From positions 1-64,000 of the IMG/VR virus record IMGVR_UViG_3300020172_003394: a DNA stretch of 64,000 nt, one strand, 5' to 3'. Position numbers and translations under genes: made by a program. The DNA is from a virus. Position 1 is the first letter of the stretch. Each line of letters starts with the position of its first letter. The notes beneath the pieces are model-generated. The model made no database searches, had not been told where the DNA came from, and saw only the letters and a list, made by a program, of their open reading frames with translations. This document shows positions 1 through 64,000 of the stretch, one piece after another.

Positions 1-91
1 TCGGGAAGAGTCTCTGCCCACTCACGCTGCATATCGTAATAAGTATTCTCTAAATCATCTTGACTGACCACATCTAACAGCTTCTCTGCAA

Positions 92-343
92 TCAAGTGTC
101 CTCTTCTTCGTCATCAGCGGGGTCATAGGGTTCACCGCTAATGCACCAACCCAGTTCGTCCAATGCGGCGAACACGGCATCGTACACATTTGTTGCCTCC
201 ACTTCGAAGCTGTCGTTCGGGTCGTGGTCATTCCAAACTAGATAATGCATATTTGCTTCGTGAGACTTGACCACGAACTTGCCACGGCTATGCAACTCGT
301 TGATGAGTGCTTGGGTCGGGGTGTCCTCAATCGCATCAAACAT
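92..343 (-). CDS. hypothetical acidic phage protein
   Basis: ORF track; co-oriented with neighbouring small early-type genes. Confidence 0.6.
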   Translation of the reverse strand: MFDAIEDTPTQALINELHSRGKFVVKSHEANMHYLVWNDHDPNDSFEVEATNVYDAVFAALDELGWCISGEPYDPADDEEEDT

Positions 344-376
344 TATTCCACTTCCTCAGCAGGGGTGTATAGGTCA

Positions 377-664
377 TCATAGTGCCTCAAATGTCACAGT
401 GTCACGGTGTGTCGGGTATGGGACGCACACGACACTATCGGTGAACATATAGCGGCGCGAGTCAAGGTGCGCGGCGTTGCAGGCAAACCGAGCGTCCTGT
501 GAGCGCAACTCACCAACAGTCTCCACCGCGAACGCAGCGAAGAAGGCCGCGATATTTAGCAGGATGAAATGCATAATTAACTTCCATGGGTCTACTACTA
601 GCCTCTGCTCAAACTTCCACTCGATGCTGTCATGATACCAACGCTTCTTCTTTTGCTCATTCAT
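377..664 (-). CDS. hypothetical membrane protein
   Basis: ORF with one hydrophobic segment; GAGG upstream. Confidence 0.55.
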   Translation of the reverse strand: MNEQKKKRWYHDSIEWKFEQRLVVDPWKLIMHFILLNIAAFFAAFAVETVGELRSQDARFACNAAHLDSRRYMFTDSVVCVPYPTHRDTVTFEAL

Positions 665-684
665 AAGTCGGCCTCTCTAGGTCT

Positions 685-816
685 TTAGTTGTATCGGTGT
701 CTGATGTGTGTTTGCTTTCCATTGGCATCATACTCACTCCACCACTCAAACCCAGTGGAATCTCGGAAGTGAATCAAGTTTCCATTGGTATCGTATTCTT
801 TGATTTCGTTAGTCAT
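685..816 (-). CDS. short YD-like repeat protein (43 aa, MTNEIKEYDTNGNLIHFRDSTGFEWWSEYDANGKQTHIRHRYN), paralog of 809-1003
   Basis: manual translation; near-identical EYDxNGxxIH repeat units. Confidence 0.7.
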   Translation of the reverse strand: MTNEIKEYDTNGNLIHFRDSTGFEWWSEYDANGKQTHIRHRYN

Positions 817-1003
817 CGTTTGTCCGTGTGTGAATCATGTTTCCATTGGCATCATACTCACACCACCACTCGTACCCAGTGGAATCTCGGAAGTGAATCA
901 TTTTTCCGTTATCATCATACTCATACCACGCCTCGTGCCCATCTGAATTTCGGTAGTGAATCATTTTTCCGTTGGTATCATATTCTCTGATTTCGTCAGT
1001 CAT
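809..1003 (-). CDS. short YD-like repeat protein (EYDxNGxMIH x3)
   Basis: ORF track; about 21-aa tandem repeats; downstream of a sigma70-like promoter. Confidence 0.75.
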   Translation of the reverse strand: MTDEIREYDTNGKMIHYRNSDGHEAWYEYDDNGKMIHFRDSTGYEWWCEYDANGNMIHTRTNDD

Positions 1004-1038
1004 CTTGGTATCGGTTAAGCGGTTGAGTATATGATAGT

Positions 1039-1067
1039 AATATAACCTATTATTAAGGATACGTCAA
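1039..1067 (-). promoter_or_regulatory. sigma70-type promoter TTGACG-17-TATATT
   Basis: consensus match with 17-nt spacer. Confidence 0.7.
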
Positions 1068-1070
1068 GCC

Positions 1071-1427
1071 CTACAACCAACGGGGGCAGTCATACGCCTC
1101 CTCCTCATACTCCCCATACTCATACTCCACACGGTAATCATTATTCTGCGCGTCCTCGCGCTGTTCCCACGCCTTCTCTTCGTACCATTCGTTCATGGTA
1201 TCAGTATATTCCTTCGAAGTCATTCCCGCCTCACACTGTCCACCACCACTCGGCTTGCGCTCGGGTTGTGTGTTGTTGGTGAACCACTCGTCATCACTTG
1301 CGAGAGATACCATTAGCTTTTCCATTGATTCCACCGTACCACCGAAGGCGCGAAGACCCTGAACCGTATCATAGACGGCGGGAAGGTTCTTGTGGGTACC
1401 AACGTAGTAGCGATTGCGATATAACAT
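1071..1427 (-). CDS. hypothetical protein
   Basis: ORF track; promoter upstream at 1525-1553. Confidence 0.6.
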   Translation of the reverse strand: MLYRNRYYVGTHKNLPAVYDTVQGLRAFGGTVESMEKLMVSLASDDEWFTNNTQPERKPSGGGQCEAGMTSKEYTDTMNEWYEEKAWEQREDAQNNDYRVEYEYGEYEEEAYDCPRWL

Positions 1428-1524
1428 ATATTTCTATTGAAGGGGTAAACGTTCGGTTTTACTGAGGGCCGTTCCTCATTCGGTCTTTACGGTTCCGACA
1501 ACCTTTCTTTATCCTTACCTATGT

Positions 1525-1586
1525 AATATATCCTATATAACAGACAAATACAAGGGGCGGATTCATTCCGTTACACAACCGTTACA
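1525..1586 (-). promoter_or_regulatory. promoter TTGTAT-17-TATATT with upstream TGTAAC-N5-TGTAAC box
   Basis: motif read directly; box repeated at 1835 and 2142. Confidence 0.6.
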
Positions 1587-1789
1587 TTACAACAACCCCA
1601 AGGGAAAGAAGGATAGAGGCCGTAACCAGACCCATCCAGAAGGCGACAATGATGGACAACGCCTTGTACCCCCGCTCGTTGTCGAGCTTGAAGGTGTGGT
1701 CGAGGTCAACGATAAGGGAACGATACTTGGTCATAACTACTCCTAGAGAAAGAAACAGAAGATGATTATCTTCTTTTGAACTATACTGT

Positions 1790-1851
1790 AATATAACCCA
1801 TTTATTAGGTAGAGTCAATAGGGGCTAGCGGTTCGTTACACAATCGTTACA
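1790..1851 (-). promoter_or_regulatory. promoter TTGACT-17-TATATT with upstream TGTAAC-N5-TGTAAC box
   Basis: same architecture and spacing as 1525-1586. Confidence 0.65.
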
Positions 1852-2103
1852 AACGGTCATAGAACGATTCTACCACCCACCACAACACTACCAGTACCCC
1901 CAACACCACGAATACACTCATTGGTTACCTCGTGGTATGGGTAGGATACACGGGGTGGAATCCCATCATTTCCGCTACTTCACATTCAAGGAAAAACGAG
2001 TGGGCGGCTTTCATTTCCGCCTCCTGATGCTTTCGTTCCAGTGCATACTCATCGGACTGACTTAGCTCGCGCATCATTGGGCTACTCCTGTAAGGTTACT
2101 TGT

Positions 2104-2158
2104 AATATACCCGCGTATCGCGGTAGTATCAAGGGGTTAATTGTAACAGTTATGTAAC
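2104..2158 (-). promoter_or_regulatory. promoter TTGATA-17-TATATT with inverted TGTAAC-N5-TGTAAC box
   Basis: motif read directly. Confidence 0.6.
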
Positions 2159-2327
2159 GACTTTTTAGGGACTATAGGGGGCGGGGGTATGTCGAGGCGG
2201 GGCGGGTAGCCCGTTTTCGCATCGGGGTCAATTTTTTTCCCTATAGAGCGATTTATTATAAAGTAATTTCCCCAAGCCCTATATACTATAAGACTTGGGG
2301 AATACTTATTGGTTGTATATACTTGTA

Positions 2328-3746
2328 TTAATCATCACTCTTTCTAAGATTAGCGTTCTTGTAGACCAACTGCAGGTTCTCCCGTGTAGTCTTACCACCC
2401 TTGGAGTGGGCGATAATGTGGTCTAGATGGGTCTTATTGCCGTCCAGAACGGCTGACCACGGGATAATCTTACCCGTCAAGGGGCAACTATGTTCCTGCG
2501 TAGTCCAACACGAAATACGGTCGGTCCAATCCCCAAACCGCTTCTTGTCCTTTTGCACGCTCAACGTCCCCTCAGGCAACGTATCCAGTCGAGCAATCAA
2601 CTGCGAAAGTCTAGCCTCACGGACCTCAGCGGTGGTATTACGCTGTGCACCGTAGTAGGTACGTCCGTCCTTACCAAAGGTAATAAAGGTCTTAGTGTCC
2701 TCACGCAGCCTATTGATATTTTCAACGAACCAATCAAAGAACGTTGAATCATCCATAATAGAGATGTTCTGGTTTTGGAGATAGTCAAGGAGCATCACCA
2801 AGTCAAAGAGGGACGCCTTCGACGGAATACCACGCGTCTTACCCGTCTTGGACTCGTATTGAATAATAGCGTCCAAATCCTTTAGGACTTCCTTAAGCTT
2901 CCCAATCTTCTTGGTTTCTGCAGAAGCATCGTTATATGCCGCGTCCTTGTCCTCACGCATGATGTTCGTATCGAATCCATAAGTGATATGCACCAGCGCC
3001 GCCACCAAGAATTCCTCGTGGATACGCCGCTGACAGTTAGGGTCACTAAAGTACAAACGAAGCATCTTCTTGTACTTGTCCCCAAGTAGACGGATGGCAT
3101 CGGCTACCTTACAGACGATAGCGTTACGCTTCTCCTGCGGATTAAGAGACACACCATTGTTAACTGCGATAAACATATCGTGAAGTTCCTGGCGAGTTGC
3201 GGAATTGACCACAAACACAGGGATTTCAATGTTTCTAACATGCTCCTTCAACTTATCGGGTAGACCCTTGTAACCAACAGAATTAGTCGGTTTAAAATTC
3301 ATATACTCAGGAATCGTCATCCCCGACATACGATATTCGTTGTTTTCCTTAAGCTGAAGAATGTTATTGAAGAGGCGCATGAGGGTACGGGTGCGGTTAT
3401 TGCCGTCCACACTAATATACTTGACACCCTCCGAATGGAGCTTAGCGTAGTACTTATAGTCCTCACTATCCTTACCCAAGACCTCCTCGCAATAGTTCAT
3501 GCAAGAAGTGACATCGGCAAGAATGATAGGATTGGGAGTGAATCCGCTAAAGACGGAATTAAGATAGGCAAGTTGACTTACCTTTGACCATCGCTCGGTG
3601 GACTGGAATGCAAGGTCGAGGAAAATCTCGTCCTCATCCTGTCGTGTAGCGAGGTCGTGAATGGTCCACGTGGTTGACACAGTGGTACTGCGCTGCATGA
3701 ACCTCATAAGTTTCTCCTTTGATTCCCGCTTAAATTGTGGAATCAT
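2328..3746 (-). CDS. DUF262 (ParB-like) + C-terminal HNH nuclease, GmrSD-like
   Basis: FQ..RWS and DGNNR DUF262-type motifs; HLDHIIAHSKGG...NLQL...N HNH motif. Confidence 0.75.
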   Translation of the reverse strand: MIPQFKRESKEKLMRFMQRSTTVSTTWTIHDLATRQDEDEIFLDLAFQSTERWSKVSQLAYLNSVFSGFTPNPIILADVTSCMNYCEEVLGKDSEDYKYYAKLHSEGVKYISVDGNNRTRTLMRLFNNILQLKENNEYRMSGMTIPEYMNFKPTNSVGYKGLPDKLKEHVRNIEIPVFVVNSATRQELHDMFIAVNNGVSLNPQEKRNAIVCKVADAIRLLGDKYKKMLRLYFSDPNCQRRIHEEFLVAALVHITYGFDTNIMREDKDAAYNDASAETKKIGKLKEVLKDLDAIIQYESKTGKTRGIPSKASLFDLVMLLDYLQNQNISIMDDSTFFDWFVENINRLREDTKTFITFGKDGRTYYGAQRNTTAEVREARLSQLIARLDTLPEGTLSVQKDKKRFGDWTDRISCWTTQEHSCPLTGKIIPWSAVLDGNKTHLDHIIAHSKGGKTTRENLQLVYKNANLRKSDD

Positions 3747-3974
3747 TTAGGTATGTGTACGTCACAAGCTCAAATTGTCGTGACATAGTTGATAAAGTAT
3801 CAACAACTTAAAGATATTATACTTCACCACGATTGTCAACAACCCTAAAAAGATTGTTGGGTAGTATACAATAATAAAACCCCGAACCAATAGAGATTCT
3901 AGAGATTCAGGGTTTAATAGTATTTATTTTGATACGGTTAGGGTTCCAGGGATCTAAAACGGTACGTATATCAA

Positions 3975-4505
3975 TTACATAAGAAATAATTTAAATGCGA
4001 CCGACATACGTAATTGTTTTGTCCATTTGTTCGGCCCTACTCCACGATGCCAGATTCGTCCATCAAAAATGACCGCGGTGTTGGTGAATGGATACACGTG
4101 ATATAATTCTCCGTCATCCTGTAAGAATTGTGTTTCTCCACCATATTCGTATACATCTACTGGGTCAAGTTCCGTTGGATAATACAAGAACGTATGTGCC
4201 TTCGGGTCGGCTTCATCTGTATGGAATACTCCGTCTTGACCAAAGGATTGTCCATTTCCATAAATACGGTCAGCACGATATTTATTACCTGTTAATTCTT
4301 CAATTCGTTTTAGTAACGTACTATTGAAGAATTCTCGTTTTTCCAACTCCCACATAGACCAACATAAAATACCTTTCTCGGCATCGAGTGATGACCAATT
4401 ATCAAAACTCCACTTGCGCTCCGACAATACAGCTAAAATGTTTTTGTGTTGTTCTGAAGTGAATACGTTATTAAATTTTCTAAAATATTTATTTCCAAAG
4501 TTCAT
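3975..4505 (-). CDS. 2OG-Fe(II) oxygenase
   Basis: HTD...H...R motif; GGET; start placed at ATG after GAGG. Confidence 0.85.
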   Translation of the reverse strand: MNFGNKYFRKFNNVFTSEQHKNILAVLSERKWSFDNWSSLDAEKGILCWSMWELEKREFFNSTLLKRIEELTGNKYRADRIYGNGQSFGQDGVFHTDEADPKAHTFLYYPTELDPVDVYEYGGETQFLQDDGELYHVYPFTNTAVIFDGRIWHRGVGPNKWTKQLRMSVAFKLFLM

Positions 4506-4619
4506 AGAAACCTCATTAAAAAACAATGTAATATGAAAAATAATAAACTGATGCGATAATGTCAAGCCCTTCTTATATGTATATATGTTAACACAAACAC
4601 CTAATTATTGGAGATAGGT

Positions 4620-5444
4620 ATGTTACTCAAAGTCGGTTCAAAAGGTGATGATGTAAAGAAGTTACAAGAAAAACTCGGCTTAACCGCCGATGGTTCCTTT
4701 GGTACTGGCACTGAGAAGGCTGTTAAAGAATGGCAAAGTAAGAATGGGTTGACCGCAGATGGTATCGTTGGTGAAGGAACGTGGTCAAAGATGATGGGTG
4801 CAGCACCAGTCGCTGCAGCAGCTCCAGTCCCATCGGGTGGTCCTATGAATATTAGTAAGTTAAAAGGACACGTGCCTGATGCAGTTATCACACAACTTCC
4901 AGAAGTAATGGAAAAGTTCCAAATCAATACCCCATTACGTATCGCACACTTTTTGTCACAATGCGGACACGAAAGTGGAAACTTCAAGGTTGTTAACGAA
5001 AACTTGAACTATGGTGCAAAGGGCTTGTTAGGATTATTCAAGAAGTATTTTCCAACCGAAGCAAAAGCTTTAGAATACGAACGCAAACCAGAAAAGATTG
5101 CAAATCTTATCTATGGTGGTCGTATGGGTAATGGTCCAGAAGCAAGTGGTGAAGGATTTAAGTTCCGTGGTCGTGGATATATCCAACTTACAGGTAAGGA
5201 CAACTATTCTGCATTTGACAAGGTTGTTGCAGAAGATATCGTAACAACTCCAGATTTAGTTGCAACTAAGTATCCATTACTTTCGGCAGCATGGTATTGG
5301 AACTCACGTAAGATTAACGCAGTATGTGACCAAGGTGCAACTGAAGAAGTGGTAAAGAAGGTTACCAAGTTAGTAAATGGTGGTGATATTGGATTAGCTG
5401 ACAGATTAAAGCACTTCAAGGAATTCCACTCACTCTTGGCATAA
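4620..5444 (+). CDS. endolysin: peptidoglycan-binding domain + GH19 glycosidase
   Basis: GSKGDDVKKLQ/DGIVG PG-binding; AHFLSQCGHES, FRGRGYIQLTG, VNGG GH19 motifs. Confidence 0.92.
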   Translation: MLLKVGSKGDDVKKLQEKLGLTADGSFGTGTEKAVKEWQSKNGLTADGIVGEGTWSKMMGAAPVAAAAPVPSGGPMNISKLKGHVPDAVITQLPEVMEKFQINTPLRIAHFLSQCGHESGNFKVVNENLNYGAKGLLGLFKKYFPTEAKALEYERKPEKIANLIYGGRMGNGPEASGEGFKFRGRGYIQLTGKDNYSAFDKVVAEDIVTTPDLVATKYPLLSAAWYWNSRKINAVCDQGATEEVVKKVTKLVNGGDIGLADRLKHFKEFHSLLA

Positions 5445-5519
5445 TTTAGTCTATTTATAATATTGAAGGGTTCTTTATAAAGGTCTGTGTAATGGTATTC
5501 GTCATTAAACGGAGAATTT

Positions 5520-6008
5520 ATGAAGAACTCTTTTTATGCTGCGGTGTGGGGTGCATTTTGGCTCCTTGCTAATCCAGCACAAGCACAAGATAAATCCATC
5601 TTTGTAGAAAAGGTAACCAACTCTGTTGTGATTGGGCCTGTTGCAGGAAATCGTGGGCTGGAATTTGGGGTGAAAAACATCCTAGAAGAATTGTTACTCG
5701 AAAAAGAGTATGACTTAATACCAAATTCCACAACTAGATTACAAGTAGAAATTATATTTCTGGATGTTTTAACTACAAAGAAAAATGTCTCCGTATTCCA
5801 CTCAAACGCCGAAACAGTGGTTATTCGTATGCGTGGAACAATGGTTGTTAATGGTAAAAAAGGGAAACCTGTTATTGTTGAAGAAGGTTCCTCGGAAATT
5901 TCAATGTCTACATTATTAATTGATGCAGGCGGAAAATTTAACCAAACAAGTCTTTCAAATGCACTAAAAAAGGCAGCAGAAAGTCTAATTAACAAACTTA
6001 CGGAGTAA
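5520..6008 (+). CDS. exported protein, short CsgG/TolB-N-like fold candidate
   Basis: signal peptide (AQA); NRGLEFGVKNILEE resembles NRVGLGVSNIVIE of 9004-9723. Confidence 0.5.
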   Translation: MKNSFYAAVWGAFWLLANPAQAQDKSIFVEKVTNSVVIGPVAGNRGLEFGVKNILEELLLEKEYDLIPNSTTRLQVEIIFLDVLTTKKNVSVFHSNAETVVIRMRGTMVVNGKKGKPVIVEEGSSEISMSTLLIDAGGKFNQTSLSNALKKAAESLINKLTE

Positions 6009-6009
6009 T

Positions 6010-7725
6010 ATGAAAAAAATATTAGTTGCAGTAATGCTTTTACTTGCGATGAAAGTAGAAGCACAACCTAGTCTGTGGTTCGGTAGTAACGTAATAGACA
6101 AAAACATCAATGGTGGTGTTATCGTAAAAAATGACACCATTGAATTGGAAGTGAAAATTAATCCGAACATGTCCAACGTGCGTTCGGTGTATTTTGATTT
6201 TCAACATCAAAAAGATGCCATCACCTTGTTGAGTATTACACGAGGGCCGGCAATCCCCACAAATGCCTCAGTTACCATTGACAACTATTATTATCCCAAT
6301 TGTAAATTTAACAAGAATGCACAAAACACAACCAGTGACGGTTGGGTGAATTGGCAGTTTGCAAGCTATGAATGTAATTCATCTACTGTACCCTATGCCG
6401 CAATTAACCGTGTAATGGTCAATGTGTCTAGTACGCAAAATCTTGAACAAGCAACGTATGTGAAATTACGTTTTCGTGTAACCAACGTGGATGCTGGATT
6501 CCCATATGATTCCGTTTACATGAACTTTGCCGTTGCCTATGCAGCAACAGGTGCAGACATGCGACCAACGGGTAATACTACACCAACTCGTGCATGGGTT
6601 CAATTGCAACCTGGTGCCAACAACTTAGTTACAGGACAAATCAAACACAGTGAAAACGTGTCGGGGGCTGTTAAGTCAGCGTTGATGTTATCGGTGACAA
6701 ACACAGAAACACCGCCCGTGCAAATCACTAGTATGGTGTTAGGAACCGCAGGTACGTTTGGATTTGCACAACAACTACAAACAAATACCCCATACAGATT
6801 ACGATTGAACATTCCTTCTGAACAATTGTCACCGTTAAGTTTATCGGCAACCACGGTGTCTGATTACACCATGGCATTCCAAGAATTTTTGACACAAAAT
6901 CTTGACGGAACATTCAAAAACAACAACATTACTCGTGGCATCAAGTATTGGGCAGCTGATGTAAACAACAATGGTAATTTAGATGGGGGTGACTTGCAAT
7001 TGTTATTCAATGCGGTAACAGGATTGGATACCATTATGAAACCTGCACCTCAGTGTGGAGCAAATTGTTTCATGTCACTTCCAATCATGACTACATCGGC
7101 GTTTGATGGGTTAACATTGACTTCGTGGAAGAACCTTACGTTGGGAAGTACATCATTTATTCCCCTTACAACCACAACGGCAGACCAACAACTATCTATG
7201 AATTATGTGTTGAAAGGAGATGTGAATTTATCTCATTCATCTCCTGTAACTGCACAACAAGCAGCAGCAATGCGCATGGGGTCATTGGTAGTTCCTGGGG
7301 CAAGTAGCATTGATGTCAATGTCAATAACATAGTAGTAACAACAAACACCATCAATATTCCCTTCACCATTGACACACGTGGAAACAAACTCACGGCGTT
7401 GCAATTTGAAGTAAAATATGATGCAACAAAAGTAAAGTTTGAAAAAATGGAAGTAAACACACCTAGCTGGATTTCATTTGTTAACCCAACAGGTAATGTA
7501 ATTCGTTTCGGCGCACTTGATCGTGAATTGAAAAATACATTGTCGGGCACTAACTTAGTTCCATTTAGATTACATTTTTCAGCACTACAAGCAGGTGTTG
7601 ATTTGAACACCAGCATTGAAATTGTTCCTGTAATGGATGCCGCCAATGATAAAGGTAATCAACTCGGCATCAACTTCAATACTAACGTCATCAAGTTAAT
7701 TGGTGCAAACTTCTTCAGAAACTAA
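6010..7725 (+). CDS. exported protein with cohesin-like domains and dockerin/EF-hand-like motif
   Basis: signal peptide; AADVNNNGNLDGGDL and KGDVNLS Ca-binding-like motifs; C-terminal ALQFEVKYD cohesin-like sandwich. Confidence 0.65.
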   Translation: MKKILVAVMLLLAMKVEAQPSLWFGSNVIDKNINGGVIVKNDTIELEVKINPNMSNVRSVYFDFQHQKDAITLLSITRGPAIPTNASVTIDNYYYPNCKFNKNAQNTTSDGWVNWQFASYECNSSTVPYAAINRVMVNVSSTQNLEQATYVKLRFRVTNVDAGFPYDSVYMNFAVAYAATGADMRPTGNTTPTRAWVQLQPGANNLVTGQIKHSENVSGAVKSALMLSVTNTETPPVQITSMVLGTAGTFGFAQQLQTNTPYRLRLNIPSEQLSPLSLSATTVSDYTMAFQEFLTQNLDGTFKNNNITRGIKYWAADVNNNGNLDGGDLQLLFNAVTGLDTIMKPAPQCGANCFMSLPIMTTSAFDGLTLTSWKNLTLGSTSFIPLTTTTADQQLSMNYVLKGDVNLSHSSPVTAQQAAAMRMGSLVVPGASSIDVNVNNIVVTTNTINIPFTIDTRGNKLTALQFEVKYDATKVKFEKMEVNTPSWISFVNPTGNVIRFGALDRELKNTLSGTNLVPFRLHFSALQAGVDLNTSIEIVPVMDAANDKGNQLGINFNTNVIKLIGANFFRN

Positions 7726-8099
7726 TGAAAAACTTTCTTACTTATTCAACATTGGCGGTAATTTTGCTTGGATGTTCTGACAACATACCAATGGCGCCGA
7801 CATCAACGTACCCGATTGACTTGGGGGTTCCCTCAGTATCAATGAACGTTGTCTCAACATCAGGTCTTACAGTAAATAACACATACACACTTACTATGAA
7901 CGTGACCCAAGGGGCAATGTATAGTTTACAACTCACACATATCAATGGAAACATTGTACATAATCATCCATTCGTCGCACAAACAGATCAGGTAACGGTT
8001 ACATTGAATTACGGAAATGTTCCTTCTGGAGCATATGACTTGTATCTTATGAACACCTCAGGACAAGAACTTAAGGTACCCGTTATCATTAAACATTAA
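7725..8099 (+). CDS. lipoprotein with T9SS-CTD-like Ig fold
   Basis: lipobox LLGC; ends NVPSGAYDLYL...KVPVIIKH. Confidence 0.55.
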   Translation: MKNFLTYSTLAVILLGCSDNIPMAPTSTYPIDLGVPSVSMNVVSTSGLTVNNTYTLTMNVTQGAMYSLQLTHINGNIVHNHPFVAQTDQVTVTLNYGNVPSGAYDLYLMNTSGQELKVPVIIKH

Positions 8100-8112
8100 T
8101 AAGGAGAACAAT

Positions 8113-8388
8113 ATGTCAGAAGAATCAGGAAGTGGTGGATTAAAAAATGCCATCATCGGTCTAGTCACAATTATCGTAACGGCAATTGCAGGTGTTGTTG
8201 GTAAGAAAATGATGGGTGACGATGAAGCGTCAGCACCTGCCCCGGCGGTTGCCCCTGCTCCAATCATCAACTTAAACTTGGAAAATAACAACACAGTTTC
8301 AGGTGGTGGTAATGGTGCAGCAGCAACCCCTGCTCCCAAAGCAGCACCCAAGAAGGACGACCACTTAAAGAAAGAACCCCTCTGGTAA
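8113..8388 (+). CDS. single-TM membrane protein, Ala/Pro-rich
   Basis: AAGGAG SD; one hydrophobic helix. Confidence 0.7.
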   Translation: MSEESGSGGLKNAIIGLVTIIVTAIAGVVGKKMMGDDEASAPAPAVAPAPIINLNLENNNTVSGGGNGAAATPAPKAAPKKDDHLKKEPLW

Positions 8389-8392
8389 CCCC

Positions 8393-8716
8393 GTGACAGA
8401 ACAAAAAAAAACATCTAACTTGGATAGCAAATTTCAAGAATTATTAAACAAAACTATGACACGCCGTTGGAACATCACGGCAATAGTATTACTCACATTT
8501 TTATTCATTGCGGTTGGTATCACAACAGCAGTAAAAAGTGGAACGCTTCTTGACCAAGAATGGAAAGAAATTCTTCTGTTGATGCTTGGTGCGTTCATTG
8601 GGTCATACAGTAAAATTATTGATTATTGGTTCTCAGATACAGATAAAGACAAAATGTTAGTACAAAAGATGGATGAAGAAGATGGACAATCGTTCTCAAA
8701 CACTTTAGGAGGATAA
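8393..8716 (+). CDS. 2-TM holin-like membrane protein
   Basis: two hydrophobic helices then IIDYWF and charged tail; lysis context. Confidence 0.55.
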   Translation: MTEQKKTSNLDSKFQELLNKTMTRRWNITAIVLLTFLFIAVGITTAVKSGTLLDQEWKEILLLMLGAFIGSYSKIIDYWFSDTDKDKMLVQKMDEEDGQSFSNTLGG

Positions 8717-8717
8717 C

Positions 8718-9011
8718 ATGGACGCAAAACAAATTCAAAAAGGATTGTTATCAAAGTTTTCACAAATCTTTCAAGATAACAATGAATATAACGAAAAAAC
8801 TGTAATTGGTTTCTTATCATTTGCAGTTATGACTTTATATTCTTTGGTAGACCTCGTAACAGGTGTTATGGGAATGCCATTAGAAATTCACGAATTCGTG
8901 TATAACTCATTTATGATTATTACATTAGGTTCGTTCGGTATTGCAGGATTGGAAAAGTTTTCACCAACAGCAGTTAAACAAGCAAAAAGTACAGATGAAA
9001 CCGATGCGTAA
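8718..9011 (+). CDS. 2-TM holin-like membrane protein
   Basis: two hydrophobic helices ending GLEKF; AGGAGG SD. Confidence 0.5.
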   Translation: MDAKQIQKGLLSKFSQIFQDNNEYNEKTVIGFLSFAVMTLYSLVDLVTGVMGMPLEIHEFVYNSFMIITLGSFGIAGLEKFSPTAVKQAKSTDETDA

Positions 9012-9723
9012 TGTTATACTCGCACTTGGTGTGTTTCTATTACCTGAGGTGTTGTCCGCTCAGGTAATAGGGAAAACACAAACAGAACAATACAAGGCAG
9101 CATTTGAAACAGGTGTAGACCCCACCATCTTCCGTGATTATCGCGGCAAGACTATTCCTATTCAAGTGTTGCAACTTGGCATTAACGAAGAAGTGTATGC
9201 CATGTATCCTGAATTGAAAGATAATCGTGTTGGGTTGGGGGTTTCTAACATTGTTATTGAATTCATGGAAGAAACCAATCGCTTCACATTCACAGAAGAA
9301 AAAACAGAAATCAAAAACAGAATGGTGAAGCAATTTCAAGCATCACAATCAGGCATCACTGCCAATCAATTAGATGGGCGTGGCAAGATTATGTTGGCTC
9401 GGTACTTTGCCTACATTGAAGTGTATGATTTTTCGGTGTCAGAAGATGAAACCATTAACATGAAAGACGGTGTGAAGAATACCGTTGTAACTCGTTTAGG
9501 ATTACAAGTACGTTTTGTAGATGCCGAGACGGGACAATTCTTCACCGGGTCAGGATTGGGAGAAGCAAAAACAGTTCGTGAACTCACCCTTATGAATGAT
9601 GATAACTTTGGTGAAGTAAAGTTTAATCAAAGTACCATCGGTATTGCCACGAAAAAAGCATTGGAAATTGCCACATCAAAAATTGTCACCCGGATGATTA
9701 ATCGCGGTATCTACGAAAAATAA
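9004..9723 (+). CDS. CsgG/HfaB-family protein
   Basis: signal peptide; ETNRFTFTE, LQVRFVDAETGQ, terminal helix typical of CsgG fold. Confidence 0.7.
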   Translation: MRNVILALGVFLLPEVLSAQVIGKTQTEQYKAAFETGVDPTIFRDYRGKTIPIQVLQLGINEEVYAMYPELKDNRVGLGVSNIVIEFMEETNRFTFTEEKTEIKNRMVKQFQASQSGITANQLDGRGKIMLARYFAYIEVYDFSVSEDETINMKDGVKNTVVTRLGLQVRFVDAETGQFFTGSGLGEAKTVRELTLMNDDNFGEVKFNQSTIGIATKKALEIATSKIVTRMINRGIYEK

Positions 9724-9726
9724 CCT

Positions 9727-10341
9727 ATGAAAAAATTATTATTGTTATTGTTGGTTGCACTGCCATTAGAAGCACAAGATACAGTTCGTATTAAACACAG
9801 TAATTATGAAACTGTGTTTTCCAAGAGCAAAAAATATCCTGTGCTTGTGGAATGGTGGGTGACAACAAATAAAATTAAATGCACAAACCCTGTCAAACGA
9901 AATGATAAGTTTATTCCTGACCCCAAGCTCCCCGTAGAAAGCAATGTGGGTGCCGAGTATGTGGGGTCAGGGTTTGACAGAGGACATCTTGCCCCAGCAG
10001 CCGACCAACAATGTTTGGGTGATGCTGTAATGGCGGAAAGTTTCTATTTCACAAACATGGTGCCACAATATCCTGGATTAAATCGTGGGCAATGGAAAGC
10101 ATTGGAGGACCATATACGTAAGTTGGCATTACAACATGATAGTGTGTTTGTACAAGCAGGATGTGTGGGAGAAAAACAAAAAGTGAAATCACTCTCGGTT
10201 CCTACTCATTGTTGGAAAACCGTATATGTACAGGCTACAAAAGAAACAACATATTACGTATTTGAAAATGTTCCACAAAAAACCATTTCGTTTACTACGC
10301 ACATAGTTTCTAAAGACAGTGTAGTGAATCTACGTAGATGA
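9727..10341 (+). CDS. secreted DNA/RNA non-specific endonuclease (NucA/EndoG family)
   Basis: DRGHLAPA, TNMVPQ..LNRGQWKALE, VPTHCWK motifs; signal peptide. Confidence 0.92.
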   Translation: MKKLLLLLLVALPLEAQDTVRIKHSNYETVFSKSKKYPVLVEWWVTTNKIKCTNPVKRNDKFIPDPKLPVESNVGAEYVGSGFDRGHLAPAADQQCLGDAVMAESFYFTNMVPQYPGLNRGQWKALEDHIRKLALQHDSVFVQAGCVGEKQKVKSLSVPTHCWKTVYVQATKETTYYVFENVPQKTISFTTHIVSKDSVVNLRR

Positions 10342-11564
10342 AATTTATAAAAATATTAGTTACGAGTTTGATAGGAATATTAATATACTCGTCAAATGTA
10401 AAAGCACAATCTATTGTACAAACCTGGATAGACCCGTGTACAGGTACAATGCAAACGGCCACATTTCCAATAAGTAATATAGGAGTGGTCATTATGTATC
10501 GCGGTGCCTCAAAAATATTTACGGCACAACAAGCCGCTGCGGGTGAATTGCAGGCATGGATTAATCAAGTTACTGTTGTTATCCCATGTTCAATTGTAAA
10601 TACTCCAGTAATTACGCAAACCGCAGCACAAGCGGCAACACAAGCGGCAAGTGCAGCAGCATCCGCCGCGGCATCGTCGGCAGCATCGTCAGCGGCATCA
10701 GGTGCAGCATCAGAAGCCGCATCATCCGCGGCATCAAGTGCCGCAAGTGGTTCGGTGAGTGCCGGTGCCACCTCATCTCCACCAACAACAAGTTCTTCAT
10801 CATCCGGCAGTAGCACGTCAAGTTCTAGTAGTTCAAGTAGTTCATCAGAATCAAAATCAGAATCAAAATCAGAGAGTAGTGAAAGTAAAGAAGAAAAGAA
10901 AGAAGAAAAGAAAAGTAGCGGCGCCAATAATCCTATCATGGTGGCATCGGACTTTACGGCAGGACAGAATGCCGACGGGAGTGTGGCGGGATTGTTTACG
11001 GTAGGGATATCGCAAAGTAGTTTGGCTGGCGATAAAAGTTATGGGGCAACAGCAATCGTTTGGACATCATTTGACCAAGCCGCCTTATCGGCAAGTTATA
11101 CCAAGATGGCGTTTAAGACAGGTAAATTACATGCGGTTCATAACTATTCATCAACCTATGCCTATTTGAACGGCATTCATATGACGTTGGTGGGATATAC
11201 GTGGGTAAAACCTGATGAAAAATGGGGTGTGTATGGGGTGAATGCAGGTATGATTACGTTGTTTATGCCTGATGGGGGTGGGGTCAACTATTCAACAAGC
11301 TTGGTTGGGTTCTGGATGTATAAACCTATTGAGCTAACGAAAAGAGCAAAAATATCACCACAGATGTTTGTGATAGGAAGTCCTATGAGTTACAATGAAA
11401 TTACTAAACTTACCACAAGTGCCGTAGGAAGTGTGATGATAGGTAACAGTATGGATTATATGATTACCCGACGATTTGGTGCCACAGCAGCCCATCGTAT
11501 GTTGATATCACCCAGTCAAAAACCCTTAAATTTCTTATTAATTGGCGGTCGTATGATATTGTAG
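10338..11564 (+). CDS. exported protein, Ser/Ala-rich linker and C-terminal beta-barrel-like domain
   Basis: signal peptide; low-complexity linker; amphipathic beta-strand pattern. Confidence 0.55.
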   Translation: MKFIKILVTSLIGILIYSSNVKAQSIVQTWIDPCTGTMQTATFPISNIGVVIMYRGASKIFTAQQAAAGELQAWINQVTVVIPCSIVNTPVITQTAAQAATQAASAAASAAASSAASSAASGAASEAASSAASSAASGSVSAGATSSPPTTSSSSSGSSTSSSSSSSSSSESKSESKSESSESKEEKKEEKKSSGANNPIMVASDFTAGQNADGSVAGLFTVGISQSSLAGDKSYGATAIVWTSFDQAALSASYTKMAFKTGKLHAVHNYSSTYAYLNGIHMTLVGYTWVKPDEKWGVYGVNAGMITLFMPDGGGVNYSTSLVGFWMYKPIELTKRAKISPQMFVIGSPMSYNEITKLTTSAVGSVMIGNSMDYMITRRFGATAAHRMLISPSQKPLNFLLIGGRMIL

Positions 11565-11647
11565 TTATAAATACAACATAATCAAACTAGGTTCACCTAA
11601 TTATATAAGCAGGTATGTAATTAATTTACTTATTTTTGGAGGTATGT

Positions 11648-12001
11648 ATGCTACGATTTGTTTTAGTATTAGTATTGAGTGTTGTAATCAATTCCACACT
11701 TACAGCACAGGGTCGTGAATCAATGGGTTCGATACCACAACGTGGAAATGCACCACGCGAGAATAGTATTATTCTTGAATGTCAACCAGTACGAGTAAGT
11801 CCACAACGTGGTGGTTCGGGTACTGAACTTCGTTGTCACCGCATTCCATCACCTCCAATGTTTCGTGGTAATCCCGCATCAAATACCCCACGTGGTTCTA
11901 TAAACCCAGCACCTCCAATAACAGTTGAACAACGTAACGCGATTGAGTTGGCACAAAAACACTTTCAACAAACCGTTGACAGTATTCTTCGTCGGAAATA
12001 A
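11648..12001 (+). CDS. exported hypothetical protein
   Basis: GGAGGT SD; signal peptide. Confidence 0.65.
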   Translation: MLRFVLVLVLSVVINSTLTAQGRESMGSIPQRGNAPRENSIILECQPVRVSPQRGGSGTELRCHRIPSPPMFRGNPASNTPRGSINPAPPITVEQRNAIELAQKHFQQTVDSILRRK

Positions 12002-12019
12002 TGTCAGAGAGGAGAAGTT

Positions 12020-12793
12020 ATGATTAAAAATTTAAGTTTTGCAGAACAAAGTGCGTTGTTTGCACGTTTTAGTAATTTAGCATATAAAACCCCAAAAGAA
12101 GCAGAAAAATTATTTAAGAAAGCAGGATTTGAACAAGTAGTATACTATGGAAACAAAGGTAGTAACGCATATGTAATTGAAAGTGAACATGATGTAGTAG
12201 TTGTATGTCGTGGTACCGAAGTCCAAGAATGGAATGATGTCAAGGCTGACCTTAGTATTGCATTAACACCTTCTCGTTCGGGTATTGGTAAAGTTCATCG
12301 TGGATTTCGTACTTACACTGATAAGATATGGGAACCAATTAAGTCACATATCAGTCCAATTAAAAATAAGGATATTTGGTTTACTGGACATAGTTTAGGT
12401 GCAGCAATGGCAACCTTGATGGCTCGTCGTTGTGCACTCGACATTAGTGTGAGAGTTCCAACCCTATTTACGTATGGAAGTCCACGTGTTGGCAATCGTG
12501 CATATATCAATGAATTTAATGGACGCATCACACATCATCGTTGGGTCAATGATGGAGACATCGTAACAAAAGTTCCATTTGCTCCGATTTACTATCACTG
12601 CGGCACCATGCATCATATTAGTAAAAATGGTAAAGTGACTGTAGAGTACGATAGAAAAATTAGTTGGACTCGTGTTTTATCATTATTCTTACCGCATGGT
12701 ATCTTTAAGTTAATCTCTGGTGATACGAAAGACCACTCATCAGTTGAGTATAGTGAAAAACTGTTATTCTGGTCGCTTAACGATATATCATAA
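12020..12793 (+). CDS. lipase class 3 (alpha/beta hydrolase)
   Basis: RGTE, VHRGF, GHSLGAA, TYGSPRVG, DIVTKVP. Confidence 0.92.
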   Translation: MIKNLSFAEQSALFARFSNLAYKTPKEAEKLFKKAGFEQVVYYGNKGSNAYVIESEHDVVVVCRGTEVQEWNDVKADLSIALTPSRSGIGKVHRGFRTYTDKIWEPIKSHISPIKNKDIWFTGHSLGAAMATLMARRCALDISVRVPTLFTYGSPRVGNRAYINEFNGRITHHRWVNDGDIVTKVPFAPIYYHCGTMHHISKNGKVTVEYDRKISWTRVLSLFLPHGIFKLISGDTKDHSSVEYSEKLLFWSLNDIS

Positions 12794-12867
12794 TATCTAT
12801 TATTAACTATTAAGACGGGGGTTGACATTCGTTGACCTCCGTTTTACTTTTATGTAGGAGGTGTAAT

Positions 12868-13383
12868 ATGCCAAACCCTGTTATTATGCTATCGTTGTTG
12901 GTGTCACTACAACAACTAAAAATTAATAAGATGCCACTTCCAGCACGAGGGATACGGGACAGTACACAAAACTATATTGTGTTACACAACGATGGTTCAA
13001 ATATGACTGCAAGACAAACGCATGGTGTTTTAAGCAGTCGCGGATTGTCGTATCATTATTTCGTGGCACGTGATGGAAAAATATATGAATATGTAAATCC
13101 AAAATACATCGCGCGTCATACAGGTGTGTCTTTTCACAAGGGAATGTTAAACTGGAATAATTTTAGTATAGGTATTTGTTTACAAGGTATGAATGGTTTG
13201 ATATATAGCAACCAACAATACGAAAGTTTAGGTAGGTTGATACAGCAATTACACAACAGATACCCAGACAGTAAATCTCGACCAATACTGACACACGCAG
13301 AAGTTGCATTTCCACCTGGACGTAAAAAAGATCCTGGTGAAACATTTGATTTAACTAAAATAAAATTAGATAGTATACAATAG
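12868..13383 (+). CDS. N-acetylmuramoyl-L-alanine amidase (Amidase_2)
   Basis: IVLH, SYHYFV..DG, SIGICL, THAEV, RKKDPG. Confidence 0.88.
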   Translation: MPNPVIMLSLLVSLQQLKINKMPLPARGIRDSTQNYIVLHNDGSNMTARQTHGVLSSRGLSYHYFVARDGKIYEYVNPKYIARHTGVSFHKGMLNWNNFSIGICLQGMNGLIYSNQQYESLGRLIQQLHNRYPDSKSRPILTHAEVAFPPGRKKDPGETFDLTKIKLDSIQ

Positions 13384-13395
13384 GGGATAAAGGTT

Positions 13396-14409
13396 ATGAT
13401 TAGATACGCTGATGTAATTGTAGATTTACAGGCAGGTGATACGGGGAAAGGGAAGGTTGCTCACGCACTTGCAAATGAGTATGACCTTATCATTCGTTAT
13501 AATGGTGGATCAAACGCTGGTCATACTGTGTATCACGATGGAAAGAAAGTTGTGACGCATCTTGTTCCTATTGGTGTATTGTTCGGTATTCCAAGTGTGA
13601 TTGGATTTGGATGTGTAGTAAATATAAAAAAGTTGGAAGAAGAAATTAAAGATTTAAATAACATTGGTTTTAAGACCGATGGACTTATCTTCGTTGATGA
13701 ACGTTGTCACTTGGTATTGGGCAAACACATCGAAGAAGATAGCTCGGATAACAAGATTGGAACAACCAGACAAGGAATTGGCCCAACGTATCGTGATAAG
13801 TATAACCGCACGGGTATACGGATGAAGGACTTGGGTATCCAACCTTCATTATTATTTTCCGTAATTGATACTTATGAGTTATTCCACAATAAACATAACG
13901 ACTGGCGTATCTTATGTGAAGGTGCGCAAGGTTTCCAAATTGATATTGATTGGGGTGATTATCCATATGTTACCAGCTCGCATTGCACGATTGGGTCAGC
14001 GGTTCTGAATGGAATTCCTCCACAGAAAATACAGAAGGTCATCGGTACTATGAAAGCATACGAAACTTATTCTGGATTTAAAACCACGTTCCAAGATGAA
14101 AACGACCCTATCTTACAAAAGATACAAGAAGTTGGTGGGGAAGTCGGAGCCACCACAGGTCGTAAGCGTAAAGTTCGTTGGTTAGACCTTGATGGTGTTA
14201 TTAAAGCAATCAACATTAATGGAGTCACGGACCTTATCATTAATAAAGCAGATATATTAAAGGAAGTAGGTATATTTAATTATGTATACAAAAATGAATT
14301 ACATAAATGTTATATACTAGATGATATGATTTCAGAAATAGATTGTATATTATATGATAACACCGAAGTAAAAAATATTATTTGGTCAATGACGCCTAAT
14401 GGAATTTAA
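13396..14409 (+). CDS. purA: adenylosuccinate synthetase (short type)
   Basis: GDTGKGK, GGSNAGHT, GTTRQGIGP, EGAQG, YPYVTSS, GATTGRKR. Confidence 0.93.
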   Translation: MIRYADVIVDLQAGDTGKGKVAHALANEYDLIIRYNGGSNAGHTVYHDGKKVVTHLVPIGVLFGIPSVIGFGCVVNIKKLEEEIKDLNNIGFKTDGLIFVDERCHLVLGKHIEEDSSDNKIGTTRQGIGPTYRDKYNRTGIRMKDLGIQPSLLFSVIDTYELFHNKHNDWRILCEGAQGFQIDIDWGDYPYVTSSHCTIGSAVLNGIPPQKIQKVIGTMKAYETYSGFKTTFQDENDPILQKIQEVGGEVGATTGRKRKVRWLDLDGVIKAININGVTDLIINKADILKEVGIFNYVYKNELHKCYILDDMISEIDCILYDNTEVKNIIWSMTPNGI

Positions 14410-14430
14410 TTACTATTTACTAATAGTGGG

Positions 14431-14459
14431 TTGACAAAATTTCACCTGAGGGTTAAGTT
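14431..14459 (+). promoter_or_regulatory. sigma70-type promoter TTGACA-17-TAAGTT
   Basis: consensus match. Confidence 0.55.
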
Positions 14460-14462
14460 AAT

Positions 14463-14675
14463 ATGAAGAAGTTACAAAAATATGTTGTACCTGTAAACAT
14501 TATAGTTTATGGTGAAGATGAGATGGACGCAGTATCATATGTAGAAGAAGCATTAGACAGTAGTTCTATTATCACAGAAGATGGTCTAATCGGAGCAGAG
14601 GTTATGACCGATGATGTCGAACTTTTTGACGAGGGTTACGAAGATGATGATGGATCGTATGAGGACGAAGATTAA
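14463..14675 (+). CDS. hypothetical acidic protein
   Basis: ORF track. Confidence 0.6.
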   Translation: MKKLQKYVVPVNIIVYGEDEMDAVSYVEEALDSSSIITEDGLIGAEVMTDDVELFDEGYEDDDGSYEDED

Positions 14676-14890
14676 TTGGACGAATGTAAAGTTTTGGGTA
14701 CTGATAGTAGCGATTGGTATATTTACGTTGTGGAGTGTTGACAACAACGCAAAGTTTACTCAAACGTATAAAAGTGTGGCATGCCCATCACTATTTAGTA
14801 TCGCACGTTCTTCTCGTGACACACTTATTGTGATGAAAAATGTAGATGTGTGTAATAACTATATAATGGATAACTTGAAGTGAGGTTATT

Positions 14891-15088
14891 ATGGACGCAA
14901 TAGAATACGAACAGAAAGGATTTTTTAAAGGTGTTAACGCTACCATTAAAGATACTGGTTTAAGAGTTGTATTGGTGTCTAACCCAAAAACCGATGAGGT
15001 GGATGCAAAAACTCGTGTATGGGTTGCTATGGAGTTTGACACGCATGTTAGATATTTAGCTATGTTGGAAGATTTACAACTAATTTAA
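14891..15088 (+). CDS. hypothetical protein
   Basis: GAGGT SD; ORF track. Confidence 0.6.
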   Translation: MDAIEYEQKGFFKGVNATIKDTGLRVVLVSNPKTDEVDAKTRVWVAMEFDTHVRYLAMLEDLQLI

Positions 15089-15323
15089 TGAGTTATATAA
15101 ACTAATTACGTAGAAGTATTATGAAACACAATATAGAAGTAAATACTTTTTGTACCATCGTATTTGTATTTGGTGTGTTAGTTGGAACGTTTATGCATGG
15201 ACATATAATGTGGCACGATGTATTTGCCGCTATACTAGCAGGTATAATGTTCAGTGTTATTCGAATCACCCAATTTAGACTACTTATTAAAAAGGTTCTG
15301 GGTAAACTTAGCAAGAAACAATA

Positions 15324-15653
15324 ATGCCAGAACTAAATATTTTTTCACCAGAGGTAACCGCCGCAGGTGGAGCAGCTATCATAGGTGGTATAGTTTTAAA
15401 ATTGATTGAGAAACTATGGTTAAGTAAAACCGTGGTGGACGAACATGCCGTTCTTAGAAAAGAATTACGTGAAGAGTTGGATGCGGTCAAAGAAGAAATC
15501 GCATGTCTCCGTGATGAAGTTGACGAATGGCGTGAAAAGTATTATAGTCAAGTAGAGACAACAAACGAATTGCTGTTCGAAGTAAGTGTATTAAAAACTC
15601 GTCTACGTAAATATGAATCAGATTCAGGCGAGTTTTCTACTGATGATTACTAG
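15324..15653 (+). CDS. N-terminal TM + coiled-coil protein
   Basis: hydrophobic N-terminus, heptad pattern. Confidence 0.65.
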   Translation: MPELNIFSPEVTAAGGAAIIGGIVLKLIEKLWLSKTVVDEHAVLRKELREELDAVKEEIACLRDEVDEWREKYYSQVETTNELLFEVSVLKTRLRKYESDSGEFSTDDY

Positions 15654-15967
15654 TGTAGTTTATACCGTAACGGTAGTTGACCTAAGAAACTTACTTCCGT
15701 TGGGAATAAGAAGAACACCGTTGATTTGCACAGATTTAGAGGATGCAATCTACGCAGTAAAAAATAATTTAAGAGATTTAGCTGATGGGGCAACCTATCA
15801 ATATGCAGTAATAGAACGTAGTGTATTAAACGAAGTTCGTCCCAATCTCGAACAACAAAGTATGAGATTGTGGTATAAATACAATTCCGTGATTGATGAA
15901 TTTGAGGCATGTGAAGTTCCACAAGCATTACGAAATCAAACAGGATTTGGAATTGGTTAACTAAGAG

Positions 15968-16435
15968 GTGAACGTGCAAAATTTTATATTGGGTTTACTT
16001 GCAGGTGGTTTCATAATTGGGACTATAGTATTGATTGTTATGATGGTAAAAGCTATCGCAATCTTAGCAGAATCATTGACCATCATTAAAACCATTTATA
16101 TTGAAGGAAACAAAACACAGCAAATGGTTCACGCTACTATGGAAGCGTCTGAAAACTTTGTTGATGCTTTAAATTCTGCAACTGTTGAAATGGAACGTGC
16201 ACAGCAACAGCAGTCTCAACAGGGATTTTTTCAAGTATTTAAAACACAAGATGGTAAGCATGTTGCACCATCATTTGAGAAATTAATTGAGAAGATGAAA
16301 AACGATCCTGATTACAGTAAAATTACTGAAAGGGATATGGAAGAACTTCGTCGATTATTCGAAGATAATTCAAGTGACGATGAAGATGATATTGATGAAG
16401 AACCCAAAGAACCCTGGAAAGGGGAGGATGAATGA
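15968..16435 (+). CDS. TM-anchored hypothetical protein
   Basis: ORF track; hydrophobic N-terminus. Confidence 0.6.
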   Translation: MNVQNFILGLLAGGFIIGTIVLIVMMVKAIAILAESLTIIKTIYIEGNKTQQMVHATMEASENFVDALNSATVEMERAQQQQSQQGFFQVFKTQDGKHVAPSFEKLIEKMKNDPDYSKITERDMEELRRLFEDNSSDDEDDIDEEPKEPWKGEDE

Positions 16436-16771
16436 TTCCATCGGATAAAGAAATTGCACGCTTGGTGAAGAAACTAAGTGGAAAGCATCCACCAAAACAA
16501 CAAAAAGTAAAGATAGAAAAAGAGGAACACGATGAGGAAGTTCGTCGTGCATCAGCAGACGACATTTTTCGTGAAATGAAGAAGCTGCCGTTTTCTGGCT
16601 GAACCTTACTACATATAATACACATCCCGCATGAGCTCGTGTGGGCAATCAAATACAATTTAAAAACTGCATACTAAGTTTTTAGGGGATATCTCTTGCC
16701 CGTATACTTTTCTAAGAAAGAAAAGAAAAAGAAGCAAAAAGAAAAGAAAGAAAAAAATATAAAATAAAAAA

Positions 16772-17131
16772 ATGAATATAGAAGAAGCTAAAGTACAGGT
16801 GAAGTCAGGATGGCATAAACTAATAGATAAAGTTTATGCTATAACTGACATATTATCTTTTGCTAAAATAAAATCTATTACTTTACGACATTCGATGTTG
16901 CAAATTAATTTTGAATCATCCCTTGACAAATCACAGCAGTATGTGTTAGATTCTATATCGTACAAGATTGAAAGAGAATCTGCAAAACTGTGTGAAGAAT
17001 GTGGTCTGAGTGGTATCAGAAGAAAAGATATAGCAAATTCTCCCTGTCTTTGTATAACATGTTATACATTACAGTATAACGTAATGATGGAATCCGCGTC
17101 ACCACAGGTGACAAATCAAAAACCTCAATAA
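16772..17131 (+). CDS. conserved phage hypothetical with CxxC...CxxC
   Basis: GWHKLI...ESAKLCEECG...LCITC. Confidence 0.65.
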   Translation: MNIEEAKVQVKSGWHKLIDKVYAITDILSFAKIKSITLRHSMLQINFESSLDKSQQYVLDSISYKIERESAKLCEECGLSGIRRKDIANSPCLCITCYTLQYNVMMESASPQVTNQKPQ

Positions 17132-17141
17132 CGAGGCATTT

Positions 17142-17396
17142 ATGTTTTGGCAAGCAGAGGATGTACAACCCGCAGTAAACGTAACGGTCAAGATGTTCGG
17201 TCCACAGGGGACTATGGAATTTGGGAAAAACGTTATCTACAATGCGTCTATCTTCACCAGAGAATTTGGGAAGTTGTGGTATGGTGACCTTAACACAGAT
17301 GGTCTTTCCAATCGACTCAAATCTCTTTCGTCGGTAATTAATATGACCGTTTATATAGTAGATGACAATTTTGATACGCACGTTATCCCTAATTAA
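17142..17396 (+). CDS. hypothetical protein
   Basis: GAGG SD; KLWYGDL motif. Confidence 0.6.
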   Translation: MFWQAEDVQPAVNVTVKMFGPQGTMEFGKNVIYNASIFTREFGKLWYGDLNTDGLSNRLKSLSSVINMTVYIVDDNFDTHVIPN

Positions 17397-17430
17397 AAAT
17401 ATTTAATACTCAACAATCTTTTTTAGGGGC

Positions 17431-17459
17431 TTGACATTAGTGGTGAGGCAGTATATTAT
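17431..17459 (+). promoter_or_regulatory. sigma70-type promoter TTGACA-17-TATTAT
   Basis: consensus match, AT-rich upstream. Confidence 0.75.
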
Positions 17460-17559
17460 TAATGTATACTGAGTGAGACAGTTCCGAAGCTCGCTATCGT
17501 GGTGACGCTCTTACAAATATCGGATATCTTACAAAACTTTTTATAAAGAGGTTATTTTT

Positions 17560-17880
17560 ATGGCAAAGCGCAATCGTAGTACCCGTAACGACTTCTCGAA
17601 GAACCGTTACTTCAACACGACTGAGTTCGAGGCTACTGCTCGTCGGATGACTTCGTACCTCCGTTCACTCTCCAATCGTCGTTCGTCTGGTGTTGTCACC
17701 GCCGACGATGTGAACGCGTACCTCACCCGTGAAGGTGTTCATCAGAAGCAGGTTCGTACTCGCCTTTCGTTCATCAACTCTGTCCTCGCTGGCAGTGGTG
17801 AGTTCGAGCAGAATGGCATGGTCGCTTCGACCCGCCCACAGGCAAAGGGTCGTTCCATCACCGCTTGGATGGCTGCGTAA
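17560..17880 (+). CDS. basic putative DNA-binding protein (winged-helix-like)
   Basis: Arg-rich; strong codon bias; own promoter and terminator. Confidence 0.65.
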   Translation: MAKRNRSTRNDFSKNRYFNTTEFEATARRMTSYLRSLSNRRSSGVVTADDVNAYLTREGVHQKQVRTRLSFINSVLAGSGEFEQNGMVASTRPQAKGRSITAWMAA

Positions 17881-17903
17881 TCTACGTTAAATCCAAGAAA
17901 CTT

Positions 17904-17940
17904 AAACGGGAGAGCTAAAAACTCTCCCGTTTTTGTTTTT
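17904..17940 (+). terminator. intrinsic terminator
   Basis: aaacgggagag/ctctcccgttt hairpin + T-run. Confidence 0.85.
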
Positions 17941-18135
17941 ATGCTACATATGTATATTAGTACGGTTATTCATAAGGAGTTAGGTTATGGCATCGCAATT
18001 TCATGGTAATGAAGTATTTCTACGCTCGTTGACCCCCACGCAACTAGAGCAAATCAGACAAGAAGCTGCAAATTTATCTAGTGGACACGAAGCGGCTCTT
18101 AAAGAACAATTACAACGTTTGAGTATTAAGTAATT

Positions 18136-19272
18136 ATGCGGTTACATTTATTAGGTATTCCACATACCCAAACTACATACGAATTTAGCCACTGTGCTTT
18201 TACTGGTAAAGTGAAACGATTTGCACCTATGATGCAATCCGTTGGATATGATGTTATCCATTACGGAGTAGAAGGTGCACATAGTGGTGCTACATATGAT
18301 GTTAATTTAATGTCGTTTGATGAATGGACTGGAATTCGTACTAAATTATTTAAAGAAATTTATGGTGATCGTAATGTCATGCCAACAGATTTTATTGGTG
18401 ATTTAGCAAATACAGGAAATGAACTGTATCAAACATTCAACGCACGCTTGAAAATTCAATTAGGTAGAAATCTAGACAAACACGACATTATTTGCTTACC
18501 GTTTGGATTTGCACATGATACGGCAATTAAAGACTTCTCAAATCCAAAAGTAGAAACTGGTATTGGGTATCCAAATTCATATCAAGATTTTAGAATATTT
18601 GAAAGTAATGCATGGTATCATTATGAGATTGGTAGAGAAGGTCGTAGTGGTCACGACTATCACTGGGTTATCCCAAATTATTTTAAGGTAGATGATTGGG
18701 ACTTTAATCCCACACCAGAACGATATGTGGCATATTTCGGTAGATTATCGCACATTAAGGGTGTAAATATTGTTAGCGAAATAGCACAGGCACGTCCTGA
18801 CTTACAATTCAAGATTTGTGGTCAAGGTGACCCAACACCATTCTTAACCTCACCAAATATTGAATATGTTCCACCAATTCATGGGAGAGAACGTTCTAAA
18901 TTCTTAGGTAACGCAATGGCAGTTATCATGCCAACACGTTATGTAGAACCATTTGGTGGAGTAACAGTAGAAGCAGAACTTTGTGGAACACCAGTGTTGG
19001 GTTCCTCATTCGGAAGCTTTACCGAAACTGTTGAACATGGAAAAACTGGATATCAATGCCGCACTCTTGGTGATTTCTTAGCAGGATTGGAGCAAGTCGA
19101 AAACGGCGCAATTGACAGAGCATATGTCCGCAATTTTGCAGTAGAACATTTTGATATGTACAAGTTAGCTCACAAATATGATGGTGTATTTAGACAAATT
19201 AATGATATATCAACTGATAAGGGATGGTATAGTAAACGTTCAATGATTGGACCAGTTACGGGGGTCGTATGA
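18136..19272 (+). CDS. glycosyltransferase family 4 (GT-B)
   Basis: FGRL..IKG, EPFGGVTVEA..CGTPV, TVEHGKTG. Confidence 0.9.
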   Translation: MRLHLLGIPHTQTTYEFSHCAFTGKVKRFAPMMQSVGYDVIHYGVEGAHSGATYDVNLMSFDEWTGIRTKLFKEIYGDRNVMPTDFIGDLANTGNELYQTFNARLKIQLGRNLDKHDIICLPFGFAHDTAIKDFSNPKVETGIGYPNSYQDFRIFESNAWYHYEIGREGRSGHDYHWVIPNYFKVDDWDFNPTPERYVAYFGRLSHIKGVNIVSEIAQARPDLQFKICGQGDPTPFLTSPNIEYVPPIHGRERSKFLGNAMAVIMPTRYVEPFGGVTVEAELCGTPVLGSSFGSFTETVEHGKTGYQCRTLGDFLAGLEQVENGAIDRAYVRNFAVEHFDMYKLAHKYDGVFRQINDISTDKGWYSKRSMIGPVTGVV

Positions 19273-20114
19273 ATAAAATTGGTGTAATAGGGTTGGGTTA
19301 TGTGGGAACAGCCGTGCAGAAAGGTTTTGAATCTACACACACCGTCCTAACATACGATATTGCAAAAGAATGTACGGAAGATTCTGTTTCTAGTTTAGCA
19401 AACAAAGTTGGTATTATTTTCATATGTGTTCCGACACCAATGAATCTAGATGGAACATGTAATACGGATATAGTAGAATTTGTATTAAACGAAATATCAA
19501 CACGTAACGAATCCGAAAGTTCGGTACCAATATGTGTTATCAAATCTACAGTCACACCAGGAACAACAAACAAACTAGTAGAAAAGTTTTCAAATCTGAC
19601 GATTTGCTTTAATCCAGAGTTTCTGACTGAAAAAAACTATATCAATGATTTCATATCACAAGTAGATATCATAGTGGGATATACACATAATCGCAGACAA
19701 GTAAAGATGGTTGCTGACGCATATTTGGAACGTTTTCCAAACTGCAATATAAGATATACAACAGCAAAAGAAGCGGAAATGATTAAATATGTTGCAAATA
19801 CGATGTTGTCTGCAAAGGTTGCATACCTCAACGAAATATATCAGATATGTCAAAAGGTTGGCATAGAGTATAACAACATCGCAAAAACTTTAAAGTGTGA
19901 TATACGACTAGGAACATCACATTGGGAAGTTCCAGGACCAGACGGACACTTTGGTTTTGGGGGAACGTGTTTTCCAAAAGATATAAATGCTTTGATTCAA
20001 TTTGCAAAGGAAAATGGTCAAGACGTTCCTTTACTAGAAGCGGTATGGAACAAAAATTTAGAAGTCAGACCCCAACGAGATTGGGAACTTGATAAAGGTA
20101 GAGCAGTAGTATAA
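19269..20114 (+). CDS. UDP-glucose/GDP-mannose dehydrogenase family
   Basis: GLGYVG, CVPTP, KSTVTPG, NPEFL, GFGGTCFPKD. Confidence 0.92.
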   Translation: MNKIGVIGLGYVGTAVQKGFESTHTVLTYDIAKECTEDSVSSLANKVGIIFICVPTPMNLDGTCNTDIVEFVLNEISTRNESESSVPICVIKSTVTPGTTNKLVEKFSNLTICFNPEFLTEKNYINDFISQVDIIVGYTHNRRQVKMVADAYLERFPNCNIRYTTAKEAEMIKYVANTMLSAKVAYLNEIYQICQKVGIEYNNIAKTLKCDIRLGTSHWEVPGPDGHFGFGGTCFPKDINALIQFAKENGQDVPLLEAVWNKNLEVRPQRDWELDKGRAVV

Positions 20115-20146
20115 AATATTATTGAATACTATATATTAAGACCGAC

Positions 20147-20175
20147 TTGACAAATCAATTCGGTCTTTTTATATT
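20147..20175 (+). promoter_or_regulatory. sigma70-type promoter TTGACA-17-TATATT for tmRNA
   Basis: consensus match; embedded in aagaccga/tcggtctt hairpin. Confidence 0.7.
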
Positions 20176-20203
20176 TAAGTGTAGATATGTATGATAGTTA
20201 CAC

Positions 20204-20555
20204 GGGCCCGCCTGGTTTCGACAGGATGTGGATGACTGAACTTTGTGTCCAGCTTGGTAAATCTGGTAAAACAGACCGAAAAATATTAACTGGCAACTAT
20301 AACAGTCCAGCCCTCGCCCTCGCTGCGTAAGCAGTAGAGCCGAAGGACCGAATATCTGACCCACATAAGGGTATTCGGAATCATTATGTGGTGTAGTGTT
20401 AGTGACGGTTCGTATCTAACACCAAACACTTCGATCCTATGTTCAATGTATGTTTGTTCCGTGTCACGCATTGAATGAAATCAAACAAGGAACTACACAC
20501 ATAAATGTTTAGTAGGAAGCAGTCTTGGACGAGGGTTCGACTCCCTCCGGGTCCA
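20204..20555 (+). ncRNA. ssrA: tmRNA; tag (A)GNYNSPALALAA* at 20292-20330
   Basis: GGGCCCG/CGGGTCC-A acceptor with G3:U wobble, TTCGAC near 5' end, T-arm gagggttcgactccctc, tag ending ALAA. Confidence 0.95.
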
Positions 20556-20584
20556 CTTAAATTGATGGTTGTGTTAATAATTTT

Positions 20585-20872
20585 ATGGAGACAGTAATGT
20601 ATGTGTTTAAAATTATTCAACGCATCTTCAATCGTATGTTCCCTCCGATGTCAGTAGAAACTACAACTTTATTGTTAGACGAAGCAGACACATTGATGAA
20701 GGACATTAAGAAAGCAAGAACGTTGGCAGAGTTGCTACGAGTTAAAACAGTACTACAAAAGTTTCGTGGTGCAGTAGAGTTAGCAGGTTCACCACGAGAA
20801 CCCAAACAAAAATTGGTTTTCTTGGAAGCGCAGTGGAACAAGCAATTTAGAATTTGGAAAACAAAAGGATAG
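20585..20872 (+). CDS. hypothetical protein
   Basis: ORF track; start may be 20597. Confidence 0.55.
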   Translation: METVMYVFKIIQRIFNRMFPPMSVETTTLLLDEADTLMKDIKKARTLAELLRVKTVLQKFRGAVELAGSPREPKQKLVFLEAQWNKQFRIWKTKG

Positions 20873-20875
20873 TTT

Positions 20876-21505
20876 ATGTTGATTCAGTCTAAGGTGTCCG
20901 ATGAAAAATATATTTGGATAAGGATACCAAGAACTGCATCAAAAACGTATGGTAAAATATTTTTTCCTGATGGTAATTACGAACACAGACACAATAACTA
21001 TTATCACGAAACTTACACTCACGGTGAAATAAACGCATTTTCTGTTGTCAGACATCCCTATACTAGATTTATATCTTCAATAAAGTATATGATAAAACAG
21101 CAGAACTTAAGAGGAAAACTTGATAGATTTAATTTCACACTACCATACGAAAACACAGAAGTTTTATGTGAGTTTTTTAACAACAACTTAGAAAAATTAA
21201 AAGATTGTTTTTCCAACACATCGTATCACGAAGTATTTAAAACCACAGACGTAAGTTTTGTAAAATTATTTTTTATACCACAACACCACTATGCAGGGTT
21301 TACACCAGTAAAAATTTTTAGATACGAATCACTAAATAATTTTAATGAATGGATTGAAACAACTTTGGGGTACGACACATCAAAAATAGAGGTGTTTAAC
21401 AGTTCAGCTGATGAGCTTCAACACATAGATTTTGAAAACCCAAAGTTGATAAGTATTGTACAACGGTTATTTGAAGAAGATTATAAATTTTTCGGTTATG
21501 TTTAA
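20876..21505 (+). CDS. sulfotransferase family 2-like protein
   Basis: IPRTAS PAPS loop, VRHPYTRFIS, FRYESL, EDY..FGY. Confidence 0.8.
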   Translation: MLIQSKVSDEKYIWIRIPRTASKTYGKIFFPDGNYEHRHNNYYHETYTHGEINAFSVVRHPYTRFISSIKYMIKQQNLRGKLDRFNFTLPYENTEVLCEFFNNNLEKLKDCFSNTSYHEVFKTTDVSFVKLFFIPQHHYAGFTPVKIFRYESLNNFNEWIETTLGYDTSKIEVFNSSADELQHIDFENPKLISIVQRLFEEDYKFFGYV

Positions 21506-21701
21506 CCTTAACTCAGGAGGCACTGTGAACGAAAATACTCAGGAAGGTATTATCGAAGGTACAGGACCACGACCAGGTGAAGAGCACTTACCAGCAGAAT
21601 TAAGAACGTATGGTATCATGGAGTCAAATGGATACAAGATTCTTACTGGTATGGGTATGCATGGTGGTGGTGGTATCACATCAGAAGGATTCGATTGACC
21701 G

Positions 21702-22127
21702 ATGTTGCGTAATTGGGTAGTTCAGTTTGGACACGCCCCGGGAATTCGCGCAGGAGATGAGAGACTTACACCAGCGGAACGAGGAAAGTACATAGACCAA
21801 ATCGGCCGATTTTATGGATGGAACCCTCCGCCAACTATGAGTTGGGTGGTGGAGATTACCAAAGATTTAAACGGTAAACACCCTGGAAGATATGTCGCTT
21901 GTTTTATGCGTTACGTAACAGATGATGAAGCAGAAAAACTTTTAGGTAATAGATATGATGATTATTCACATCTTAATCCACAATATGAACATCTTGCTGC
22001 AGAAATAGTAGCACAGCAGAATGGATGTGGTGCAAGTTGTGGAGTACCTGAAGTAGTAAACACAACTGAAGAACAATCTACGACTACTGAAGATATCTTT
22101 AGTTTATTAAACATCAAACAAATTTAA
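21702..22127 (+). CDS. hypothetical protein
   Basis: ORF track. Confidence 0.6.
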   Translation: MLRNWVVQFGHAPGIRAGDERLTPAERGKYIDQIGRFYGWNPPPTMSWVVEITKDLNGKHPGRYVACFMRYVTDDEAEKLLGNRYDDYSHLNPQYEHLAAEIVAQQNGCGASCGVPEVVNTTEEQSTTTEDIFSLLNIKQI

Positions 22128-22146
22128 TATACCCCACGAGGTTTGT

Positions 22147-22530
22147 ATGTTGAAGAAAAAAAAGGTTACAAAAAATATAACAAATAAGACAAAGAAAACG
22201 GTCGCAACAAACGCAGATAGTAGACTGAAATCATTGGAACGTAAAACTCTTATATGTAAAGAGTGTAATATTGTCACAGTTGTTGTTTCACACGACATCG
22301 GTGCAGTAGTCTGTGCATATTGTGTTCAACAGCAAGTTGGTCCACCGGAAAACAGTAAACCAAAGAATCCCGGTGAAAAGTTTCCCCGTGGGTGGCATTT
22401 TAAACAACGATATGTACACACCGATGGTCGTGTGTTTTGTAAAGGTGTAGAAACTAGTGAGACGGATACACCACCATCAACAAAGAAAAAGATTGTCGAG
22501 AAAAAGACAATCAAAAAGAAGAGGAAATAA
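22147..22530 (+). CDS. Lys-rich zinc-finger-like protein
   Basis: CKEC...CAYC; PRGWHF...VHTDGRVF. Confidence 0.65.
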   Translation: MLKKKKVTKNITNKTKKTVATNADSRLKSLERKTLICKECNIVTVVVSHDIGAVVCAYCVQQQVGPPENSKPKNPGEKFPRGWHFKQRYVHTDGRVFCKGVETSETDTPPSTKKKIVEKKTIKKKRK

Positions 22531-22865
22531 TGCTAAATTTACCACCGAAACCATTTCCAGTAATACAAAAGTTTTTGCATGAAAATAAGTTAACTGTTTA
22601 CAAATATCTTGTAAAACAAATACGGAAAGGTATTCGGGAAGATTTAGAAAAAGTAGAATTGTTTCAAATTAATACTATTCATAGTAGTCAAAAACATACT
22701 GCAATAATTAAACAAAAAGATTACGAAGTGGTTCTACAAGATGCTATGCAGTACGCGGTTAACGAAGAAGATTATGAAACAGCGGCAAAAGTTAGGGATA
22801 CTCTACAGTTATATAAATACAAAAATATCAATAAACTATTAAATGATATCAAATCCGAGGAGTAA
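22530..22865 (+). CDS. UVR (UvrB/C) motif protein
   Basis: AVNEEDYETAAKVRD. Confidence 0.7.
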   Translation: MLNLPPKPFPVIQKFLHENKLTVYKYLVKQIRKGIREDLEKVELFQINTIHSSQKHTAIIKQKDYEVVLQDAMQYAVNEEDYETAAKVRDTLQLYKYKNINKLLNDIKSEE

Positions 22866-22868
22866 TTT

Positions 22869-23402
22869 ATGGTTATGGCGTTAGATTCGACTAAATGTGT
22901 TGTTCTGAATGCCACGTATGAGCCCATAACAGTCGTGACTTCGAAGCGAGCACTATTGTTATTTTTAGAAGGAAAAGCTATCATAGTCGAGGAACATCCA
23001 GAGCTTGTGGTACGGTCACCAAGACAGACATTCCCTGTACCGTTGATGATTGCGTTAGTACGCTATATCAAGGGCCGCCGTGTATTTAAGACACCAGCTT
23101 TACTCACACAGAAAAACCTATTTGTTCGTGATGCATATACTTGCCAATATTGTAATCGGCATAAAAGTGCGTTCCGTCCTAGTGAATTTTTAACTCGTGA
23201 CCACGTACATCCTGTTGCAAAGGGTGGTCAAGACAAGTGGGAAAATGTAGTCACAAGTTGTAGTACGTGTAATAATAAAAAAGCAGATAAGTTATTAGAG
23301 ATGACTACAATGAAACTAGCAAAATTACCTGTCACCCCCACTATTTTTGAGTTGTGGACAAAGCAACAGGCACGAACTAACAGAGTAATAATGGTTGCAT
23401 AA
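22869..23402 (+). CDS. HNH endonuclease (McrA-like)
   Basis: LNATYEP, RDAYTCQYC, DHVHP..KGG..WENVVTSCSTCNNKK. Confidence 0.9.
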   Translation: MVMALDSTKCVVLNATYEPITVVTSKRALLLFLEGKAIIVEEHPELVVRSPRQTFPVPLMIALVRYIKGRRVFKTPALLTQKNLFVRDAYTCQYCNRHKSAFRPSEFLTRDHVHPVAKGGQDKWENVVTSCSTCNNKKADKLLEMTTMKLAKLPVTPTIFELWTKQQARTNRVIMVA

Positions 23403-23404
23403 CT

Positions 23405-24100
23405 ATGCTGATAACATCTAAAATTGATGGTAAAAAATGGTTATGGGTCAACGTTCCCAAAACTGCTTCGACCGCAGTTATGAGAACGTTTTTCCCATCT
23501 ATGCAAGTAAATGACCAACAACATCAAACATACAATCACCTTATAGAAATGTATGGTGAGTTAGATGCATTTACTACAATACGAAATCCTATAACACGAT
23601 TTAAATCTGCATTAAATCATACGTTAAATGTATGTGCGTGTGGTAAATGTAAAATAGTAGATGGTCCCGTAGATAAATTAGATGTCATACGTTTTTTAGG
23701 TGACATGCTAAAATTAAAAGGTAGTCGTAAAGACTTTTTTCGAGCAGTATATATGAACGGATTAAGTAATTACGAAATGAATGTAGCAAATAGCATGAAC
23801 GAACGATTTAATAAATACTTGATACCAAATGGTATAATGTGTCTACGAATCCCAGCTTATGTTTCACAAACTTTTATATTAGAAGGACCGCAAGAAAAAC
23901 TTCGTATATTTAGGTATGAAAACCTACAAGAATTGTCGGGATTCATTAAGAACACATTAGGATACGATATGGATAATACTTTATATCGAAAATATCCTAA
24001 TAAATTGGGGGTTGACTTTTATGACCCTACCCTGTTAGATTTAGTCCACGAGCTATATTATGAAGATTTCACTAACTTTAACTACGGAAAACGGTTATGA
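23405..24100 (+). CDS. sulfotransferase family 2-like protein (paralog of 20876)
   Basis: VPKTAS, IRNPITRFKS, FRYENL, YEDF..FNY. Confidence 0.8.
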   Translation: MLITSKIDGKKWLWVNVPKTASTAVMRTFFPSMQVNDQQHQTYNHLIEMYGELDAFTTIRNPITRFKSALNHTLNVCACGKCKIVDGPVDKLDVIRFLGDMLKLKGSRKDFFRAVYMNGLSNYEMNVANSMNERFNKYLIPNGIMCLRIPAYVSQTFILEGPQEKLRIFRYENLQELSGFIKNTLGYDMDNTLYRKYPNKLGVDFYDPTLLDLVHELYYEDFTNFNYGKRL

Positions 24101-24720
24101 TTGATTATGAAGAGAAGGCAAAAAAGAACTTAGAGAAGTTCAACGCATTTCTTGCTGAAGATCCTCGTGTTGAAAAGTTGAATGAGATGTATGAGGTGTT
24201 CGGTGAGCAGTTGCTTTCCGCACCCGCATCTGGTAAGATTCATTACCACAACGCATTTCCTGGTGGGTATCTTGACCACGTAGTACACGTTGCGGAAACC
24301 TCTATGAAGGTGGCAACCGTGTACAAGGCTATCGGTGGGCAGATTGACTTTACTAAGCAGGAGATGATTTTTACGGCTCTTCATCACGACTTGGGTAAGT
24401 TGGGTAATGAGGCTGGTGCCTACTACCTTGACCAAGACAGTGATTGGCATCGTAAACGTGGTGAGATGTACACGTATAACGACAATATTCAGTTTATGAC
24501 GGTCACGGATAGAGCACTGTATCTTTTACAAAAGTTTGATATCAAGATTACAGAGAAGGAGTGGCTAGCAATCAAGATGTCAGATGGTTTATATGACGAA
24601 GGAAACAAACCATACTACAAGCCGTATCAGAAGTATGCGATGAAAACGAATCTTCCGTATGTTATCCACTGGTCAGACCATATGGCTTGTACTGCGGAAC
24701 GTGACGAAGGGATGTTCTAG
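24097..24720 (+). CDS. HD-domain phosphohydrolase (YhaM-like)
   Basis: APAS...HNAFPGGYLDH, LHHDLGK, HWSD. Confidence 0.85.
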   Translation: MIDYEEKAKKNLEKFNAFLAEDPRVEKLNEMYEVFGEQLLSAPASGKIHYHNAFPGGYLDHVVHVAETSMKVATVYKAIGGQIDFTKQEMIFTALHHDLGKLGNEAGAYYLDQDSDWHRKRGEMYTYNDNIQFMTVTDRALYLLQKFDIKITEKEWLAIKMSDGLYDEGNKPYYKPYQKYAMKTNLPYVIHWSDHMACTAERDEGMF

Positions 24721-24728
24721 TAGTTGAT

Positions 24729-24810
24729 GCACTCGTGGCGTAATTGGAAGCCGCGCAGGTCTTAGGAACCTGTGCCGTAAGGCGTGTGGGTTCGACCCCC
24801 ACCGAGTGCA
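24729..24810 (+). tRNA. tRNA-Leu(UAG)
   Basis: cloverleaf, caggt-cttagga-acctg, long V arm. Confidence 0.93.
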
Positions 24811-24945
24811 TTTATGACGATACTCAAATGTAAAAACTGTGGAGAAACCCAAAATCTACATACCAACTACGCGTATCATTTACCCGATACGCCTGTAGAA
24901 AGTATTTTGTGTAATGAATGTGGGGAGATTACCGAAGTAACGCAT

Positions 24946-25021
24946 GGTGATAGAAGCTTAACTAGCATAAGCACCGGCTTGTGGCGCCGGGGACAGCGGG
25001 GGCAGCACCCGTCTATCACCC
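24946..25021 (+). tRNA. atypical tRNA-His(GUG)
   Basis: ccggc-ttgtggc-gccgg arm, G-1; D loop lacks GG; T loop GGCAGCA. Confidence 0.75.
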
Positions 25022-25059
25022 TGTGGTAAATACGCGGGTTCAAGTCCCGTCATTCACCC
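25022..25059 (+). pseudogene. 3' half relic of a canonical tRNA-His
   Basis: gcgggttcaagtcccgtcattcaccc T-arm and acceptor with no 5' partner. Confidence 0.6.
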
Positions 25060-25115
25060 TAGTACGCCCCTATAGTTCAATTGAAAGCGCATGAATTTAA
25101 GAGTATTAATAAGTT

Positions 25116-25190
25116 GGATGAGTGGCAGAGAGGTCCAATGCAAGAGTCTGCAAAACTCTAAAGCCGCCGGTTCGAATCCGGCCTCGTCCT
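25116..25190 (+). tRNA. tRNA-Cys(GCA)
   Basis: agagt-ctgcaaa-actct; U73. Confidence 0.92.
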
Positions 25191-25265
25191 TGCCGAATTT
25201 GATTCGGCTGTTTCAGAAATATAACACTCTGTTATATTCAACACTCGTATAGTTAGGAGTATTCT

Positions 25266-26381
25266 ATGAAAAAACTTATGTTAGCAACGCTGTTATTTAG
25301 TGTTGTTGCATGTGATACTTCAACTGAACCTTCGCCAACACCCGTAGCAACACAGGTTGCTATTTCTCCGGCGGCAGGACAAGTTGAAGTGGGTCGCACG
25401 GCTACACTCACAGCAACAGTATCAGACCAACTGGGTCGCCCCCTTACTTCACCTGTTACTTGGAGTTCTTTGAACCCTACAGTAGCAACGGTTTCATCCG
25501 CAGGTGTCATCACGGGGGTTGCACGTGGACAAGCATCAATTCGTGCAACATCGGGAGATGTGCAAGCAACAGTAACGGTATTCGTTATTGACCCAACGGT
25601 GGCAACAGTCACCATCACAGGTGCACCCACATCTACGTTTTTTGTGGGACAAACCTTCCAAGCAACAGCAACAGCACGTGATGCTTCAAACAATGTTTTA
25701 ACATCATTTGTGACCACTTGGACATCAGGTACGCCTGCAGTAGCAACCGTTTCACCGTCAGGATTGGTTACTGCTGTTTCCGCAGGAACATCAATCATCA
25801 CTATTTCGGTGGGTGGAAGAACATCAACAATTACTGTGACAGTTTCATTAGTCCCTGTGAATACTGTAACATTGTCATTGCCGTCACCTGCACGAGTAGG
25901 TCGAGATGTAGCGATTACGTCTGTGCTACGTAATGCAACAGGAGCAACACTAACATCAGCACAACGAAATTTTGTGTGGGCAAGCACAGACACAACGGTT
26001 GCCACTGTTTCTTCTGCTGGTGTTGTTCGCGGTGTTTCTGTGGGCAATACCACCATCACTGCAATTGTTGAAGGAAAGGTGGGTATTCTTTCTGTATCAG
26101 TAACCGAAGTTGCAATTGACCGTATTGTTGTCACACCTGATAGTGCCAATGTTAAGGTTGGCGCAACTAGACAATACGTTGCTCAAGCGTTTGACGCAGA
26201 TAGTGTTTCACTTTCTACGGCAGCACTAAATAGTCGTGTGTTCACATGGACGAGTAGCAACACAGTCAAGTTTGTTGTATCTAATTCAGGACTTGTTACT
26301 GGTGTGGCAGTTGGCTCGGAAACCGTAACAGCAACAATTGGCAATAAATCCGGGACATCACAAGTTATTATCGTCCCATAA
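25266..26381 (+). CDS. lipoprotein with four bacterial Ig-like (Big_2) repeats
   Basis: lipobox VVAC; repeated TWSS..P.VATVS..G.VTGV..G. Confidence 0.9.
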   Translation: MKKLMLATLLFSVVACDTSTEPSPTPVATQVAISPAAGQVEVGRTATLTATVSDQLGRPLTSPVTWSSLNPTVATVSSAGVITGVARGQASIRATSGDVQATVTVFVIDPTVATVTITGAPTSTFFVGQTFQATATARDASNNVLTSFVTTWTSGTPAVATVSPSGLVTAVSAGTSIITISVGGRTSTITVTVSLVPVNTVTLSLPSPARVGRDVAITSVLRNATGATLTSAQRNFVWASTDTTVATVSSAGVVRGVSVGNTTITAIVEGKVGILSVSVTEVAIDRIVVTPDSANVKVGATRQYVAQAFDADSVSLSTAALNSRVFTWTSSNTVKFVVSNSGLVTGVAVGSETVTATIGNKSGTSQVIIVP

Positions 26382-26395
26382 CATTTATACAAGTA

Positions 26396-26526
26396 GTTTC
26401 AGGGGGTGTGTTGGTATGAGAAAGTCTATGAATATTGAAAAGATTTTAAAATACATCAATCAACACCCCCTGAAAGCTGTGTGTATTTGTGAGAAAACTC
26501 AGACGGAAACCTCGGAAAGAGATACC
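26396..26526 (+). ncRNA. candidate structured RNA / inverted-repeat element
   Basis: tttcagggggtgt/acaccccctgaaa 13-bp inverted repeat followed by small hairpins, abutting tRNA-Thr. Confidence 0.35.
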
Positions 26527-26607
26527 GCTACCTTCGCATAGTGGGATTGCACTTTCTTGGTAAGAAAGAGCCGTAAGGCAGAGTGAGTTCGATTCTCACA
26601 GGTAGCT
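26527..26607 (+). tRNA. tRNA-Thr(GGU) with long variable arm
   Basis: gctacct/aggtagc; ctttc-ttggtaa-gaaag; V arm gcc-gtaa-ggc. Confidence 0.85.
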
Positions 26608-26614
26608 TTACACT

Positions 26615-26686
26615 GCCCTGATAGTGTAATGGAGAGCACGATTGTCTTCGGAACAATTAGTAAAAGTTCGAATCTTTTTCGGGGCA
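26615..26686 (+). tRNA. tRNA-Arg(UCG)
   Basis: attgt-cttcgga-acaat. Confidence 0.88.
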
Positions 26687-26691
26687 CTTAT

Positions 26692-26765
26692 ACCCTCGTA
26701 GCTCAGCTGGATAGAGCATCAGACTTCTAATCTGAGGGTCAGAGGTTCGAATCCTCTCGGGGGTG
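26692..26765 (+). tRNA. tRNA-Arg(UCU)
   Basis: tcaga-cttctaa-tctga. Confidence 0.95.
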
Positions 26766-26769
26766 TTTT

Positions 26770-26856
26770 GGTGCGGTGGTAGAGAGGTTGAATGCACGGG
26801 ATTGCAAATCCTGCTAGTGGAAACACTACACGCCGGTTCGAATCCGGCCCGCACCT
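26770..26856 (+). tRNA. tRNA-Cys(GCA) with long variable arm
   Basis: ggtgcgg/ccgcacc-U; cggga-ttgcaaa-tcctg; V arm tagtg-gaaa-cacta. Confidence 0.87.
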
Positions 26857-26872
26857 CTAACAAGGAGAAAAT

Positions 26873-27478
26873 ATGTCGTTTCGGATAACAACACGAGTAC
26901 ATAGTGTAAAAAAAGATATACTACCATTTGCATACGTGGATGATATTTTTACTCCAGAAGAGTTGCAACGGGTCGTTGATTACTGTGATAATTTACAATT
27001 GATAGATGCTACGATTGGGCAAGGAAAATTAGCACCACAATATAGAAAATCAAAAGTTAATCAATTTAAGGTGAATAAAGAAAACGAGTGGATATTTGAA
27101 AGGTTGCAAATAGCCACCGAATATATGAATAATGAGTTTTTTAGATTTGATTTAATTGGGTTCGACCAAATACAGTATACTGAGTATAGAGATGACAACA
27201 ACCTATATGATTTTCACGTAGACTGCTATATGGGACACGATGTTCCATTAGATCATTCATATCCAAGAAAGCTTTCATTCAGCTTAATACTTTCTGACAA
27301 TACCGAATACACGGGTGGTAAATTTGAAGTGATGTACTCCAAAGTACCGGAAGAAGTAACACAAAAAAAAGGCAGACTTCTAGCATTTCCGTCTCATATG
27401 TTGCATAGAGTTACACCTGTAATAAAAGGAACTAGAAAATCTCTTGTGTTTTGGGTGATAGGACCAAAGTTCAAATAG
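26873..27478 (+). CDS. 2OG-Fe(II) oxygenase (PKHD/P4H-like)
   Basis: FHVD, RKLSFS, YTGG, FPS..LHRVTPV.KGTRKSLVFW. Confidence 0.9.
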   Translation: MSFRITTRVHSVKKDILPFAYVDDIFTPEELQRVVDYCDNLQLIDATIGQGKLAPQYRKSKVNQFKVNKENEWIFERLQIATEYMNNEFFRFDLIGFDQIQYTEYRDDNNLYDFHVDCYMGHDVPLDHSYPRKLSFSLILSDNTEYTGGKFEVMYSKVPEEVTQKKGRLLAFPSHMLHRVTPVIKGTRKSLVFWVIGPKFK

Positions 27479-27696
27479 GAATACTATATGAAAAAAATAA
27501 ATATTGAAGTTATCAAAAATATAATATCGATTATAATCGCATATGGTGCACTAATTATTGTAGCCGCGGTATTACTTTTTACTGCAATAAATAAAACAAC
27601 TAACGACAGCAAAGAACATGACAGTAAAACGCAAGTAGAAAATACGGTGTTGGAAAGTGGTAACATTGAGAATGCTATAAAAACCAATCAATACTG

Positions 27697-27978
27697 ATGA
27701 AAAAAATTTTATTTACAAAACCAATTACACTATCCGAAACTGCAGAACACAGAGTCCATACACGTAAGTGGTGGGCAATTCTTATCTTGATTATTGGTGG
27801 TCTTTTATTGGCAGGACGAGCACCAGTTCCGATGTCGTTAAGTTATACTCTTTTGTTCTTTGGCCACGCAGGAATGTTGCATAGTTTTTGGGAAAAACGG
27901 GATTACCCTATGGTTATCGTCAATCTTGTTTGGCTTGGTGTTGATGCCTTGGGGTTCATACGATGGTGGAATATGTAG
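27697..27978 (+). CDS. small multi-TM membrane protein
   Basis: three hydrophobic segments. Confidence 0.65.
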   Translation: MKKILFTKPITLSETAEHRVHTRKWWAILILIIGGLLLAGRAPVPMSLSYTLLFFGHAGMLHSFWEKRDYPMVIVNLVWLGVDALGFIRWWNM

Positions 27979-28160
27979 TCAAATCTCCATGCATAAAAGT
28001 ATGTAAATTACATAAAAATTCATGCATAGGGTGTCATAGGACTGTAGAAGAAATCAAAAAATGGAATAAATATTCAAACTTGACAAAAGTTTGGGTATGG
28101 GTTAAATTATATATAAGACGATATGACCAGAACTTGTGGAACCTGTACAAAATGTTGTGA
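27963..28160 (+). CDS. DUF1289-like Cys-rich protein
   Basis: SPCIKVC......CIGCHRT.EEI..W. Confidence 0.8.
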   Translation: MVEYVVKSPCIKVCKLHKNSCIGCHRTVEEIKKWNKYSNLTKVWVWVKLYIRRYDQNLWNLYKML

Positions 28161-28542
28161 TGGGTGGTTATCTGTTGAAGTATACGGTAATAAAGTAAAT
28201 GTTGGCAATCCGTGTATCTTCAAAAAAGAAAGTTGTGGATGCTCTATATATCAAGACAGACCTATCACATGTAAAGAATTTTTGTGTGGGTGGATCAGAG
28301 ATGATGGTACGCTGTTTGAAGAATGGATGAAACCAGATGTAGTTAATTTTATTCTAGTGTACTATAAAGTAGAAGAACTTAATTGGTATAAATTAGTTCA
28401 AGCAGGTGAAGATATAAACACGTTGATGTTAAGTTACGTTATACAAAAAGCACTTCGACAAAATATTAATTTGGAATACTGGATCGGTAATACACAATTT
28501 TTAATTGGGTCGGAAGAGTTTAAAAAATACGTAAAGCATTAG
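28123..28542 (+). CDS. YkgJ-like CxxCxxCC metal-cluster protein
   Basis: CGTCTKCC...C.....GCSIYQDRP..C..F.C. Confidence 0.8.
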   Translation: MTRTCGTCTKCCDGWLSVEVYGNKVNVGNPCIFKKESCGCSIYQDRPITCKEFLCGWIRDDGTLFEEWMKPDVVNFILVYYKVEELNWYKLVQAGEDINTLMLSYVIQKALRQNINLEYWIGNTQFLIGSEEFKKYVKH

Positions 28543-28544
28543 TC

Positions 28545-28618
28545 GGCAGGGTAGCTCAGTTGGTGAGAGCGCACGACTCATAATCGTGAGGTCGAGGGTT
28601 CGAATCCCTCCCCCGCTA
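28545..28618 (+). tRNA. tRNA-Met(CAU), elongator type
   Basis: cacga-ctcataa-tcgtg; no 3xGC initiator stem. Confidence 0.88.
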
Positions 28619-28622
28619 TCAA

Positions 28623-28704
28623 GGGAGTGTTGCAGAGCGGCCAAATGCAGTTGACTGTAAATCAACCGTCTTAGACTTCGGTGGTTCGAATCCACCCGCT
28701 CCCA
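28623..28704 (+). tRNA. tRNA-Tyr(GUA)
   Basis: gttga-ctgtaaa-tcaac, V arm. Confidence 0.95.
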
Positions 28705-28707
28705 TAT

Positions 28708-28781
28708 AGGCGCGTAGCTCAGGTGGTTAGAGCACTGACCTGATAAGTCAGGGGTCGCTGGTTCAACTCCAGCCGTGCCTA
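28708..28781 (+). tRNA. tRNA-Ile(GAU)
   Basis: ctgac-ctgataa-gtcag. Confidence 0.95.
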
Positions 28782-28786
28782 TTTTA

Positions 28787-28858
28787 GCCCCGATAGCTCA
28801 ATGGTAGAGCATGTGACTCTTAATCACCAGGTTGTAGGTTCGAGTCCTACTCGGGGCA
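28787..28858 (+). tRNA. tRNA-Lys(CUU)
   Basis: gtga-ctcttaa-tcac. Confidence 0.93.
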
Positions 28859-28861
28859 TAC

Positions 28862-28934
28862 GCCAAGATAGCTCAGTTGGTAGAGCAGCGGACTGAAGCT
28901 CCGCGTGTCGGGGGTTCGACTCCCTCTCTTGGCA
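28862..28934 (+). tRNA. tRNA-Phe(GAA) with G37
   Basis: gcgga-ctgaagc-tccgc. Confidence 0.93.
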
Positions 28935-28940
28935 CTAAGG

Positions 28941-29312
28941 TTAAAGTGGTAATTCAGTAAGATTATTCTCTCGGTCTAAATACTTCATTTCGACCTTAAC
29001 AGGATTAAATTCCTGAATGGCATTTACCACAAGTTGTGGGTCAAGTGTACCGCAGGTATATACATCAAGTTGTAATAAACCAGGTGAGACTTCATCCCAC
29101 ACGTGAAGTGCGATGTGACTTGTTTCGATGATGGCAACAGCAGTAAGACCACGATTACCAGCGACATCAAGATAGTTCGCAAATGGTCCCATCATAACTT
29201 TCATACCAATGGAAGAAATAAGTGTTTCCATCCAATGTATTGTAGTTTGTTTGTCTGTTGGTGGATTGGTGACTTCGGCACGAACGATAAGATGTTTATG
29301 AACGAGTGGCAT
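28941..29312 (-). CDS. speD: S-adenosylmethionine decarboxylase proenzyme
   Basis: HKHLI, GLTAVAIIETSHIALHVW, LDVYTCG (pyruvoyl-forming Ser site). Confidence 0.88.
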   Translation of the reverse strand: MPLVHKHLIVRAEVTNPPTDKQTTIHWMETLISSIGMKVMMGPFANYLDVAGNRGLTAVAIIETSHIALHVWDEVSPGLLQLDVYTCGTLDPQLVVNAIQEFNPVKVEMKYLDRENNLTELPL

Positions 29313-29429
29313 ATTACATATCCTTTGTTATAATGTTGTTAGTAAATATATAAGTATTAACGGTATATAAGGAAAATTATAATGAAAGCAGCAGTTATTA
29401 CATTTTTAATAATAGCTATTAGTATAAGC

Positions 29430-29458
29430 TTGACAACCGCGTGGATAGCTATTATATT
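29430..29458 (+). promoter_or_regulatory. sigma70-type promoter TTGACA-17-TATATT
   Basis: consensus match upstream of tRNA-Trp. Confidence 0.75.
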
Positions 29459-29475
29459 AGAAAGGGACGAGTTTT

Positions 29476-29547
29476 AGGTCCATAGTGTAATTGGCAACAC
29501 AACAGTCTCCAAAACTGTTTTTCAAGGTTCGAGTCCTTGTGGGCCTG
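29476..29547 (+). tRNA. tRNA-Trp(CCA)
   Basis: acagt-ctccaaa-actgt. Confidence 0.93.
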
Positions 29548-29553
29548 TTTCAT

Positions 29554-29627
29554 TCCCAGGTAGCTCAGTTGGTAGTAGCAGCGCACTGTTAATGCGCGGG
29601 TCGGGGGTTCAAGTCCCTCCCTGGGAG
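29554..29627 (+). tRNA. tRNA-Asn(GUU)
   Basis: gcgca-ctgttaa-tgcgc. Confidence 0.94.
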
Positions 29628-29661
29628 CTTGTCGTATTTATTTTTCACAAACGAGGTTATT

Positions 29662-29919
29662 ATGAATTTGACACCGAATGATAAGTTGAAGTTGGAAGCA
29701 GCACTGAAGGATATGGCTACGTCTATGACACGGGTAGCAGCAGAACGCGACCTACAGAAGAATGTGATTGGAGACATCTGTGAAGAACTCCAACTCAATA
29801 AGAAGGTGTTCCGTAAGTTGGCACGTGTGTATTACAAGCAAAACTTTGATGACGAAGTTGCAACGCATCAAGAGTTTGAAACCCTTTACGAGACTGTAAC
29901 GCAAACTACTAAGCCCTAA
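29662..29919 (+). CDS. T4 DsbA-like dsDNA-binding protein
   Basis: SMTRV.AERDL.K....ICEE..L.KKVFRKLARVYYKQNF......FETLYE pattern. Confidence 0.75.
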   Translation: MNLTPNDKLKLEAALKDMATSMTRVAAERDLQKNVIGDICEELQLNKKVFRKLARVYYKQNFDDEVATHQEFETLYETVTQTTKP

Positions 29920-29929
29920 GAGGTGACGT

Positions 29930-30373
29930 ATGAATCGGTTATGGATGTTGTTGTTCGTTTTCGGATGTACGGCACCAACCGAACCGCAGGTTACAAACTA
30001 TCAATTAAATTTTGTAAAAGATGTAGATACAATTTTTGTTGATACCACGGCAATACAAATCACAAAGCATATTGGAGCGGTCACTAATATTCACGGCAGA
30101 CGAATGGTATTGATAACAGGAAATATTTACATCCAAGCAACTCCTGGATTTGGACATGTAGATACTCTACCTACGGTTAATCCAATATCGTATACCAACA
30201 ACGGGTATGTAGGCACTGTATTTGGTGCCTTTCCAAGTATGGTAGGAATGACTGCAACCATTATTGCAAAAGTTGTAGATGATATACGAACACCTGAAGA
30301 ATATAGGTATCCGCAACTTCGGCAAGTATTGGCAGTGGATACGATGAAGATGGTTATTCTCCCACGCAAATAG
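29930..30373 (+). CDS. putative lipoprotein
   Basis: lipobox VFGC followed by TAPTEP. Confidence 0.7.
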   Translation: MNRLWMLLFVFGCTAPTEPQVTNYQLNFVKDVDTIFVDTTAIQITKHIGAVTNIHGRRMVLITGNIYIQATPGFGHVDTLPTVNPISYTNNGYVGTVFGAFPSMVGMTATIIAKVVDDIRTPEEYRYPQLRQVLAVDTMKMVILPRK

Positions 30374-30378
30374 TAGTT

Positions 30379-30452
30379 GGGGTGGTAGCTCAATTGGTTA
30401 GAGCACTGCACTGTCACTGCAGAGGTTGCGGGTTCGATTCCCGTCCATCCCG
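30379..30452 (+). tRNA. tRNA-Asp(GUC)
   Basis: ctgca-ctgtcac-tgcag. Confidence 0.94.
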
Positions 30453-30476
30453 TTTTACACCACCAAGGAGTATTTT

Positions 30477-30671
30477 ATGAAACGTGTGTATTTGAGTAAT
30501 ACTGAAAACAAAATTGCTGGAGTATGTGGTGGATTTGCAGAATCATTAGGAATTGACCCCACACTCATCAGATTACTTTTTGTTGCAGCGTTTTTTTCAC
30601 CACTTCCTGCAGTAATTTTTTATCTGCTGTGTTGGATAGTTATTCCACGAAATCCTGGATATAAGTCATAA
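30477..30671 (+). CDS. pspC: PspC-domain membrane protein
   Basis: KIAGVCGGFAESLGIDPTLIRLLFV...YLLCWIVIP. Confidence 0.9.
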   Translation: MKRVYLSNTENKIAGVCGGFAESLGIDPTLIRLLFVAAFFSPLPAVIFYLLCWIVIPRNPGYKS

Positions 30672-31795
30672 TGAAATTATTATTGTTATCAACGTGTGGC
30701 AGAACAAAAGAAGCAGAAGATGTAAGTTACATTAATTTATATCTTGCGTCTCTGAAAAAGCATGTTGTTCCTCATTACAATGTTAAAGTTATTTTGTTCA
30801 ACAATGCATTAAATCAAAATTCTAATGAAAGTTTGACTTGGCAAAGAGTTCAAGAGTTTGGATTAGAAAATATTGTTGAAGTAAAAAACATGTATGAAAT
30901 GGGACTACCGCAAAAATCGTTAGAGTTTCTTGATAATATGCACTGGTTTTCCAAGATTGGAATAAATATGAATATGTTATTTGATTATTCAAGAAACCAT
31001 AATTTCTTTGATGCAGATTGGGTTTTTCACTTTGACACGGATTTAGAATTTTTACCAAACTTTCAATCGGTGTTTTCTAAAATTCATCCTATGGTGGAAG
31101 TAAATCCAGAAGTTATGATAACTGCGGCGGGTGACACATACCCATACAACATACGTTATCAGGACACAGAATTTATTTTTGATGAACCTGAACGGGTATA
31201 CATGTACGACGAATCAACAGTTCATCACAATTTTACTTTACGGCAATTGACAGTAAACCGTAGAGACGCCGACGCAACAGATGCAACTAGATATTCTGGT
31301 AGTGAAAAGTTATTTTTTAACTTACAACAACAAAAAATAAGAAATGATTTTGTTGGATACTCCAGACAAGCGGCAAATCAACATACGTTCAACTGGATTT
31401 CGTGCCACTATCCAAACAATTATGAAGCAATTGGTAAATTAAAAGATAACGAAGATGCACATTTGTTGAAAAAATTGTGGGATGAAAAAACTAGTCCTAA
31501 TTTTGAATTGTTTGTGAATCACGATAAAGGGTCACTACCACAATTCTTTTTACAAGGGTCGTCACATAATGTCGTAAAGGTACAACTTCGTGGTTATTTG
31601 GATATGGCAAGACATTATAGTTCTGGTTGGTATGCCGAAACACCGTTTGGGGCATACGCACAACAACGACTAAAAGAAGATTACACCGATACCCAGCATA
31701 TTTGGGAAAAGGATTATTTGACAAGAGAAGAAATTGAATCTAGAATTTCTAATTTACAAAATGAAATTCAAAGATTACAAAATATGTTAAATTAG
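30671..31795 (+). CDS. putative glycosyltransferase (GT-A-like)
   Basis: HFDTDLEF DxD motif; neighbourhood of glycan genes. Confidence 0.5.
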   Translation: MKLLLLSTCGRTKEAEDVSYINLYLASLKKHVVPHYNVKVILFNNALNQNSNESLTWQRVQEFGLENIVEVKNMYEMGLPQKSLEFLDNMHWFSKIGINMNMLFDYSRNHNFFDADWVFHFDTDLEFLPNFQSVFSKIHPMVEVNPEVMITAAGDTYPYNIRYQDTEFIFDEPERVYMYDESTVHHNFTLRQLTVNRRDADATDATRYSGSEKLFFNLQQQKIRNDFVGYSRQAANQHTFNWISCHYPNNYEAIGKLKDNEDAHLLKKLWDEKTSPNFELFVNHDKGSLPQFFLQGSSHNVVKVQLRGYLDMARHYSSGWYAETPFGAYAQQRLKEDYTDTQHIWEKDYLTREEIESRISNLQNEIQRLQNMLN

Positions 31796-31801
31796 TAGTT
31801 G

Positions 31802-31886
31802 GGACAGTTGGCTGAGTGGTCTAAAGCAGGAGATTACTAATCTCTCGTACTGAAAGGTACCGTGGGTTCGAATCCTACACTGTCCG
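31802..31886 (+). tRNA. tRNA-Ser(ACU)
   Basis: ggacagt/actgtcc-G; ggaga-ttactaa-tctct; long V arm gtac-tgaaag-gtac. Confidence 0.9.
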
Positions 31887-31902
31887 TTTAATGGAGATTG
31901 TT

Positions 31903-32013
31903 ATGGCAACACATAAAAGAAAAGGACATACTAGAAAGCCAAGAAAATCTTGGCAAGCTAGTATAAAAGTAAAATCAACAACTGTTAAAAATCCGCGCAA
32001 AAAACGTAAATAA
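31903..32013 (+). CDS. 36-aa basic peptide MATHKRKGHTRKPRKSWQASIKVKSTTVKNPRKKRK
   Basis: manual translation; GGAG SD. Confidence 0.6.
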   Translation: MATHKRKGHTRKPRKSWQASIKVKSTTVKNPRKKRK

Positions 32014-32036
32014 TTAGTATTTATTTAGGAGAGGGC

Positions 32037-32065
32037 TTGACAATCGGCAGTCCACTAGTTATATT
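32037..32065 (+). promoter_or_regulatory. sigma70-type promoter TTGACA-17-TATATT
   Basis: consensus match upstream of tRNA-Lys. Confidence 0.78.
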
Positions 32066-32082
32066 ACTGGTGTAGGGTAAAC

Positions 32083-32156
32083 GCCTCCATAACTCAATTG
32101 GTCAGAGTAGCTGGCTTTTAACCAGTAAGTTCTAGGTTCGAGTCCTAGTGGGGGCA
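32083..32156 (+). tRNA. tRNA-Lys(UUU)
   Basis: gctgg-cttttaa-ccagt. Confidence 0.93.
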
Positions 32157-32175
32157 CTGTTGATTAACAATAGAA

Positions 32176-32350
32176 GGTCAGTTGTAGAGCTTACCCGTGG
32201 TAGGAGAATCCCCACGCTACACGATTCATCCAAGCGACCCTTACGTGAAGTATCACTACAACGATACAGGGGAAGTATCCGTAAGTAGTAGTCCTCGTGT
32301 TTAGACAAACGTTCGGTGAGGATGGCACCAACGATAATAGGTAAGTTCTT
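32176..32350 (+). ncRNA. candidate multi-stem ncRNA between tRNA-Lys and tRNA-Leu
   Basis: closing agagcttacc/ggtaagttct; internal cgtgg/ccacg, ttacg/cgtaa, gatac/gtatc, tcctc/gagga; no ORF in track. Confidence 0.6.
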
Positions 32351-32387
32351 CTCTATAAAATGAGAGGATACAATAAGTCATCCATAC

Positions 32388-32470
32388 GCCCTGGTGGTGG
32401 AATGGCATACACAGAGCACTTAAAATGCTCCGGTCTTACGACCTTGCGAGTTCGAGTCTCGCCCTGGGCA
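32388..32470 (+). tRNA. tRNA-Leu(UAA)
   Basis: gagca-cttaaaa-tgctc, V arm. Confidence 0.93.
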
Positions 32471-32752
32471 TCAGCAGGAGAACAATATGATTAAGTATTT
32501 GGTAAAAATATATTTTGTAGGTGGGGTCACATCGTTTATATATTACGCAGCAGAAGCAACCGAGGCTATTACACAGTTTCGTAATGACCCGGATGCACAA
32601 AAGTTGTTAGAAGGAAAAGTATTGACACATTATGAGGTAGGACCTGTATGAGTAATATAATTTTAGGTGGTATCTGTATATTGTTTGTATTACTCAGTAT
32701 ATGGTTTTCTCTTGTAGTACATCATCGTTGGGGACGTAAGAAATAAATTGTT

Positions 32753-32824
32753 GCGGGTGTAGCTCAGTGGTAGAGTCCGTGCTTGCCAAGCACGTTGTCG
32801 TGGGTTCGAATCCCATCGCCCGCT
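32753..32824 (+). tRNA. tRNA-Gly(GCC)
   Basis: cgtgc-ttgccaa-gcacg. Confidence 0.94.
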
Positions 32825-32836
32825 CTTGGAGAATTT

Positions 32837-33412
32837 ATGTTTGATATGTTTAATAGAGTAATCTCACAACGAGGTTACACAAGATACTTGGAAATCGGTG
32901 TTAGTAATGGTGGAACATTCTATAATATAGAATGTCAAGTAAAGCATGGTGTGGATCCTAACAACAAGGATATACTTTACCCCATTACCTCCGATGAGTT
33001 TTTTGAAAACTGTAATCAAACATATGATTTAGTTTTTATTGATGGTGACCACGAGTGTAATCAAGTGTTACGAGATATTAATAATAGCATCCAACACTTG
33101 TCACCAAATGGTATCATTTTTATTCACGATACAAAACCGCACACCGAATTGATGCAACGGTCACCAATGCCACCTTCGGAAAAATTGTGTGAACGTGGGT
33201 TGTGGACTGGTGATGTGTGGAAAGCTATCGCAAAATTTAGAAGTACAAGAACAGATTTTACAGTTAGAACATTTAATATAGAACTTGGTTTAACTATACT
33301 AGAAAGAGGTGAGGAGACGCTGATAGAAATACCAGAAGAACTCACTTACGAGTGGTACTTGACAAACCAAGATTACGTGTTAAATTTAATTCCGTACAAT
33401 ACGGGCCTGTAG
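32837..33412 (+). CDS. class I SAM-dependent methyltransferase (Methyltransf_24-like)
   Basis: YLEIGV, GVDP, TSDEFF, DLVFIDGDH, HD, WTGDVWK. Confidence 0.88.
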   Translation: MFDMFNRVISQRGYTRYLEIGVSNGGTFYNIECQVKHGVDPNNKDILYPITSDEFFENCNQTYDLVFIDGDHECNQVLRDINNSIQHLSPNGIIFIHDTKPHTELMQRSPMPPSEKLCERGLWTGDVWKAIAKFRSTRTDFTVRTFNIELGLTILERGEETLIEIPEELTYEWYLTNQDYVLNLIPYNTGL

Positions 33413-33475
33413 CTCAGCTGGGAGAGCGCCTGATTTGCATTCAGGAGGTCATCGGTTCGATCCCGTTCAGGTCCA
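33403..33475 (+). tRNA. tRNA-Ala(UGC)
   Basis: cctga-tttgcat-tcagg; G3:U70. Confidence 0.95.
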
Positions 33476-33478
33476 TTT

Positions 33479-33563
33479 TAGTCGGTCATTGAGGGTGTAG
33501 TCACTCAGTCCTATGTCAGAGAAATCTGTTATGTCTGAACCTACAAGCGACCTGAGCCGACTA
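33479..33563 (+). ncRNA. candidate small structured RNA between tRNA-Ala and tRNA-Val
   Basis: tagtcggtca/tgagccgacta closing stem; tgtag/ctaca; caga-gaaa-tctg GNRA hairpin. Confidence 0.55.
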
Positions 33564-33566
33564 TCT

Positions 33567-33640
33567 GGGTGGTTAGCTCAGCTGGTTAGAGCATCGCTTT
33601 TACACAGCGAGGGTCGGGGGTTCGAGTCCCTCACTACCCA
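33567..33640 (+). tRNA. tRNA-Val(UAC)
   Basis: tcgct-tttacac-agcga. Confidence 0.94.
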
Positions 33641-33659
33641 TTCACCATAAGGAGGTTAT

Positions 33660-33866
33660 ATGAGACAACGTGTTATTGAAATGTTACGGTCACAAGCAGA
33701 AGCAGAACGTCAGAAGGCATTACTTTCACTTGACCTTTTGATGGAACGTTCGGTTGGTATTGGTGACCATTCCACAGGTGATTTTTATAAGAACGCTGAA
33801 GAAGCATTACAGATGCTTGTTGACGCTGACGATAAGATTGAAGCATTAAACAAGTATTTTAATTAA
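33660..33866 (+). CDS. conserved phage hypothetical protein
   Basis: AAGGAGGT SD; SVGIGDHST motif. Confidence 0.75.
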   Translation: MRQRVIEMLRSQAEAERQKALLSLDLLMERSVGIGDHSTGDFYKNAEEALQMLVDADDKIEALNKYFN

Positions 33867-33873
33867 GTTTGTC

Positions 33874-33945
33874 GCGGGTGTCGTATAACGGCTATTACCC
33901 CAGCCTTCCAAGCTGGTGACGAGGGTTCGACTCCCTCTACCCGCT
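33874..33945 (+). tRNA. tRNA-Gly(UCC)
   Basis: ccagc-cttccaa-gctgg. Confidence 0.94.
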
Positions 33946-33949
33946 CTTT

Positions 33950-34033
33950 GCTCTTGTGACGGAACCGGCAGACGTAGCGGACTCAAAATCCGCCGCCCTC
34001 AAAGGCGTGTGGGTTCGACTCCCACCGAGAGCA
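33950..34033 (+). tRNA. tRNA-Leu(CAA)
   Basis: gcgga-ctcaaaa-tccgc, V arm. Confidence 0.93.
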
Positions 34034-34036
34034 TAA

Positions 34037-34109
34037 CGGGGAGTAGCTCAGTTGGTAGAGTGCACGCTTTGGGAGCGTGATGTCGCAGGTTCGAGTCCTG
34101 TCTCCCCGA
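34037..34109 (+). tRNA. tRNA-Pro(UGG)
   Basis: cacgc-tttggga-gcgtg. Confidence 0.94.
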
Positions 34110-34127
34110 CTCAATAGGAGAATAGTT

Positions 34128-34451
34128 ATGGAAAAAATTATAGAAGAATATTTTGATGCTTTTGTTAACAAAGATTTGCAAAAGTTATCGTCGCTGTATG
34201 ATGACAATATTGTGTTGTCTGAATGGGATGAAAACATCTTTACTGGAAAGGAAGCTGTTTTAAAAGCGAATGAAGAACTATTTAATAAGTTCAAGGATAT
34301 TGGTGTTGTGGTGAAAGCACGTGCATCACAAAATAATCGTTCGTTGAATGAAATAGTGGTACACCTAGACGATGTTGAAGTCAAGGTAGTTGATAGCATT
34401 ACTGTGGTAGATGGAAAAATTATCGGTATAATGGCATATCGTGGATTCTAA
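34128..34451 (+). CDS. SnoaL/NTF2-like protein
   Basis: YFDAF..KDL..L..LY, GKEAV, DGKI..I.AYRG. Confidence 0.8.
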   Translation: MEKIIEEYFDAFVNKDLQKLSSLYDDNIVLSEWDENIFTGKEAVLKANEELFNKFKDIGVVVKARASQNNRSLNEIVVHLDDVEVKVVDSITVVDGKIIGIMAYRGF

Positions 34452-34509
34452 TATTAAACGATATTTATATTGTAATACGGTTCTGTAAATTTACACTAGA
34501 GAAAAATAT

Positions 34510-35196
34510 ATGAAATACGCAGTATTTTCAACTTATAGAACAGCCAGTACTTTATTGCATGATATGGTACGAAACCATTTCGACCTTACGGGTTTAGGAG
34601 AGTTAACAGGGCAATCACCGTTAGATATACGATTAGATGATGCGTTACGTCATCAATATATCAACGAAAAAATTGCAGAAGATAACTACGTTGTAAAATT
34701 ATTTTCGTCTGATTTTACACCAAACAATTATTGGTTTAATAAAGAAACGTTTGACTGGTCAAGATTTGAAAAAATAATAATCAGTACACGAGCAAACGTA
34801 ACAAACCAATTAGCAAGTGTGTATTATATGAAAGTTTATAATACAGGAGAACAAGAACTATTTCCGATAAATACAACTCCTGAAGCTATAGATTTTTCAA
34901 ATGAACATTGGATGAAAATTATGGAGTTTATGAGAAAATCATTACTACGACTTCATAGTATCAAAGATGAGTTATTAACGCAATATCCAACAAAGGTATC
35001 GGTGGTACCATCGGAAATTTTCCGTGATGAACCATCAGAGTTTTTACCAATAGTAAATTCATTAACTGGTATTAATTTTGTAGAAGCTAATTTAACACCA
35101 ACAAATTCGTTTGTTACAGGACTAAACTACTCCGAAAAATATACTAATTATAATGATTTAAAAGCAATAGTAGATTCGTGGGGAATTCCAAATTAG
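34510..35196 (+). CDS. sulfotransferase-like P-loop protein
   Basis: STYRTASTLL N-terminal motif; R...QLAS. Confidence 0.55.
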   Translation: MKYAVFSTYRTASTLLHDMVRNHFDLTGLGELTGQSPLDIRLDDALRHQYINEKIAEDNYVVKLFSSDFTPNNYWFNKETFDWSRFEKIIISTRANVTNQLASVYYMKVYNTGEQELFPINTTPEAIDFSNEHWMKIMEFMRKSLLRLHSIKDELLTQYPTKVSVVPSEIFRDEPSEFLPIVNSLTGINFVEANLTPTNSFVTGLNYSEKYTNYNDLKAIVDSWGIPN

Positions 35197-35199
35197 GGC

Positions 35200-35228
35200 T
35201 TGACATTTGAGTAGAAGTTAGGTATATT
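35200..35228 (+). promoter_or_regulatory. sigma70-type promoter TTGACA-17-TATATT
   Basis: consensus match; predicted start coincides with ncRNA 5' stem. Confidence 0.8.
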
Positions 35229-35231
35229 ACT

Positions 35232-35344
35232 TGTGTGGTCAGCAAGAGAGCGGTAACGACTAACAGGTTTCACAGCGATACTCGATATCGCAGACGAGTT
35301 ATAAGTGCACTTAGGAACTCGTCGGCTGAGTTGGTGACCACACA
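35232..35344 (+). ncRNA. candidate structured ncRNA preceding tRNA-Glu
   Basis: perfect 10-bp tgtgtggtca/tgaccacaca; gcgata/tatcgc; gacgagtt/aactcgtc. Confidence 0.65.
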
Positions 35345-35348
35345 TTAC

Positions 35349-35420
35349 GCCGCTTTCGTCTATCGGTTAGGACATAGCCCTTTCAAGGCTAGAAGGCGGG
35401 TTCGATTCCCGCAAGCGGTA
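35349..35420 (+). tRNA. tRNA-Glu(UUC)
   Basis: tagcc-ctttcaa-ggcta. Confidence 0.92.
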
Positions 35421-35436
35421 CTACAACAAAAAATAT

Positions 35437-35510
35437 CCGCCAGTGGCCAAATGGTGAAGGCAGCGGTCTTATATACCGAAGATGTGTAGGTTCAAGTCCT
35501 ACCTGGCGGA
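35437..35510 (+). tRNA. tRNA-Ile(UAU)
   Basis: ccgccag/ctggcgg-A; cggt-cttatat-accg. Confidence 0.85.
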
Positions 35511-35533
35511 CTTGGTTATTGTGGTGGGTAGTA

Positions 35534-35607
35534 GGGCCGTTAGCTCAGTCGGTTAGAGCACGCGACTCATAATCGTGCGGTCCTGGGTTCAAGTCCCAGA
35601 CGGCCCA
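35534..35607 (+). tRNA. tRNA-Ile2(CAU, lysidine type)
   Basis: GGGCC acceptor typical of Ile2; cgcga-ctcataa-tcgtg. Confidence 0.85.
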
Positions 35608-35630
35608 TTTTAAATTAGGAGATACCGTAA

Positions 35631-35723
35631 ATGCCACATCCAAAAAAGTGCGGAAAGGGTCGTCGTAAGATTGGCTCGAAGAAACGCAACAATCGTTGGA
35701 AAAATAGAAAGCGTAAGCATTAA
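35631..35723 (+). CDS. 30-aa basic peptide MPHPKKCGKGRRKIGSKKRNNRWKNRKRKH, bS22/mS38-like
   Basis: manual translation; AGGAG SD; size and K/R pattern. Confidence 0.65.
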   Translation: MPHPKKCGKGRRKIGSKKRNNRWKNRKRKH

Positions 35724-35730
35724 TATCTAT

Positions 35731-35945
35731 CCGAGGCCTTTACCCTACCTTTCACCTCGTTAACAGCCTTCGGGCGAATGGAAAGTCTTTAAAATGATAG
35801 GGCGGGGCTGGAGTCGTTATGACCAGACACGTTTGACTAGTTTGGTGTATGGATAAACTAGTAGGCGGTTGGGGAAACTTGACGGAGTTGTGTGTCCGCC
35901 TAAATACTTGTAATAAGTGAGTTGATATCTCACAACACATCCCCC
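35731..35945 (+). ncRNA. candidate ~215-nt multi-hairpin ncRNA preceding tRNA-Gln
   Basis: gcc-ttcg-ggc, ctttc/gaaag, cccta/taggg, actagttt/aaactagt, taggcgg/ccgccta; GC-rich, no plus-strand ORF. Confidence 0.6.
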
Positions 35946-35947
35946 AT

Positions 35948-36018
35948 TGCCCCTTCGTCTAACGGCAAGACGCTAGGCTTTGGACCTAGCTATCGTGGTT
36001 CGAATCCACGGGGGGCAA
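35948..36018 (+). tRNA. tRNA-Gln(UUG)
   Basis: ctagg-ctttgga-cctag. Confidence 0.93.
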
Positions 36019-36062
36019 TTGTAGTAAATGGTTATTTAATTTTAATTTAATGGAGTATTATA

Positions 36063-36239
36063 ATGTACAAGTTCATTCTTGCAGTAGCAGTAGTTGCGTT
36101 GGCCGCATGTGGTTCGGTAAAGACCGAAGAAGCTTCAACAACGGATAGTACCGCAGTTGCTGCACCAGTATTAGACACCGTAGTAGTTGCGGATTCAACC
36201 GTAGTCACCGCACCAGTTGACGGTCCTGCTCAAAAGTAA
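36063..36239 (+). CDS. 58-aa lipoprotein (MYKFILAVAVVALAAC...)
   Basis: manual translation; lipobox LAAC; GGAG SD. Confidence 0.75.
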   Translation: MYKFILAVAVVALAACGSVKTEEASTTDSTAVAAPVLDTVVVADSTVVTAPVDGPAQK

Positions 36240-36251
36240 TCAATAGTATTT

Positions 36252-36322
36252 GCGGTTCTAGTGTAATAGATAGCACGGTAGGCGTCCAGTCTACAAGTCC
36301 GGTGCAACTCCGTGGAACCGCT
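36252..36322 (+). tRNA. atypical tRNA-Gly(UCC)
   Basis: gcggttc/gaaccgc-U; gtagg-cgtccag-tctac (G33); GUGC T loop; no D-loop GG. Confidence 0.7.
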
Positions 36323-36329
36323 CTAATTT

Positions 36330-36416
36330 GTAAGAACAATCTCATGCGAGGTGTGGCGCACTCGTTGTGGTGGCGGGAAGAGTAGTATTAACTACTTGAA
36401 AGGGATTTGTTCTTAC
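36330..36416 (+). ncRNA. candidate three-way-junction RNA between atypical tRNA-Gly and tRNA-Ser
   Basis: perfect gtaagaacaa/ttgttcttac; cgag..gtg/cac..ctcg arm; agtagt-atta-actact. Confidence 0.6.
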
Positions 36417-36427
36417 TTTTACTTTCT

Positions 36428-36512
36428 GGACAGGTGGCAGAGTGGTCTATTGCAACGGTCTTGAAAACCGTCGAGCTGAGAGGCTCCGAGAGTTCGAATC
36501 CCTCCCTGTCCG
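36428..36512 (+). tRNA. tRNA-Ser(UGA)
   Basis: acggt-cttgaaa-accgt, V arm. Confidence 0.93.
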
Positions 36513-36527
36513 CTTAACGAGGTTATT

Positions 36528-36728
36528 ATGATACACGAATTCAAAACACCGTTTGATGTAAAAACCCCGCATGGAGATGGCCGAGCAATCTTATTGATTG
36601 ATTATGGTATTGATGTAAATACTGTTTGGGTCGTTAAACTTGACGGTGGAATCGTGAAGCATTACTATTCGGATGATATTCGTATTTACGACAACCCTAT
36701 GAATGGTAAGGGTTGGAACGTAGAATAA
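36528..36728 (+). CDS. conserved phage hypothetical protein
   Basis: GAGGT SD; TPHGDG.A..LIDYG...NTVWVV. Confidence 0.7.
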   Translation: MIHEFKTPFDVKTPHGDGRAILLIDYGIDVNTVWVVKLDGGIVKHYYSDDIRIYDNPMNGKGWNVE

Positions 36729-36737
36729 TAAATATCT

Positions 36738-36809
36738 GCCACAATAGCTCAGCGGTAGAGCACTCGATTTGTAATCGAGCGGTCGTCGGTTCAATCCCGA
36801 CTTGTGGCT
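36738..36809 (+). tRNA. tRNA-Thr(UGU)
   Basis: ctcga-tttgtaa-tcgag. Confidence 0.95.
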
Positions 36810-36921
36810 CTTAAATAAAACCAAACATACTTGATATTTATATAGGACTCGCACCGCAGTGGTGGAGTCCTTTTTACCGTGACGCTCAATAGTGAGGTCA
36901 CATAACATAGGAGGTCATTTT

Positions 36922-37401
36922 ATGACTCATTTAGTATTTCGCCCATTCGGGTCAACGGTTTTGAACAATCGGGATAACTTCATCAGCACATTTGATAAGA
37001 TGTTTGATGAATTTGCCAGAAAAGATTTCCCTGAGTTTTTCCAACACTTCGGGGCAGAGCCTTTTGGAAAGGCAGCATATCCAAAGGTTAATGTAATTAC
37101 AAATGACGAGGCTGTAGTTATTGAAGCAGAACTCGCTGGTTACAAGAAGGATGAAATTGATATTGAGGTCAAGGAAGGGGTCTTGACCATTTCGGGTGGT
37201 ACATCACAATTGAACGAGCAAACTGATAAAGTAGTTTATCTTCTACGAGAATTGAAGCGAAGCTCATTCTCTCGATCCTTTAAGCTCGGTGACCAATTGG
37301 ATGCATCAGAAGTAAATGCAAAGTTTGATAATGGGTTACTTACAATCACAATCCAAAAATTGCAAAAGGAGCCAGAGTCGAAAAAGGTTACGATTAAGTA
37401 A
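36922..37401 (+). CDS. small heat shock protein Hsp20
   Basis: YPKVNV, ELAG..K.EI.I, LTISG, F.RSF.L, A.FDNGLLTI. Confidence 0.93.
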   Translation: MTHLVFRPFGSTVLNNRDNFISTFDKMFDEFARKDFPEFFQHFGAEPFGKAAYPKVNVITNDEAVVIEAELAGYKKDEIDIEVKEGVLTISGGTSQLNEQTDKVVYLLRELKRSSFSRSFKLGDQLDASEVNAKFDNGLLTITIQKLQKEPESKKVTIK

Positions 37402-37424
37402 TAACACTCAACGCAGGAGAGTAT

Positions 37425-37505
37425 ATGTGCAGTTGTAATAGTGGTGTCTGTACGTGTGGCACCGGATGTACTTGTAGTTGTTGCTTAACCCTCATAGCCG
37501 ATTAA
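37425..37505 (+). CDS. 26-aa metallothionein-like peptide MCSCNSGVCTCGTGCTCSCCLTLIAD
   Basis: manual translation; AGGAG SD; 8 Cys in CxC/CC motifs. Confidence 0.6.
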   Translation: MCSCNSGVCTCGTGCTCSCCLTLIAD

Positions 37506-37567
37506 CAGGAGGTGATCTACATCGGTTATGTCTGACTCAAAACCCTAAATATTTAGGAGACATTTAT

Positions 37568-37603
37568 AAACGGGCCGGTCCTATAAAAGCCGGCCCGTTT
37601 TTT
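37568..37603 (+). terminator. intrinsic terminator
   Basis: aaacgggccgg/ccggcccgttt + T-run. Confidence 0.85.
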
Positions 37604-37615
37604 CTTGGAGTATAT

Positions 37616-38695
37616 ATGAGTAAATTTTTTAATTTCAAAACACTCGTTTCGTTGACAGCACTAACGATTGCAGCAACTGCAGCATTATTTTCAATTACAG
37701 GTATTGGAACATTATTTGCTGGTGCGGCATTGTCTGCGATGGTAATGGCCGGCGCTTTAGAATTAGGTAAACTGGTAGGTATTTCGTTTTTATATAGATA
37801 CTGGAAAGAACTTCCATTTACATTAAAAAGTTATATGTCAATAGCCAGTATCGTATTAATTATTATTACATCGGCGGGCATTTACGGATATCTATCATCC
37901 GCATATGCAAAAGTTGCAGCCGACCCGCTTCGTATGAACGCAGAAGTGCAAATCTTGAATTCGCAAGCGGCAACACTTGATGAAGAAATCAAACGAAAAA
38001 CTACTCGCTTAGACCAAATTATTACATTGCGTGGGCAGCAAGAAAATCGTATTGATAGTTTAATCGTGAGAAGTACAACAGGCAATACCACAACAATCCG
38101 TAATGCACAAAATCAATTAACAGAATTAAGCAGAACGGCAACAACCCTCCAACGTGAAATCAATCAATCCTCCGCTCAACGAGACAGTTTAAAAGCTAAA
38201 AGTTTGACTACAGACGTTGCAATCACTACTAATTCAGATATCGGAACCTTCGTATATATTTCCCGTGCAATCGGAGTGGAACTTGATACCGTAGTTAAAT
38301 GGTTTATATTAGTCATTGTATTGGTGTTTGACCCACTTTCTATCTGTCTTGTATTAGCATATAATTTTTTACAGAAGCGTGGTGACGTTGTACAAGAACC
38401 TAAAAAATTATCTATTTTTAACGAAGCCCCACCAGAACCTACCCCCGAGGTGGCGGAGGAAAAGATAATCGTTCCTGAACCAATTGTGCAAGAAGAAACG
38501 ATGATAAAACGTGAAGAAACGGAACTAGTTCAACCAGTTGAACCAGAAGAGCCCGTTGTGGAAGAACGTAGAGTAATACCATTTAATAATGGTGATTTTA
38601 ATGAAGATGACCCATTCCCACAATATATGACGAAGGCCGAAACAGAAGAAGTTTTAGAAAATTGGTGGGCAAAAAGAAATGGTCTTAAAAAATAA
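37616..38695 (+). CDS. multi-TM coiled-coil membrane protein
   Basis: SITGIG.LFAG, LELGKLV, TSAGIYGYLS, VFDPLS; start after GGAG. Confidence 0.75.
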   Translation: MSKFFNFKTLVSLTALTIAATAALFSITGIGTLFAGAALSAMVMAGALELGKLVGISFLYRYWKELPFTLKSYMSIASIVLIIITSAGIYGYLSSAYAKVAADPLRMNAEVQILNSQAATLDEEIKRKTTRLDQIITLRGQQENRIDSLIVRSTTGNTTTIRNAQNQLTELSRTATTLQREINQSSAQRDSLKAKSLTTDVAITTNSDIGTFVYISRAIGVELDTVVKWFILVIVLVFDPLSICLVLAYNFLQKRGDVVQEPKKLSIFNEAPPEPTPEVAEEKIIVPEPIVQEETMIKREETELVQPVEPEEPVVEERRVIPFNNGDFNEDDPFPQYMTKAETEEVLENWWAKRNGLKK

Positions 38696-38710
38696 TATTT
38701 AATACGGGAC

Positions 38711-38739
38711 TTGACAAATATAGAAATTAGTGTTATTAT
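38711..38739 (+). promoter_or_regulatory. sigma70-type promoter TTGACA-17-TATTAT
   Basis: consensus match. Confidence 0.7.
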
Positions 38740-38764
38740 TATACATCTCTAACAAGGGTATAAT

Positions 38765-39661
38765 ATGCCGCATCAAGTCGGTTATTGTTGTATCAATCTT
38801 ACACTACAAAAAACTCGTAAGATTACTACTAATCGCGGTATGATACAGCGCACCTTTTTGGAGCGTGGTGTCAAATATGCGTCAGAACTGGCATTGCAGA
38901 ACGCCAAAGACTTAGTGGAGATTATCAAGTGGAACGCACAGAATGGTGTCAAAGTGTTCCGACTATCCTCCGATTTATTTCCGTGGAACTCCAAATACAA
39001 ACTCGTAGACCTTCCAGACTACGACAAGATTAGTCAATATTTACTTGCCGCTGGTGCGATGGCGTATAACACTGGTCAGCGTATCACTGCACATCCTGAT
39101 CACTTTGTTAAGTTGGGTTCACTCAAACCCGAAGTTGTTGACAATGCTATTCACGACCTTGAACATCATTCCGAGGTGTTTGACTTGATGGGGTTGGCGG
39201 TGTCACATTACAACTGCCTTAATATCCACGTTGGTATGAACTACGACACCGATACGATTGACCGATGGGTTCGTGCATTTGATAGACTTTCTGACAACTG
39301 CAAAAAGCGATTGGTGGTCGAGAACGACGATAAGGGAAACGCATTCTCTGTTAAGCAGCTCCATCGTGAGATTACTTCTCGTACTGGAGTCCCCTTGACT
39401 TTTGACTATTTTCACCATACATTTCATCAAGATGGAATGTCCTCTACCGATGCCGCGCACCTTGCTGCATCTACGTGGGACACCAAACCACTATTTCATT
39501 ATAGCGAGTCTAAGAATTTGAACGAGAGTGTTTCTGGTAATCCACGGGCACACGCTGATTATGTATTTCGTAGTATTGATGACTACGGACTTGATATTGA
39601 CATTGACTTAGAAGCTAAGGCTAAAGAACTTGCATTACTCAAATATCGGGAGTTGTTATGA
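38765..39661 (+). CDS. uvsE: UV damage endonuclease
   Basis: GYCCIN, FRLSSDLFPW, HP, NIHVG, LVVENDD, FDYFHH, HYSES, HADY, EAKAKE. Confidence 0.93.
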   Translation: MPHQVGYCCINLTLQKTRKITTNRGMIQRTFLERGVKYASELALQNAKDLVEIIKWNAQNGVKVFRLSSDLFPWNSKYKLVDLPDYDKISQYLLAAGAMAYNTGQRITAHPDHFVKLGSLKPEVVDNAIHDLEHHSEVFDLMGLAVSHYNCLNIHVGMNYDTDTIDRWVRAFDRLSDNCKKRLVVENDDKGNAFSVKQLHREITSRTGVPLTFDYFHHTFHQDGMSSTDAAHLAASTWDTKPLFHYSESKNLNESVSGNPRAHADYVFRSIDDYGLDIDIDLEAKAKELALLKYRELL

Positions 39662-40284
39662 TAAGTTTCGCAATCACAACACACAATGAAGGACACTATA
39701 TTCAGCACCTACTGGACCAGCTCGTTCCCCACTGTGAAAAGACAGGGGATGAGATTGTTGTGGTGGATGATCATTCTACAGATTCATTTACCTCACAGAT
39801 ATTATATGGGTATGAAGAGCAGGATAAAATTAAATTGTATAGTCATGCACTAAACAACGATTTTGCCGCACATAAAAATTATCTCAATTCTGTGTGTGAT
39901 GGAGACTATATTTTCCAAGTAGATGCGGATGAAAAATTTCACGATAATCTCTTGACTTATTTACATGATATCGTGTATAATAATACTAACGTAGATTTGT
40001 TTTTAATTCCTCGTATTAATGTTGTTGCTGGTTTGACCGACGACGATATGCGTAGATGGGGATGGGTTATAGATGAAAAGGGTTGGGTAATGTTCCCAGA
40101 CTATCAGACTCGTTTATATAGAAACGTAGAAAATATTAAGTGGGAAGGAAAGGTGCATGAACGGATTGTAGGATACCAAACACACGCACCACTTCCAGCA
40201 GAAGAAGAATGGAGTTTGTATCATATCAAGGACATCAAGAGACAGCGGGAGCAAAACGCATATTATGACACAATTACACGGTAA
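39658..40284 (+). CDS. glycosyltransferase family 2
   Basis: ITTHNE, VVVDDHSTD, DADE, PDYQ.R, W.GKVHE. Confidence 0.9.
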   Translation: MISFAITTHNEGHYIQHLLDQLVPHCEKTGDEIVVVDDHSTDSFTSQILYGYEEQDKIKLYSHALNNDFAAHKNYLNSVCDGDYIFQVDADEKFHDNLLTYLHDIVYNNTNVDLFLIPRINVVAGLTDDDMRRWGWVIDEKGWVMFPDYQTRLYRNVENIKWEGKVHERIVGYQTHAPLPAEEEWSLYHIKDIKRQREQNAYYDTITR

Positions 40285-41317
40285 GCAAGCACTCACCTAC
40301 GATGATATAAATTTAATTCCATCGTTTTCGAGTATTGAATCACGTAACACAATTGACCTATCTACACAACTTACGACTAATTATAAGATCAGAATTCCAT
40401 TAATTGCGTCACCAATGGATACGGTATGTGATAGTGAAATGGCAATCGCAATGGAAGAACTTGGTGGAGTTGGTATTATCCACAGATTTATGTCTATTGA
40501 AGAACAATCCAAGGAAGTTAGTAGGGTGTTTCTACATACGCATATCATTGGTAGATGGGTCTTTAACGGAATTCCACAGAGAGTTCCCGTATCTGCCGCA
40601 ATCGGAGCAAACGGTGACTATCTAGAACGAGCACAGGAGTTGACAAAGCAAGGTGCTAATGTTATACTAATAGATGTGGCTCATGGATATCATAAGTTTG
40701 TGATGGAGGCAATTCGTAATTTGAAGAAAACACTTCCGTCACACGTTGATATCATCGCAGGAAATGTGGCAACGGGAGACGCAGCATATAACTTACAGGA
40801 TGCAGGAGCAGATGCAATCCGTGTTGGTATCGGTGGTGGGTCACTTTGCACTACTCGTATTAAGACTGGTTTTGGTGTTCCAAATGTGACTTCACTCCAA
40901 GATTGTGCACAAGATGTGAGTGTTCCTATTATCGCATGTGGTGGTATTCGGTCAAGTGGTGATATTGCAAAAGCGTTGGGAGTTGGAGCAAGTTCAGTAA
41001 TCCTTGGGTCACTCATCGCAGGAACGAAAGAAGCGCCTGGAGCAATTCTTGAAAAGAACAATGGGTTGTATAAGCGGTATCGTGGAGCCGCATCGTTGGA
41101 AACGAAGAGTATTCACGGTCAAGCAAAGAGAAATGTGGAAGGAGAATCCACAGTTGTTCCGTTTAAGGGTGGTGTAAAGTTCATCGTAGAGGGTTTGTTG
41201 GATGGAGTACGGTCAGCATTGTCGTATGCAGGAGCAAACAATCTCGGTGAATATTTCCCAGAATATGTTGTCGTGACTCAAGCTGGAGTAAATGAGGCAA
41301 GACCACATATTCTCTAA
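40265..41317 (+). CDS. guaB: IMP dehydrogenase / GMP reductase family (no CBS domain)
   Basis: LTYDD, ASPMDTV, IDVAHG, GIGGGSLCTTR, GGI, YRGAAS, EG. Confidence 0.88.
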   Translation: MTQLHGKQALTYDDINLIPSFSSIESRNTIDLSTQLTTNYKIRIPLIASPMDTVCDSEMAIAMEELGGVGIIHRFMSIEEQSKEVSRVFLHTHIIGRWVFNGIPQRVPVSAAIGANGDYLERAQELTKQGANVILIDVAHGYHKFVMEAIRNLKKTLPSHVDIIAGNVATGDAAYNLQDAGADAIRVGIGGGSLCTTRIKTGFGVPNVTSLQDCAQDVSVPIIACGGIRSSGDIAKALGVGASSVILGSLIAGTKEAPGAILEKNNGLYKRYRGAASLETKSIHGQAKRNVEGESTVVPFKGGVKFIVEGLLDGVRSALSYAGANNLGEYFPEYVVVTQAGVNEARPHIL

Positions 41318-41330
41318 ACAGGAGAATAGT

Positions 41331-41855
41331 ATGAAAAACTTAATAACCGTTTTCGCTACACTAACGATTCTTTTGATGTTAAAAGTAAACGAAGATGTCC
41401 ATATACCTAACCGAATTGTTCGGTCAGAACCAACCGAATTAGAAAAGTTTCTTACCCATATGGCACAACGGGAAAGTGATAACACTCTGCATGTGGTCAA
41501 TAGATTTGGAATGCTGGGAAAATATCAATTTCATCCCAATACTATTAAAGGTCTTGGATTTAATGTCACACAAAAAGAGTTTCTATCTAATGCAGAATTG
41601 CAAGATTCTGTGATGGTGGCGTATCTACGAGCAAATAATGAAGAATTAAAAACACTAATCACTAAATACGAAAATAAAATTATTAAGGGTGTGAAAGTTA
41701 CACGGTCAGGTGTATTGGCAGCTGCGCATTTGGCGGGTTCTACAAATGTGAAGCTATATTTCCAAAACTCGGATTTGAATGGACGAACAGATGCAAACGG
41801 TACGAGTATTCGTGAGTATATGCAGACATTTTCAATGTACATTCTAAATTTATAA
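41331..41855 (+). CDS. lysozyme-like peptidoglycan hydrolase with N-terminal anchor
   Basis: RES...VVN..G.LGKYQF; LAAAHLAG. Confidence 0.7.
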   Translation: MKNLITVFATLTILLMLKVNEDVHIPNRIVRSEPTELEKFLTHMAQRESDNTLHVVNRFGMLGKYQFHPNTIKGLGFNVTQKEFLSNAELQDSVMVAYLRANNEELKTLITKYENKIIKGVKVTRSGVLAAAHLAGSTNVKLYFQNSDLNGRTDANGTSIREYMQTFSMYILNL

Positions 41856-41870
41856 CTTAAAAACAATACG

Positions 41871-42149
41871 ATGATATTAATATTAGTAATCAGTATTTCA
41901 TTAAATTTGGCGTTCGGTTATGCAAGTTGGAATCTTTTGCGTAAGAACGAAGTTATGGAAGATGCCATTGATATCTTTTACACCCGTTTGGACAAGACAC
42001 TACAAACTATGCGGGCTATCGATACACGACAAATTTTTGAAAAGGACGACGAAGTGGGGTCAGTTTTTCAACAAATTGTTGATACAGTAAATGATTTACG
42101 CCCGCTCCTATATGGGAGTAATATAGAAAATGGGAAGAACGAAAGTTAA
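41871..42149 (+). CDS. TM-anchored hypothetical protein
   Basis: hydrophobic N-terminus; FEKDDEVG motif. Confidence 0.65.
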   Translation: MILILVISISLNLAFGYASWNLLRKNEVMEDAIDIFYTRLDKTLQTMRAIDTRQIFEKDDEVGSVFQQIVDTVNDLRPLLYGSNIENGKNES

Positions 42150-42867
42150 GTTAGGTAAAGTCTACTTTACGCAAGAAACAGAAGATGCAATTATCAAATA
42201 CAACCAAAGTGATGATGTGGAAGAAAGAGAATATCTATATCGTGAGTATATTTGGGCACCATTCGATAAATTGGCAGAAAATGTAATCAACAGATTTAAG
42301 TTCCCATATATGGAAGGCTCTTTTGACGATATTAAGTCAGAAGTAGTCTCCTTTTTGGTTATCAATCTGCATAAATTTGCTAGTGGGAAAGGAAAAGCAT
42401 TCTCATACTTTAGTGTGATTGCAAAAAATTATCTTATATTACATAATAACAACGCATACAAAGAAGAAAAGAGGTCAGTGTATCTTGGTGATAAGACCGA
42501 TGAGACATTTTCATTAGAAGAAATCCTTGTATCAGAACCAGAAGAGCACGAAATTAAGAGTGACATGCGAGATTTTATTCATCTCCTTGTGCAATATTGG
42601 GACTTCAATACCACTAAGATTTTTAAGAAGAAGCGAGATATAGAAATCGCTAATGCAGTGGTTGAACTTCTTCGTAGAGTTGATAATATCGACAATTTTA
42701 ACAAAAAAGCTCTCTACTTAATGATTAGAGAGATGACGAATCACAAAACATCCCATATCACTAAGGTTATCAATAAGATGCGGGCACACGTTTTGGTCCA
42801 AATGAACGAATTTAGACGAACAGGACATATTTCCGACCCATCCGCATATTTTACGTATAAAAAATAG
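42130..42867 (+). CDS. phage late sigma factor (gp55-like)
   Basis: KLAENVI..F.F.Y, KF...KGKAFSYFSVIAKN region-2-like pattern; precedes virion genes. Confidence 0.7.
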   Translation: MGRTKVKLGKVYFTQETEDAIIKYNQSDDVEEREYLYREYIWAPFDKLAENVINRFKFPYMEGSFDDIKSEVVSFLVINLHKFASGKGKAFSYFSVIAKNYLILHNNNAYKEEKRSVYLGDKTDETFSLEEILVSEPEEHEIKSDMRDFIHLLVQYWDFNTTKIFKKKRDIEIANAVVELLRRVDNIDNFNKKALYLMIREMTNHKTSHITKVINKMRAHVLVQMNEFRRTGHISDPSAYFTYKK

Positions 42868-42905
42868 CCTCTAACTATTTATATTGTAGTAACTTGGAGG
42901 TTATA

Positions 42906-43301
42906 ATGAGTTTAGACAAGGAAATATTTGACGGAAAGACCCTTTCGGACCTCTTTTCGGAAATCTACAAAAATTCAGACTCTAAAAGACAACAAATCAA
43001 TCAGTATGTGTCTAGTATGGTGAAGCTTATTCGTACACCAGAAGACGCCGCGATTATTGGTCCTGTAATCAAGGACTTTATTGAGGTGAACGTCAAAAAT
43101 GACGAACACCTCATTCGCATTGCCCAAATCGCACAACGATTGGTTGGTGCTGTAACTAAGGGTGAATCAATTGATGGATTGTTGTCCGAAGCTGAAAAAC
43201 AAGCACTCTTGGGTGACTTGAAAATGGAAGTAGAAAAGATGGAAGATGAAGGTAAAGAAATAGAAGAGGACATCTTCGCAATATCCACGAGAATCAAGTA
43301 A
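42906..43301 (+). CDS. conserved hypothetical protein
   Basis: GGAGGT SD; TATTTATA motif upstream. Confidence 0.7.
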   Translation: MSLDKEIFDGKTLSDLFSEIYKNSDSKRQQINQYVSSMVKLIRTPEDAAIIGPVIKDFIEVNVKNDEHLIRIAQIAQRLVGAVTKGESIDGLLSEAEKQALLGDLKMEVEKMEDEGKEIEEDIFAISTRIK

Positions 43302-44821
43302 TGCCAGGCATAGGATTTAGAACATCTGTTAGTAATAAAGCAGCAACGTTGTTACCTGGAGGACCAGGTTCACAACCAATGCCAACTACAGATTTCTTTA
43401 TCTATGAAGCGGCACAAGTTGAAGAAATCGTACAAAACGAAGCTAGTAATTTGTCATCAACAACTAGCACTACAGCTAATACAGGAAGAGTAAAAATACG
43501 GTTTATTAATACGGGTAAAGGTACCAATAGTAGTGAACTTGATTGGGCTGATCCACTACTACCGCATCAAACTATGCCACCATTGATTGGTGAATATGTT
43601 CTTGTATTTAAAATGTTGGGAACATATTTTTATGTCGGACCAATTAACACCAAACGACAAATTACAGAAAATGCACATCCACTACTTGGTTTGGCAGCTA
43701 GTCAACCAACCAATCAACTATTCAAAAATCAAAGAAAAACAGCACTTGGTGTATTAACACAAGCAACACCAAATATTAATAAAGTTGGTACAAATTTTAA
43801 AAAACAAAAGATTAATCCATTAAAGTCATTCGAAGGTGATATTATTTACCAAGGACGATACGGACAATCCATTCGGTTTGGTAGCAGCCAGATGGTTGGC
43901 TCTTCGTTGGGTGAACAATTTCCAAATATTATTCTTCGTGCAGGACAAGGACCAGATACAGCAAAAACAACGGATGATAAAGGTGAATCCTCGTTAACAA
44001 ACGAGTCTATCAACCAAGATGCTAGTTCAATTTATCTAGTCGCAAAACAAATTTTAGGATTGATACCCGCGACATACGGAACTAATATTCATCTCAGTTC
44101 TTTGCTAGAAAAACCATTTGCATTTGATGGTGCGTCTATATTGTTGAATTCTGATAGAGTGATACTTAACTCCAAAGCAACATCAATTTTTATGTTTGCT
44201 AGAAAAGGTATTCATCTTAATTCCTTAGAAGATGGTGTCACGGTAGACACTGCCGGCCCGATTCTATTTAAGACACCAAACAACATATCGATTTTTGGTG
44301 AAAAAACAGTAGACGTTACAAGTAAAGAAGATGGATTATTTATTGCTAAACGAGATGTTAATATTAGTGGTGATAGAAACGTTACACTATATGGTAATGA
44401 AATTTTCTTAGGTGGTAGAAGTGCACAAGCATCACCGATTGTTATGGCAAAACCATTGAAGTTATTTCTATTGGAATTGTTGAGAACGTTAATGTCAACG
44501 TCACCTCTAGTGGTGGGACCATTTGGATTAATAAATCCAGCATTAATTGCAAGATTGTTGATAGTATACTCAAAGTATATGGTATTTCCTGACCCATTCA
44601 ATCCGTTGTGGGCATCAAATGATAATTTCGTGATGAAAACCAACGAACAAACAATGAGTGGACCAACATACCTACCAGCAAATCAATCATTTAAGCAGGT
44701 TAGTGGATTGGGCACTCGTAGTTCGGCTGATGCAGCAAGATTCGCTAGAAACGAAGTAGATAACGCGGGATTACAGCAAGCACGTAAATTATTTGATGAT
44801 GAACTCGTAGCGAAGTTATAA
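43301..44821 (+). CDS. baseplate hub/spike (gp5-like) protein
   Basis: GRVKIRF...P.IGEYV OB-fold-like; EGDII.QGRYGQSIRF; beta-helix-like repeats. Confidence 0.6.
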   Translation: MPGIGFRTSVSNKAATLLPGGPGSQPMPTTDFFIYEAAQVEEIVQNEASNLSSTTSTTANTGRVKIRFINTGKGTNSSELDWADPLLPHQTMPPLIGEYVLVFKMLGTYFYVGPINTKRQITENAHPLLGLAASQPTNQLFKNQRKTALGVLTQATPNINKVGTNFKKQKINPLKSFEGDIIYQGRYGQSIRFGSSQMVGSSLGEQFPNIILRAGQGPDTAKTTDDKGESSLTNESINQDASSIYLVAKQILGLIPATYGTNIHLSSLLEKPFAFDGASILLNSDRVILNSKATSIFMFARKGIHLNSLEDGVTVDTAGPILFKTPNNISIFGEKTVDVTSKEDGLFIAKRDVNISGDRNVTLYGNEIFLGGRSAQASPIVMAKPLKLFLLELLRTLMSTSPLVVGPFGLINPALIARLLIVYSKYMVFPDPFNPLWASNDNFVMKTNEQTMSGPTYLPANQSFKQVSGLGTRSSADAARFARNEVDNAGLQQARKLFDDELVAKL

Positions 44822-44822
44822 T

Positions 44823-46484
44823 ATGTCATTTTTTAAAGAAGAGTATTTTCAATCGTATATAAAAAGTGCTACCAATTCTCTAAGTGGTAATATAACTTCC
44901 ATTGCCCAAATTCCACGAGATGTTCCACTAGAAACTTTAATAGCACTCACGGCATACCGACCACAAATTATACAAGGAACAGTATTACAAAAAAACACAC
45001 AAACTAGCGAAGCGGTCAGCAAAGCAACAGAACTACGACTTCAACAAACTGGTTTGTTTACAAATAATTTACAAAATTTTAGACCTTCTATTTCTCGACG
45101 AGCTATACAACGTAGACGAGGTAACGGTCAACGTGTACCATTAAATCCAAGAGAACGGATATTACGTGGATTAGACCCAAGAACTAGACAATTGGTTCGA
45201 GAGTTAGAAGATTTACGTATATTAAAACAATTGCAAGATAGATTACAACAGCAAACAGATAGATTAGAGCAACAAATTAACAAATACACATCTATATTTA
45301 ATGCTCTAGTAAATGCACCCGATGCGCTGGTATCTGCGGGACTTACATTTTTAATCAACAAAATAGATCAATTAGAACAACTGTATAATGCGGCAAAAGC
45401 TGTATTTGAGTTAGTTAAGAAAGCTGCCGAAAATACCAAAAAAGCTATTCTCAAAGCTTTGTTTAAAGACATTCCACAATTTAGAAAAAACGTGAGAAAA
45501 GCAATTGATGTATTGCGAAGAATTTTGAAATTACGAGAAATTCCCAGAATAGTAAAATTTCCAAAATTTCCAAAACTACCAACAATAAATCTAACGTTCT
45601 CTAATTTTTACGCAAAATATAAATTAGCGTTAAATAGTTTAAAAAATAAAAACAGTTTATTTTATGATAGAGCATATTCGACTGCATTACAACAATCTGG
45701 TTTTGAAATTTTTGATCCAAACAAAGATAAAATTCAACGCGGATTAGCAAAAGCAAGAAATTCATTACGTCAAGTACGAGCAGATTTTCAAGCTAAGCAA
45801 GCGATACGAACTGCCGCCGTGGACCGCGCAAGAAATCAACTTATTGATAATGTAAGACAAACAAATAGAACTGTTGAACGTGAACGTCAAAATATATTAA
45901 AACAATATCAAAATGCAAAAACTGCAGGACAACGTGCAGGTGATCGCGCACGATCAACAGTTGATCGCACACGTGATAACATTGCTGACTTAGCAAATAG
46001 AACTACTGCGCGAGTAACCGCAAATCTTGGTGGAATAGTATCCGCAGTGAATACAGCAAACAATTTGTTTACTTCGGCTGGGACGTTGGTTGGTGGACTT
46101 AATAACGATGTAATTAAACTTGAATTAACAAGAAATTTGGTACAAGAAGCACAAACAGCCAATCAAATTGCACAACAAGTACAACAAACACCACCGCAAA
46201 TTTCGTCACTATCCACAATACAACAAACCGAAGTCTTCGTTAATGAACAAACTAAAACAATCACTACAGTCTCACGCAGATTACGTCCAAGTGATGCAGT
46301 AAATGAAGTAGAGTTATTAAACAGACGACGAGCACAACAAATTGGATATGTTGGACAACTGAGTGTAGATGGTACTCAACCTATACCAAAACGTCTTAAT
46401 GGACAAACCTTCTTTGAAGCAAGACTTACAATAACCTACGAATCGCAAGTTACGGTACCAACAGGCAGTGCAGTTATTGTATAA
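44823..46484 (+). CDS. helical hypothetical virion-module protein
   Basis: long ORF, coiled-coil character. Confidence 0.65.
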   Translation: MSFFKEEYFQSYIKSATNSLSGNITSIAQIPRDVPLETLIALTAYRPQIIQGTVLQKNTQTSEAVSKATELRLQQTGLFTNNLQNFRPSISRRAIQRRRGNGQRVPLNPRERILRGLDPRTRQLVRELEDLRILKQLQDRLQQQTDRLEQQINKYTSIFNALVNAPDALVSAGLTFLINKIDQLEQLYNAAKAVFELVKKAAENTKKAILKALFKDIPQFRKNVRKAIDVLRRILKLREIPRIVKFPKFPKLPTINLTFSNFYAKYKLALNSLKNKNSLFYDRAYSTALQQSGFEIFDPNKDKIQRGLAKARNSLRQVRADFQAKQAIRTAAVDRARNQLIDNVRQTNRTVERERQNILKQYQNAKTAGQRAGDRARSTVDRTRDNIADLANRTTARVTANLGGIVSAVNTANNLFTSAGTLVGGLNNDVIKLELTRNLVQEAQTANQIAQQVQQTPPQISSLSTIQQTEVFVNEQTKTITTVSRRLRPSDAVNEVELLNRRRAQQIGYVGQLSVDGTQPIPKRLNGQTFFEARLTITYESQVTVPTGSAVIV

Positions 46485-46524
46485 AACTGGTTTAAATCAT
46501 AGTTTTTTGATATTTAAATAGAGG

Positions 46525-47212
46525 GGCAAAAACGGTTACTTTTGAATGAAATGGTGGCACTTACGTGCAAACTATTAACCTATTAATTAAGGATTTAGTA
46601 TGAAGATTATCCGATTAGAACAACTTATTCGTGAAGTTGTCGAAGAAACCTTGCAGAACAAATCTAAAGCAGGTGAAGAAGCAAAGCGTCAAGGACTTAC
46701 AAATTTAAAATTTGGTAGGTGGGGTAAAGAAATTGATGGTAAAATGACAACAACGCACGTGTCACAGAACGGAAAATTGGTTGCTGTTAAAAAATCCGCA
46801 CCCACCGCAAAAGGTAAAGTATCAACTGGTGCAAATCCGACACGCCAAGCCACCAAAACCGTCGCAGCCAAAAAAATAGATTCTGTAGCCAACAAATTAT
46901 ATAGACAATATGACCGTGATGGTGACCACGATGATAGATATAGTGGTGTACACGCCGCCACGACAGTTATTACACACAAAAATCCATCTAATGCAGAGGA
47001 ACTATACAAATTGATTGATGCAATGGTAACTGCTACAGAAAAAAGAGATGATAAAGACGGAACAATTACTCCGGATGAGTGGTTTCAAGGCGTATATGAT
47101 TTTCGAGATAAATACCAAAAAACTCTTAATGACCCCACATCAACGCGCATTAAAGATGGGACTAACTGATATGCGTTTTGGTCGATATGGAAAGGCAAAA
47201 ACGGTTACTTTT
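46525..47212. repeat. 19-bp direct repeat ggcaaaaacggttactttt (46525-46543 and 47194-47212) flanking one gene
   Basis: exact copies read directly. Confidence 0.85.
46600..47169 (+). CDS. putative virion-associated protein
   Basis: LEQLIREVVEE N-terminus; GL...FGRWGK motif. Confidence 0.6.
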   Translation: MKIIRLEQLIREVVEETLQNKSKAGEEAKRQGLTNLKFGRWGKEIDGKMTTTHVSQNGKLVAVKKSAPTAKGKVSTGANPTRQATKTVAAKKIDSVANKLYRQYDRDGDHDDRYSGVHAATTVITHKNPSNAEELYKLIDAMVTATEKRDDKDGTITPDEWFQGVYDFRDKYQKTLNDPTSTRIKDGTN

Positions 47213-47226
47213 ATTCGGAGAGACAA

Positions 47227-47574
47227 ATGGACAAGACATTATTAAAAGCATACATCAGAACCATCGTAGAAGAAGAAGTTACCAGAATTCTTCCTAATCT
47301 TCTAGGTGAAGCTGTGGCACAAATCAAAGGGACACAACAAGTTAACGAAACTGTCGTTACCCCAAGTAAGCCAAAGCTTGACCGTTCAAAGTTAGCAGCG
47401 ATGATGGGATTGGAACGTCACGGAGACACCATAACCGCTACCACAAAGAATATGGTTCTCCCAGAAAATATTCCACACGGGGTTAACTTAAATGACCCAT
47501 CGGTAAAACCAGCGGTGGACGCTATCACCAAGGATTATAGTGCTTTGATGAAAAAGATGGGATTAAGTAAATAA
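47227..47574 (+). CDS. conserved hypothetical (virion-associated)
   Basis: IRTIVEEEV; AITKDYSALMKKM; GGAG SD. Confidence 0.7.
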   Translation: MDKTLLKAYIRTIVEEEVTRILPNLLGEAVAQIKGTQQVNETVVTPSKPKLDRSKLAAMMGLERHGDTITATTKNMVLPENIPHGVNLNDPSVKPAVDAITKDYSALMKKMGLSK

Positions 47575-47575
47575 T

Positions 47576-48019
47576 ATGTCAACTACCATCTATTTAGGTC
47601 AAACACTTCCGTTAAATAGAGGCACTCGTGGATTTTTTCAATCCACGACAAACGCACTGGAAAATGAAAAATCAAAGTTCATTAACTTAATTTTGACTAA
47701 AAAGGGAGAACGTGTAGCAAATCCAGATTTCGGGTGTGACTTATGGCGTTTATTGTTTGAACAAAAGGATGGTGAAATACAAGAGTTGGCACAACAATTT
47801 GTAATTGAAGCTGTACAACGTTTCATGCCATATTTATCACTTCAAAGTATAGAAATTACAAATTTTTCAACATTTCTAAATGATAACAGTATAAATCTAT
47901 ACGTCAAATATGGATTTACAAATAACCCACTCGTGTCAGATGAAGTTCAATTACAATTAAATACAAATCTCGCTGGTGGATTGGTTGTTTCTGGAAGAAC
48001 AACCACTAGAAATTTTTAA
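47576..48019 (+). CDS. baseplate wedge gp25-like protein
   Basis: NLILTKKGERV.NPDFGCDL..LLFE. Confidence 0.9.
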   Translation: MSTTIYLGQTLPLNRGTRGFFQSTTNALENEKSKFINLILTKKGERVANPDFGCDLWRLLFEQKDGEIQELAQQFVIEAVQRFMPYLSLQSIEITNFSTFLNDNSINLYVKYGFTNNPLVSDEVQLQLNTNLAGGLVVSGRTTTRNF

Positions 48020-48031
48020 TAGAGAACCATA

Positions 48032-49975
48032 ATGGCTACAACCAATAACGTATTAAATAAACTAAGTGTAACACCAAAGGAAGTAAGTTATCTCAACAAA
48101 TCTTTCGTAGATTTTAAAGGTGACTTAATTACCTTTATTAAAACGTACTATCCTACAACCTGGACAGACTTCAACGAAGCAAATCCAGGAATGATTATGT
48201 TGGAATTGGCCGCTTATGTAGGTGATGTATTATCTTTCTATGTAGATAATTCGTTTAAAGAAAATTTATTGGCATATGCAGAACAAGAAGGAAATATTAT
48301 TACTATTGCGCAAGCTATGGGATATAAACCAAAAACTATAATTCCAGCAACAGCAGAAGTATTAATTTCACAAGCGGTTCCGGCACTTGGTGCGGAGGAC
48401 GGATATATTCCCGACCCAAATTATTTTCTAAAAATCGACAGAAATTCAACGATGTCTACATTAGCACCAAATGTAGTAACATTCAGAACAACAGAAATTG
48501 TAGATTTTGCAGATCCAACGGACAGAATTGTTGCTCCACGACAATTGGATTCTGTAACGTTGTTACCCATAACTTATTTGGTTACCAAAAAAGTTAAAGT
48601 TATTGCAGGTGATATTAGACAAGAAACATTTACCTTTGGTGACCCGGAAAAATTTTCTACAATTACAATTGGGGATATTAACATAACCACAATTAGTGAA
48701 GTAGTTGATGCGGACGGATATAAGTGGAATGAAGTTGAATATCTAGCACAAGATACAATTATAGACGACAAAGAGGTGTCTTACACCGCGTCGGTAAGTG
48801 AATCCATAAGTCCTTCATACGCAATTAAATTTAGAACAGTTCCGCGTAGATTTGTTACACGACTTACACCAGACAAAAGAACACAATTGATATTTGGTTC
48901 TGGTAGAGGTAATGCCTCCGAAGATATTGTCTATCTTGACTCACAACAAGTAGCAAATACAGAATATGGTACACGGCTAGCAAGTGTGTCACTAAGCAAT
49001 ACCGATTTGTTAAATACGGATAACTTTGGATTGGCACCAGCAAATACGACCATCACTGTTACGTATTTTACTGGTGGTGGAGTAGATAGTAACGTATCAT
49101 CAGGAACTATTTTACAAACGGGACAATTAAACATCTTAAATAGAACCACGGAATTTAATCAAACAGAACTTGATTTATTTAATGATATCGTAAGCACAAT
49201 AACCGTATTTAATGAAATGCCAGCGAGAGGTGGGCAAGATGGTGAAAGTGTTGAAGAAATTCGGCAACGTGCATTAGCAAGTTATAGTGCGCAAAATCGT
49301 GTTGTAACTCGTAGAGATTACGAAGCAAGAACCTTGGCAATGCCAGCACAATTTGGAGCAATTGCAAAGGTATTTGCTATCTCCGACAGTTTACAAAGTA
49401 AAATTCAAGAAGAAACAACACCACAACAGCAAGATGATACTATTCGACAATATGTTGAAAATTATCCAAAACCAAATGCAATAAATTTGTATGTGTTGGG
49501 ATATAATCAAAGTAAAAAAATTACCACACTAAATAGTTTGGTCAAGTCAAATCTGCAACAATATCTTTCACAATATAGAATGTTAACAGATCAAGTAAAT
49601 ATTCTTGACGCATTTGTAGTGAATATTGGTGTAAATTTTGACATTACTGTGTTCAAAAATTACAATATGTCTGACGTTATAGCTGTATGTCTTGGTACCA
49701 TCAAAGATTATTTTGATATTGATAAGTGGAATATTAATCAACCACTTCGTTTAGGTGACTTATCATTATTATTAAATGCACAAGATGGTGTGCAAAGTGT
49801 TAATAGTGTCGAAATTGTTAACAAATATTTCTTTAAGAATGGTAGAGATTATCAACTATATCGTTATGACATCGCAGAAGCAACCGTTGATGGAGTTATC
49901 TATCCATCACTTGACCCGTGTATCTTTGAAATTAGATATCCAGAAGATGATATCGTAGGAAGTGCAAGACAATGA
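48032..49975 (+). CDS. baseplate wedge gp6/J-like protein
   Basis: DFNEANPGM, AYVGDVLSFY.D, GG.D.ES.EEIR, QNRVVT..DY. Confidence 0.9.
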   Translation: MATTNNVLNKLSVTPKEVSYLNKSFVDFKGDLITFIKTYYPTTWTDFNEANPGMIMLELAAYVGDVLSFYVDNSFKENLLAYAEQEGNIITIAQAMGYKPKTIIPATAEVLISQAVPALGAEDGYIPDPNYFLKIDRNSTMSTLAPNVVTFRTTEIVDFADPTDRIVAPRQLDSVTLLPITYLVTKKVKVIAGDIRQETFTFGDPEKFSTITIGDINITTISEVVDADGYKWNEVEYLAQDTIIDDKEVSYTASVSESISPSYAIKFRTVPRRFVTRLTPDKRTQLIFGSGRGNASEDIVYLDSQQVANTEYGTRLASVSLSNTDLLNTDNFGLAPANTTITVTYFTGGGVDSNVSSGTILQTGQLNILNRTTEFNQTELDLFNDIVSTITVFNEMPARGGQDGESVEEIRQRALASYSAQNRVVTRRDYEARTLAMPAQFGAIAKVFAISDSLQSKIQEETTPQQQDDTIRQYVENYPKPNAINLYVLGYNQSKKITTLNSLVKSNLQQYLSQYRMLTDQVNILDAFVVNIGVNFDITVFKNYNMSDVIAVCLGTIKDYFDIDKWNINQPLRLGDLSLLLNAQDGVQSVNSVEIVNKYFFKNGRDYQLYRYDIAEATVDGVIYPSLDPCIFEIRYPEDDIVGSARQ

Positions 49976-51003
49976 GATTATTCCTAACTGCCTCCGCAGA
50001 TAATACGTTATATCAACGTAATCCAACAAGAAATGCTGGCTTAGATGAAATTCTTGAAGTGGGCAAAGTAGCAAATCCAGAAGATTTAGAACTGGCGTAT
50101 ACAGGAAGTTCTGCACGAGCACTTGTAAACTTTAATATTACAAACAGTGGATCGTTTCCATCAACTGCGTCGTATTATTTAAATTTAAAAATTGCTAACG
50201 CAACTAAGTTGCCATTTTCACAAGAACTTATTATTAATAAAATATCAGCTTCTTGGACAGAAGGTAGTGGATATTATATCCAACAAACTGTGAATCCTGG
50301 TGACGGTTCAACCTGGAGACAATCTAACACATCCGTGTCTTGGAGTATTGCGGGGGGTGATTATTACACAACACCATCACAAAGTGTGTTACTAAATGAA
50401 TATCCATTACAAGATTTACGAATTGATGTGTCGGCAATACTACAGCCAGTTGTATCTCAATCATTACCTTGGTACGGACTGGCAATAGCATTTCCAAGTT
50501 CCTCCGAAATAGATTCTGTAAATGAAGGTAATATTAAATTTTTCTCTAGACAAACACATACAATTCACCAACCAACGTTGGAAATCGTGTGGGATTCATC
50601 AACATTTGTCACTGGTTCACTTAAACAAATTCCAAATACCTACGATATTCAGGTTGTTCCTAAAAACGTAAAGGAAACATATGTTCGTGGGTCAAAAGAA
50701 AAAATAAGATTGGTAGTACGTGACAAATATCCACAAAAGAACTTTAATACAGAATTACGATACAAAAACGTGTATTATTTACCAACATCATCGTATTTTA
50801 GTATAATTGATAGACAATCGGGAACTGTAGTATCACCGGCGGATGAATTTGCAAAGTTAAATTGCGATGCAACAGGATCACACTTTATACTTGATACATC
50901 AAATCTTTACAGAAACAGATACTACGCAGTTAATATTGATATTAATAATGGTGATTCCGACACCAATATACTTTCGGAAATATTTACATTCTTGGTGAAG
51001 TAA
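49972..51003 (+). CDS. virion structural protein (DNRLRE-like)
   Basis: ADNTLY, W.EG.G, FFSR.T.TI..P.LEI.WD. Confidence 0.6.
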   Translation: MRLFLTASADNTLYQRNPTRNAGLDEILEVGKVANPEDLELAYTGSSARALVNFNITNSGSFPSTASYYLNLKIANATKLPFSQELIINKISASWTEGSGYYIQQTVNPGDGSTWRQSNTSVSWSIAGGDYYTTPSQSVLLNEYPLQDLRIDVSAILQPVVSQSLPWYGLAIAFPSSSEIDSVNEGNIKFFSRQTHTIHQPTLEIVWDSSTFVTGSLKQIPNTYDIQVVPKNVKETYVRGSKEKIRLVVRDKYPQKNFNTELRYKNVYYLPTSSYFSIIDRQSGTVVSPADEFAKLNCDATGSHFILDTSNLYRNRYYAVNIDINNGDSDTNILSEIFTFLVK

Positions 51004-51728
51004 TGACATTTGATGATTTGATTAAAACATTTAAGGTGCAACCAGAGTTGAATAGACAATTTTGGACATCCGATAATAAACTTAATCCAACTATTCGTAA
51101 GGCTCTTATGAAAATTGCAAAAGAGTTTTACGATAGTATTGAGTTGGAAAACAAACCCAAGGTTAAAGATATTGTTTTTACTGGAAGTTTAGCAAACTAT
51201 AACTACTCAGAGTATTCTGATGTTGATTTACACTTATTATTTAATTTTGGTAAAGATAAAGAAGTATTATCACAATTGTTTTTGTTAGCAAAGTCAAAAT
51301 GGAATGATAAGCACGATATTACTATCAAGGGATATGATGTAGAAGTATACGCTGAAGATGAAAGTTCACCACACGTAGCAACTGGGTTGTATAGTGTGTT
51401 AAAGGATACGTGGATTAAAGAACCAACGAAAGATACACCAGTATATGATGAACAAGACGTAATAACCAAGGTGCGATATTTTGTTGGTATGTTTGATCAA
51501 TTAGTAAATCAATACAAGGCTGGTCAATTGGATGGTCTTGATAAAAAAATAGAAAAATTTAGAGACAAGTTGGGTAAGTTTAGACAATCTGGATTAGAAA
51601 AAGGTGGAGAATTTTCCACCGAAAATCTTGCATTTAAGTTATTACGACGAGCAGGATATATGGAAAAATTGGCAAATTTACAAAATATGACGATAGATAA
51701 ACAACTCTCAGTAGCGGAAACAAAGTAA
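51003..51728 (+). CDS. Pol-beta superfamily nucleotidyltransferase
   Basis: GSLANYN...YSDVDLH (GS..DxD) and VEVY. Confidence 0.8.
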   Translation: MTFDDLIKTFKVQPELNRQFWTSDNKLNPTIRKALMKIAKEFYDSIELENKPKVKDIVFTGSLANYNYSEYSDVDLHLLFNFGKDKEVLSQLFLLAKSKWNDKHDITIKGYDVEVYAEDESSPHVATGLYSVLKDTWIKEPTKDTPVYDEQDVITKVRYFVGMFDQLVNQYKAGQLDGLDKKIEKFRDKLGKFRQSGLEKGGEFSTENLAFKLLRRAGYMEKLANLQNMTIDKQLSVAETK

Positions 51729-51729
51729 T

Positions 51730-52944
51730 ATGTCACTTCTCAGTGCTATAAACACCACAATAGTTCGAGTTACAGAATTTACAACAGGTTCATCTGACCT
51801 GGTATTAACTATACCATTAACTTCTGGTGAAACCGTTCAATTTACTGCAGAAACACAATTTTTTACTCCACGACAAATTGCAACAAGTCGTTCTGATGTG
51901 TTGGGGTTACCAAGTCAAAGTGTTGTCGAATACACAGCAAATAATATTCCTGTAATTAAATTACCAATTGGTGCAGTGGATATTACAACACCACAATTCT
52001 ATCCAGTTTCTATTGTAAGTGATGTATATCAAGGAATTGACGGAGTTGCTGGATTCGGTAATATAGATAATTTTTTTCAAGAACTTACGGATGACTTGGA
52101 AGTACCTGATGACGAATTAACAAATTTGCGTGCACAACGTGATGCGGCAATGCAAGCTGCACTAGCACTTGATGACTTAGCAGCAGCATCCGATAGTGGT
52201 AACTCAGCGGCAATTGAAGAAGCAAACCAAGCTATCGATGAAGGATTGGCATCGGCAATCGTGGAAGAAGAACCAGACCCATCAACTATATTAACAGCTG
52301 AAGAAGCAGACGAATTGGGTGCACTGGATTTGGTTGGGTTAACCGACGATTTTGGAACCACAGATGGGGCAGACGATATTATCGACCCAACACCAGAGGT
52401 ATTAGAAGAAGATTTAATTGAAAAACTTCCATTATTACCTGGTAACAAAAAGCTCAGAGGCATTGATACGATTAATCAAGCTATCACACTTCTTAATAGT
52501 GGTATCCAAGCAGTAGAAGAATCTTCCCAATCGGGTACAGACGAAGATGGTAAATGTAAATTTATCAAGGTAGCAAAGGGTAAAAAAGGATTTTTGGGAG
52601 TTGGTAAAAGGAAAGAACGTAAAGTATCTCGGGAAGATACACAAAAAAAACTTGACTTAGTAAAACAAGATATAGAAGCACAGCGAGCAAGCAACGTAAC
52701 TATTATTGCTACAAAAAGTGGTGTACCAACCTACGTGTCTACAGCAAAATTAGCCACATTTGGTAGGGCAATCGAATCAACTAAAGTGGGAGCTTTGGGA
52801 GCTATAGCAGCAGTAACGCGTACCGGTGCAGGTAGAACAACGGTACCAAGAGGTTCTACACCAATGAGAAGAAATTCAGCGCTCAAACTTCTAGAATCAA
52901 CAGCAAAAGAATTACAAAAAATATTAGATAAAGAGTGTAATTAA
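51730..52944 (+). CDS. hypothetical protein, acidic centre and basic tail
   Basis: long ORF. Confidence 0.7.
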   Translation: MSLLSAINTTIVRVTEFTTGSSDLVLTIPLTSGETVQFTAETQFFTPRQIATSRSDVLGLPSQSVVEYTANNIPVIKLPIGAVDITTPQFYPVSIVSDVYQGIDGVAGFGNIDNFFQELTDDLEVPDDELTNLRAQRDAAMQAALALDDLAAASDSGNSAAIEEANQAIDEGLASAIVEEEPDPSTILTAEEADELGALDLVGLTDDFGTTDGADDIIDPTPEVLEEDLIEKLPLLPGNKKLRGIDTINQAITLLNSGIQAVEESSQSGTDEDGKCKFIKVAKGKKGFLGVGKRKERKVSREDTQKKLDLVKQDIEAQRASNVTIIATKSGVPTYVSTAKLATFGRAIESTKVGALGAIAAVTRTGAGRTTVPRGSTPMRRNSALKLLESTAKELQKILDKECN

Positions 52945-52946
52945 TA

Positions 52947-53837
52947 ATGGCAAATCAAGAAAATTATGTTGAAGTAATACCAAGTAATCCACAAGCATTT
53001 CCTGTTTCACGTATAGCAGAATCGGGAAACGATATAGATATCATTCAAGGTAGAATACCAGGACAGTTTGGATTCGACGTAGACGATAATATTGAAATGC
53101 ATTTCTACGATACCGCAAATCGATTGGTTGGGTCAGTAGTCGTACCCATATCCACAGGAATAATATCTGCAAGAACGATATTACTGCCTGACGGAATTAC
53201 AGACGAAAAGGTAGTTATTGATATGACCCGTGTTCAAAAAGAACTTGGTTTATTAATACCACCAGGAACATACTCCGTAACATTAAACTTATTTTCTGAT
53301 GAAATTGGGTCATATACAAATCCAAAAATGATTATCGAAGAAGTTTCACCTTCAAGAACAGAATTACGATTGGGTTTTACAAATACGTTTACACAAACAG
53401 AACAAAGTGAATTATTTGAGTTTGTAGAACCCTCGGTTCCACGTGTAGTCGCCGCTGGATTTGTAGCTGGAACCATTGGAGTAGAATCTGCGGATGTTAT
53501 AGATACAAGTGAATTGGGTGTAGCAACGGGACAAATACAAATACAACAATTCATAGATGCAGTATTGAATGAATTACAAGTACGACAACCAGATTTATTC
53601 TTTAATTTATTTGATATAGAACCAGACGCACCAGAAAATCTTAGTTTAACAATAGAATATTTATCTAGTGTTATTTATGAAGAGTTCGTGTCGTTGTTAG
53701 AAGTAACAAGAAATACAAAACAGTTTGATAGATTGCAAGAAAGTGAAGTAGCAGTATTAATTGAACGCGCGGTAGACAACGTATTAGTTAATAATAATAT
53801 CAATCTGTTTACACAAAATACAATTCGATATATTTGA
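52947..53837 (+). CDS. virion structural protein
   Basis: IEMHFYD, IEEVSPSRTELRL; context. Confidence 0.65.
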   Translation: MANQENYVEVIPSNPQAFPVSRIAESGNDIDIIQGRIPGQFGFDVDDNIEMHFYDTANRLVGSVVVPISTGIISARTILLPDGITDEKVVIDMTRVQKELGLLIPPGTYSVTLNLFSDEIGSYTNPKMIIEEVSPSRTELRLGFTNTFTQTEQSELFEFVEPSVPRVVAAGFVAGTIGVESADVIDTSELGVATGQIQIQQFIDAVLNELQVRQPDLFFNLFDIEPDAPENLSLTIEYLSSVIYEEFVSLLEVTRNTKQFDRLQESEVAVLIERAVDNVLVNNNINLFTQNTIRYI

Positions 53838-53845
53838 GGTAATGT

Positions 53846-55651
53846 ATGGCTAATGCAGCAGATTATTTACGGTTAGATACAACACAACTTCTTAACACGT
53901 ATAAATTACGAACTCGTAATATTACTCCCAGTAGTTTTGTTGCAACAAATATTGCACCAAATTACAGATTGTCTGTAACGATAATACCAACACTTGATTC
54001 GGTATTAGTCACACCATCGGCATTCACATTAGAACCAAACACATCAATTACAGTAACAGTTGCATATAATACTGCAGAACTGGAATTGTTATCTGCGGGT
54101 ACGCTGATCGGTGCATTAGATATGTCGGTATCGGCAATTGCAACTATAATTCCAGAAACTCCAGCGGCACCACCACCACCACCACTACCTCCAGCACCAC
54201 GACAAATTATATCACGAGTACAAATCACACCAACAAATTTCACATTCAACGAAGTAAACGAATCTCGGCAAATTACTGCACAATTGTTTGTAGATGATGT
54301 TGTAGTTCCTGATCCAACATTTAGATGGTCGTTGGAAAATGACACTGGGCAGGCATTTAGGATTGATGAAACTAGTGGTATAGTACGTGCATTGAAAACT
54401 GGAATAAATATTGCACAGGTAAAAGCACGAGTTGTAACACCGGTCCAATATTCACAAACTGTTGGGATATCTAACGTTGCAACAAACATTCCAGTTGTGG
54501 GGGGTGTAACAGGAAATCTTGTTGTTACAGTACTTGGACTTCCACCAAATATTGACGCTAGGGTGTCAATCAGTGATCTTGCCGAGGACAATTTTGTTCT
54601 CCAGGTGGGAAGAAGTCAAACATTTACTAATGTTCCTGTAGGAACATATACTATCACACCATCTGTTGTTACATCCGGTGGAGAAAATTATAATCCATCC
54701 GGCGGTGGCCGAATTGATGTTAGACCTGGTACCAACGAATTTATTATCACATATACACGACAAGAAATAAGTGAATACACCATTAACATTGTTGCATTAC
54801 TTGATAGTGTAGGTAGACCGATTCCACCTAACGCAACATTGAACATAGGTGATAGATTCACCGTTCGAGCAGAAACATTGCGAAATAATAGATTATCTTT
54901 TGTGGGACCAATACAATTCAATGCCACAAATACAACGGAAGCAAGTATACGAAGTGAAGGAGCGGGGGGTGGTGCTGGCGAACCGACAATAGTTGCGGAA
55001 TCCGGAGCCGTCTCGTTCCAACAAGGAGTAGCAGAGGCAACATTTACTGTATCTAATTCTGGACAAGTGGTAATTAATGCTATAAACGCAACAGCAGGAT
55101 CTGCTACAAGAGTGTTACAAGTTAGACCTAGACAAAATACAATTCGTATGGTGTCATCACCAAATATTATTTCTGGGCAGTGTGTTGAATTATCCGCTAC
55201 CGTATTGGTGGATGGTAGACCAACAGGAATTCCCGTGGAACTTACTTTGTCCGGAACAGCACCTGCTACAATTAGTAATATTCCTTGTGATACGGGACCA
55301 ACAGGTCCACAAAGTGGTGGTGATAAGAAATATGTATCGGTCAATCTTTCATCATTGCTATTTTCGTTCCAACTGCCAAATACCCCAGGACCATTTGGTA
55401 CTCAATTTCCCGGGGAGTTTATTACACCGGCAACATTAAGCATTCAAGGAACCGACACTCAACCCGATGGAGTATTTACCAAATATGCAGTTGGGTCGTC
55501 GGTCACTGTGTCGGTCAATAACATTGATAGTCGAGTTCAATTCAATGGATGGACTAACAATGGACAATTGGTTTCTAACCCAACAACGTATACGTTCACG
55601 GTTCCAGACCAAAACGTAATTACTTTGACCCCCACGTTTGTTGCTCGTTAA
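53846..55651 (+). CDS. multi-Ig-like/beta-sandwich tail or decoration protein
   Basis: Thr/Val-rich beta domains, Pro linker, C-terminal FNGW..NG.LVS..TTYTF repeat-like domain. Confidence 0.65.
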   Translation: MANAADYLRLDTTQLLNTYKLRTRNITPSSFVATNIAPNYRLSVTIIPTLDSVLVTPSAFTLEPNTSITVTVAYNTAELELLSAGTLIGALDMSVSAIATIIPETPAAPPPPPLPPAPRQIISRVQITPTNFTFNEVNESRQITAQLFVDDVVVPDPTFRWSLENDTGQAFRIDETSGIVRALKTGINIAQVKARVVTPVQYSQTVGISNVATNIPVVGGVTGNLVVTVLGLPPNIDARVSISDLAEDNFVLQVGRSQTFTNVPVGTYTITPSVVTSGGENYNPSGGGRIDVRPGTNEFIITYTRQEISEYTINIVALLDSVGRPIPPNATLNIGDRFTVRAETLRNNRLSFVGPIQFNATNTTEASIRSEGAGGGAGEPTIVAESGAVSFQQGVAEATFTVSNSGQVVINAINATAGSATRVLQVRPRQNTIRMVSSPNIISGQCVELSATVLVDGRPTGIPVELTLSGTAPATISNIPCDTGPTGPQSGGDKKYVSVNLSSLLFSFQLPNTPGPFGTQFPGEFITPATLSIQGTDTQPDGVFTKYAVGSSVTVSVNNIDSRVQFNGWTNNGQLVSNPTTYTFTVPDQNVITLTPTFVAR

Positions 55652-55689
55652 TATCCGTATATAACCTTCTACCACTTAAAATAGATTAT

Positions 55690-55765
55690 AAAATGGTTAC
55701 CAAAAGAACAACGTAAGAAAATTCTTCTTCTCTCCAATGACATGCGGATTCATTCCGGCACCAGT
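55690..55765 (+). pseudogene. fragment resembling a glycosyltransferase N-terminus (WLPKEQRKKILLLSNDMRIHSG)
   Basis: manual translation; no in-frame ATG or GT continuation. Confidence 0.45.
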
Positions 55766-55766
55766 C

Positions 55767-56130
55767 GAAGAAGAAGATATAAATCAATTCTTCCAAAGTA
55801 TTGAAATCAAACCGAAAACGAACAGCAACAGGGATAATTTATGACAACAACACAATATATACGAAGTCAGCAAGGAACAAGCGGTACTATAGTTGTTACT
55901 GCACGCGCAGTAGATCCTGACGGAAGTATTATCGTAGAAACGTATAACATTGCAGTTACTCCAGTACCAAGTGGAGGGCAAACATCTGGAGGCACAAACC
56001 CTCAAAGTGGAGGGCAAGGACCAGGTGAAGGAGAAGATATAAATCAAGTCTTCCAAAGTGGTGAAAATCAAAACTAAAGTGAACAGGAACAGGGATAATT
56101 TATGACAACAACACAATATATAAAAAGTCA
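55767..56130. repeat. imperfect ~100-bp direct repeat (about 55767-55869 and 56027-56130)
   Basis: shared gaagatataaatcaa...aacagggataatttatgacaacaacacaatatata. Confidence 0.85.
55841..56077 (+). CDS. small protein / fragment of an Ig-like domain
   Basis: ORF between the repeat copies. Confidence 0.5.
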   Translation: MTTTQYIRSQQGTSGTIVVTARAVDPDGSIIVETYNIAVTPVPSGGQTSGGTNPQSGGQGPGEGEDINQVFQSGENQN

Positions 56131-56187
56131 AAATGAAATTATTGCTTCTGGTGATAATCGTGACTTTCTTGTAAGATAGTAGAACTT

Positions 56188-59100
56188 ATGGCACTTAACT
56201 CTGGTACGAAATCACTACAGCTTGTAGTTGCTGTATTTGATGCCGATGTTGATCCTGGTGAACGTTCAGTATCACTTGGATTGCAGATTCAACCATACGA
56301 ACCAGTATCGGTTGGGCTTCGGGATGCGTTGATATCTGTATTGACAAATCAAATTAATTCTAAAGTTCGGTCGTATGTAGATAAAGACAGATTCTTAAAA
56401 ACATTAATTAATTTTGGTGAAGATACTCAACGCATTGTCACAAATTGGAAATTAGATCCGAACGACAATACTAAATTATTAATTAAGTTATTATCACCAC
56501 TCGATTTTGATTTGGATGTAGGTAACAGAGTATTCATTAGTCGTGAAGTAGTAAATTCTGTAGTAGATACAGTCAAATTAGAACTTATCCCTCAACCAGA
56601 CACATCCCTCTGGTTAAGACCAAAAAATACAGAAGTTAACAGCTTTAACAGTGATACAGAACTATTAAATATTCATGGGCGCAGAGTAGCCAACCAAACA
56701 CTATCCAGTATAGGAATAGATGTCACTGGATCAGAAGATCAATACGGTGGGTATACATTCAAAAATGATATCTTACGTAAATGGTTTACTGATGATTATA
56801 AGTCTGTAGAATTAAACATAGACTATTCCGATTATGCCAACTTTATAACATATAGTTCTGCAAAGTTACGCTTGGATGCATTTGAACAGAAAATTATAAA
56901 AATTGCAGAGTTGGAAGGTAAATCACGGTTTTATAATACCGATGCAGGTGGTTCTATTTTTGGACAATTCGAAACACTTATCTCTACACCGACAATCGTT
57001 CAATCTGGTGTCACTCAATCACTAGCAAGCCCTGTTGTTATTAATCAATCTGGGTCATTAAGTTTATTAACAGGGTCTTTAGTCAATGTTTTCTCGGTGC
57101 AAGCCCTTCCGTCGGCAGCATTATATTTGGTTGAAGGAGCAAAGGAAGCTGCACTTGAAATTGAAAATGTTATTCGTAGTTTTGATGGATACGAACGTCA
57201 TTTATTCTATAATTCTGGTAGTGCATATAGCGCAAGTGTATATTACCAATTAAACGGTACCGAATATAATCCAGATGGTACATGGCCAAAACAAGACCAA
57301 AATGGAACTTTATACCCACCAGGAAGTCCACAGGTTACTACGTGGTATAACTTACAATCCGCTATAGCACAACGATATGATGATAATAATGTAAATTTGT
57401 TATCAAATGCAATACCACAATATTTGCAAGACGATTTAAATTCACAAGATTTTATTAAATTTACAAAACTCATTGGGCATTTATTTGACTCAATTAAGCT
57501 ATATATTGACCAATTACCGTACATATATGATAGAAGAGTCAATGCTACTGAAGGATTATCGCAAGACTTGATATGGAATGTAGCAAAATCATTCGGATTA
57601 TCACTAACCAATCCAGACTCGGCAGCATCATTATATAGTTTCACAACCGATAATACGACAGTAAAGAAACGAGAACAAGTAACTGAACTGTATAAGAGAT
57701 TTTTACACAACGTACCTTATCTTAATAGAACCCGTGGAACTGCAAATTCATTAAAGGCGTTACTTGGTATTTTTGGTTTAAATGAACAAGTTGTTGGTAT
57801 TCGTGAAACAGAAACAACCTCAACTGGTAGTTTTGAAATATTTGATGAAGTCACCAACGCATTAAACTTTAATACAGGATCATATCTTGTATTGCCGATG
57901 ACGGGTTCTTCGCAACGTGAAACATATACGTTACAATTTAGATTTAATAATGCAACAGATGCAATAACAACACTGGGTGTTGGTGATACCGGAGCACCAT
58001 CTGGTTCGTGGGTTGTAGATTTAGTACCACACCCATCCGCATCGATGGGATCAACTTACGGACGTATTGAAATCAAAGATACTATCGGTGAAGTATTATT
58101 AAGTAGTAGTTATGCAGATATGTTTGATGACGAAGATTATTATGATGTAATGATTCGTTATGATGGGCCAACTGTAACATTAAATGTCGCTTACTCAGAC
58201 GGCGAAGAAATATTGTATTCTTCAAGTATGAGCACAACAGGTTCGTATCTTCGCGACGCTTGGAATGCAACACAAAACTTCTATTTGGGTGGGTCTGGTT
58301 CGCTAAGTACTAACACATTTAATGGATACGTAGATGAAGTTCGTGTTTGGGGAGAACGCGTTACAGACCAACGATTCTATGAACAAGTATTAGATCCAGG
58401 TAGTTTTGTTGGTAATAGTTATACATCACCTGTTGAAAATCTATGGATAAGATTATCATTCCACATTCCTAGAAACTTGGGGGTTGGAAGTATTTCAAAC
58501 GAATCACCGTACAGAAACAAAGATGGTGGTTCTGATCCGGGATTGCCACTTTTACCAAATCTTACAAATGTAATCGCAGTAGGATTTACAAATAAGACTG
58601 CATACCCACTCAGTATGACTCGTGTAAGTAGAAAGATTAAACAATACACGACAAATAATGGTGCATATTCATATGGAAGTAATTCAATTATTATCGCACC
58701 ACCTGCAGTATTTACAGAAGTTGGCACTGGGGGTGAATTAATACTACATAGAAATAAGAGTATTGTTAATAACGAAGCACGTAGACAGCAACAGCAAACG
58801 AAAAAATATCTTGGATTCTTTGTATCACCAACAGACGCCGTTAATAACTTACTTATTCGTTCACTTGGTAATATTGATGTAAAGGCATTGGTGGGAATCA
58901 ATAGTAGATATGAATCAAAATATTCGGAAATTGAACGTTTGCAAAATTATTATAAGCAATACTACAATGCATCGGTCAATATTCCGCAGTTCGTAAGATT
59001 CTTCGATGAATTAGCACCAACTTTATTTGAACAAGCAAGTCAGTTTGTTCCTGCAAAAACTATATTGGCAAGTGGTATAGTAATTGAACCAAATATTCTT

Positions 59101-60825
59101 GAACATAAGAAGTTAGTATTTGAAAAACCAGTTAAATTAAGTGGTGAAAATACTCGTAGAAATAATACATTTACAAGTACAGAAAGAACATATACTCGTG
59201 ATTTTGATATCACATTATCCACGGGAACTACAATTGATATCAGAAGTCGTGAAACGCAAAGTGCGTTCTATACAGATTACAATACTAAACTTAATTTAAC
59301 AGAAACTTCTACAATTCGTGGTGAATCTAATAACTATTTCACCACAACAATAGAAATGATGAGTGAGTCTGGTTCTGGTGAAAATGCAACATATAATGCA
59401 CAGACATTGTTCCTCACATCATCGATGCCAGAAGGGGAAATAAATACTGGATTATCGAACGGTGTAACCATAGAACATGGTGGTGGAACACCATTTGCAG
59501 ATTATCATTATTTTGAAGGAACTGGATTTAATACGATTAACGACAATGGTAGTTTACAAACAACATACGAAGTATTTGACTCCGATATTGATAAATTAAG
59601 TTATATTAAATATCTGCAAACCTATGCAGGATTATCTCCAGACGAAGCACGTGGTGCAGCAGTAGGATACAAACCAGGTAACATTATCAATATTGCTGAA
59701 TTAATTGGGTTGGATGATAGACTAACATATACAAGTGTTATTAATGTCATTCCACCACGAGCAGACCTTGAAGATTATGGTGTAATTAATTATTTTATTA
59801 AAAATAGTGCAATTTACACGTTTGAAACAGTTCGAAAAGAAATTATTGGTAGAAATCAACTTAATTTTCTAACGGGACCATCGGCAACCTGGTCATTTGG
59901 AACTCAATATAATAGAAATGATGTTGTGGTACAGTACGGAGCAACAGGATCGGCTAAAACATCAAACGGTAAACTATTTAGATATATCGCGCAAGATTCA
60001 CCGTCTGTATCATATAATTTTCCATCGCAAGATGGAAACAGATGGGCACCTGTTTTCTACCGTGGGCAAGCGGTTCAATCACCGTTTCGTGTTATCTTCG
60101 ATACAAATAAGTTACAAGGTGATGAATCGGTATTTACATTACCGATTACACGAGTTAATGTCGCTAGACCAACAGTAGCACCAAACAGATATACAACAAG
60201 ATTAACATTTAGAAATTTCTCGGCAAATTCCCGTCAAACTGGTATTATTCGTTTGCAAGCAATTGCCTCACTTCTTTCGGTTGGGATTGGTGTGGGTGAT
60301 ACACCGGCACCAAAAATAAGAGTTCGTTTATATGACAAGGCACAAACCCGTGACGCGGACTTAAATAGACCTTTTGGTATCGAACCAATCGGTGACCATG
60401 GGGTTCTATTAGACATGGAATTTGGAGCTGGTTCTGTTGGTAAAAATATAGGATTATACCCACCAGTTACGTTGATAAATAATGATACTGGTCAGGCATC
60501 TAGTCCAAATATTTATTATACTATAGATGAAGTAAATGGTGTTAATTACTCGGCAGGGTTTATTGTCACCTTTAGATATTTCGCTATCGAAGCACCTATC
60601 GACTTACCAATCGGATATCTACCAAGGCATTACAAGTTCTTCAGAGACACCTTATTAGCAACCAAGCGTAGAAATTCTATAGGATGTCTCCAAACCCAAG
60701 ATACTACAACAGACGGGCGTTCACCAGTAGAGGTCACGTTGACCGCGGGAACCACTCTCACAGTATCACCAAACATTTTACAGGATGAAGAAAACTTTGG
60801 TGGAATTAACTTAAATGTGAACTAA
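56188..60825 (+). CDS. large baseplate/tail protein with LamG-like domain
   Basis: YSSA..RL..F, IPQYL, PYL..TRGT..SLKALL..FG, FNGYVDEVRVW, GIVIEPNILE. Confidence 0.75.
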   Translation: MALNSGTKSLQLVVAVFDADVDPGERSVSLGLQIQPYEPVSVGLRDALISVLTNQINSKVRSYVDKDRFLKTLINFGEDTQRIVTNWKLDPNDNTKLLIKLLSPLDFDLDVGNRVFISREVVNSVVDTVKLELIPQPDTSLWLRPKNTEVNSFNSDTELLNIHGRRVANQTLSSIGIDVTGSEDQYGGYTFKNDILRKWFTDDYKSVELNIDYSDYANFITYSSAKLRLDAFEQKIIKIAELEGKSRFYNTDAGGSIFGQFETLISTPTIVQSGVTQSLASPVVINQSGSLSLLTGSLVNVFSVQALPSAALYLVEGAKEAALEIENVIRSFDGYERHLFYNSGSAYSASVYYQLNGTEYNPDGTWPKQDQNGTLYPPGSPQVTTWYNLQSAIAQRYDDNNVNLLSNAIPQYLQDDLNSQDFIKFTKLIGHLFDSIKLYIDQLPYIYDRRVNATEGLSQDLIWNVAKSFGLSLTNPDSAASLYSFTTDNTTVKKREQVTELYKRFLHNVPYLNRTRGTANSLKALLGIFGLNEQVVGIRETETTSTGSFEIFDEVTNALNFNTGSYLVLPMTGSSQRETYTLQFRFNNATDAITTLGVGDTGAPSGSWVVDLVPHPSASMGSTYGRIEIKDTIGEVLLSSSYADMFDDEDYYDVMIRYDGPTVTLNVAYSDGEEILYSSSMSTTGSYLRDAWNATQNFYLGGSGSLSTNTFNGYVDEVRVWGERVTDQRFYEQVLDPGSFVGNSYTSPVENLWIRLSFHIPRNLGVGSISNESPYRNKDGGSDPGLPLLPNLTNVIAVGFTNKTAYPLSMTRVSRKIKQYTTNNGAYSYGSNSIIIAPPAVFTEVGTGGELILHRNKSIVNNEARRQQQQTKKYLGFFVSPTDAVNNLLIRSLGNIDVKALVGINSRYESKYSEIERLQNYYKQYYNASVNIPQFVRFFDELAPTLFEQASQFVPAKTILASGIVIEPNILEHKKLVFEKPVKLSGENTRRNNTFTSTERTYTRDFDITLSTGTTIDIRSRETQSAFYTDYNTKLNLTETSTIRGESNNYFTTTIEMMSESGSGENATYNAQTLFLTSSMPEGEINTGLSNGVTIEHGGGTPFADYHYFEGTGFNTINDNGSLQTTYEVFDSDIDKLSYIKYLQTYAGLSPDEARGAAVGYKPGNIINIAELIGLDDRLTYTSVINVIPPRADLEDYGVINYFIKNSAIYTFETVRKEIIGRNQLNFLTGPSATWSFGTQYNRNDVVVQYGATGSAKTSNGKLFRYIAQDSPSVSYNFPSQDGNRWAPVFYRGQAVQSPFRVIFDTNKLQGDESVFTLPITRVNVARPTVAPNRYTTRLTFRNFSANSRQTGIIRLQAIASLLSVGIGVGDTPAPKIRVRLYDKAQTRDADLNRPFGIEPIGDHGVLLDMEFGAGSVGKNIGLYPPVTLINNDTGQASSPNIYYTIDEVNGVNYSAGFIVTFRYFAIEAPIDLPIGYLPRHYKFFRDTLLATKRRNSIGCLQTQDTTTDGRSPVEVTLTAGTTLTVSPNILQDEENFGGINLNVN

Positions 60826-60880
60826 AACCAAAGTATAACATATTTATATTAGACAACTTACGTCAGGAGAGGTACAAATT

Positions 60881-61507
60881 ATGGGATATTTAAACAAGTC
60901 AACGATTACAGTTGATGCGGTGTTAACAAAGAAAGGTAGAGAACTTCTATCGAAGGGCAGAAGTGAATTCGAAATCACTCAATTTGCTGTTGCTGATGAC
61001 GAAGTAGACTACACGTTGTACACCACAGCACATCCACTTGGTTCTGCATACTATGGGTCCATCATCGAAGCGATGCCAATTTTGGAAGCTTCTTCTGACG
61101 AAACCCAAGCAATGCGTTTTAAGTTAGTTTCCTTGGATAGAGGCACTAAAGAAATTCCAGTTATTTCTTTGGGTGTATCAGCATACGCACTCAACTATAA
61201 CGATTCGGTTGTTGTAAGTCCAACTACGACCGCAGAACTAGCAACCGCAGGGTATACAGCAATTCTTTATGATGGTAATGTAGCAACCTTGACAACCAGC
61301 CAACCATTGGCGGCAGGAACTACAGTACCATTCTTTAACGTCAACCAACCAACATCTGCAAATGCAGTTGTGGTTCAAGGATTTAGTTTCAATTTGACCT
61401 CGAAAGAACTAACTGTTGACCGTACAACACAATTATCAATTGTAAACAATCTTACTGGCGCAACCAAAACGGTCACCGTTTCTGTGGCTGCTAAGCCAAC
61501 AGTATAA
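60881..61507 (+). CDS. virion structural protein
   Basis: MGYL...ITVDAVLTKKGRELL, FAVADDEVDY.LY; TATTTATA upstream. Confidence 0.7.
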   Translation: MGYLNKSTITVDAVLTKKGRELLSKGRSEFEITQFAVADDEVDYTLYTTAHPLGSAYYGSIIEAMPILEASSDETQAMRFKLVSLDRGTKEIPVISLGVSAYALNYNDSVVVSPTTTAELATAGYTAILYDGNVATLTTSQPLAAGTTVPFFNVNQPTSANAVVVQGFSFNLTSKELTVDRTTQLSIVNNLTGATKTVTVSVAAKPTV

Positions 61508-61521
61508 CAGGGGTTTAATAT

Positions 61522-62646
61522 ATGGCAATTAGAACTTTCGTTCCATTTAATCTTGATGAAGATGTGGTACCAGCAAACCAAACCACAGTAACAACTGGCC
61601 TGTGGTCTGGTGATACTGGTAGTTTAACTACACTTTTTACATCAACCACACAGATTTCTGCAAGTGGTGAATACTACTTTGATGCATTCGATAAAAATCC
61701 AGCAACCGATACTACCGCAGAAGTTCAATTTGCTGTGGCATACGGTCACATTTCTGGTGGTGGTTCTCCAACATTGGCACAAGATGACTTGGCAACACTA
61801 GCAACCAGAGCAACATACTTACAGTATAAAAATATTTTGTTAGACCCATCCGATGATTTATTTACATTTGGCACAAATAGTACAGATCACGTTTACGTTA
61901 TCAATATCCAACGTGCACGTTTAAAGGAACAACTTGACCCAGGTAACTGGCTCTTGACTCTTTCTGGTTCCAACGGTAAGTTTACATTTATTGACGATAG
62001 TAACCAAACATTAAGTGCAAAGTCGAAAACCAGTAAATCTGGTCGTGTATTTAACGTAGCATCGGGTTCACTAACAGGTGTAAGTGGGAGTACCGTCTTA
62101 ACCAGTCAATCCGCAGCAGGTAAGGGATTTGGACTAGTGTTTCCGGATTTGGGTATTATCGTATTAAATCCTGACGCAATCATTCCAACTGTTGGTTTTA
62201 CATCGGCGTCCGGAGGATTTGGTTGTGGTTCAGAACAAGACTTTACGTATAGCACTACTAACCTCGTAGTTCCATTTGGACCATTTACTGGTTCATTAAC
62301 ATCAAACGGTGGTGAAGGTCGTGAACAACGTAACCACGATGGTTTATTACGTTCAATTAAGTTGGGTGGTGATTTCCAAGCACGTTCGGCAGAAACCATT
62401 TCGTCAACACATTATTTTGTTCGTTTAAGAAATAAGGATTTTAACTACACCAATAATCCAACATTCTATAACAATACCAACGGTCAAATCTTGAATGATG
62501 ACTTCGTAGAAGATCCAAGAGTATTTCCAACAAGTGTTGGGTTGTACAACAGTAGAAACGAATTGTTAGCAATAGCAAAACTCAGTCGTCCGTTAGAAAA
62601 GTCATTCGACAAGGAAGCATTAATTCGCGTTCGTCTTGACTTCTAA
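61522..62646 (+). CDS. virion structural (tail/baseplate) protein
   Basis: C-terminal VGLYN..NELLAIAKLSRP motif. Confidence 0.7.
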   Translation: MAIRTFVPFNLDEDVVPANQTTVTTGLWSGDTGSLTTLFTSTTQISASGEYYFDAFDKNPATDTTAEVQFAVAYGHISGGGSPTLAQDDLATLATRATYLQYKNILLDPSDDLFTFGTNSTDHVYVINIQRARLKEQLDPGNWLLTLSGSNGKFTFIDDSNQTLSAKSKTSKSGRVFNVASGSLTGVSGSTVLTSQSAAGKGFGLVFPDLGIIVLNPDAIIPTVGFTSASGGFGCGSEQDFTYSTTNLVVPFGPFTGSLTSNGGEGREQRNHDGLLRSIKLGGDFQARSAETISSTHYFVRLRNKDFNYTNNPTFYNNTNGQILNDDFVEDPRVFPTSVGLYNSRNELLAIAKLSRPLEKSFDKEALIRVRLDF

Positions 62647-62664
62647 TGAACAAAGGGAGGTTCT

Positions 62665-63630
62665 ATGAGAGCAGTAAAACCTCTCGACGCAGATGGATAT
62701 ACTAAAAATGAATACGTAGCGTATGTGTCCCAGAGTTATACAATTACCTCTGGGTCACTTACGAATACGGAACTGGTTACAATAGATTTCGCAAACCAAC
62801 CACCTGATGACTGGAAATATCAACAAACCAGTGATTTTGATTTGGGAGCTTTGAATTCAGGTAGTGGAATATATTCGTATCCGTTATTTAGTTTATTAAA
62901 TCGTGCATTTTATTCTTCACAAGGATTGGTGGAATATGGTACGTCATCTGTAGCCGTCACACAATTTACACCAAGTCAATCGTTATATGTATTTAACATA
63001 GCAAACGCAGCAGTCGGAGAAGGAGTAGGACCGGGTAGTTTTAGCGTTAGAGTTTCAGGTTCTTCTCCAATTGTTGATGATGGGTATGGTCGTTTATATG
63101 TAAATAATACTGGTAGTGTGGTGGGTAATATTTTTTACAAGCATGGTATCGCTATAGTAAAAAATAACATATCAGCACCATCTCAGTCTGTTTCTACAAA
63201 TGGATTAAAACTATCACCGTTTTTGGATGTAACGGTGGCATTTAGTTCATCGTTTACAATTACAGAACACACAATAGTATGTAAATTACGTCCAACCGAA
63301 TTCAACGCATCGTTGTTAAATCATACGGTGGGATATTACAAAGCAGTAACAGGGTCATATGTGTCTGGTTCAGAAACAGTAACATATACAAATTATATAA
63401 CAAATGTTTCTTCATCTGCAAAAGCTTTGTCTGGACAATTAATAACAGAATTGTTTGATGTTGGATTGCAATATAAAAGTGATTCTGTGTCAGGTAGTTT
63501 AACACCATATGTAACAACAATAGGTTTATATAATAGAAATTATGAGTTACTTGCAATTGCAAAACTGGCAAACCCAGTTCCAAGAGCAAAGAACGTAGAC
63601 CAAACTTTTATCGTAAAGTTCGATACCTAA
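62665..63630 (+). CDS. virion structural protein, paralogous C-terminus to 61522-62646
   Basis: PYVTTIGLYN..YELLAIAKLANP. Confidence 0.7.
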   Translation: MRAVKPLDADGYTKNEYVAYVSQSYTITSGSLTNTELVTIDFANQPPDDWKYQQTSDFDLGALNSGSGIYSYPLFSLLNRAFYSSQGLVEYGTSSVAVTQFTPSQSLYVFNIANAAVGEGVGPGSFSVRVSGSSPIVDDGYGRLYVNNTGSVVGNIFYKHGIAIVKNNISAPSQSVSTNGLKLSPFLDVTVAFSSSFTITEHTIVCKLRPTEFNASLLNHTVGYYKAVTGSYVSGSETVTYTNYITNVSSSAKALSGQLITELFDVGLQYKSDSVSGSLTPYVTTIGLYNRNYELLAIAKLANPVPRAKNVDQTFIVKFDT

Positions 63631-63645
63631 TGTGGAGATGGTAAC

Positions 63646-64000
63646 ATGTCAAAGTTAAAAGAATTATTTGAGAGTTCACAATACGCACGATTGAACTCAA
63701 TTCCGGGTGGAAACAAGAATTTTAGTGTTCGTAATCAATCAAACACAGAACAAAGTATTCGACAAGGAAATGCCGTTGATTTCTTTCCAAACACATATCA
63801 AGATGGGTTTGATGTAAACAAACCAAGTCTAAGTGTTCAGGGATTTGCAAAGGCACCTGAAACGCAAACATCCGACTATACAGGTAACCCAACAGGTCAG
63901 GCAACAATTGAAAACAATGCATTTGATTCATACAATCGATTTGCATTAGATGCATTTCGTAATACATACAGTTCAAAGTTAGTTCATAAGTTTTTGGCAA
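63646..64000 (+). CDS. hypothetical protein, truncated by window end
   Basis: GGAG SD, ATG at 63646, no stop seen before the end. Confidence 0.55.
   Translation, partial: MSKLKELFESSQYARLNSIPGGNKNFSVRNQSNTEQSIRQGNAVDFFPNTYQDGFDVNKPSLSVQGFAKAPETQTSDYTGNPTGQATIENNAFDSYNRFALDAFRNTYSSKLVHKFLA

Follow-up and report, generated by a model that had tools for sequence, protein, structure and literature searches.

Phage genes of the CsgG family are known from the T4-like pelagimyophages (HTVC008M group) and the OM43 phage Melnitz, which carry partial 'curli' (type VIII secretion) clusters of csgF, csgG and their neighbours, with uptake, 'sibling capture' and lysis timing proposed as functions (PMC7029224, PMC9004378). 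In 'Cryophage' (Bellas et al. 2020, PMC7468147), variable genes encode proteins that carry a T9SS C-terminal sorting domain (CTD), thought to use the host secretion system; this cargo consists of enzymes and a PA14 protein, and no CsgG-like, barrel or cohesin partners were reported. Other comparisons are structural: the E. coli curli secretion channel CsgG (PF03783; PDB 4uv2, 4uv3, 6l7a), the pairs of a ring or plug with a barrel, PelC-PelB (5t0z, 9h80) and LptE-LptD, and the 12-stranded barrels of the Pseudomonas functional-amyloid channel FapF (5o65) and of type Va autotransporter translocators (NalP 1uyn, EspP). With the published csgG/csgF clusters of pelagimyophages and phage T9SS cargo, the module described here (genes g1-g9) shares only the CsgG fold, and a literature search found no paper on an envelope gene block with a CsgG-like protein such as its g7.

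The window, a stretch of 64,000 nucleotides from IMG/VR record IMGVR_UViG_3300020172_003394, belongs to an uncultured, T4-like phage that infects Flavobacterium-type bacteria. An earlier, sequence-only reading had pointed out nine tightly coupled genes, preceded by a GH19 endolysin and followed by a lipase and an amidase; all nine open reading frames are present at 5520-11564, and the three neighbours were verified by Pfam and PHROG matches.

g0, 4608-5444, + strand: endolysin with PG_binding_1 and GH19 domains; neighbour, not core
g1, 5520-6008, + strand: exported 162-aa protein, core; short distant relative of g7, of the CsgG/LptE-like fold class
g2, 6010-7725, + strand: secreted 571-aa multidomain protein; fast-evolving core part
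g3, 7725-8099, + strand: 124-aa lipoprotein, possibly of Ig/CTD-like fold; accessory
g4, 8113-8388, + strand: bitopic inner-membrane protein, core (alignment A6)
g5, 8393-8716, + strand: two-TM hairpin protein, predicted N-in/C-in, core (alignment A5)
g6, 8718-9011, + strand: two-TM protein of 97 aa, C-terminus charged; frequent part
g7, 9004-9723, + strand: non-lipidated divergent CsgG homologue; anchor gene of the module
g8, 9727-10341, + strand: secreted non-specific DNA/RNA endonuclease with a DRGH motif; lineage-specific insert, not core
g9, 10338-11564, + strand: signal peptide, N-domain, linker and C-terminal 12-stranded outer-membrane barrel (residues 200-408); core (alignment A3)
g11, 12020-12793, + strand: esterase/lipase, no signal peptide; adjoins the module in this lineage only
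g12, 12832-13383, + strand: peptidoglycan amidase; neighbour in this lineage only

Spacing across the nine genes ranges from -8 to +13 nt: g1/g2 are 1 nt apart, g2/g3 overlap by 1 nt, and gaps of 13, 4 and 1 nt separate g3/g4, g4/g5 and g5/g6, followed by an 8-nt overlap (g6/g7), a 3-nt gap (g7/g8) and a 4-nt overlap (g8/g9). Every one of them has an export or membrane signal that can be read from its sequence: a cleavable signal peptide ending in ..A-Q (g1, g2, g7, g8, g9), a lipobox LLGC (g3), one TM helix (g4) or two (g5 and g6). In Bacteroidota, glutamine follows the site of signal-peptide cleavage (the 'Q-rule'). The five signal peptides ending in ..AQ and the glutamine that is the first mature residue of all phage g7 orthologues fit this rule and therefore support a Bacteroidota host, in contrast to the SAR11 and OM43 hosts of the pelagimyophage and Melnitz clusters. 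The predicted locations are the inner membrane for g4, g5 and g6, the periplasm for g1 and g7, which appear to be signal peptidase I substrates with a CsgG-type fold (more doubtfully in g1), and the outer membrane for g9. The block is real and widely conserved, and its proteins are predicted to occupy every envelope layer of the infected cell.

Conservation was counted over 33 non-redundant viral loci, as families within ~10 kb of g7. Besides g7 (33/33), the families of g1, g2, g4 and g9 each occur in 32 loci and that of g5 in 31, so that co-occurrence in relatives, on which the sequence-only reading had staked its case, extends to 31-33 of 33 loci for these genes; no non-module family exceeds 16. 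The g6 family is present in 18 loci and a look-alike family (c15) in nine more, and lipoprotein g3 in eight, with an analogue family (c9) in 12. Six to seven families (g1, g2, g4, g5, g7, g9 and usually g6) are inherited jointly in large phages; this core does not include the nuclease, the endolysin, the lipase or the amidase. The cultured relative Flavobacterium phage immuto carries the same genes among genes of replication and nucleotide metabolism.

Profile and fold evidence confirms that g7, proposed to be a full CsgG-family protein, is a true but divergent CsgG homologue. The protein of the window has no Pfam match, and Pfam CsgG is matched by 21 of 39 members of its family; the family profile (alignment A1) reaches CsgG of the PDB with E 6.5e-5, and a homologue search with g7 found 6294. 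Kinship with described CsgGs is visible at the profile level only, at 86% for HTVC008M and 95% for E. coli (hhalign, E 3.6e-8, 227 columns). The AF2 model (pLDDT 82.6) has CsgG as its best matches in Foldseek (E 5e-7) and as its closest structural match in VIA (Z 12.1, rmsd 3.5, 160 aligned), which places the CsgG fold at 9004-9723. The next-best folds in VIA, PelC (Z 10.1), a FlgT-type ring (Z 9.1) and LptE (about Z 8), come from proteins that partner a barrel as its ring or plug. PelC and LptE have a small alpha/beta fold like that of g7 and no detected sequence homology to it; they are lipoproteins, whereas g7 is not. The CsgG of HTVC008M is canonical, having a lipobox and 39.7% identity to E. 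coli CsgG, whereas no phage g7 orthologue has a lipobox and the N-terminal cysteine by which E. coli CsgG is lipidated is missing from g7. The Tyr-Pro of the CsgG constriction loop is kept in the g7 family; the constriction residues Asn55 and Phe56 are not conserved. Hairpin 1 is ~5 residues shorter than in CsgG and hairpin 2 ~8 residues, and both are rich in Asp, Glu and Lys. Since g7 lacks the lipid anchor that puts CsgG in the outer membrane and has these shorter, more highly charged hairpins, it can be called a CsgG-type secretion pore only putatively, and even its siting at the outer membrane is inferred.

Curli subunits are absent from the block, as had been noted, and the partners CsgA, CsgB, CsgE and CsgF were not found for g7 in this module, unlike the pelagimyophage clusters with their csgF. 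There is no relationship between HTVC008M CsgF (gp014) and g1, nor between the neighbours gp017 and gp018 of that phage's cluster and g9. What the module has in common with the pelagimyophage and Melnitz clusters is a T4-like phage, a CsgG-family gene within a small operon of exported proteins, a variable non-structural region, the absence of curlin genes, and roles that are only proposed.

For g1, described as a short CsgG-like protein, alignment of its family (A2) with that of g7 (A1) by hhalign hints at such a fold (69%, E 4.3e-5, 120 columns). Its Atlas neighbours are 92-100% viral, and PF03923 (Lipoprotein_16) occurs in 23% of the members of one of them. In some lineages g1 is fused to a TM protein of ~75 aa that elsewhere is a separate gene. 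The barrel of g9 was confirmed by AF2 (pLDDT mostly 85-92, against <50 in the linker), by Foldseek (NalP, NanC, FapF, KdgM) and by VIA (Z 23.5 with NalP, Z 20.6 with KdgM, Z 20.2 with FapF), with no Pfam or profile match to the FapF and autotransporter families. In FapF, as in g9, an N-terminal periplasmic domain is linked to the barrel via a disordered linker. The small N-domain of g9, which matches immuto gp018 at 99.2%, has two invariant cysteines (C34, C84) and is followed by an Ala/Ser-rich helix, set near the barrel by AF2 with low confidence (pLDDT 55-61), and then by the disordered Ser/Lys/Glu linker. The resulting tether is flexible, ~110 residues long, and carries a periplasmic Cys-pair domain, whose cysteines, 50 residues apart, would argue against a translocated passenger. 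Only synteny suggests a pairing of g7 with g9, the g9 gene following g7 in nearly all loci.

The inner-membrane protein g4 consists of an acidic N-terminus, a TM helix, a Pro/Ala/Gly/Asn-rich periplasmic spacer and an invariant C-terminal Trp; by eye, immuto gp016 is its homologue (MSEE.. start, TM helix, ..W end). The g5 family has 34 invariant positions, no Pfam or PHROG family, and Atlas neighbours that are 93-100% viral; the g5 of the window is truncated, most relatives carrying an extra Asp-rich, CxxC-bearing C-terminal domain. g6, which has no match in Pfam or PHROG, seems holin-like in topology only.

The cohesin-like and dockerin-like parts reported for g2 fared differently. The C-terminal cohesin-like domain (~447-529) is below threshold in the protein of the window (19.6 bits versus a cut-off of 24.1; Pfam E 1.1e-3) and present in 16 of 28 orthologues (best 3.1e-7), whereas the dockerin-like Ca-loop (~309-345) is a doubtful match (Pfam Dockerin_1 E 0.068; PDB dockerins E 0.012-0.07). 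Lectin_C was found in 12 of these orthologues and Por_Secre_tail, the T9SS sorting domain that recalls Cryophage, in seven (best 1.7e-8); unlike Cryophage cargo, the g2 of the window has no detectable CTD. Many of the 33 loci have two copies of g2, and its median identity is 28%, compared with 69% for g5 and 67% for g7, a much faster divergence as expected of an exposed binding part. The T9SS-CTD-like fold suggested for g3 is likewise faint (Por_Secre_tail E 0.047, below threshold, as is DUF3244 at 0.0035); other lineages have one or two analogous lipoproteins in its place, and family c9 has lipoboxes and matches Por_Secre_tail at 0.003.

The best explanation, which we hold tentatively and a little short of even confidence, is an assembly spanning the envelope, by which variable lectin-cohesin proteins are displayed on the infected cell or anchored there; that the module assembles across the envelope of an infected Bacteroidota host is part of it and no firmer. 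In such an assembly, g7, perhaps with g1, would form a ring where the g9 barrel sits, beneath the outer membrane, comparable to PelC at PelB or LptE at LptD, and the Pro/Ala spacer of g4 and the tether of g9 would connect ring and barrel to g5 and g6 in the inner membrane. Anchored by this assembly, or exported with its help, would be the g2 proteins, which evolve fast, and small lipoproteins like g3; in this way proteins that bind sugars or dock with themselves would newly appear on the cell surface. The likely benefit, if so, would be to shut out other phages or to let the cell adhere to particles or to sister cells. This explanation is favoured by the joint inheritance of the core genes beyond any other family within ~10 kb, by their recurrence in immuto, by the CsgG fold of g7 with its runner-up matches and the barrel fold of g9, by the cohesin, lectin and T9SS domains and fast divergence of the g2 family, by the fusion of a small TM protein to g1, by the loci free of a probed lysin nearby, and by the precedent of phage T9SS cargo (PMC7468147). 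It is weakened by the missing CTD and doubtful dockerin of the window's own g2, by the lack of a lipid anchor in g7, by the endolysin beside or within the module in 10/33 loci, and by the holin-like topology of g5 and g6. From the envelope machine of the sequence-only reading there remains a co-inherited, envelope-targeted phage set that includes an outer-membrane barrel and a protein of the CsgG fold; the CsgG-type pore and a general placement in the lysis locus do not.

The main rival, unlikely yet to be taken seriously, is a role in lysis or in breaching the outer membrane. As a lysis module, g5 and g6 would be of holin/antiholin type, and g4 and g9 with the rings of g7 and g1 would be spanin-like, outer-membrane-breaching or lysis-timing parts, replacing canonical spanins, no pair of which is seen in the block; a timing role has been proposed for the CsgG of Melnitz (PMC9004378). 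In this lineage, the module is joined to the endolysin (g0: PG_binding_1 7.6e-14, Glyco_hydro_19 8e-7, PHROG 181 7.8e-69), the secreted nuclease (g8: Endonuclease_NS 9.1e-40, PHROG 14168), the lipase (g11: PHROG 21992 7.6e-20) and the amidase (g12: PHROG 1794 6.1e-15). A GH19 endolysin lies ~10 kb or nearer to g7 in 17 of 82 loci and, by tblastn, in 10/33 non-redundant ones, at several different positions; in two of the latter it stands directly after g5 (locus L047) or g6 (L055), in the classic holin-endolysin order. g5 and g6 themselves are small, each with two TM helices, a predicted N-in/C-in orientation and a charged C-terminus. However, when three lysin types were probed within ~10 kb, 23 of the 33 loci had none, and in one large clade RNA ligase, kinase and protease genes flank the module instead. 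Because GH19 is near g7 in only 10/33 loci, and the nuclease and lipase each occur in 5/33 (the amidase in 3/33), the location 'inside the lysis locus' holds for this lineage and not in general. Moreover, neither Pfam nor PHROGs gives a holin match for g5 or g6, the periplasmic part of g4 has no coiled coil, it is not obvious what lysis would gain from a lectin/cohesin protein bearing T9SS sorting domains, and six to twelve genes far exceed the needs of known outer-membrane disruption.

An outer-membrane channel, in which g9 would be a porin like KdgM or NanC, or g7 a pore like CsgG, serving nutrient uptake or release of an enzyme such as the secreted nuclease during infection, is improbable. 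The best superposition of the g9 barrel by rmsd is the oligosaccharide porin KdgM (1.8 over 166 residues), uptake was suggested for pelagimyophage CsgG (PMC7029224), and in this lineage g7 and g9 flank the nuclease gene; but porins lack an N-terminal domain held on a tether of 110 residues, few loci have the nuclease, the hairpins and missing anchor of g7 tell against a pore, and g2, g4, g5 and g6 would be left unexplained. Least probable by far is that these are ordinary structural or assembly proteins of the virion, wrongly taken for exported ones. Virion parts are indeed encoded at other places in the window, among them a baseplate wedge (48032-49975), but five cleavable signal peptides, a lipobox and an outer-membrane barrel fold argue otherwise, as do the absence of structural PHROG matches among the module proteins (g8 matches only a nuclease family) and the location of the immuto block among replication genes.

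The late-type motif reported upstream of the block proved to be TATTTATA at 5452-5459, the reverse complement of TATAAATA, so that on this strand it does not form a T4 late promoter; nor does the window show any enrichment of TATAAATA (8 occurrences versus 7.05 expected). The endolysin gene g0 more likely begins at the ATG at 4620.

The module studied here lies in an 86-kb IMG/VR virus record with an estimated completeness of 48%; a T4 gp6-type baseplate wedge is among the phage parts encoded in the window. The nine module genes (g1 to g9) and their neighbours are as follows.

4608-5444 (+), g0, endolysin with PG_binding_1 and GH19 domains
5520-6008 (+), g1, short exported protein distantly related to g7
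6010-7725 (+), g2, exported protein
7725-8099 (+), g3, lipoprotein of 124 aa
8113-8388 (+), g4, small membrane protein
8393-8716 (+), g5, small membrane protein of 107 aa
8718-9011 (+), g6, small membrane protein
9004-9723 (+), g7, exported protein with a predicted CsgG fold
9727-10341 (+), g8, exported nuclease
10338-11564 (+), g9, exported protein with a predicted barrel
12020-12793 (+), esterase/lipase
12832-13383 (+), peptidoglycan amidase
13396-14409 (+), short adenylosuccinate-synthetase-like gene

A small ORF lies between g9 and the esterase/lipase. The nine genes are as tightly coupled as they had appeared from the sequence alone, neighbours being separated by -8 to +13 nt. Signal peptides, lipoboxes or TM helices had been attributed to nearly all of the products and can be read from the sequences of all nine: cleavable signal peptides that end in ..AQ on g1, g2, g7, g8 and g9, a lipobox in g3, and one, two and two TM helices in g4, g5 and g6. 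Such signal peptide ends constitute the 'Q-rule' of Bacteroidota, and together with type IX secretion system (T9SS) sorting domains in relatives and a related Flavobacterium phage they point to a host in that phylum. The secreted nuclease of the sequence-only reading is g8, which has an Endonuclease_NS domain (E = 9e-40) behind its signal peptide. Megablast of the region against cultured phages gave no match.

In the window, g1, g4, g5, g6, g7 and the g9 barrel matched no model in Pfam, NCBIfam or PHROGs, and a PDB search with the single g7 sequence returned nothing relevant. Relatives of g7 at E <= 0.001 number 6294, many of them carrying the JGI name CsgG, and collapse to 237 clusters at 50% identity. 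The profile of a 39-sequence alignment of the family matched E. coli CsgG in the PDB (E = 6.5e-5), 21 of the 39 members matched Pfam CsgG (PF03783, best 1.9e-17), and hhalign paired the family with E. coli CsgG over 227 columns at 95% probability (E = 3.6e-8). The AF2 model of g7 (pLDDT 82.6) retrieved CsgG as all of its top ten Foldseek matches (E = 5e-7), and VIA-align superposed it on CsgG with a Z of 12.1 (160 aligned, rmsd 3.5); PelC came about 2 Z lower (10.1), followed by the FlgT ring (about 9), LptE (about 8) and TraT (7). These profile comparisons and models bear out the CsgG fold proposed for 9004-9723, and establish g7 as a CsgG homologue of the CsgG/HfaB family (PF03783).

E. coli CsgG owes its role as an outer-membrane pore to a lipobox Cys, two long amphipathic hairpins (TM1 and TM2) that build a 36-stranded barrel, and a constriction loop of Tyr51, Asn55 and Phe56; judging from the alignments and the model, all three are missing or changed in g7. 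The lipobox Cys is absent from g7 and from the listed N-termini of phage orthologues (54 distinct ones, from 82 loci), which have SPase-I type signals ending ..(A/G)Q, whereas it is present in distant cellular relatives. Long hairpin strands are predicted at residues 134-152 and 156-173, but compared with E. coli CsgG hairpin 1 lacks about 5 residues and hairpin 2 about 8, and their tips are Asp/Glu/Lys-rich without a clean hydrophobic face. Of the constriction loop only Tyr-Pro is kept, aligned and nearly invariant (P69, L71), while Asn55 stands opposite Lys and Phe56 opposite a gap.

The nearest cellular relatives of g7 are tandem CsgG-like pairs (loci L094:7188-9930 and L091:7303-8633) about 40% identical to a Nitrospinota-type CsgG/HfaB query (P0159) that is itself about 30% identical to g7. 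These pairs resemble the pairing of g1 with g7, and in L094 the gene after the pair encodes a 403-aa FlgT_N-domain protein. Since homologues of g2, g4, g5 and g9 were not found around the distant cellular relatives, where tandem CsgG-like pairs next to a FlgT_N protein were seen, these neighbourhoods give no functional lead. The scan of genome contigs yielded one 2.7-kb MAG contig only.

The g9 protein had been described as a linker joined to something like a beta-barrel, and its AF2 model agrees: a small N-terminal domain and a low-confidence Ala/Ser helix (residues 90-131, pLDDT 55-61) are followed by a disordered Ser/Lys/Glu linker and a confident barrel, in which DSSP assigns 12 long strands to residues 200-407 (pLDDT mostly 85-92). 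By VIA the barrel matches NalP (Z 23.5), EspP (21.1), KdgM (20.6, rmsd 1.8) and FapF (20.2), so the C-terminus of g9 is predicted to be a closed antiparallel 12-stranded barrel of the autotransporter translocator/FapF/KdgM class. Two Cys residues are invariant in the family alignment. The g9 profile retrieved low-complexity noise only from the PDB.

The first gene of the module, originally read as a short CsgG-like protein, is shorter than the g7 family and distantly related to it by hhalign (69%, E = 4e-5), but its family does not match E. coli CsgG directly, and its profile matched nothing in the PDB. In some phages a single-TM protein of ~75 aa with the motif W-K-I-D-G..N-I-W-Y is encoded just before g7 (e.g., L060:9554-9784), and in others it makes up the N-terminal part of a fusion with g1 (L046:3357-4019, L074:2560-3222), which ties g1 to the inner membrane.

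Cohesin-like and dockerin-like parts had been ascribed to g2. Cohesin is recognizable in 16 of 28 orthologues at E <= 0.01 (best 3.1e-7), but the copy in the window falls below threshold for both domains (Cohesin, 19.6 bits against a cut-off of 24.1; Dockerin_1, E = 0.068). Dockerin_1 reached 0.0011 in one of the 28 orthologues, the g2-family profile matched PDB dockerins weakly and over one loop only (E = 0.012-0.07), and a second half-site (GDVNLSHS) was noticed by eye. Lectin_C is present in 12/28 orthologues and the T9SS sorting domain Por_Secre_tail in 7/28 (best 1.7e-8); the latter was not detected in g2 of the window, and g3 matches it weakly (E = 0.047). The literature contains one report of phage-encoded T9SS cargo (PMC7468147). 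A tblastn search with g2 against cultured phages gave no match.

Among the small membrane proteins, g4 consists of one TM helix and a Pro/Ala/Gly/Asn-rich periplasmic spacer with an invariant Trp at its end, and g5 is a two-TM hairpin in which 34 positions are invariant. Most relatives of g5 are 175-240 aa long (e.g., L049:7354-7947), and their extra C-terminal domain, predicted to be cytoplasmic, has Asp-rich DxDGDG repeats and a C..H..CxxC motif that may bind Ca or Zn; the clade of the window has lost it. Topologically, g5 and g6 fit class II holins (small size, two TM helices, charged C-terminus), though neither matched a holin family in Pfam or PHROGs. A two-component spanin would have a coiled coil where g4 has its spacer, and a gene for a small outer-membrane lipoprotein embedded in or following its partner, whereas the g3 lipoprotein is encoded upstream of g4; there was also no PHROG spanin match, in keeping with the earlier impression that no clear spanin pair is visible.

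A scan of viral contigs gave at least 80 loci, on contigs of 4 to 311 kb, and families were counted over 33 loci that are non-redundant and 18 kb or longer.

Occurrence of gene families among 33 non-redundant loci
g7: 33/33
g1, g2, g4, g9: 32/33 each
g5: 31/33
g6: 18/33, with a look-alike family in 9 more
g3: 8/33, with analogous lipoproteins in 12 more
GH19 endolysin: 10/33 by tblastn, 7 as called ORFs
Nuclease, lipase: 5/33 each
Any other family: at most 16/33

The expectation that the module genes co-occur in relatives therefore holds for g1, g2, g4, g5, g7 and g9 (31-33 of 33 loci), and gene order is largely conserved. Median identity to the proteins of the window is 69% for g5, 67% for g7, 46% for g1, 40% for g9 and 28% for g2, and some lineages add a second g2 paralogue and further membrane proteins. 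Several lineages encode an extra exported protein of ~290 aa with a signal peptide, ending ..QF and barrel-like by eye (L010:9078-9950, L025:6094-6987), which is inserted between g6 and g7 in both L010 and L012 and has no Pfam match; Pfam likewise returned nothing for the accessory families c19, c24 and c25. In the cultured Flavobacterium phage vB_FspM_immuto, five consecutive genes (gp015-gp019) encode homologues of g2 (with cohesin), g4, g7, g9 and g1, located 3' of nuclease and C-type lectin genes among genes of replication and nucleotide metabolism, about 6 kb from the endolysin.

Full-text literature searches found no description of the module. Clusters of csgG and csgF without assigned function occur in pelagimyophages and phage Melnitz (PMC7029224, PMC9004378), but the CsgGs there are lipoproteins of the canonical type that share about 40% identity with E. 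coli CsgG, and the neighbours in the curli cluster of HTVC008M (CsgF, gp017 and gp018) proved unrelated to g1 and g9. Pfam found no csgE, csgF or curlin csgA/B partners in the window, and hhalign gave 0.1-0.3% for the g1 and g9 families against E. coli CsgE and the g4 and g9 families against CsgF, which upholds the earlier remark that no curli subunit is visible.

Given the homologies, folds, targeting signals and co-inheritance observed, we infer that the module products assemble across the envelope. The models are PelC-PelB and LptE-LptD, of the same fold class as g7: rings of g7 and g1 would lie beneath the outer membrane at the g9 barrel, g4, g5 and g6 would sit in the inner membrane, and the fast-evolving g2 proteins would be anchored or displayed at the surface. 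Remodelling of the cell surface is the function that we tentatively prefer, at a little short of an even chance. By re-dressing the infected cell, the module would then give lytic phages a novel means of controlling adhesion or keeping rivals out, and phages would be shown to use host type IX secretion systematically. A passage for solutes or for the nuclease is improbable, and it would be very surprising if the products were virion proteins.

A role in lysis or in breaching the outer membrane is rather unlikely. A module acting in lysis would make up for the lack of recognizable spanins in these phages. The placement of the module inside a lysis locus is correct for the window, where the endolysin precedes it and the lipase and amidase follow, but does not generalize: a lysin was found within about 10 kb in at least 10 of 33 loci, a lower bound because the probes were the GH19 endolysin, the amidase and the immuto endolysin, and one large clade is flanked instead by RNA ligase, polynucleotide kinase and an ATP-dependent protease. 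What keeps the link to lysis alive is that the endolysin moves around the module, being found before g1, after g9 and twice directly 3' of g5 or g6. The most novel proposal, that the phage builds a trans-envelope apparatus of a new type that is complete in itself, is doubtful. In it a CsgG-fold ring without a lipid anchor and a 12-stranded barrel on a tether would be coupled to small inner-membrane proteins, and would either breach the Bacteroidota outer membrane at lysis independently of spanins or serve as a dedicated route by which the phage exports and anchors its lectin-cohesin surface proteins. With over 6000 near relatives of g7 in public data, almost all in uncultured phages, the module is one of the commonest unexplained gene sets of large freshwater and marine Bacteroidota phages, and its function is directly testable because immuto can be cultured on Flavobacterium sp. 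LMO8.

A late-type motif had been noted upstream of g1, but the sequence there, TATTTATA, is the reverse complement of TATAAATA, which occurs in the window at chance frequency; a T4 late promoter was rejected because the motif is not enriched and is on the wrong strand. TATAAATA itself is found on the (+) strand at 11566-11573, 2 nt past the stop codon of g9, with the next ORF starting about 60 nt further on. Scans for sigma-70 promoters and terminators gave background levels only; of the terminator-like hairpins in this region the strongest, with 16 pairs, is at 12811-12846 (+), 3' of the lipase gene.

The 337-aa product of 13396-14409 matches PHROG 1211 ('2-aminooxy adenylosuccinate synthetase', 6.5e-70) and, being shorter than PurA (roughly 430 aa), may be a PurZ-type enzyme; such enzymes are linked to 2-aminoadenine (Z-base) DNA. 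Just upstream of the module, on the opposite strand, are a 472-aa ORF with an HNH-endonuclease C-terminus (2328-3746, -) and a 196-aa ORF matching PHROG 274, labelled 'DNA endonuclease V' (3975-4565, -).

Follow-up and report, generated by a model that had tools for sequence, protein, structure and literature searches.

The stretch analysed here, hereafter the window, is 64,000 nt of viral DNA (IMGVR_UViG_3300020172_003394:1-64000) carrying a tRNA array in which six segments are directly flanked by tRNA genes, as located with ARAGORN and Rfam. The phage also encodes a T4 DsbA-like gene and gp6-like baseplate proteins. The features of the tract discussed below are:

26396-26526, + strand: segment 1, a near-perfect long hairpin (26397-26475) plus 50 nt
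32037-32065, + strand: sigma-70-type promoter (TTGACA, 17 nt, TATATT; 11 of 12 consensus matches), before tRNA-Lys, RNA A and tRNA-Leu
32158-32387, + strand: RNA A (segment 2), about 225 nt, multi-helix, between tRNA-Lys(UUU) and tRNA-Leu(UAA)
33476-33565, + strand: segment 3, a 90-nt hairpin spacer between tRNA-Ala and tRNA-Val
35200-35228, + strand: sigma-70-type promoter (TTGACA, 17 nt, TATATT; 11 of 12 matches), before segment 4 and the tRNA-Glu/tRNA-Ile/tRNA-Met group
35232-35348, + strand: segment 4, a 112-nt hairpin-rich 5' leader with a 10-bp closing stem
35724-35946, + strand: RNA B (segment 5), 223 nt, between the pepB micro-ORF and tRNA-Gln
36253-36323, + strand: atypical second tRNA-Gly(UCC)-like gene with a cloverleaf fold, directly upstream of RNA C
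36326-36427, + strand: RNA C (segment 6; core 36330-36416), followed by a U-rich tail and then tRNA-Ser(UGA)
36844-36875, + strand: intrinsic terminator closing the tRNA array after tRNA-Thr(UGU), a GC-rich hairpin followed by a T run (inner stem called computationally, the rest read by eye from the sequence)

The first-pass annotation had described six mutually different, GC-richer segments lying flush against tRNA genes, most of them closed by a terminal stem and none with a tRNA cloverleaf or the hallmarks of RNase P RNA, SRP RNA, tmRNA or hammerhead ribozymes. Their positions and tRNA-flush placement were confirmed for all six, each on the tRNA strand (ARAGORN, Rfam). The compositional claim holds for segments 2-6, with 46-50% GC versus 39% for the whole window and 31-39% for most CDS, and fails for segment 1 (38.9%). 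Closing stems are real in segments 1, 2, 3, 4 and 6, whereas the two ends of segment 5 do not pair with each other, its 3' tail probably pairing with an internal loop instead. As had been stated, no segment is related to another; each is single-copy in the 86-kb record. A search of the region with Rfam 15 (4,227 models) returned no match in any of the six at the gathering score or at E ≤ 5, and segments 2, 5 and 6, each queried alone at E ≤ 10, gave just 10-18-bit noise or nothing, so that even with lax filters no Rfam family was matched; none of the six was called as a tRNA (RF00005) by ARAGORN or Rfam. Compared with dinucleotide-shuffled sequences, folding was better than chance only for segments 1 (MFE -40.6 kcal/mol, z -5.2), 4 (-45.5 kcal/mol, z -5.2) and 6 (z -2.9), the remaining values being -1.6 for segment 3, -1.0 for segment 2 and +1.3 for segment 5. 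Since these scores are unremarkable for segments 2 and 5, the support for both is comparative rather than thermodynamic.

In comparison with related phage loci, RNAs A, B and C are conserved at the level of tRNAs and above that of CDS, with identities of 85-87%, 80-89% and 93-97%, respectively, versus 65-75% in the long neighbouring CDS. For RNA A, the first of these ranges covers 11 distinct sequences, two further ones showing 76% identity; at locus L019 it is 85% identical although the adjacent protein is just 39% identical. In total, 18 distinct homologues were recovered, falling into two subfamilies (types 1 and 2), the latter keeping the fold at about 60-70% identity. The RNA A fold comprises a closing helix (32186-32195 with 32340-32349), an invariant internal loop CAGGGGAAG (32267-32275) and two pseudoknots: PK1, which pairs 32181-32187 with the hairpin loop 32256-32262, and PK2, which pairs the P5 loop (32320-32325) with the 3' tail (32378-32383). 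The type-1 alignment contains 56 pairs, 98% paired and 11 compensatory, and when four type-2 homologues are included 24 of the 49 nested pairs are compensatory with 96.9% of cells paired, the pair counts being somewhat inflated for the A11 alignment, which was fitted to the model's structure. This joint covariation was matched in 0 of 500 shuffles, a count that, like the one given for RNA B, cannot serve as a probability because it rests on alignments of only 8-18 mutually related sequences; slid controls were 34-45% paired with 0-5 compensatory pairs. Both pseudoknots change in concert on their two sides, PK1 occurring in three complementary versions (GUUGUAG/CUACAAC, GUUGCGG/CCGUAAC and GUUAUGG/CCAUAAC) and PK2 as GGAUGG/CCAUCC, GGAUGA/UUAUCC and GGAUGA/UCAUCU. 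In the RNA A and RNA B alignments, indels of 1 and 4 nt break the frame; together with the G-U pairs, such indels identify RNA A as a non-coding RNA of the + strand.

The two subfamilies of RNA A differ in their surroundings. In type 2, a TTGACA-17-TATATT promoter lies directly upstream with no tRNA before the RNA, and the 3' end is a GC-rich hairpin followed by a U run that overlaps the PK2 tail; this last hairpin with its U6 is terminator-like by eye and was not called, its loop having 9 nt versus the 3-8 nt of the criterion. With a promoter of its own and a 3' hairpin resembling a terminator in the second subfamily, RNA A is read as an independent gene. The type-1 RNA of the window has no U run. 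In both subfamilies tRNA-Leu(UAA) stands just 3' of RNA A, the PK2 tail lying 5-10 nt from its RNase P site, with the single exception of locus L074, where RNA A is present with no tRNA-Leu after it. At L074 an HNH endonuclease gene adjoins RNA A.

RNA B is represented by 13 distinct sequences and consists of a nearly invariant 5' domain (35724-35805; also delimited as 88 nt) and four covarying hairpins. Its alignment contains 46 pairs, 98.5% paired and 11 compensatory (11-12 of 46-50 overall), matched in 0 of 500 shuffles, to be read with the reservation made above, and with slid controls 39-48% paired. A hairpin loop is the probable partner of the 3' tail (35936-35945), which would make a pseudoknot; this GGGG/CCCC pairing shows one compensatory change, in L058. 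The tail abuts tRNA-Gln, which is always found 3' of RNA B. The covariance model R3 matches RNA B in this clade only, and in L038-type phages an unrelated sequence stands in its place.

RNA C folds into a cloverleaf-shaped four-way junction, in which a 14-bp closing stem encloses three hairpins. Despite this shape it was rejected as a tRNA, since its closing stem has 14 bp, versus the 7 bp of a tRNA acceptor stem, and neither a T loop nor an anticodon loop is present. The identity given above applies to most carriers, the most distant one, L038, having 79%; of the 29 aligned pairs (97% paired) five are compensatory, most of them due to L038, and G-U pairs are conserved. Model R1 detects RNA C in 10 sources (nine loci and the window) and finds none in L004, L054, L056, L057 and L060, so that it is dispensable in several relatives. 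The tRNA-Gly-like gene immediately upstream (36253-36323) was missing from the first-pass annotation. ARAGORN calls a tRNA-Gly(tcc) at the equivalent place in L009, L012 and L038, not in the window, where the copy has G for U33; its acceptor and anticodon stems covary.

The remaining three segments are lineage-specific. Segment 1 lies between an inserted Big_2 gene, the domains of which were confirmed, and tRNA-Thr(GGU); no homologue was found, and the hairpin together with the Big_2 gene is absent in all relatives compared. It is probably the 3' hairpin of the inserted gene, of terminator or RNase III-site type. Intrinsic terminators, taken as a GC-rich hairpin with a 3-8-nt loop and a U run right behind it, were called in none of segments 1, 4 and 6, and segment 1 lacks a U run. 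Segment 3 was found in four contigs only, with 92-98% identity in L010 and L011; in L012 the closing stem is retained while the sequence it encloses differs. The flanking tRNA-Ala and tRNA-Val abut in L003-L006, and in L002 a small ORF occupies the slot. It is thus best described, from its distribution, as a patchy hairpin spacer. The 5' end of segment 4 roughly coincides with the predicted transcription start, and 4 nt separate its 3' end from tRNA-Glu. The closest relative lacks the segment, BLAST found no homologue in related loci, and a 17-mer scan of IMG/VR gave chance matches only. The upstream promoter is kept in L001, there about 40 nt from tRNA-Glu, and a relative's contig from a lake RNA library lacks the segment, joining the equivalents of 35205 and 35349. 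Segment 4 therefore looks like a contig-specific insertion into a tRNA leader. When judged by conservation and covariation in related phages outside any Rfam family, as the first-pass annotation had proposed, segments 2, 5 and 6 (RNAs A, B and C) stand, and segments 1, 3 and 4 fall outside any apparent conserved set. Its central idea of unexplained structured RNAs within a tRNA array is accordingly real for three conserved, covarying elements; the coherent set of six is not, as segments 1 and 4 have no homologues, segment 3 is patchy and segment 6 is missing in several relatives.

Several known systems offer points of comparison. The parallel with the stable RNAs of T4, drawn at first pass, is apt because the T4 annotation places two of them, rnaC (species 1) and rnaD (species 2), directly behind tRNA-Arg; like these small structured RNAs, the RNAs of the window lie in a T4-type tRNA cluster, abutting and co-oriented with tRNAs. 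However, models R1, R2 and R3 had no match in the T4 locus (L073), and the RNAs of the window resemble rnaC and rnaD neither in sequence nor in fold; rnaC has a tRNA-like T arm that RNAs A, B and C lack, and RNAs A and B have about 225 nt versus 119-139 nt, RNA A and probably RNA B being pseudoknotted. GOLLD and ROOL RNAs often adjoin tRNA genes. They are phage- or prophage-associated RNAs of complex fold (PMC12286853). With about 600-800 nt and multimeric assemblies they differ from RNAs A, B and C (100-225 nt), and their Rfam models had no match to the segments. HDV-like theta ribozymes are pseudoknotted RNAs located immediately beside phage tRNA genes and linked to tRNA maturation. The RNAs described here are two to three times larger than self-cleaving ribozymes beside phage tRNAs, and no match was obtained with the Rfam HDV-like, hammerhead, twister, pistol or hatchet models. 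The Y RNA YrlA, a non-coding RNA closed by a stem and bearing a tRNA-like module, is at times phage-encoded near tRNAs; its model gave sub-threshold scores on true tRNAs only and none in the segments, and the TROVE (Ro) protein PF05731 is absent from the 86-kb record G000, which, being only about 48% complete, leaves its absence from the phage unproven. An RNase P RNA was also considered: no Rfam RNase P match was found, nor was the CR-I to CR-V core (GAGGAAAGUCC, P4 pseudoknot), and the GGAAAGUC-like string of RNA B varies in relatives (GGAAAGAC, GGAAAGUA). Finally, 8,495 covarying RNA motifs, some of them tRNA-like, have been predicted in uncultivated phage contigs of IMG/VR (Fremin et al. 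2023; PMC10690425). That collection is also the source of the homologues described here; A, B and C have no curated Rfam family, and it is by Rfam that they are set apart from known RNAs.

Taken against Rfam, RNAs A, B and C are very probably genuine, conserved and structured, and belong to no known family; they appear confined to a clade of uncultured freshwater T4-like phages. We somewhat favour an overall reading in which the three are transcribed with the tRNAs, excised by processing, and persist as stable, trans-acting RNAs comparable in location and origin to T4 rnaC and rnaD, with segments 1, 3 and 4 set apart; one component, action in trans after excision, is put forward more tentatively. 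This reading is weakened by the dispensability of RNA C in several relatives and the replacement of RNA B in L038-type phages.

The strongest competitor, though in our judgement unlikely, gives RNAs A, B and C a role in cis only, as structured leaders or spacers within the tRNA operons that do nothing after excision. They would hold the RNase P site of the following tRNA (Leu-UAA, Gln or Ser-UGA) in position or hide it, insulate neighbouring tRNAs from misfolding or block exonucleases. Each of the three ends at, or no more than 11 nt from, a tRNA 5' end, the PK2-forming tail of RNA A lying 5-10 nt before tRNA-Leu and the RNA B tail abutting tRNA-Gln, and as RNA A precedes tRNA-Leu(UAA) in both subfamilies, L074 excepted, and RNA B precedes tRNA-Gln, a cis role in tRNA maturation fits this arrangement equally well. 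However, a length of some 225 nt, two pseudoknots and internal loops that do not vary go far beyond the needs of a spacer, most tRNAs of the array are spaced by only 2-7 nt without any such element, type-2 RNA A comes with a promoter of its own and a terminator-like end, RNA A persists in L074 without tRNA-Leu, and some relatives manage without RNA C.

That at least one of the three is a new ribozyme, for instance self-cleaving to free adjacent tRNAs, is suggested by their size, pseudoknots, tRNA-adjacent position and invariant unpaired blocks (the internal loop of RNA A and the 88-nt 5' domain of RNA B). We consider this improbable, as even searches at E ≤ 10 matched no self-cleaving family of Rfam, none of the known catalytic core motifs was seen, and processing is already accounted for by the RNase P and tRNA 3'-end enzymes of the host. 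Marginally less probable still are ligand- or tRNA-sensing riboswitches or attenuators controlling read-through into the downstream tRNA or genes: the terminator-like hairpin and U run of type-2 RNA A, overlapped by the PK2 tail just before tRNA-Leu, and the U-rich tract after the RNA C closing stem would suit them, whereas the window's type-1 RNA A has no U run, no covarying, mutually exclusive alternative pairing was seen, and no riboswitch family of Rfam was matched. Small protein-coding genes or the recent horizontal spread of selfish DNA are highly implausible sources of the conservation, for although both strands carry short ORFs that overlap the segments and the array is a mosaic, with swapped tRNA alleles and the endonuclease gene beside RNA A in L074, frame-breaking indels occur, substitutions concentrate in compensating pairs, the type-2 subfamily holds its fold at low identity, and no repeated copies exist in the genome.

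Returning to stable, trans-acting RNAs, the near-consensus sigma-70-type promoters would transcribe RNAs A, B and C within tRNA precursor transcripts. A relative's 266-nt contig in a lake metatranscriptome (assembled contigs, one library) covers tRNA-Leu together with all but the 5' third of RNA A, a weak hint of expression, as the library may include carried-over DNA. From what RNase P and tRNA 3'-end enzymes do, release by tRNA processing can be proposed: RNase P, cutting where the downstream tRNA begins, would set the 3' ends of the RNAs, and 3' processing of the upstream tRNA (or pepB mRNA) their 5' ends. What is released would fold compactly and resist nucleases, the 3' tail of RNA A, and probably that of RNA B, being tucked into a pseudoknot that would protect the end. 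In these freshwater T4-like phages, RNAs A, B and C may thus act in trans as protein-binding scaffolds or decoys.

The 86-kb source record, of which the window represents the first 64 kb, was ~48% complete by CheckV. Judging from its encoded proteins, a gp6-like baseplate wedge protein and a T4 DsbA-like protein together with hsp20, AdoMet decarboxylase, a 2OG-Fe(II) oxygenase and PspC, the phage is a T4-type myovirus with cyanophage-style auxiliary genes; a search for cultured-phage relatives in INPHARED, in near and distant modes, returned matches to tRNAs only. ARAGORN predicted 29 tRNA genes and one tmRNA, all on the plus strand between 20.2 and 36.8 kb, and all calls except one were supported by Rfam, which also adds a weak tRNA-His. 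The array and its framing comprise the following features, in which RNAs A, B and C denote the second, fifth and sixth of six segments flagged between tRNA genes, and pepA and pepB are micro-ORFs:

20204-20556, plus strand: phage-encoded tmRNA (Rfam 141.6 bits; predicted tag peptide GNYNSPALALAA)
26873-27478: 2OG-Fe(II) oxygenase gene, interleaved with tRNAs
28941-29312, minus strand: AdoMet decarboxylase gene (PF02675), the sole minus-strand gene within the array
29430, 31718, 32037 and 35200: near-consensus promoters before tRNA genes (TTGACA, 17 nt, TATATT or TAGAAT)
29629-29919: gene for the T4 DsbA-like protein, interleaved with tRNAs
30426-30671: PspC gene, interleaved with tRNAs
31903-32013: pepA (36 aa, very basic), upstream of the promoter/tRNA-Lys/RNA A unit
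32158-32387, plus strand: RNA A (segment 2), ~225 nt, a double pseudoknot in the spacer from tRNA-Lys(UUU) to tRNA-Leu(UAA)
35631-35723: pepB (30 aa, very basic), directly upstream of RNA B
35724-35946, plus strand: RNA B (segment 5), its 3' tail directly before tRNA-Gln
36253-36323: atypical second tRNA-Gly(UCC)-like gene, directly upstream of RNA C
~36326-36427, plus strand: RNA C (segment 6), a 14-bp closing stem around three hairpins, then a U-rich tail
~36844-36875: intrinsic terminator ending the tRNA array
36892-37401: hsp20 gene, interleaved with tRNAs

Several tRNA calls are unusual. The stretch 24947-25075 holds a weak tRNA-His(GUG) (Rfam 35 bits, aberrant T loop, no ARAGORN call), which is followed immediately by an apparent 3' half of another tRNA and is parted from tRNA-Leu(UAG) by a 135-nt insertion with a zinc-ribbon-like micro-ORF, the Leu and His genes abutting in relatives. 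The ARAGORN calls for tRNA-Thr(GGU) (81 nt, 26527-26607) and tRNA-Cys(GCA) (88 nt, 26770-26857) are unusually long and coexist with Thr and Cys tRNA genes of normal length, and a tRNA-Ser with anticodon ACU was called at 31802-31886.

The first-pass annotation had described six GC-richer, mutually different structured segments of no known family, flush against tRNA genes and mostly closed by a stem. All six lie where it had placed them, and closing stems were found in segments 1, 2, 3, 4 and 6; the higher GC content holds for segments 2-6 (46-50% versus 39% for the window) and fails for segment 1. Rfam, searched with segments 2, 5 and 6 also submitted singly at the laxest filters, gives no match in any of the six, and the segments are indeed unrelated to one another by comparison, each being single-copy, with no repeats or paralogues within the genome. 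Fold stability clearly exceeded that of dinucleotide shuffles in three segments only, namely 1 and 4 (both z = -5.2) and 6 (z = -2.9); segments 3, 2 and 5 scored -1.6, -1.0 and +1.3, respectively. The notion of a set of six did not survive intact, as conservation in related loci differs greatly between segments and sets 1, 3 and 4 apart: conserved covarying structure was found in related phages for RNAs A, B and C, and no homologues of segments 1 and 4 were found. These related loci (identified by L numbers) were retrieved from IMG/VR and metagenomes via proteins encoded beside the segments and short conserved DNA patterns, and are mostly freshwater, judged from record titles and a lake-water RNA run; additional IMG/VR matches to 15-17-base patterns lay in unrelated contexts, mostly coding.

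RNA A was recovered in 13 further distinct sequences, with 76-87% identity across the whole tRNA-Lys(UUU)/tRNA-Leu(UAA) spacer and an invariant internal loop (CAGGGGAAG); the copy in L019 belongs to them, although the 374-aa protein encoded next to it has no more than 39% identity. Length differences of 1 and 4 nt among these homologues exclude a coding role for RNA A, and conserved G-U pairs assign it to the plus strand. The hand-refined structure of the 14 window-like (type-1) sequences contains 56 pairs, 98% paired and 11 compensatory, against 31-48% paired and 0-2 compensatory pairs in partner-slid controls. A gapped pattern uncovered a second subfamily (type 2; L007, L074, L075 and L076), to which the BLAST match is partial and the type-1 covariance model aligns end to end with 107-111 bits. 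With both types combined, compensatory change affects 24 of the 49 nested pairs, a count somewhat flattered by an alignment fitted to the model, and 96.9% of cells are paired; none of 500 shuffles reached the observed value, and slid controls gave 34-45% paired. Both pseudoknots are invariant within type 1 and covary once type 2 is added: the first joins the 5' strand to the inner hairpin loop (GUUGUAG/CUACAAC, GUUGCGG/CCGUAAC, GUUAUGG/CCAUAAC), and the second the P5 loop to the 3' tail (GGAUGG/CCAUCC, GGAUGA/UUAUCC, GGAUGA/UCAUCU). The hairpin loop displaced a 3' CUACAAC as the assigned partner of the 5' GUUGUAG, since in type-2 sequences it is the loop that covaries and the 3' copy is missing.

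A dedicated TTGACA-17-TATATT promoter lies just 5' of type-2 RNA A, upstream of which there is no tRNA, and at the 3' end a U run comes after a GC-rich hairpin. The L074 copy is directly followed by an ORF for an HNH-motif endonuclease (226 aa, 1485-2165) in place of tRNA-Leu(UAA), an arrangement reminiscent of the homing endonuclease segB of the T4 tRNA cluster. By these arrangements, RNA A is an independent gene and more than a spacer. One contig of a relative in the lake RNA library spans part of RNA A and tRNA-Leu, which is weak evidence that does not show the ends; the library is a single RNA run holding 5% of the sampled words, its assembled contigs are uninformative on RNA ends, strand and level, and its uncovered parts carry no meaning. 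A gapped 20-base pattern run against 185,579 species for host-encoded or prophage copies of RNA A gave 42 matches, approximately the chance number, none of which BLAST extended.

RNA B is represented by 13 distinct sequences with 80-89% identity. Its 5' 88 nt are almost invariant and contain a C(UUCG)G hairpin as well as CCUUUC and GGAAAG strings, which are complementary and could pair but do not vary, and its 3' half consists of four heavily covarying hairpins. Overall, 46 pairs are 98.5% paired with 11 compensatory, compared with 39-48% and 0-3 in slid controls. Pairing is possible between the 3' tail and the large loop that the AGGCGG/CCGCCU hairpin encloses (through GGGG/CCCC and UGUGU/ACACA), the former backed by one compensatory change, in L058. 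An RNase P reading of RNA B was rejected, and so was a Y RNA reading. The RNA B covariance model (R3) matched in the window's clade only, with no divergent copy found in L038-type or type-2 phages; L038-type phages retain pepB, and the RNA B slot holds unrelated sequence with a folding z of only -1.2. Both pepA and pepB are conserved as ORFs in many relatives, with K/R exchanges; neither belongs to a Pfam family, and their Atlas look-alikes are unnamed.

RNA C forms a cloverleaf-shaped junction, as its 14-bp stem encloses three hairpins, and despite this shape no tRNA features were found in it. It is 93-97% identical in most relatives, a tRNA-level conservation; the sole divergent copy (L038, 79%) is the source of most of the five compensatory pairs, and several relatives without RNA C have a terminator and an ORF at its place. 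The tRNA-Gly(UCC)-like gene upstream has a D loop without GG, a T loop UGCAACU and a weak T stem; in the window U33 is replaced by G and ARAGORN makes no call, while in relatives U33 is kept, ARAGORN calls the gene and its stems covary. A canonical tRNA-Gly(UCC) lies at 33874-33946, and the atypical gene resembles non-proteinogenic tRNA-Gly species.

The remaining segments differ in nature. Segment 4 (35232-35348) has a very stable fold, its 5' end roughly coincides with where transcription from the 35200 promoter would start, and a 17-mer scan for homologues gave two chance matches and none genuine. The closest relative has a 35200-type promoter ~40 nt from tRNA-Glu without segment 4, and a relative's contig in the lake RNA library joins 35205 to 35349, skipping it; segment 4 is a contig-specific insertion in the tRNA leader. 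Its 50-aa minus-strand ORF, which overlaps the promoter and has no homologue, looks spurious. Segment 1 (26396-26526) follows a Big_2 gene of higher GC and forms an extended hairpin of almost perfect pairing that lacks a U run. The gene and this hairpin are jointly missing from all relatives; on the simplest reading the gene was acquired and the hairpin, of a stabilising or RNase III type, belongs to its 3' end. A 41-codon ORF from 26416, read by eye, has no homologues. Segment 3 (33476-33565) is present in L010 and L011, and L012 keeps the closing stem with another interior; elsewhere the two flanking tRNAs abut or a micro-ORF is present. On this thin evidence, segment 3 could represent a small folded spacer RNA.

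Across related loci the array is syntenic yet mosaic. Comparing window positions 31802-36810 with L009, L010, L012 and L038, tRNA-Ser(UGA) is identical in L009 and L012 (100%) and 84-85% identical in L010 and L011, and for tRNA-Lys(UUU) the identity is 100% in L009 and L038, against 71-78% in L012, L010 and L002; these mosaic alleles suggest that cassettes are often exchanged within the array. Slots between tRNAs seem to accept different cassettes, being occupied in related phages by folded RNAs, micro-ORFs or homing-endonuclease genes; a hairpin that looks stable is therefore not always a conserved RNA gene in such an array. In L038, of a more distant clade, the pepB-to-tRNA-Gln slot (minus strand, 7313-7490) holds an unrelated 178 nt with a T-arm-like GGUUCUAGUCC and a 3' end CCACCA, and the tRNA-Ala-to-tRNA-Val slot (minus strand, 9631-9727) an unrelated 97 nt.

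RNAs A, B and C have a conserved fold, strand, non-coding nature and transcriptional framing. From what is known of tRNA processing, they would be excised by RNase P, cutting where the downstream tRNA begins, together with 3' maturation of the upstream tRNA, and the tail pseudoknot of A, and probably that of B, would shield the new 3' end. We favour trans-acting stable RNAs, because RNA A occurs with its own promoter and without tRNA-Leu, is far more complex than a spacer requires, and most tRNAs of the array do without such a neighbour. The serious rival is a cis role in maturing tRNA-Leu(UAA), tRNA-Gln and tRNA-Ser(UGA), beside which the three RNAs are encoded in the window. We consider it improbable that A and B are new functional RNA classes, either ribozymes or RNA cores around which a small phage ribonucleoprotein is built, with the co-conserved arginine/lysine-rich pepA/pepB perhaps as partners; such a particle might target tRNAs of host or phage, or defence nucleases directed at tRNAs. 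Ribozyme and riboswitch readings find no positive support. RNAs A, B and C have their closest analogue, in position and presumed biogenesis, in T4 rnaC and rnaD, annotated stable RNAs directly 3' of tRNA-Arg in the T4 genome, although they are not homologous to them.

RNAs A, B and C are absent from Rfam families, cultured-phage sequences and bacterial and archaeal genomes in the scanned collections, and our search found no literature describing them; PMC10690425 lists thousands of unnamed IMG/VR motifs, which may include them. Structured RNAs of obscure role inside phage tRNA clusters are already known as a kind; new are the families A, B and C and the double-pseudoknot fold of RNA A. Phage tRNA arrays are currently studied as translation boosters and counter-measures against tRNA-cleaving host defences, and their non-tRNA RNAs have awaited a place in this picture since T4 species 1 and 2 were described some fifty years ago. 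One array here yields three new RNA families, each with a usable alignment, covariance model and secondary structure, one of them with two covariation-supported pseudoknots and existing as an independent gene in some phages, and all of them amenable to assays of ribozyme activity, of ligand and protein binding, and of tRNA processing.

Follow-up and report, generated by a model that had tools for sequence, protein, structure and literature searches.

Among bacterial tRNAs, only those for leucine, serine, tyrosine and selenocysteine have long variable arms according to textbooks and current reviews of tRNA identity. A sequence-only reading of the locus described here had taken this restriction as given. 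However, it holds as a textbook rule only, to which SelC* and allo-tRNAs (PMC5389517), as well as the phage families and the Phycisphaeraceae tRNA presented below, are exceptions. The nearest published cases to long-arm cysteine and threonine tRNAs are SelC* tRNA-Cys, allo-tRNAs and nev-tRNAs, and a full-text literature search returned no paper on long-arm Cys or Thr tRNAs of the 7/5 type in phages or Phycisphaeraceae. The SelC* tRNA-Cys of anaerobic bacteria, described by Mukai et al., has a long arm, U73 and a GCA anticodon, and it is cysteinylated and used in translation (PMC5389517). Thus, a CysRS can accept a long-arm substrate; the enzyme in that work was an engineered D. tiedjei CysRS modelled on the dedicated CysRS* (PMC5389517). 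SelC* tRNA-Cys is a mimic of tRNA-Sec: its branch is 8/4, its anticodon and D stems are longer, it is linked to selB*/cysS*, an A51a bulge is frequent, and some members carry a UCA anticodon (PMC5389517). Class II bodies that carry anticodons other than those for Leu, Ser or Tyr are also found in allo-tRNAs and nev-tRNAs, which keep serine or leucine identity (G73 or A73; the allo-tRNAs with an 8/4 or 9/3 branch) and have been read as mischarging or regulatory molecules (PMC5389517, PMC3333845).

The two genes considered here, for tRNA-Thr(GGU) and tRNA-Cys(GCA), lie in a 64,000-nt stretch of viral DNA (the window; Table 1). Neither has the 8/4 or 9/3 branch or the Sec-like long D stem that characterise SelC* and allo-tRNAs; compared with SelC*, the window tRNA-Cys is 7/5, has a Tyr/Ser-like D arm with a 3-bp stem and forms part of a tRNA array in a phage. 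Like allo- and nev-tRNAs, both genes combine a class II body with an anticodon unexpected for it, whereas they differ from these molecules in that the cognate determinants are kept and those for serine and leucine are absent. Bacterial class II tRNA-Tyr (E. coli tyrT and the phage's own gene) shares with the window tRNAs the five arms, the 7/5 branch, the 3-bp D stem and the long D loop, as well as a short variable stem (~3 bp) followed by three unpaired nucleotides, and the GCA anticodon of the tRNA-Cys is one base away from the GUA of tRNA-Tyr. Nonetheless, the window tRNAs have U73 instead of A73, C or G instead of U at position 35, and GNRA loops, which occur in 0 of 53 phage tRNA-Tyr.

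The window corresponds to the initial 64 kb of a viral contig from IMG/VR that is 86 kb long (completeness estimate ~48%, G+C ~39%). Marker genes (a baseplate wedge protein, a DsbA-type regulator, Hsp20 and a 2OG-Fe(II) oxygenase) identify the source as a T4-like myovirus, which is present in DNA runs of freshwater and lake metagenomes from several studies. Its nearest isolates, judged by the baseplate protein (37-39% identity), are Microcystis phage Mel-JY01 and Flavobacterium phages. ARAGORN and Rfam place 30 tRNA genes in an island between 24.7 and 36.8 kb. The Thr-Arg-Arg-Cys genes are probably transcribed as one polycistronic precursor; a promoter and terminator scan of positions 24500-29000 did not exceed shuffled sequence in the number of sites. 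Sequencing runs were examined as assembled contigs. One contig from an independent lake-water DNA run matches positions 25500-26726 with zero differences, so this DNA is not an assembly artefact. Contigs from RNA libraries overlap parts of the tRNA island; among them is one of 121 nt, derived from a related strain, which extends without a gap over 26744-26834 and thereby includes the spacer between Arg and Cys as well as the Cys gene up to and including its arm; it may represent either precursor RNA or contaminating DNA.

Table 1. Features of the window referred to in the text (positions counted from the first nucleotide of the window).
Feature	Position	Strand	Description
tmRNA	20204-20556		just upstream of the tRNA island
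HNH endonuclease	22869-23402		sole nuclease found among the ORFs scanned
tRNA-Cys(GCA), short	25116-25190	+	short 6-nt variable loop; U73; T arm same as in the long-arm gene
tRNA-Thr(GGU), class II-shaped	26527-26607	+	81 nt; ARAGORN; Rfam RF00005 51.0 bits; MFE cloverleaf; anticodon 26559-26561
variable arm of tRNA-Thr(GGU)	26569-26582	+	14 nt: A, GCC/GGC stem, GUAA loop, AGA (1 + 3 bp + 4 + 3)
tRNA-Arg(UCG) and tRNA-Arg(UCU)	26615-26765	+	ordinary class I, between the two long-arm genes; spacers 3-7 nt
tRNA-Cys(GCA), class II-shaped	26770-26856	+	87 nt; ARAGORN; Rfam RF00005 52.2 bits; MFE cloverleaf; anticodon 26804-26806
variable arm of long-arm tRNA-Cys(GCA)	26814-26831	+	18 nt: C, UAGUG/CACUA stem, GAAA loop, CAC (1 + 5 bp + 4 + 3)
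tRNA-Tyr	28623-28704		phage's own class II tRNA-Tyr
tRNA-Thr(UGU), class I	36738-36809	+	phage's other Thr isoacceptor

Both long-arm genes are genuine tRNAs with class II architecture, i.e., a variable stem-loop of more than 10 nt and a 3-bp D stem, with 13-22 left unpaired and a widened D loop. They match Rfam RF00005 (gathering score 29) over model positions 1-71 with E-values of ~1e-8 and with the conserved loops intact; ARAGORN and MFE folding find no disrupted stem, and the unconstrained MFE fold of each gene (-28.0 kcal/mol for Thr, -33.9 kcal/mol for Cys) is the same five-arm cloverleaf that ARAGORN draws. The class II arms with GNRA caps that the sequence-only reading had described were therefore confirmed in every structural detail by the agreement of ARAGORN, Rfam and MFE. 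In both genes, a 7-bp acceptor stem and a 5-bp T stem (7/5) are combined with U73. The D stem of the tRNA-Cys (GUA/UGC) encloses an 11-nt loop, whereas that of the tRNA-Thr (GCA/UGC) is accompanied by a U13-U22 mismatch. The D arm of the tRNA-Thr (TC GCATAGTGGGATTGCA) is identical to that of members of a phage long-arm Thr family (score 1.0), from which the gene departs in its 3' arm spacer, AGA instead of the consensus CAC; as a result, the usual G15-C48 pair would become G15-A48. The Thr arm also shares a 10-nt identity with the arm of tRNA-Leu(UAG) at 24728. Recombination was considered as its origin and set aside, as this identity is possibly a coincidence of short GC stems with a GUAA loop.

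The earlier reading had further noted that a normal Cys tRNA (25116) and a normal Thr tRNA (36738) accompany the long-arm genes. Both exist, yet neither is a plain short-arm counterpart: the Thr gene has a TGT anticodon and is thus not redundant with the GGT gene, whereas the Cys gene combines its short loop with a class II-like D arm (3-bp D stem). This short tRNA-Cys is missing from the related contig L001 discussed below. Two Cys(GCA) genes are kept by the phage though cysteine makes up 0.63% of codons, an observation for which plain codon supply does not account.

With respect to amino-acid identity, the rules summarised in PMC9976931 and PMC7609411 were applied to both molecules. In the ARAGORN cloverleaf of the tRNA-Thr, the ThrRS determinants G1-C72, C2-G71, G35 and U36 are all present, and the tRNA-Cys has the CysRS determinants U73 and GCA; the claim that cognate identity elements are retained thus stands. 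SerRS identity is lacking in either tRNA, as base 73 is U and not G, the spacer 3' to the variable stem has three nucleotides instead of one, and the Thr stem has just 3 bp. The sole Ser-like trait is the 5-bp stem of the tRNA-Cys, which is as long as those of the phage's own serine tRNAs and on that account makes weak serylation possible. TyrRS and LeuRS identity is likewise lacking: A73 is absent from both molecules, and in place of U35 the tRNA-Cys has C and the tRNA-Thr has G. The G15-G48 tertiary pair is a determinant for E. coli CysRS that is not conserved across all bacteria. Its absence from the long-arm tRNA-Cys, in which the last variable base is C (G15-C48), is weak evidence, as G15-G48 is specific to E. 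coli.

Given that the CysRS and ThrRS determinants are kept, whereas the determinants examined for SerRS, TyrRS and LeuRS, mainly base 73, are lacking, cognate charging followed by ordinary decoding is the best reading of both tRNAs, and, judged from their sequences, it is probably correct. In such a scheme, both genes would give rise to translation-competent tRNAs on a class II (five-arm) body, host CysRS and ThrRS would charge them with cysteine and threonine, and the charged tRNAs would insert Cys at the UGY and Thr at the ACY codons of phage mRNAs. The variable hairpin (approximately one unpaired base, a 3-5 bp stem, an often-GNRA tetraloop and three unpaired bases) is a structure under selection in the two families described below, and it is accompanied by a class II D arm with a 3-bp stem. 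We infer aminoacylation, expression as mature tRNA and the reason for which phages keep the arm.

Neither long-arm gene is a solitary oddity. The homolog search in phage sequences that the earlier reading had called for recovered large long-arm Cys and Thr families; long-arm Cys and Thr tRNAs form two large, mostly phage-borne families that are apparently undescribed. For cysteine, the scan of viral contigs required that a GCA anticodon loop be followed by a canonical T loop at a distance of 20-32 nt, and it yielded at least 48 long-arm GCA tRNAs of 82-93 nt on diverse contigs. When the viral-contig matches are combined with the genomic matches, the phiCbK tRNA and the window gene, the total comes to at least 67 different Cys(GCA) tRNAs with a long arm, with U73 in 65 of 67 among the matches listed. 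The family extends to isolates, i.e., the phiCbK group of Caulobacter phages, in which an annotated 89-nt tRNA-Cys is resolved by ARAGORN as 85 nt plus an encoded CCA, with U73 and the same arm plan. It also extends to cells: applied to prokaryotic genomes, the scan detected a chromosomal tRNA-Cys with a long arm, present in single copy, in many assemblies of Phycisphaerae and other Planctomycetota. In a complete 3.15-Mb Phycisphaeraceae chromosome with 44 tRNAs, the only tRNA-Cys is an 83-nt long-arm molecule, and the Cys and Tyr tRNAs of this genome are alike in having a 1+3+4+3 arm plan and similar D arms. A cell cannot survive with a mischarged sole tRNA-Cys, and the long-arm design is therefore compatible with normal decoding of cysteine codons. 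A strict Cys pattern was present in 26 of 41 Phycisphaeraceae genomes (its reversed control gave 0 matches) and in only 9 of 81 genomes at the level of the class Phycisphaerae, which makes long-arm Cys a family-level and not a class-wide trait. Within the Cys family, a 3-nt 3' spacer ending in C is the norm, as C comes last in 57 of 63 and CAC is commonest among the matches listed.

The threonine family was defined in the present analysis by a D-arm signature (UC-GCAUAG-N-GG...AUUGCA) and a hairpin consisting of one nucleotide, approximately 3 bp, a tetraloop and three nucleotides. The signature retrieved at least 119 viral loci, corresponding to at least 93 distinct tRNA-Thr, and 113 of the 119 copies listed are long-armed. 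Together with the window gene, the matches listed make 94 sequences, of which 90 retain G1-C2; 62 have U and 30 have A as the discriminator, and the 1,3,4,3 arm plan of the window gene is the modal one (37/94). The anticodon is UGU in 117 and AGU in 2 of the 119 copies listed, so that among all these sequences GGU occurs in the window gene alone. In 401 Bacteroidia genomes the signature occurred twice, both times within dense phage-type arrays of 10-18 tRNAs. A loose pattern (TGGTAA...GTTCGAWTC) retrieved mostly ordinary tRNAs, including one long-arm Thr(UGU) and zero true long-arm Thr(GGU), and its loci served as a near-unbiased sample of phage tRNAs, in which one of the 21 Cys, two of the 45 Thr and five of the 30 Asn tRNAs were long forms. 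Other isotypes with long arms among phage tRNAs include Ile, Met, Pro, Lys, Val and more. A BLAST search of isolated phages with the window Thr gene returned partial matches only (≤48% of the query), and one with a long-arm Thr(UGU) query returned mostly true serine tRNAs, which indicates that BLAST is too insensitive for long-arm tRNAs.

The hairpin itself covaries. In 42 Thr sequences with a 14-nt variable region (including the window gene), which were compared by position with no alignment freedom, the three pairs of the arm stem are Watson-Crick in 100%, 100% and 98% of cases, with GC, CG, AU and UA all represented, whereas column shuffles gave 40-50% pairing with a maximum of 69%. In most of these sequences the loop is G-N-A-A (GNRA), and the consensus of the 3' spacer is C-A-C. 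Similarly, the Cys arm stems in the 14-nt and 16-nt variable-region classes are paired in 89-100% of cases vs. 47-65% in shuffled controls, and each position is represented by several types of pair. Such covariation implies that the hairpin is selected as an RNA structure.

The geometry of the arm, in turn, separates these molecules from tRNA-Ser. Phage tRNA-Ser mostly have a 5-7 bp stem with a 1-nt 3' spacer (126/170), and phage tRNA-Leu have a 3' spacer of 1-2 nt. A 3-bp stem with a 3-nt 3' spacer is found in phage tRNA-Tyr and in the long Thr arms of phages, and the long Cys arms of phages have a 3-4 bp stem with the same spacer; the loops of long-arm Cys, Thr and Asn tRNAs are often GNRA. 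The window arms (3 bp + 3 nt in Thr, 5 bp + 3 nt in Cys) thus fit spacing of the tRNA-Tyr type and not that of tRNA-Ser. As for the D arms, those of long Cys tRNAs are nearest to Ser (27/49) or Tyr (10/49) and rarely to short Cys, and those of long Thr tRNAs are nearest to long Gly (45/100), Tyr (34/100) or Ser (12/100) and rarely to short Thr. This nearness to Ser, Tyr and other long-arm tRNAs indicates that the molecules have class II bodies and are not class I tRNAs with a stray insert.

A related contig, L001, carries the same order of Thr, Arg, Arg, Cys and 2OG oxygenase, with the oxygenase 80% identical. Its Cys slot holds a long-arm Cys that is 74% identical to the window gene and whose arm differs but is still paired owing to compensatory changes. 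Its Thr slot, however, is occupied by a class I Thr(GGU) of 73 nt, which is 56% identical to the window gene, the lowest value among eleven syntenic tRNA pairs. Ordinary class I Cys and Thr tRNAs such as this one share with the window genes the anticodons, the identity elements of the acceptor end and the genomic slot, whereas they have a variable loop of 4-5 nt and a 4-bp D stem in place of the 14-18 nt hairpin and the 3-bp D stem. It thus appears that class I and class II forms of Thr(GGU) are interchangeable. In 68 ORFs of the phage, ACY accounts for 41% of threonine codons and 3.1% of all codons, and the window Thr(GGU) is the phage's sole tRNA for them; at such a frequency, systematic misreading would be very costly.

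Cost is one of several reasons to doubt deliberate mistranslation, which the earlier reading had offered as one of two explanations and which is not borne out. It would require the arm to recruit SerRS, TyrRS or LeuRS, such that Ser, Tyr or Leu would be inserted at Cys or Thr codons, as in nev-tRNAs and some allo-tRNAs. There are precedents, as SerRS recognises its tRNA chiefly by the long arm rather than by the anticodon (PMC7609411), and nematode class II tRNAs with non-Leu/Ser anticodons are charged with leucine (PMC3333845); moreover, the 5-bp stem of the Cys arm resembles that of the phage's serine tRNAs. However, neither G73 (Ser) nor A73 (Leu, Tyr) is present, cognate determinants are conserved family-wide (including the nearly invariant U73 of the listed Cys tRNAs), the Thr arm has only 3 bp, and the U35 recognised by TyrRS is missing. 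The Tyr-type geometry, with three spacer nucleotides where most phage Ser arms have one, predicts a different orientation of the arm. In addition, the long-arm design serves as the sole tRNA-Cys of a cellular genome, and the sister phage fills the Thr slot with a class I Thr(GGU). Mistranslation is thus highly improbable. Still harder to credit is the view that the genes are non-functional, whether as pseudogenes, as unexpressed genes or because the hairpin is removed from the mature RNA. The atypical AGA spacer and the U13-U22 mismatch of the window Thr, as well as the redundancy of the long-arm Cys with the gene at 25116-25190, would fit such a view; against it stand the full-length Rfam matches with intact loops and stems, the covariation, the compensatory changes by which the L001 ortholog has kept its arm, and the use of the design as the sole cellular tRNA-Cys. 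We know of no bacterial mechanism for removing an insert from the variable region.

The remaining alternatives are concerned with why the arm exists. It is possible, although on balance doubtful, that the arm is an inherited scaffold with no special function, i.e., that a Tyr- or Ser-like class II ancestor changed its anticodon and discriminator, and that the hairpin was kept because a class II core with a 3-bp D stem needs it for folding. For cysteine, one base would convert GUA to GCA and another A73 to U73. Tyr-type arm geometry, D arms that lie nearest to those of Ser, Tyr or long Gly and rarely to the own class I isotype, and the plan shared by Cys and Tyr in Phycisphaeraceae point in the same direction, and short-loop Cys tRNAs with a class II-like D arm (window 25116, T5) suggest that the arm can be lost. 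Nonetheless, descent is deduced here from D arms of 18-20 nt, a length at which no rooted tree is possible, the GNRA loops frequent in long-arm Cys, Thr and Asn tRNAs do not occur in the 53 phage Tyr, and persistence over hundreds of divergent phages suggests benefit rather than inertia. A second reading is counter-defence: by altering the shape that is recognised, the arm would mainly allow cognately charged phage tRNAs to evade tRNA-cutting defence or toxin nucleases of the host or the phage's own nuclease that destroys host tRNAs. This idea, which corresponds to the other explanation offered by the earlier reading and which we regard as rather unlikely, is not mutually exclusive with an inherited scaffold; it is also compatible with cognate charging, since it concerns only the reason for the arm. 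In its favour, T5 tRNAs, which are phage isoacceptors unlike those of the host, resist the PARIS nuclease AriB. This enzyme cleaves the anticodon stem of Lys(UUU), Thr(UGU) and Asn(GUU) at 40/41, and its discoverers of this resistance deduce that it also contacts the tRNA at places other than the site of cleavage (PMC12409363). The isotypes of these T5 tRNAs (Lys, Thr, Asn) overlap with the recurrent phage long-arm forms, which include Thr(UGU), Asn(GUU) and Lys. The hairpin emerges beside the 3' strand of the anticodon stem, where AriB cuts, the arm is under strong structural selection, and the Thr design is phage-associated, both of its occurrences in Bacteroidia genomes being in phage-type arrays. 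However, the T5 tRNAs that defeat PARIS are class I molecules, their resistance maps to substitutions in the anticodon stem, and the variable region is never mentioned in that study (PMC12409363). The resistant Thr, Asn and Lys tRNAs of T5 were checked for long arms and all proved short-armed; thus, the link to nuclease escape is not transferable. Furthermore, a free-living bacterial family has long-arm Cys as its normal tRNA, and no arms race is needed there. When 30 ORFs were scanned with Pfam and PHROG, neither an aminoacyl-tRNA synthetase nor a tRNA-modifying or tRNA-repair enzyme was detected, a single HNH endonuclease was the sole nuclease (Table 1), and nothing among these ORFs connects the tRNAs with a gene for defence or anti-defence within the contig. 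To our knowledge, no nuclease sensitive to the variable arm has been described. A broader version, in which the Tyr-type hairpin would act as a general steric shield next to the 3' strand of the anticodon stem, is less probable again and is offered as speculation; such a shield would protect Cys, Thr, Asn, Lys and further tRNAs of phages from tRNA-cleaving defence nucleases of the host, or from a phage nuclease directed at host tRNAs, and would still permit charging by host synthetases.

Class II-body Cys and Thr tRNAs that are common and conserved in phages, together with the tRNA-Cys of phiCbK and the sole tRNA-Cys of a bacterial family, contradict the rule that restricts bacterial long arms to four isotypes. 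If both tRNAs are charged cognately, as their identity elements suggest, CysRS and ThrRS would tolerate a fifth arm in nature. These tRNAs would then be a tangible example of a tRNA body recruited for another amino acid, and they bear on annotation pipelines as well as on orthogonal tRNA design. Caulobacter with phiCbK, and cultured Phycisphaeraceae if they prove to be carriers, would provide tractable systems in which the function of the arm, including protection from nucleases, could be studied. Were the shield reading true, long-arm forms of class I isotypes would represent a widespread, structurally encoded anti-defence strategy.

The only tRNA-Cys of the complete Phycisphaeraceae chromosome OZ245998.1 is a long-arm gene of 83 nt with U73 (L515, G001:C1:1014198-1014280), whose variable-arm plan, 1+3+4+3 (unpaired nucleotide, stem base pairs, loop, 3' spacer), and D arm are both similar to those of the tRNA-Tyr of the same genome. 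In a strict pattern search, this long-arm design of tRNA-Cys was recovered in 26 of 41 Phycisphaeraceae genomes and in 9/81 class-wide.

The window also carries a short tRNA-Cys with a class II-like D arm, and its T arm is identical to that of the long-arm tRNA-Cys. The short gene resembles a derivative of such a tRNA from which the arm has been lost. The same D arm is borne by short Cys tRNAs in other viral contigs, and the tRNA-Cys of phage T5 likewise has a 3-bp D stem. The related viral contig L001 lacks both the short tRNA-Cys and the Big_2 ORF (25266-26381 in the window).

Long variable arms are found on further isotypes in phage tRNA arrays (viral loci L001-L475), namely Asn(GUU), Ile(UAU), Met, Pro, Lys, Val, Gly, and Arg, as well as on tRNAs with suppressor-type anticodons; most of these tRNAs share the 3-nt 3' spacer. 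The converse case may also occur: in one sample, about half of the phage tRNA-Leu calls (30 of 63) are assigned a variable region shorter than 10 nt by ARAGORN. In Bacteroidia bins, two arrays pack 10-18 tRNA genes within 3 kb (L522, G142:C39; L523, G512:C67), and each includes a long-arm Thr(UGU); both are probably phage or prophage contigs that were binned together with the host.

Additional RNA genes of the window
Feature	Position	Strand	Remarks
tmRNA	20204-20558	+	Rfam 141.6 bits
tRNA-Leu(UAG)	24728-24811		1.8 kb upstream of long-arm Thr gene
tRNA, His GUG anticodon loop	24947-25020	+	Rfam 35 bits; no ARAGORN call
Short tRNA-Cys	25116-25190	+	class II-type D arm (3-bp stem, 11-nt loop); 6-nt variable loop
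tRNA-Ser, A34 anticodon (ACU)	31802-31886	+

The tag peptide of the phage tmRNA is GNYNSPALALAA. The tRNA with the His anticodon loop has an aberrant T loop, GGCAGCA in place of TTCGAAT; at the corresponding position, L001 carries a tRNA-His of normal appearance (9375-9449). The tRNA-Ser(ACU) is retained in L001 (15029-15113), and no Ser(GCU) is present among the tRNAs called across the 86-kb contig. Among the Ser codons of the phage, AGT accounts for 28%, whereas AGC accounts for 4%.

The 10-nt arm of the window Thr gene, GCC-GUAA-GGC (26570-26579), is the same as that of the tRNA-Leu(UAG). Either the match is fortuitous or past recombination among tRNA genes left it behind.
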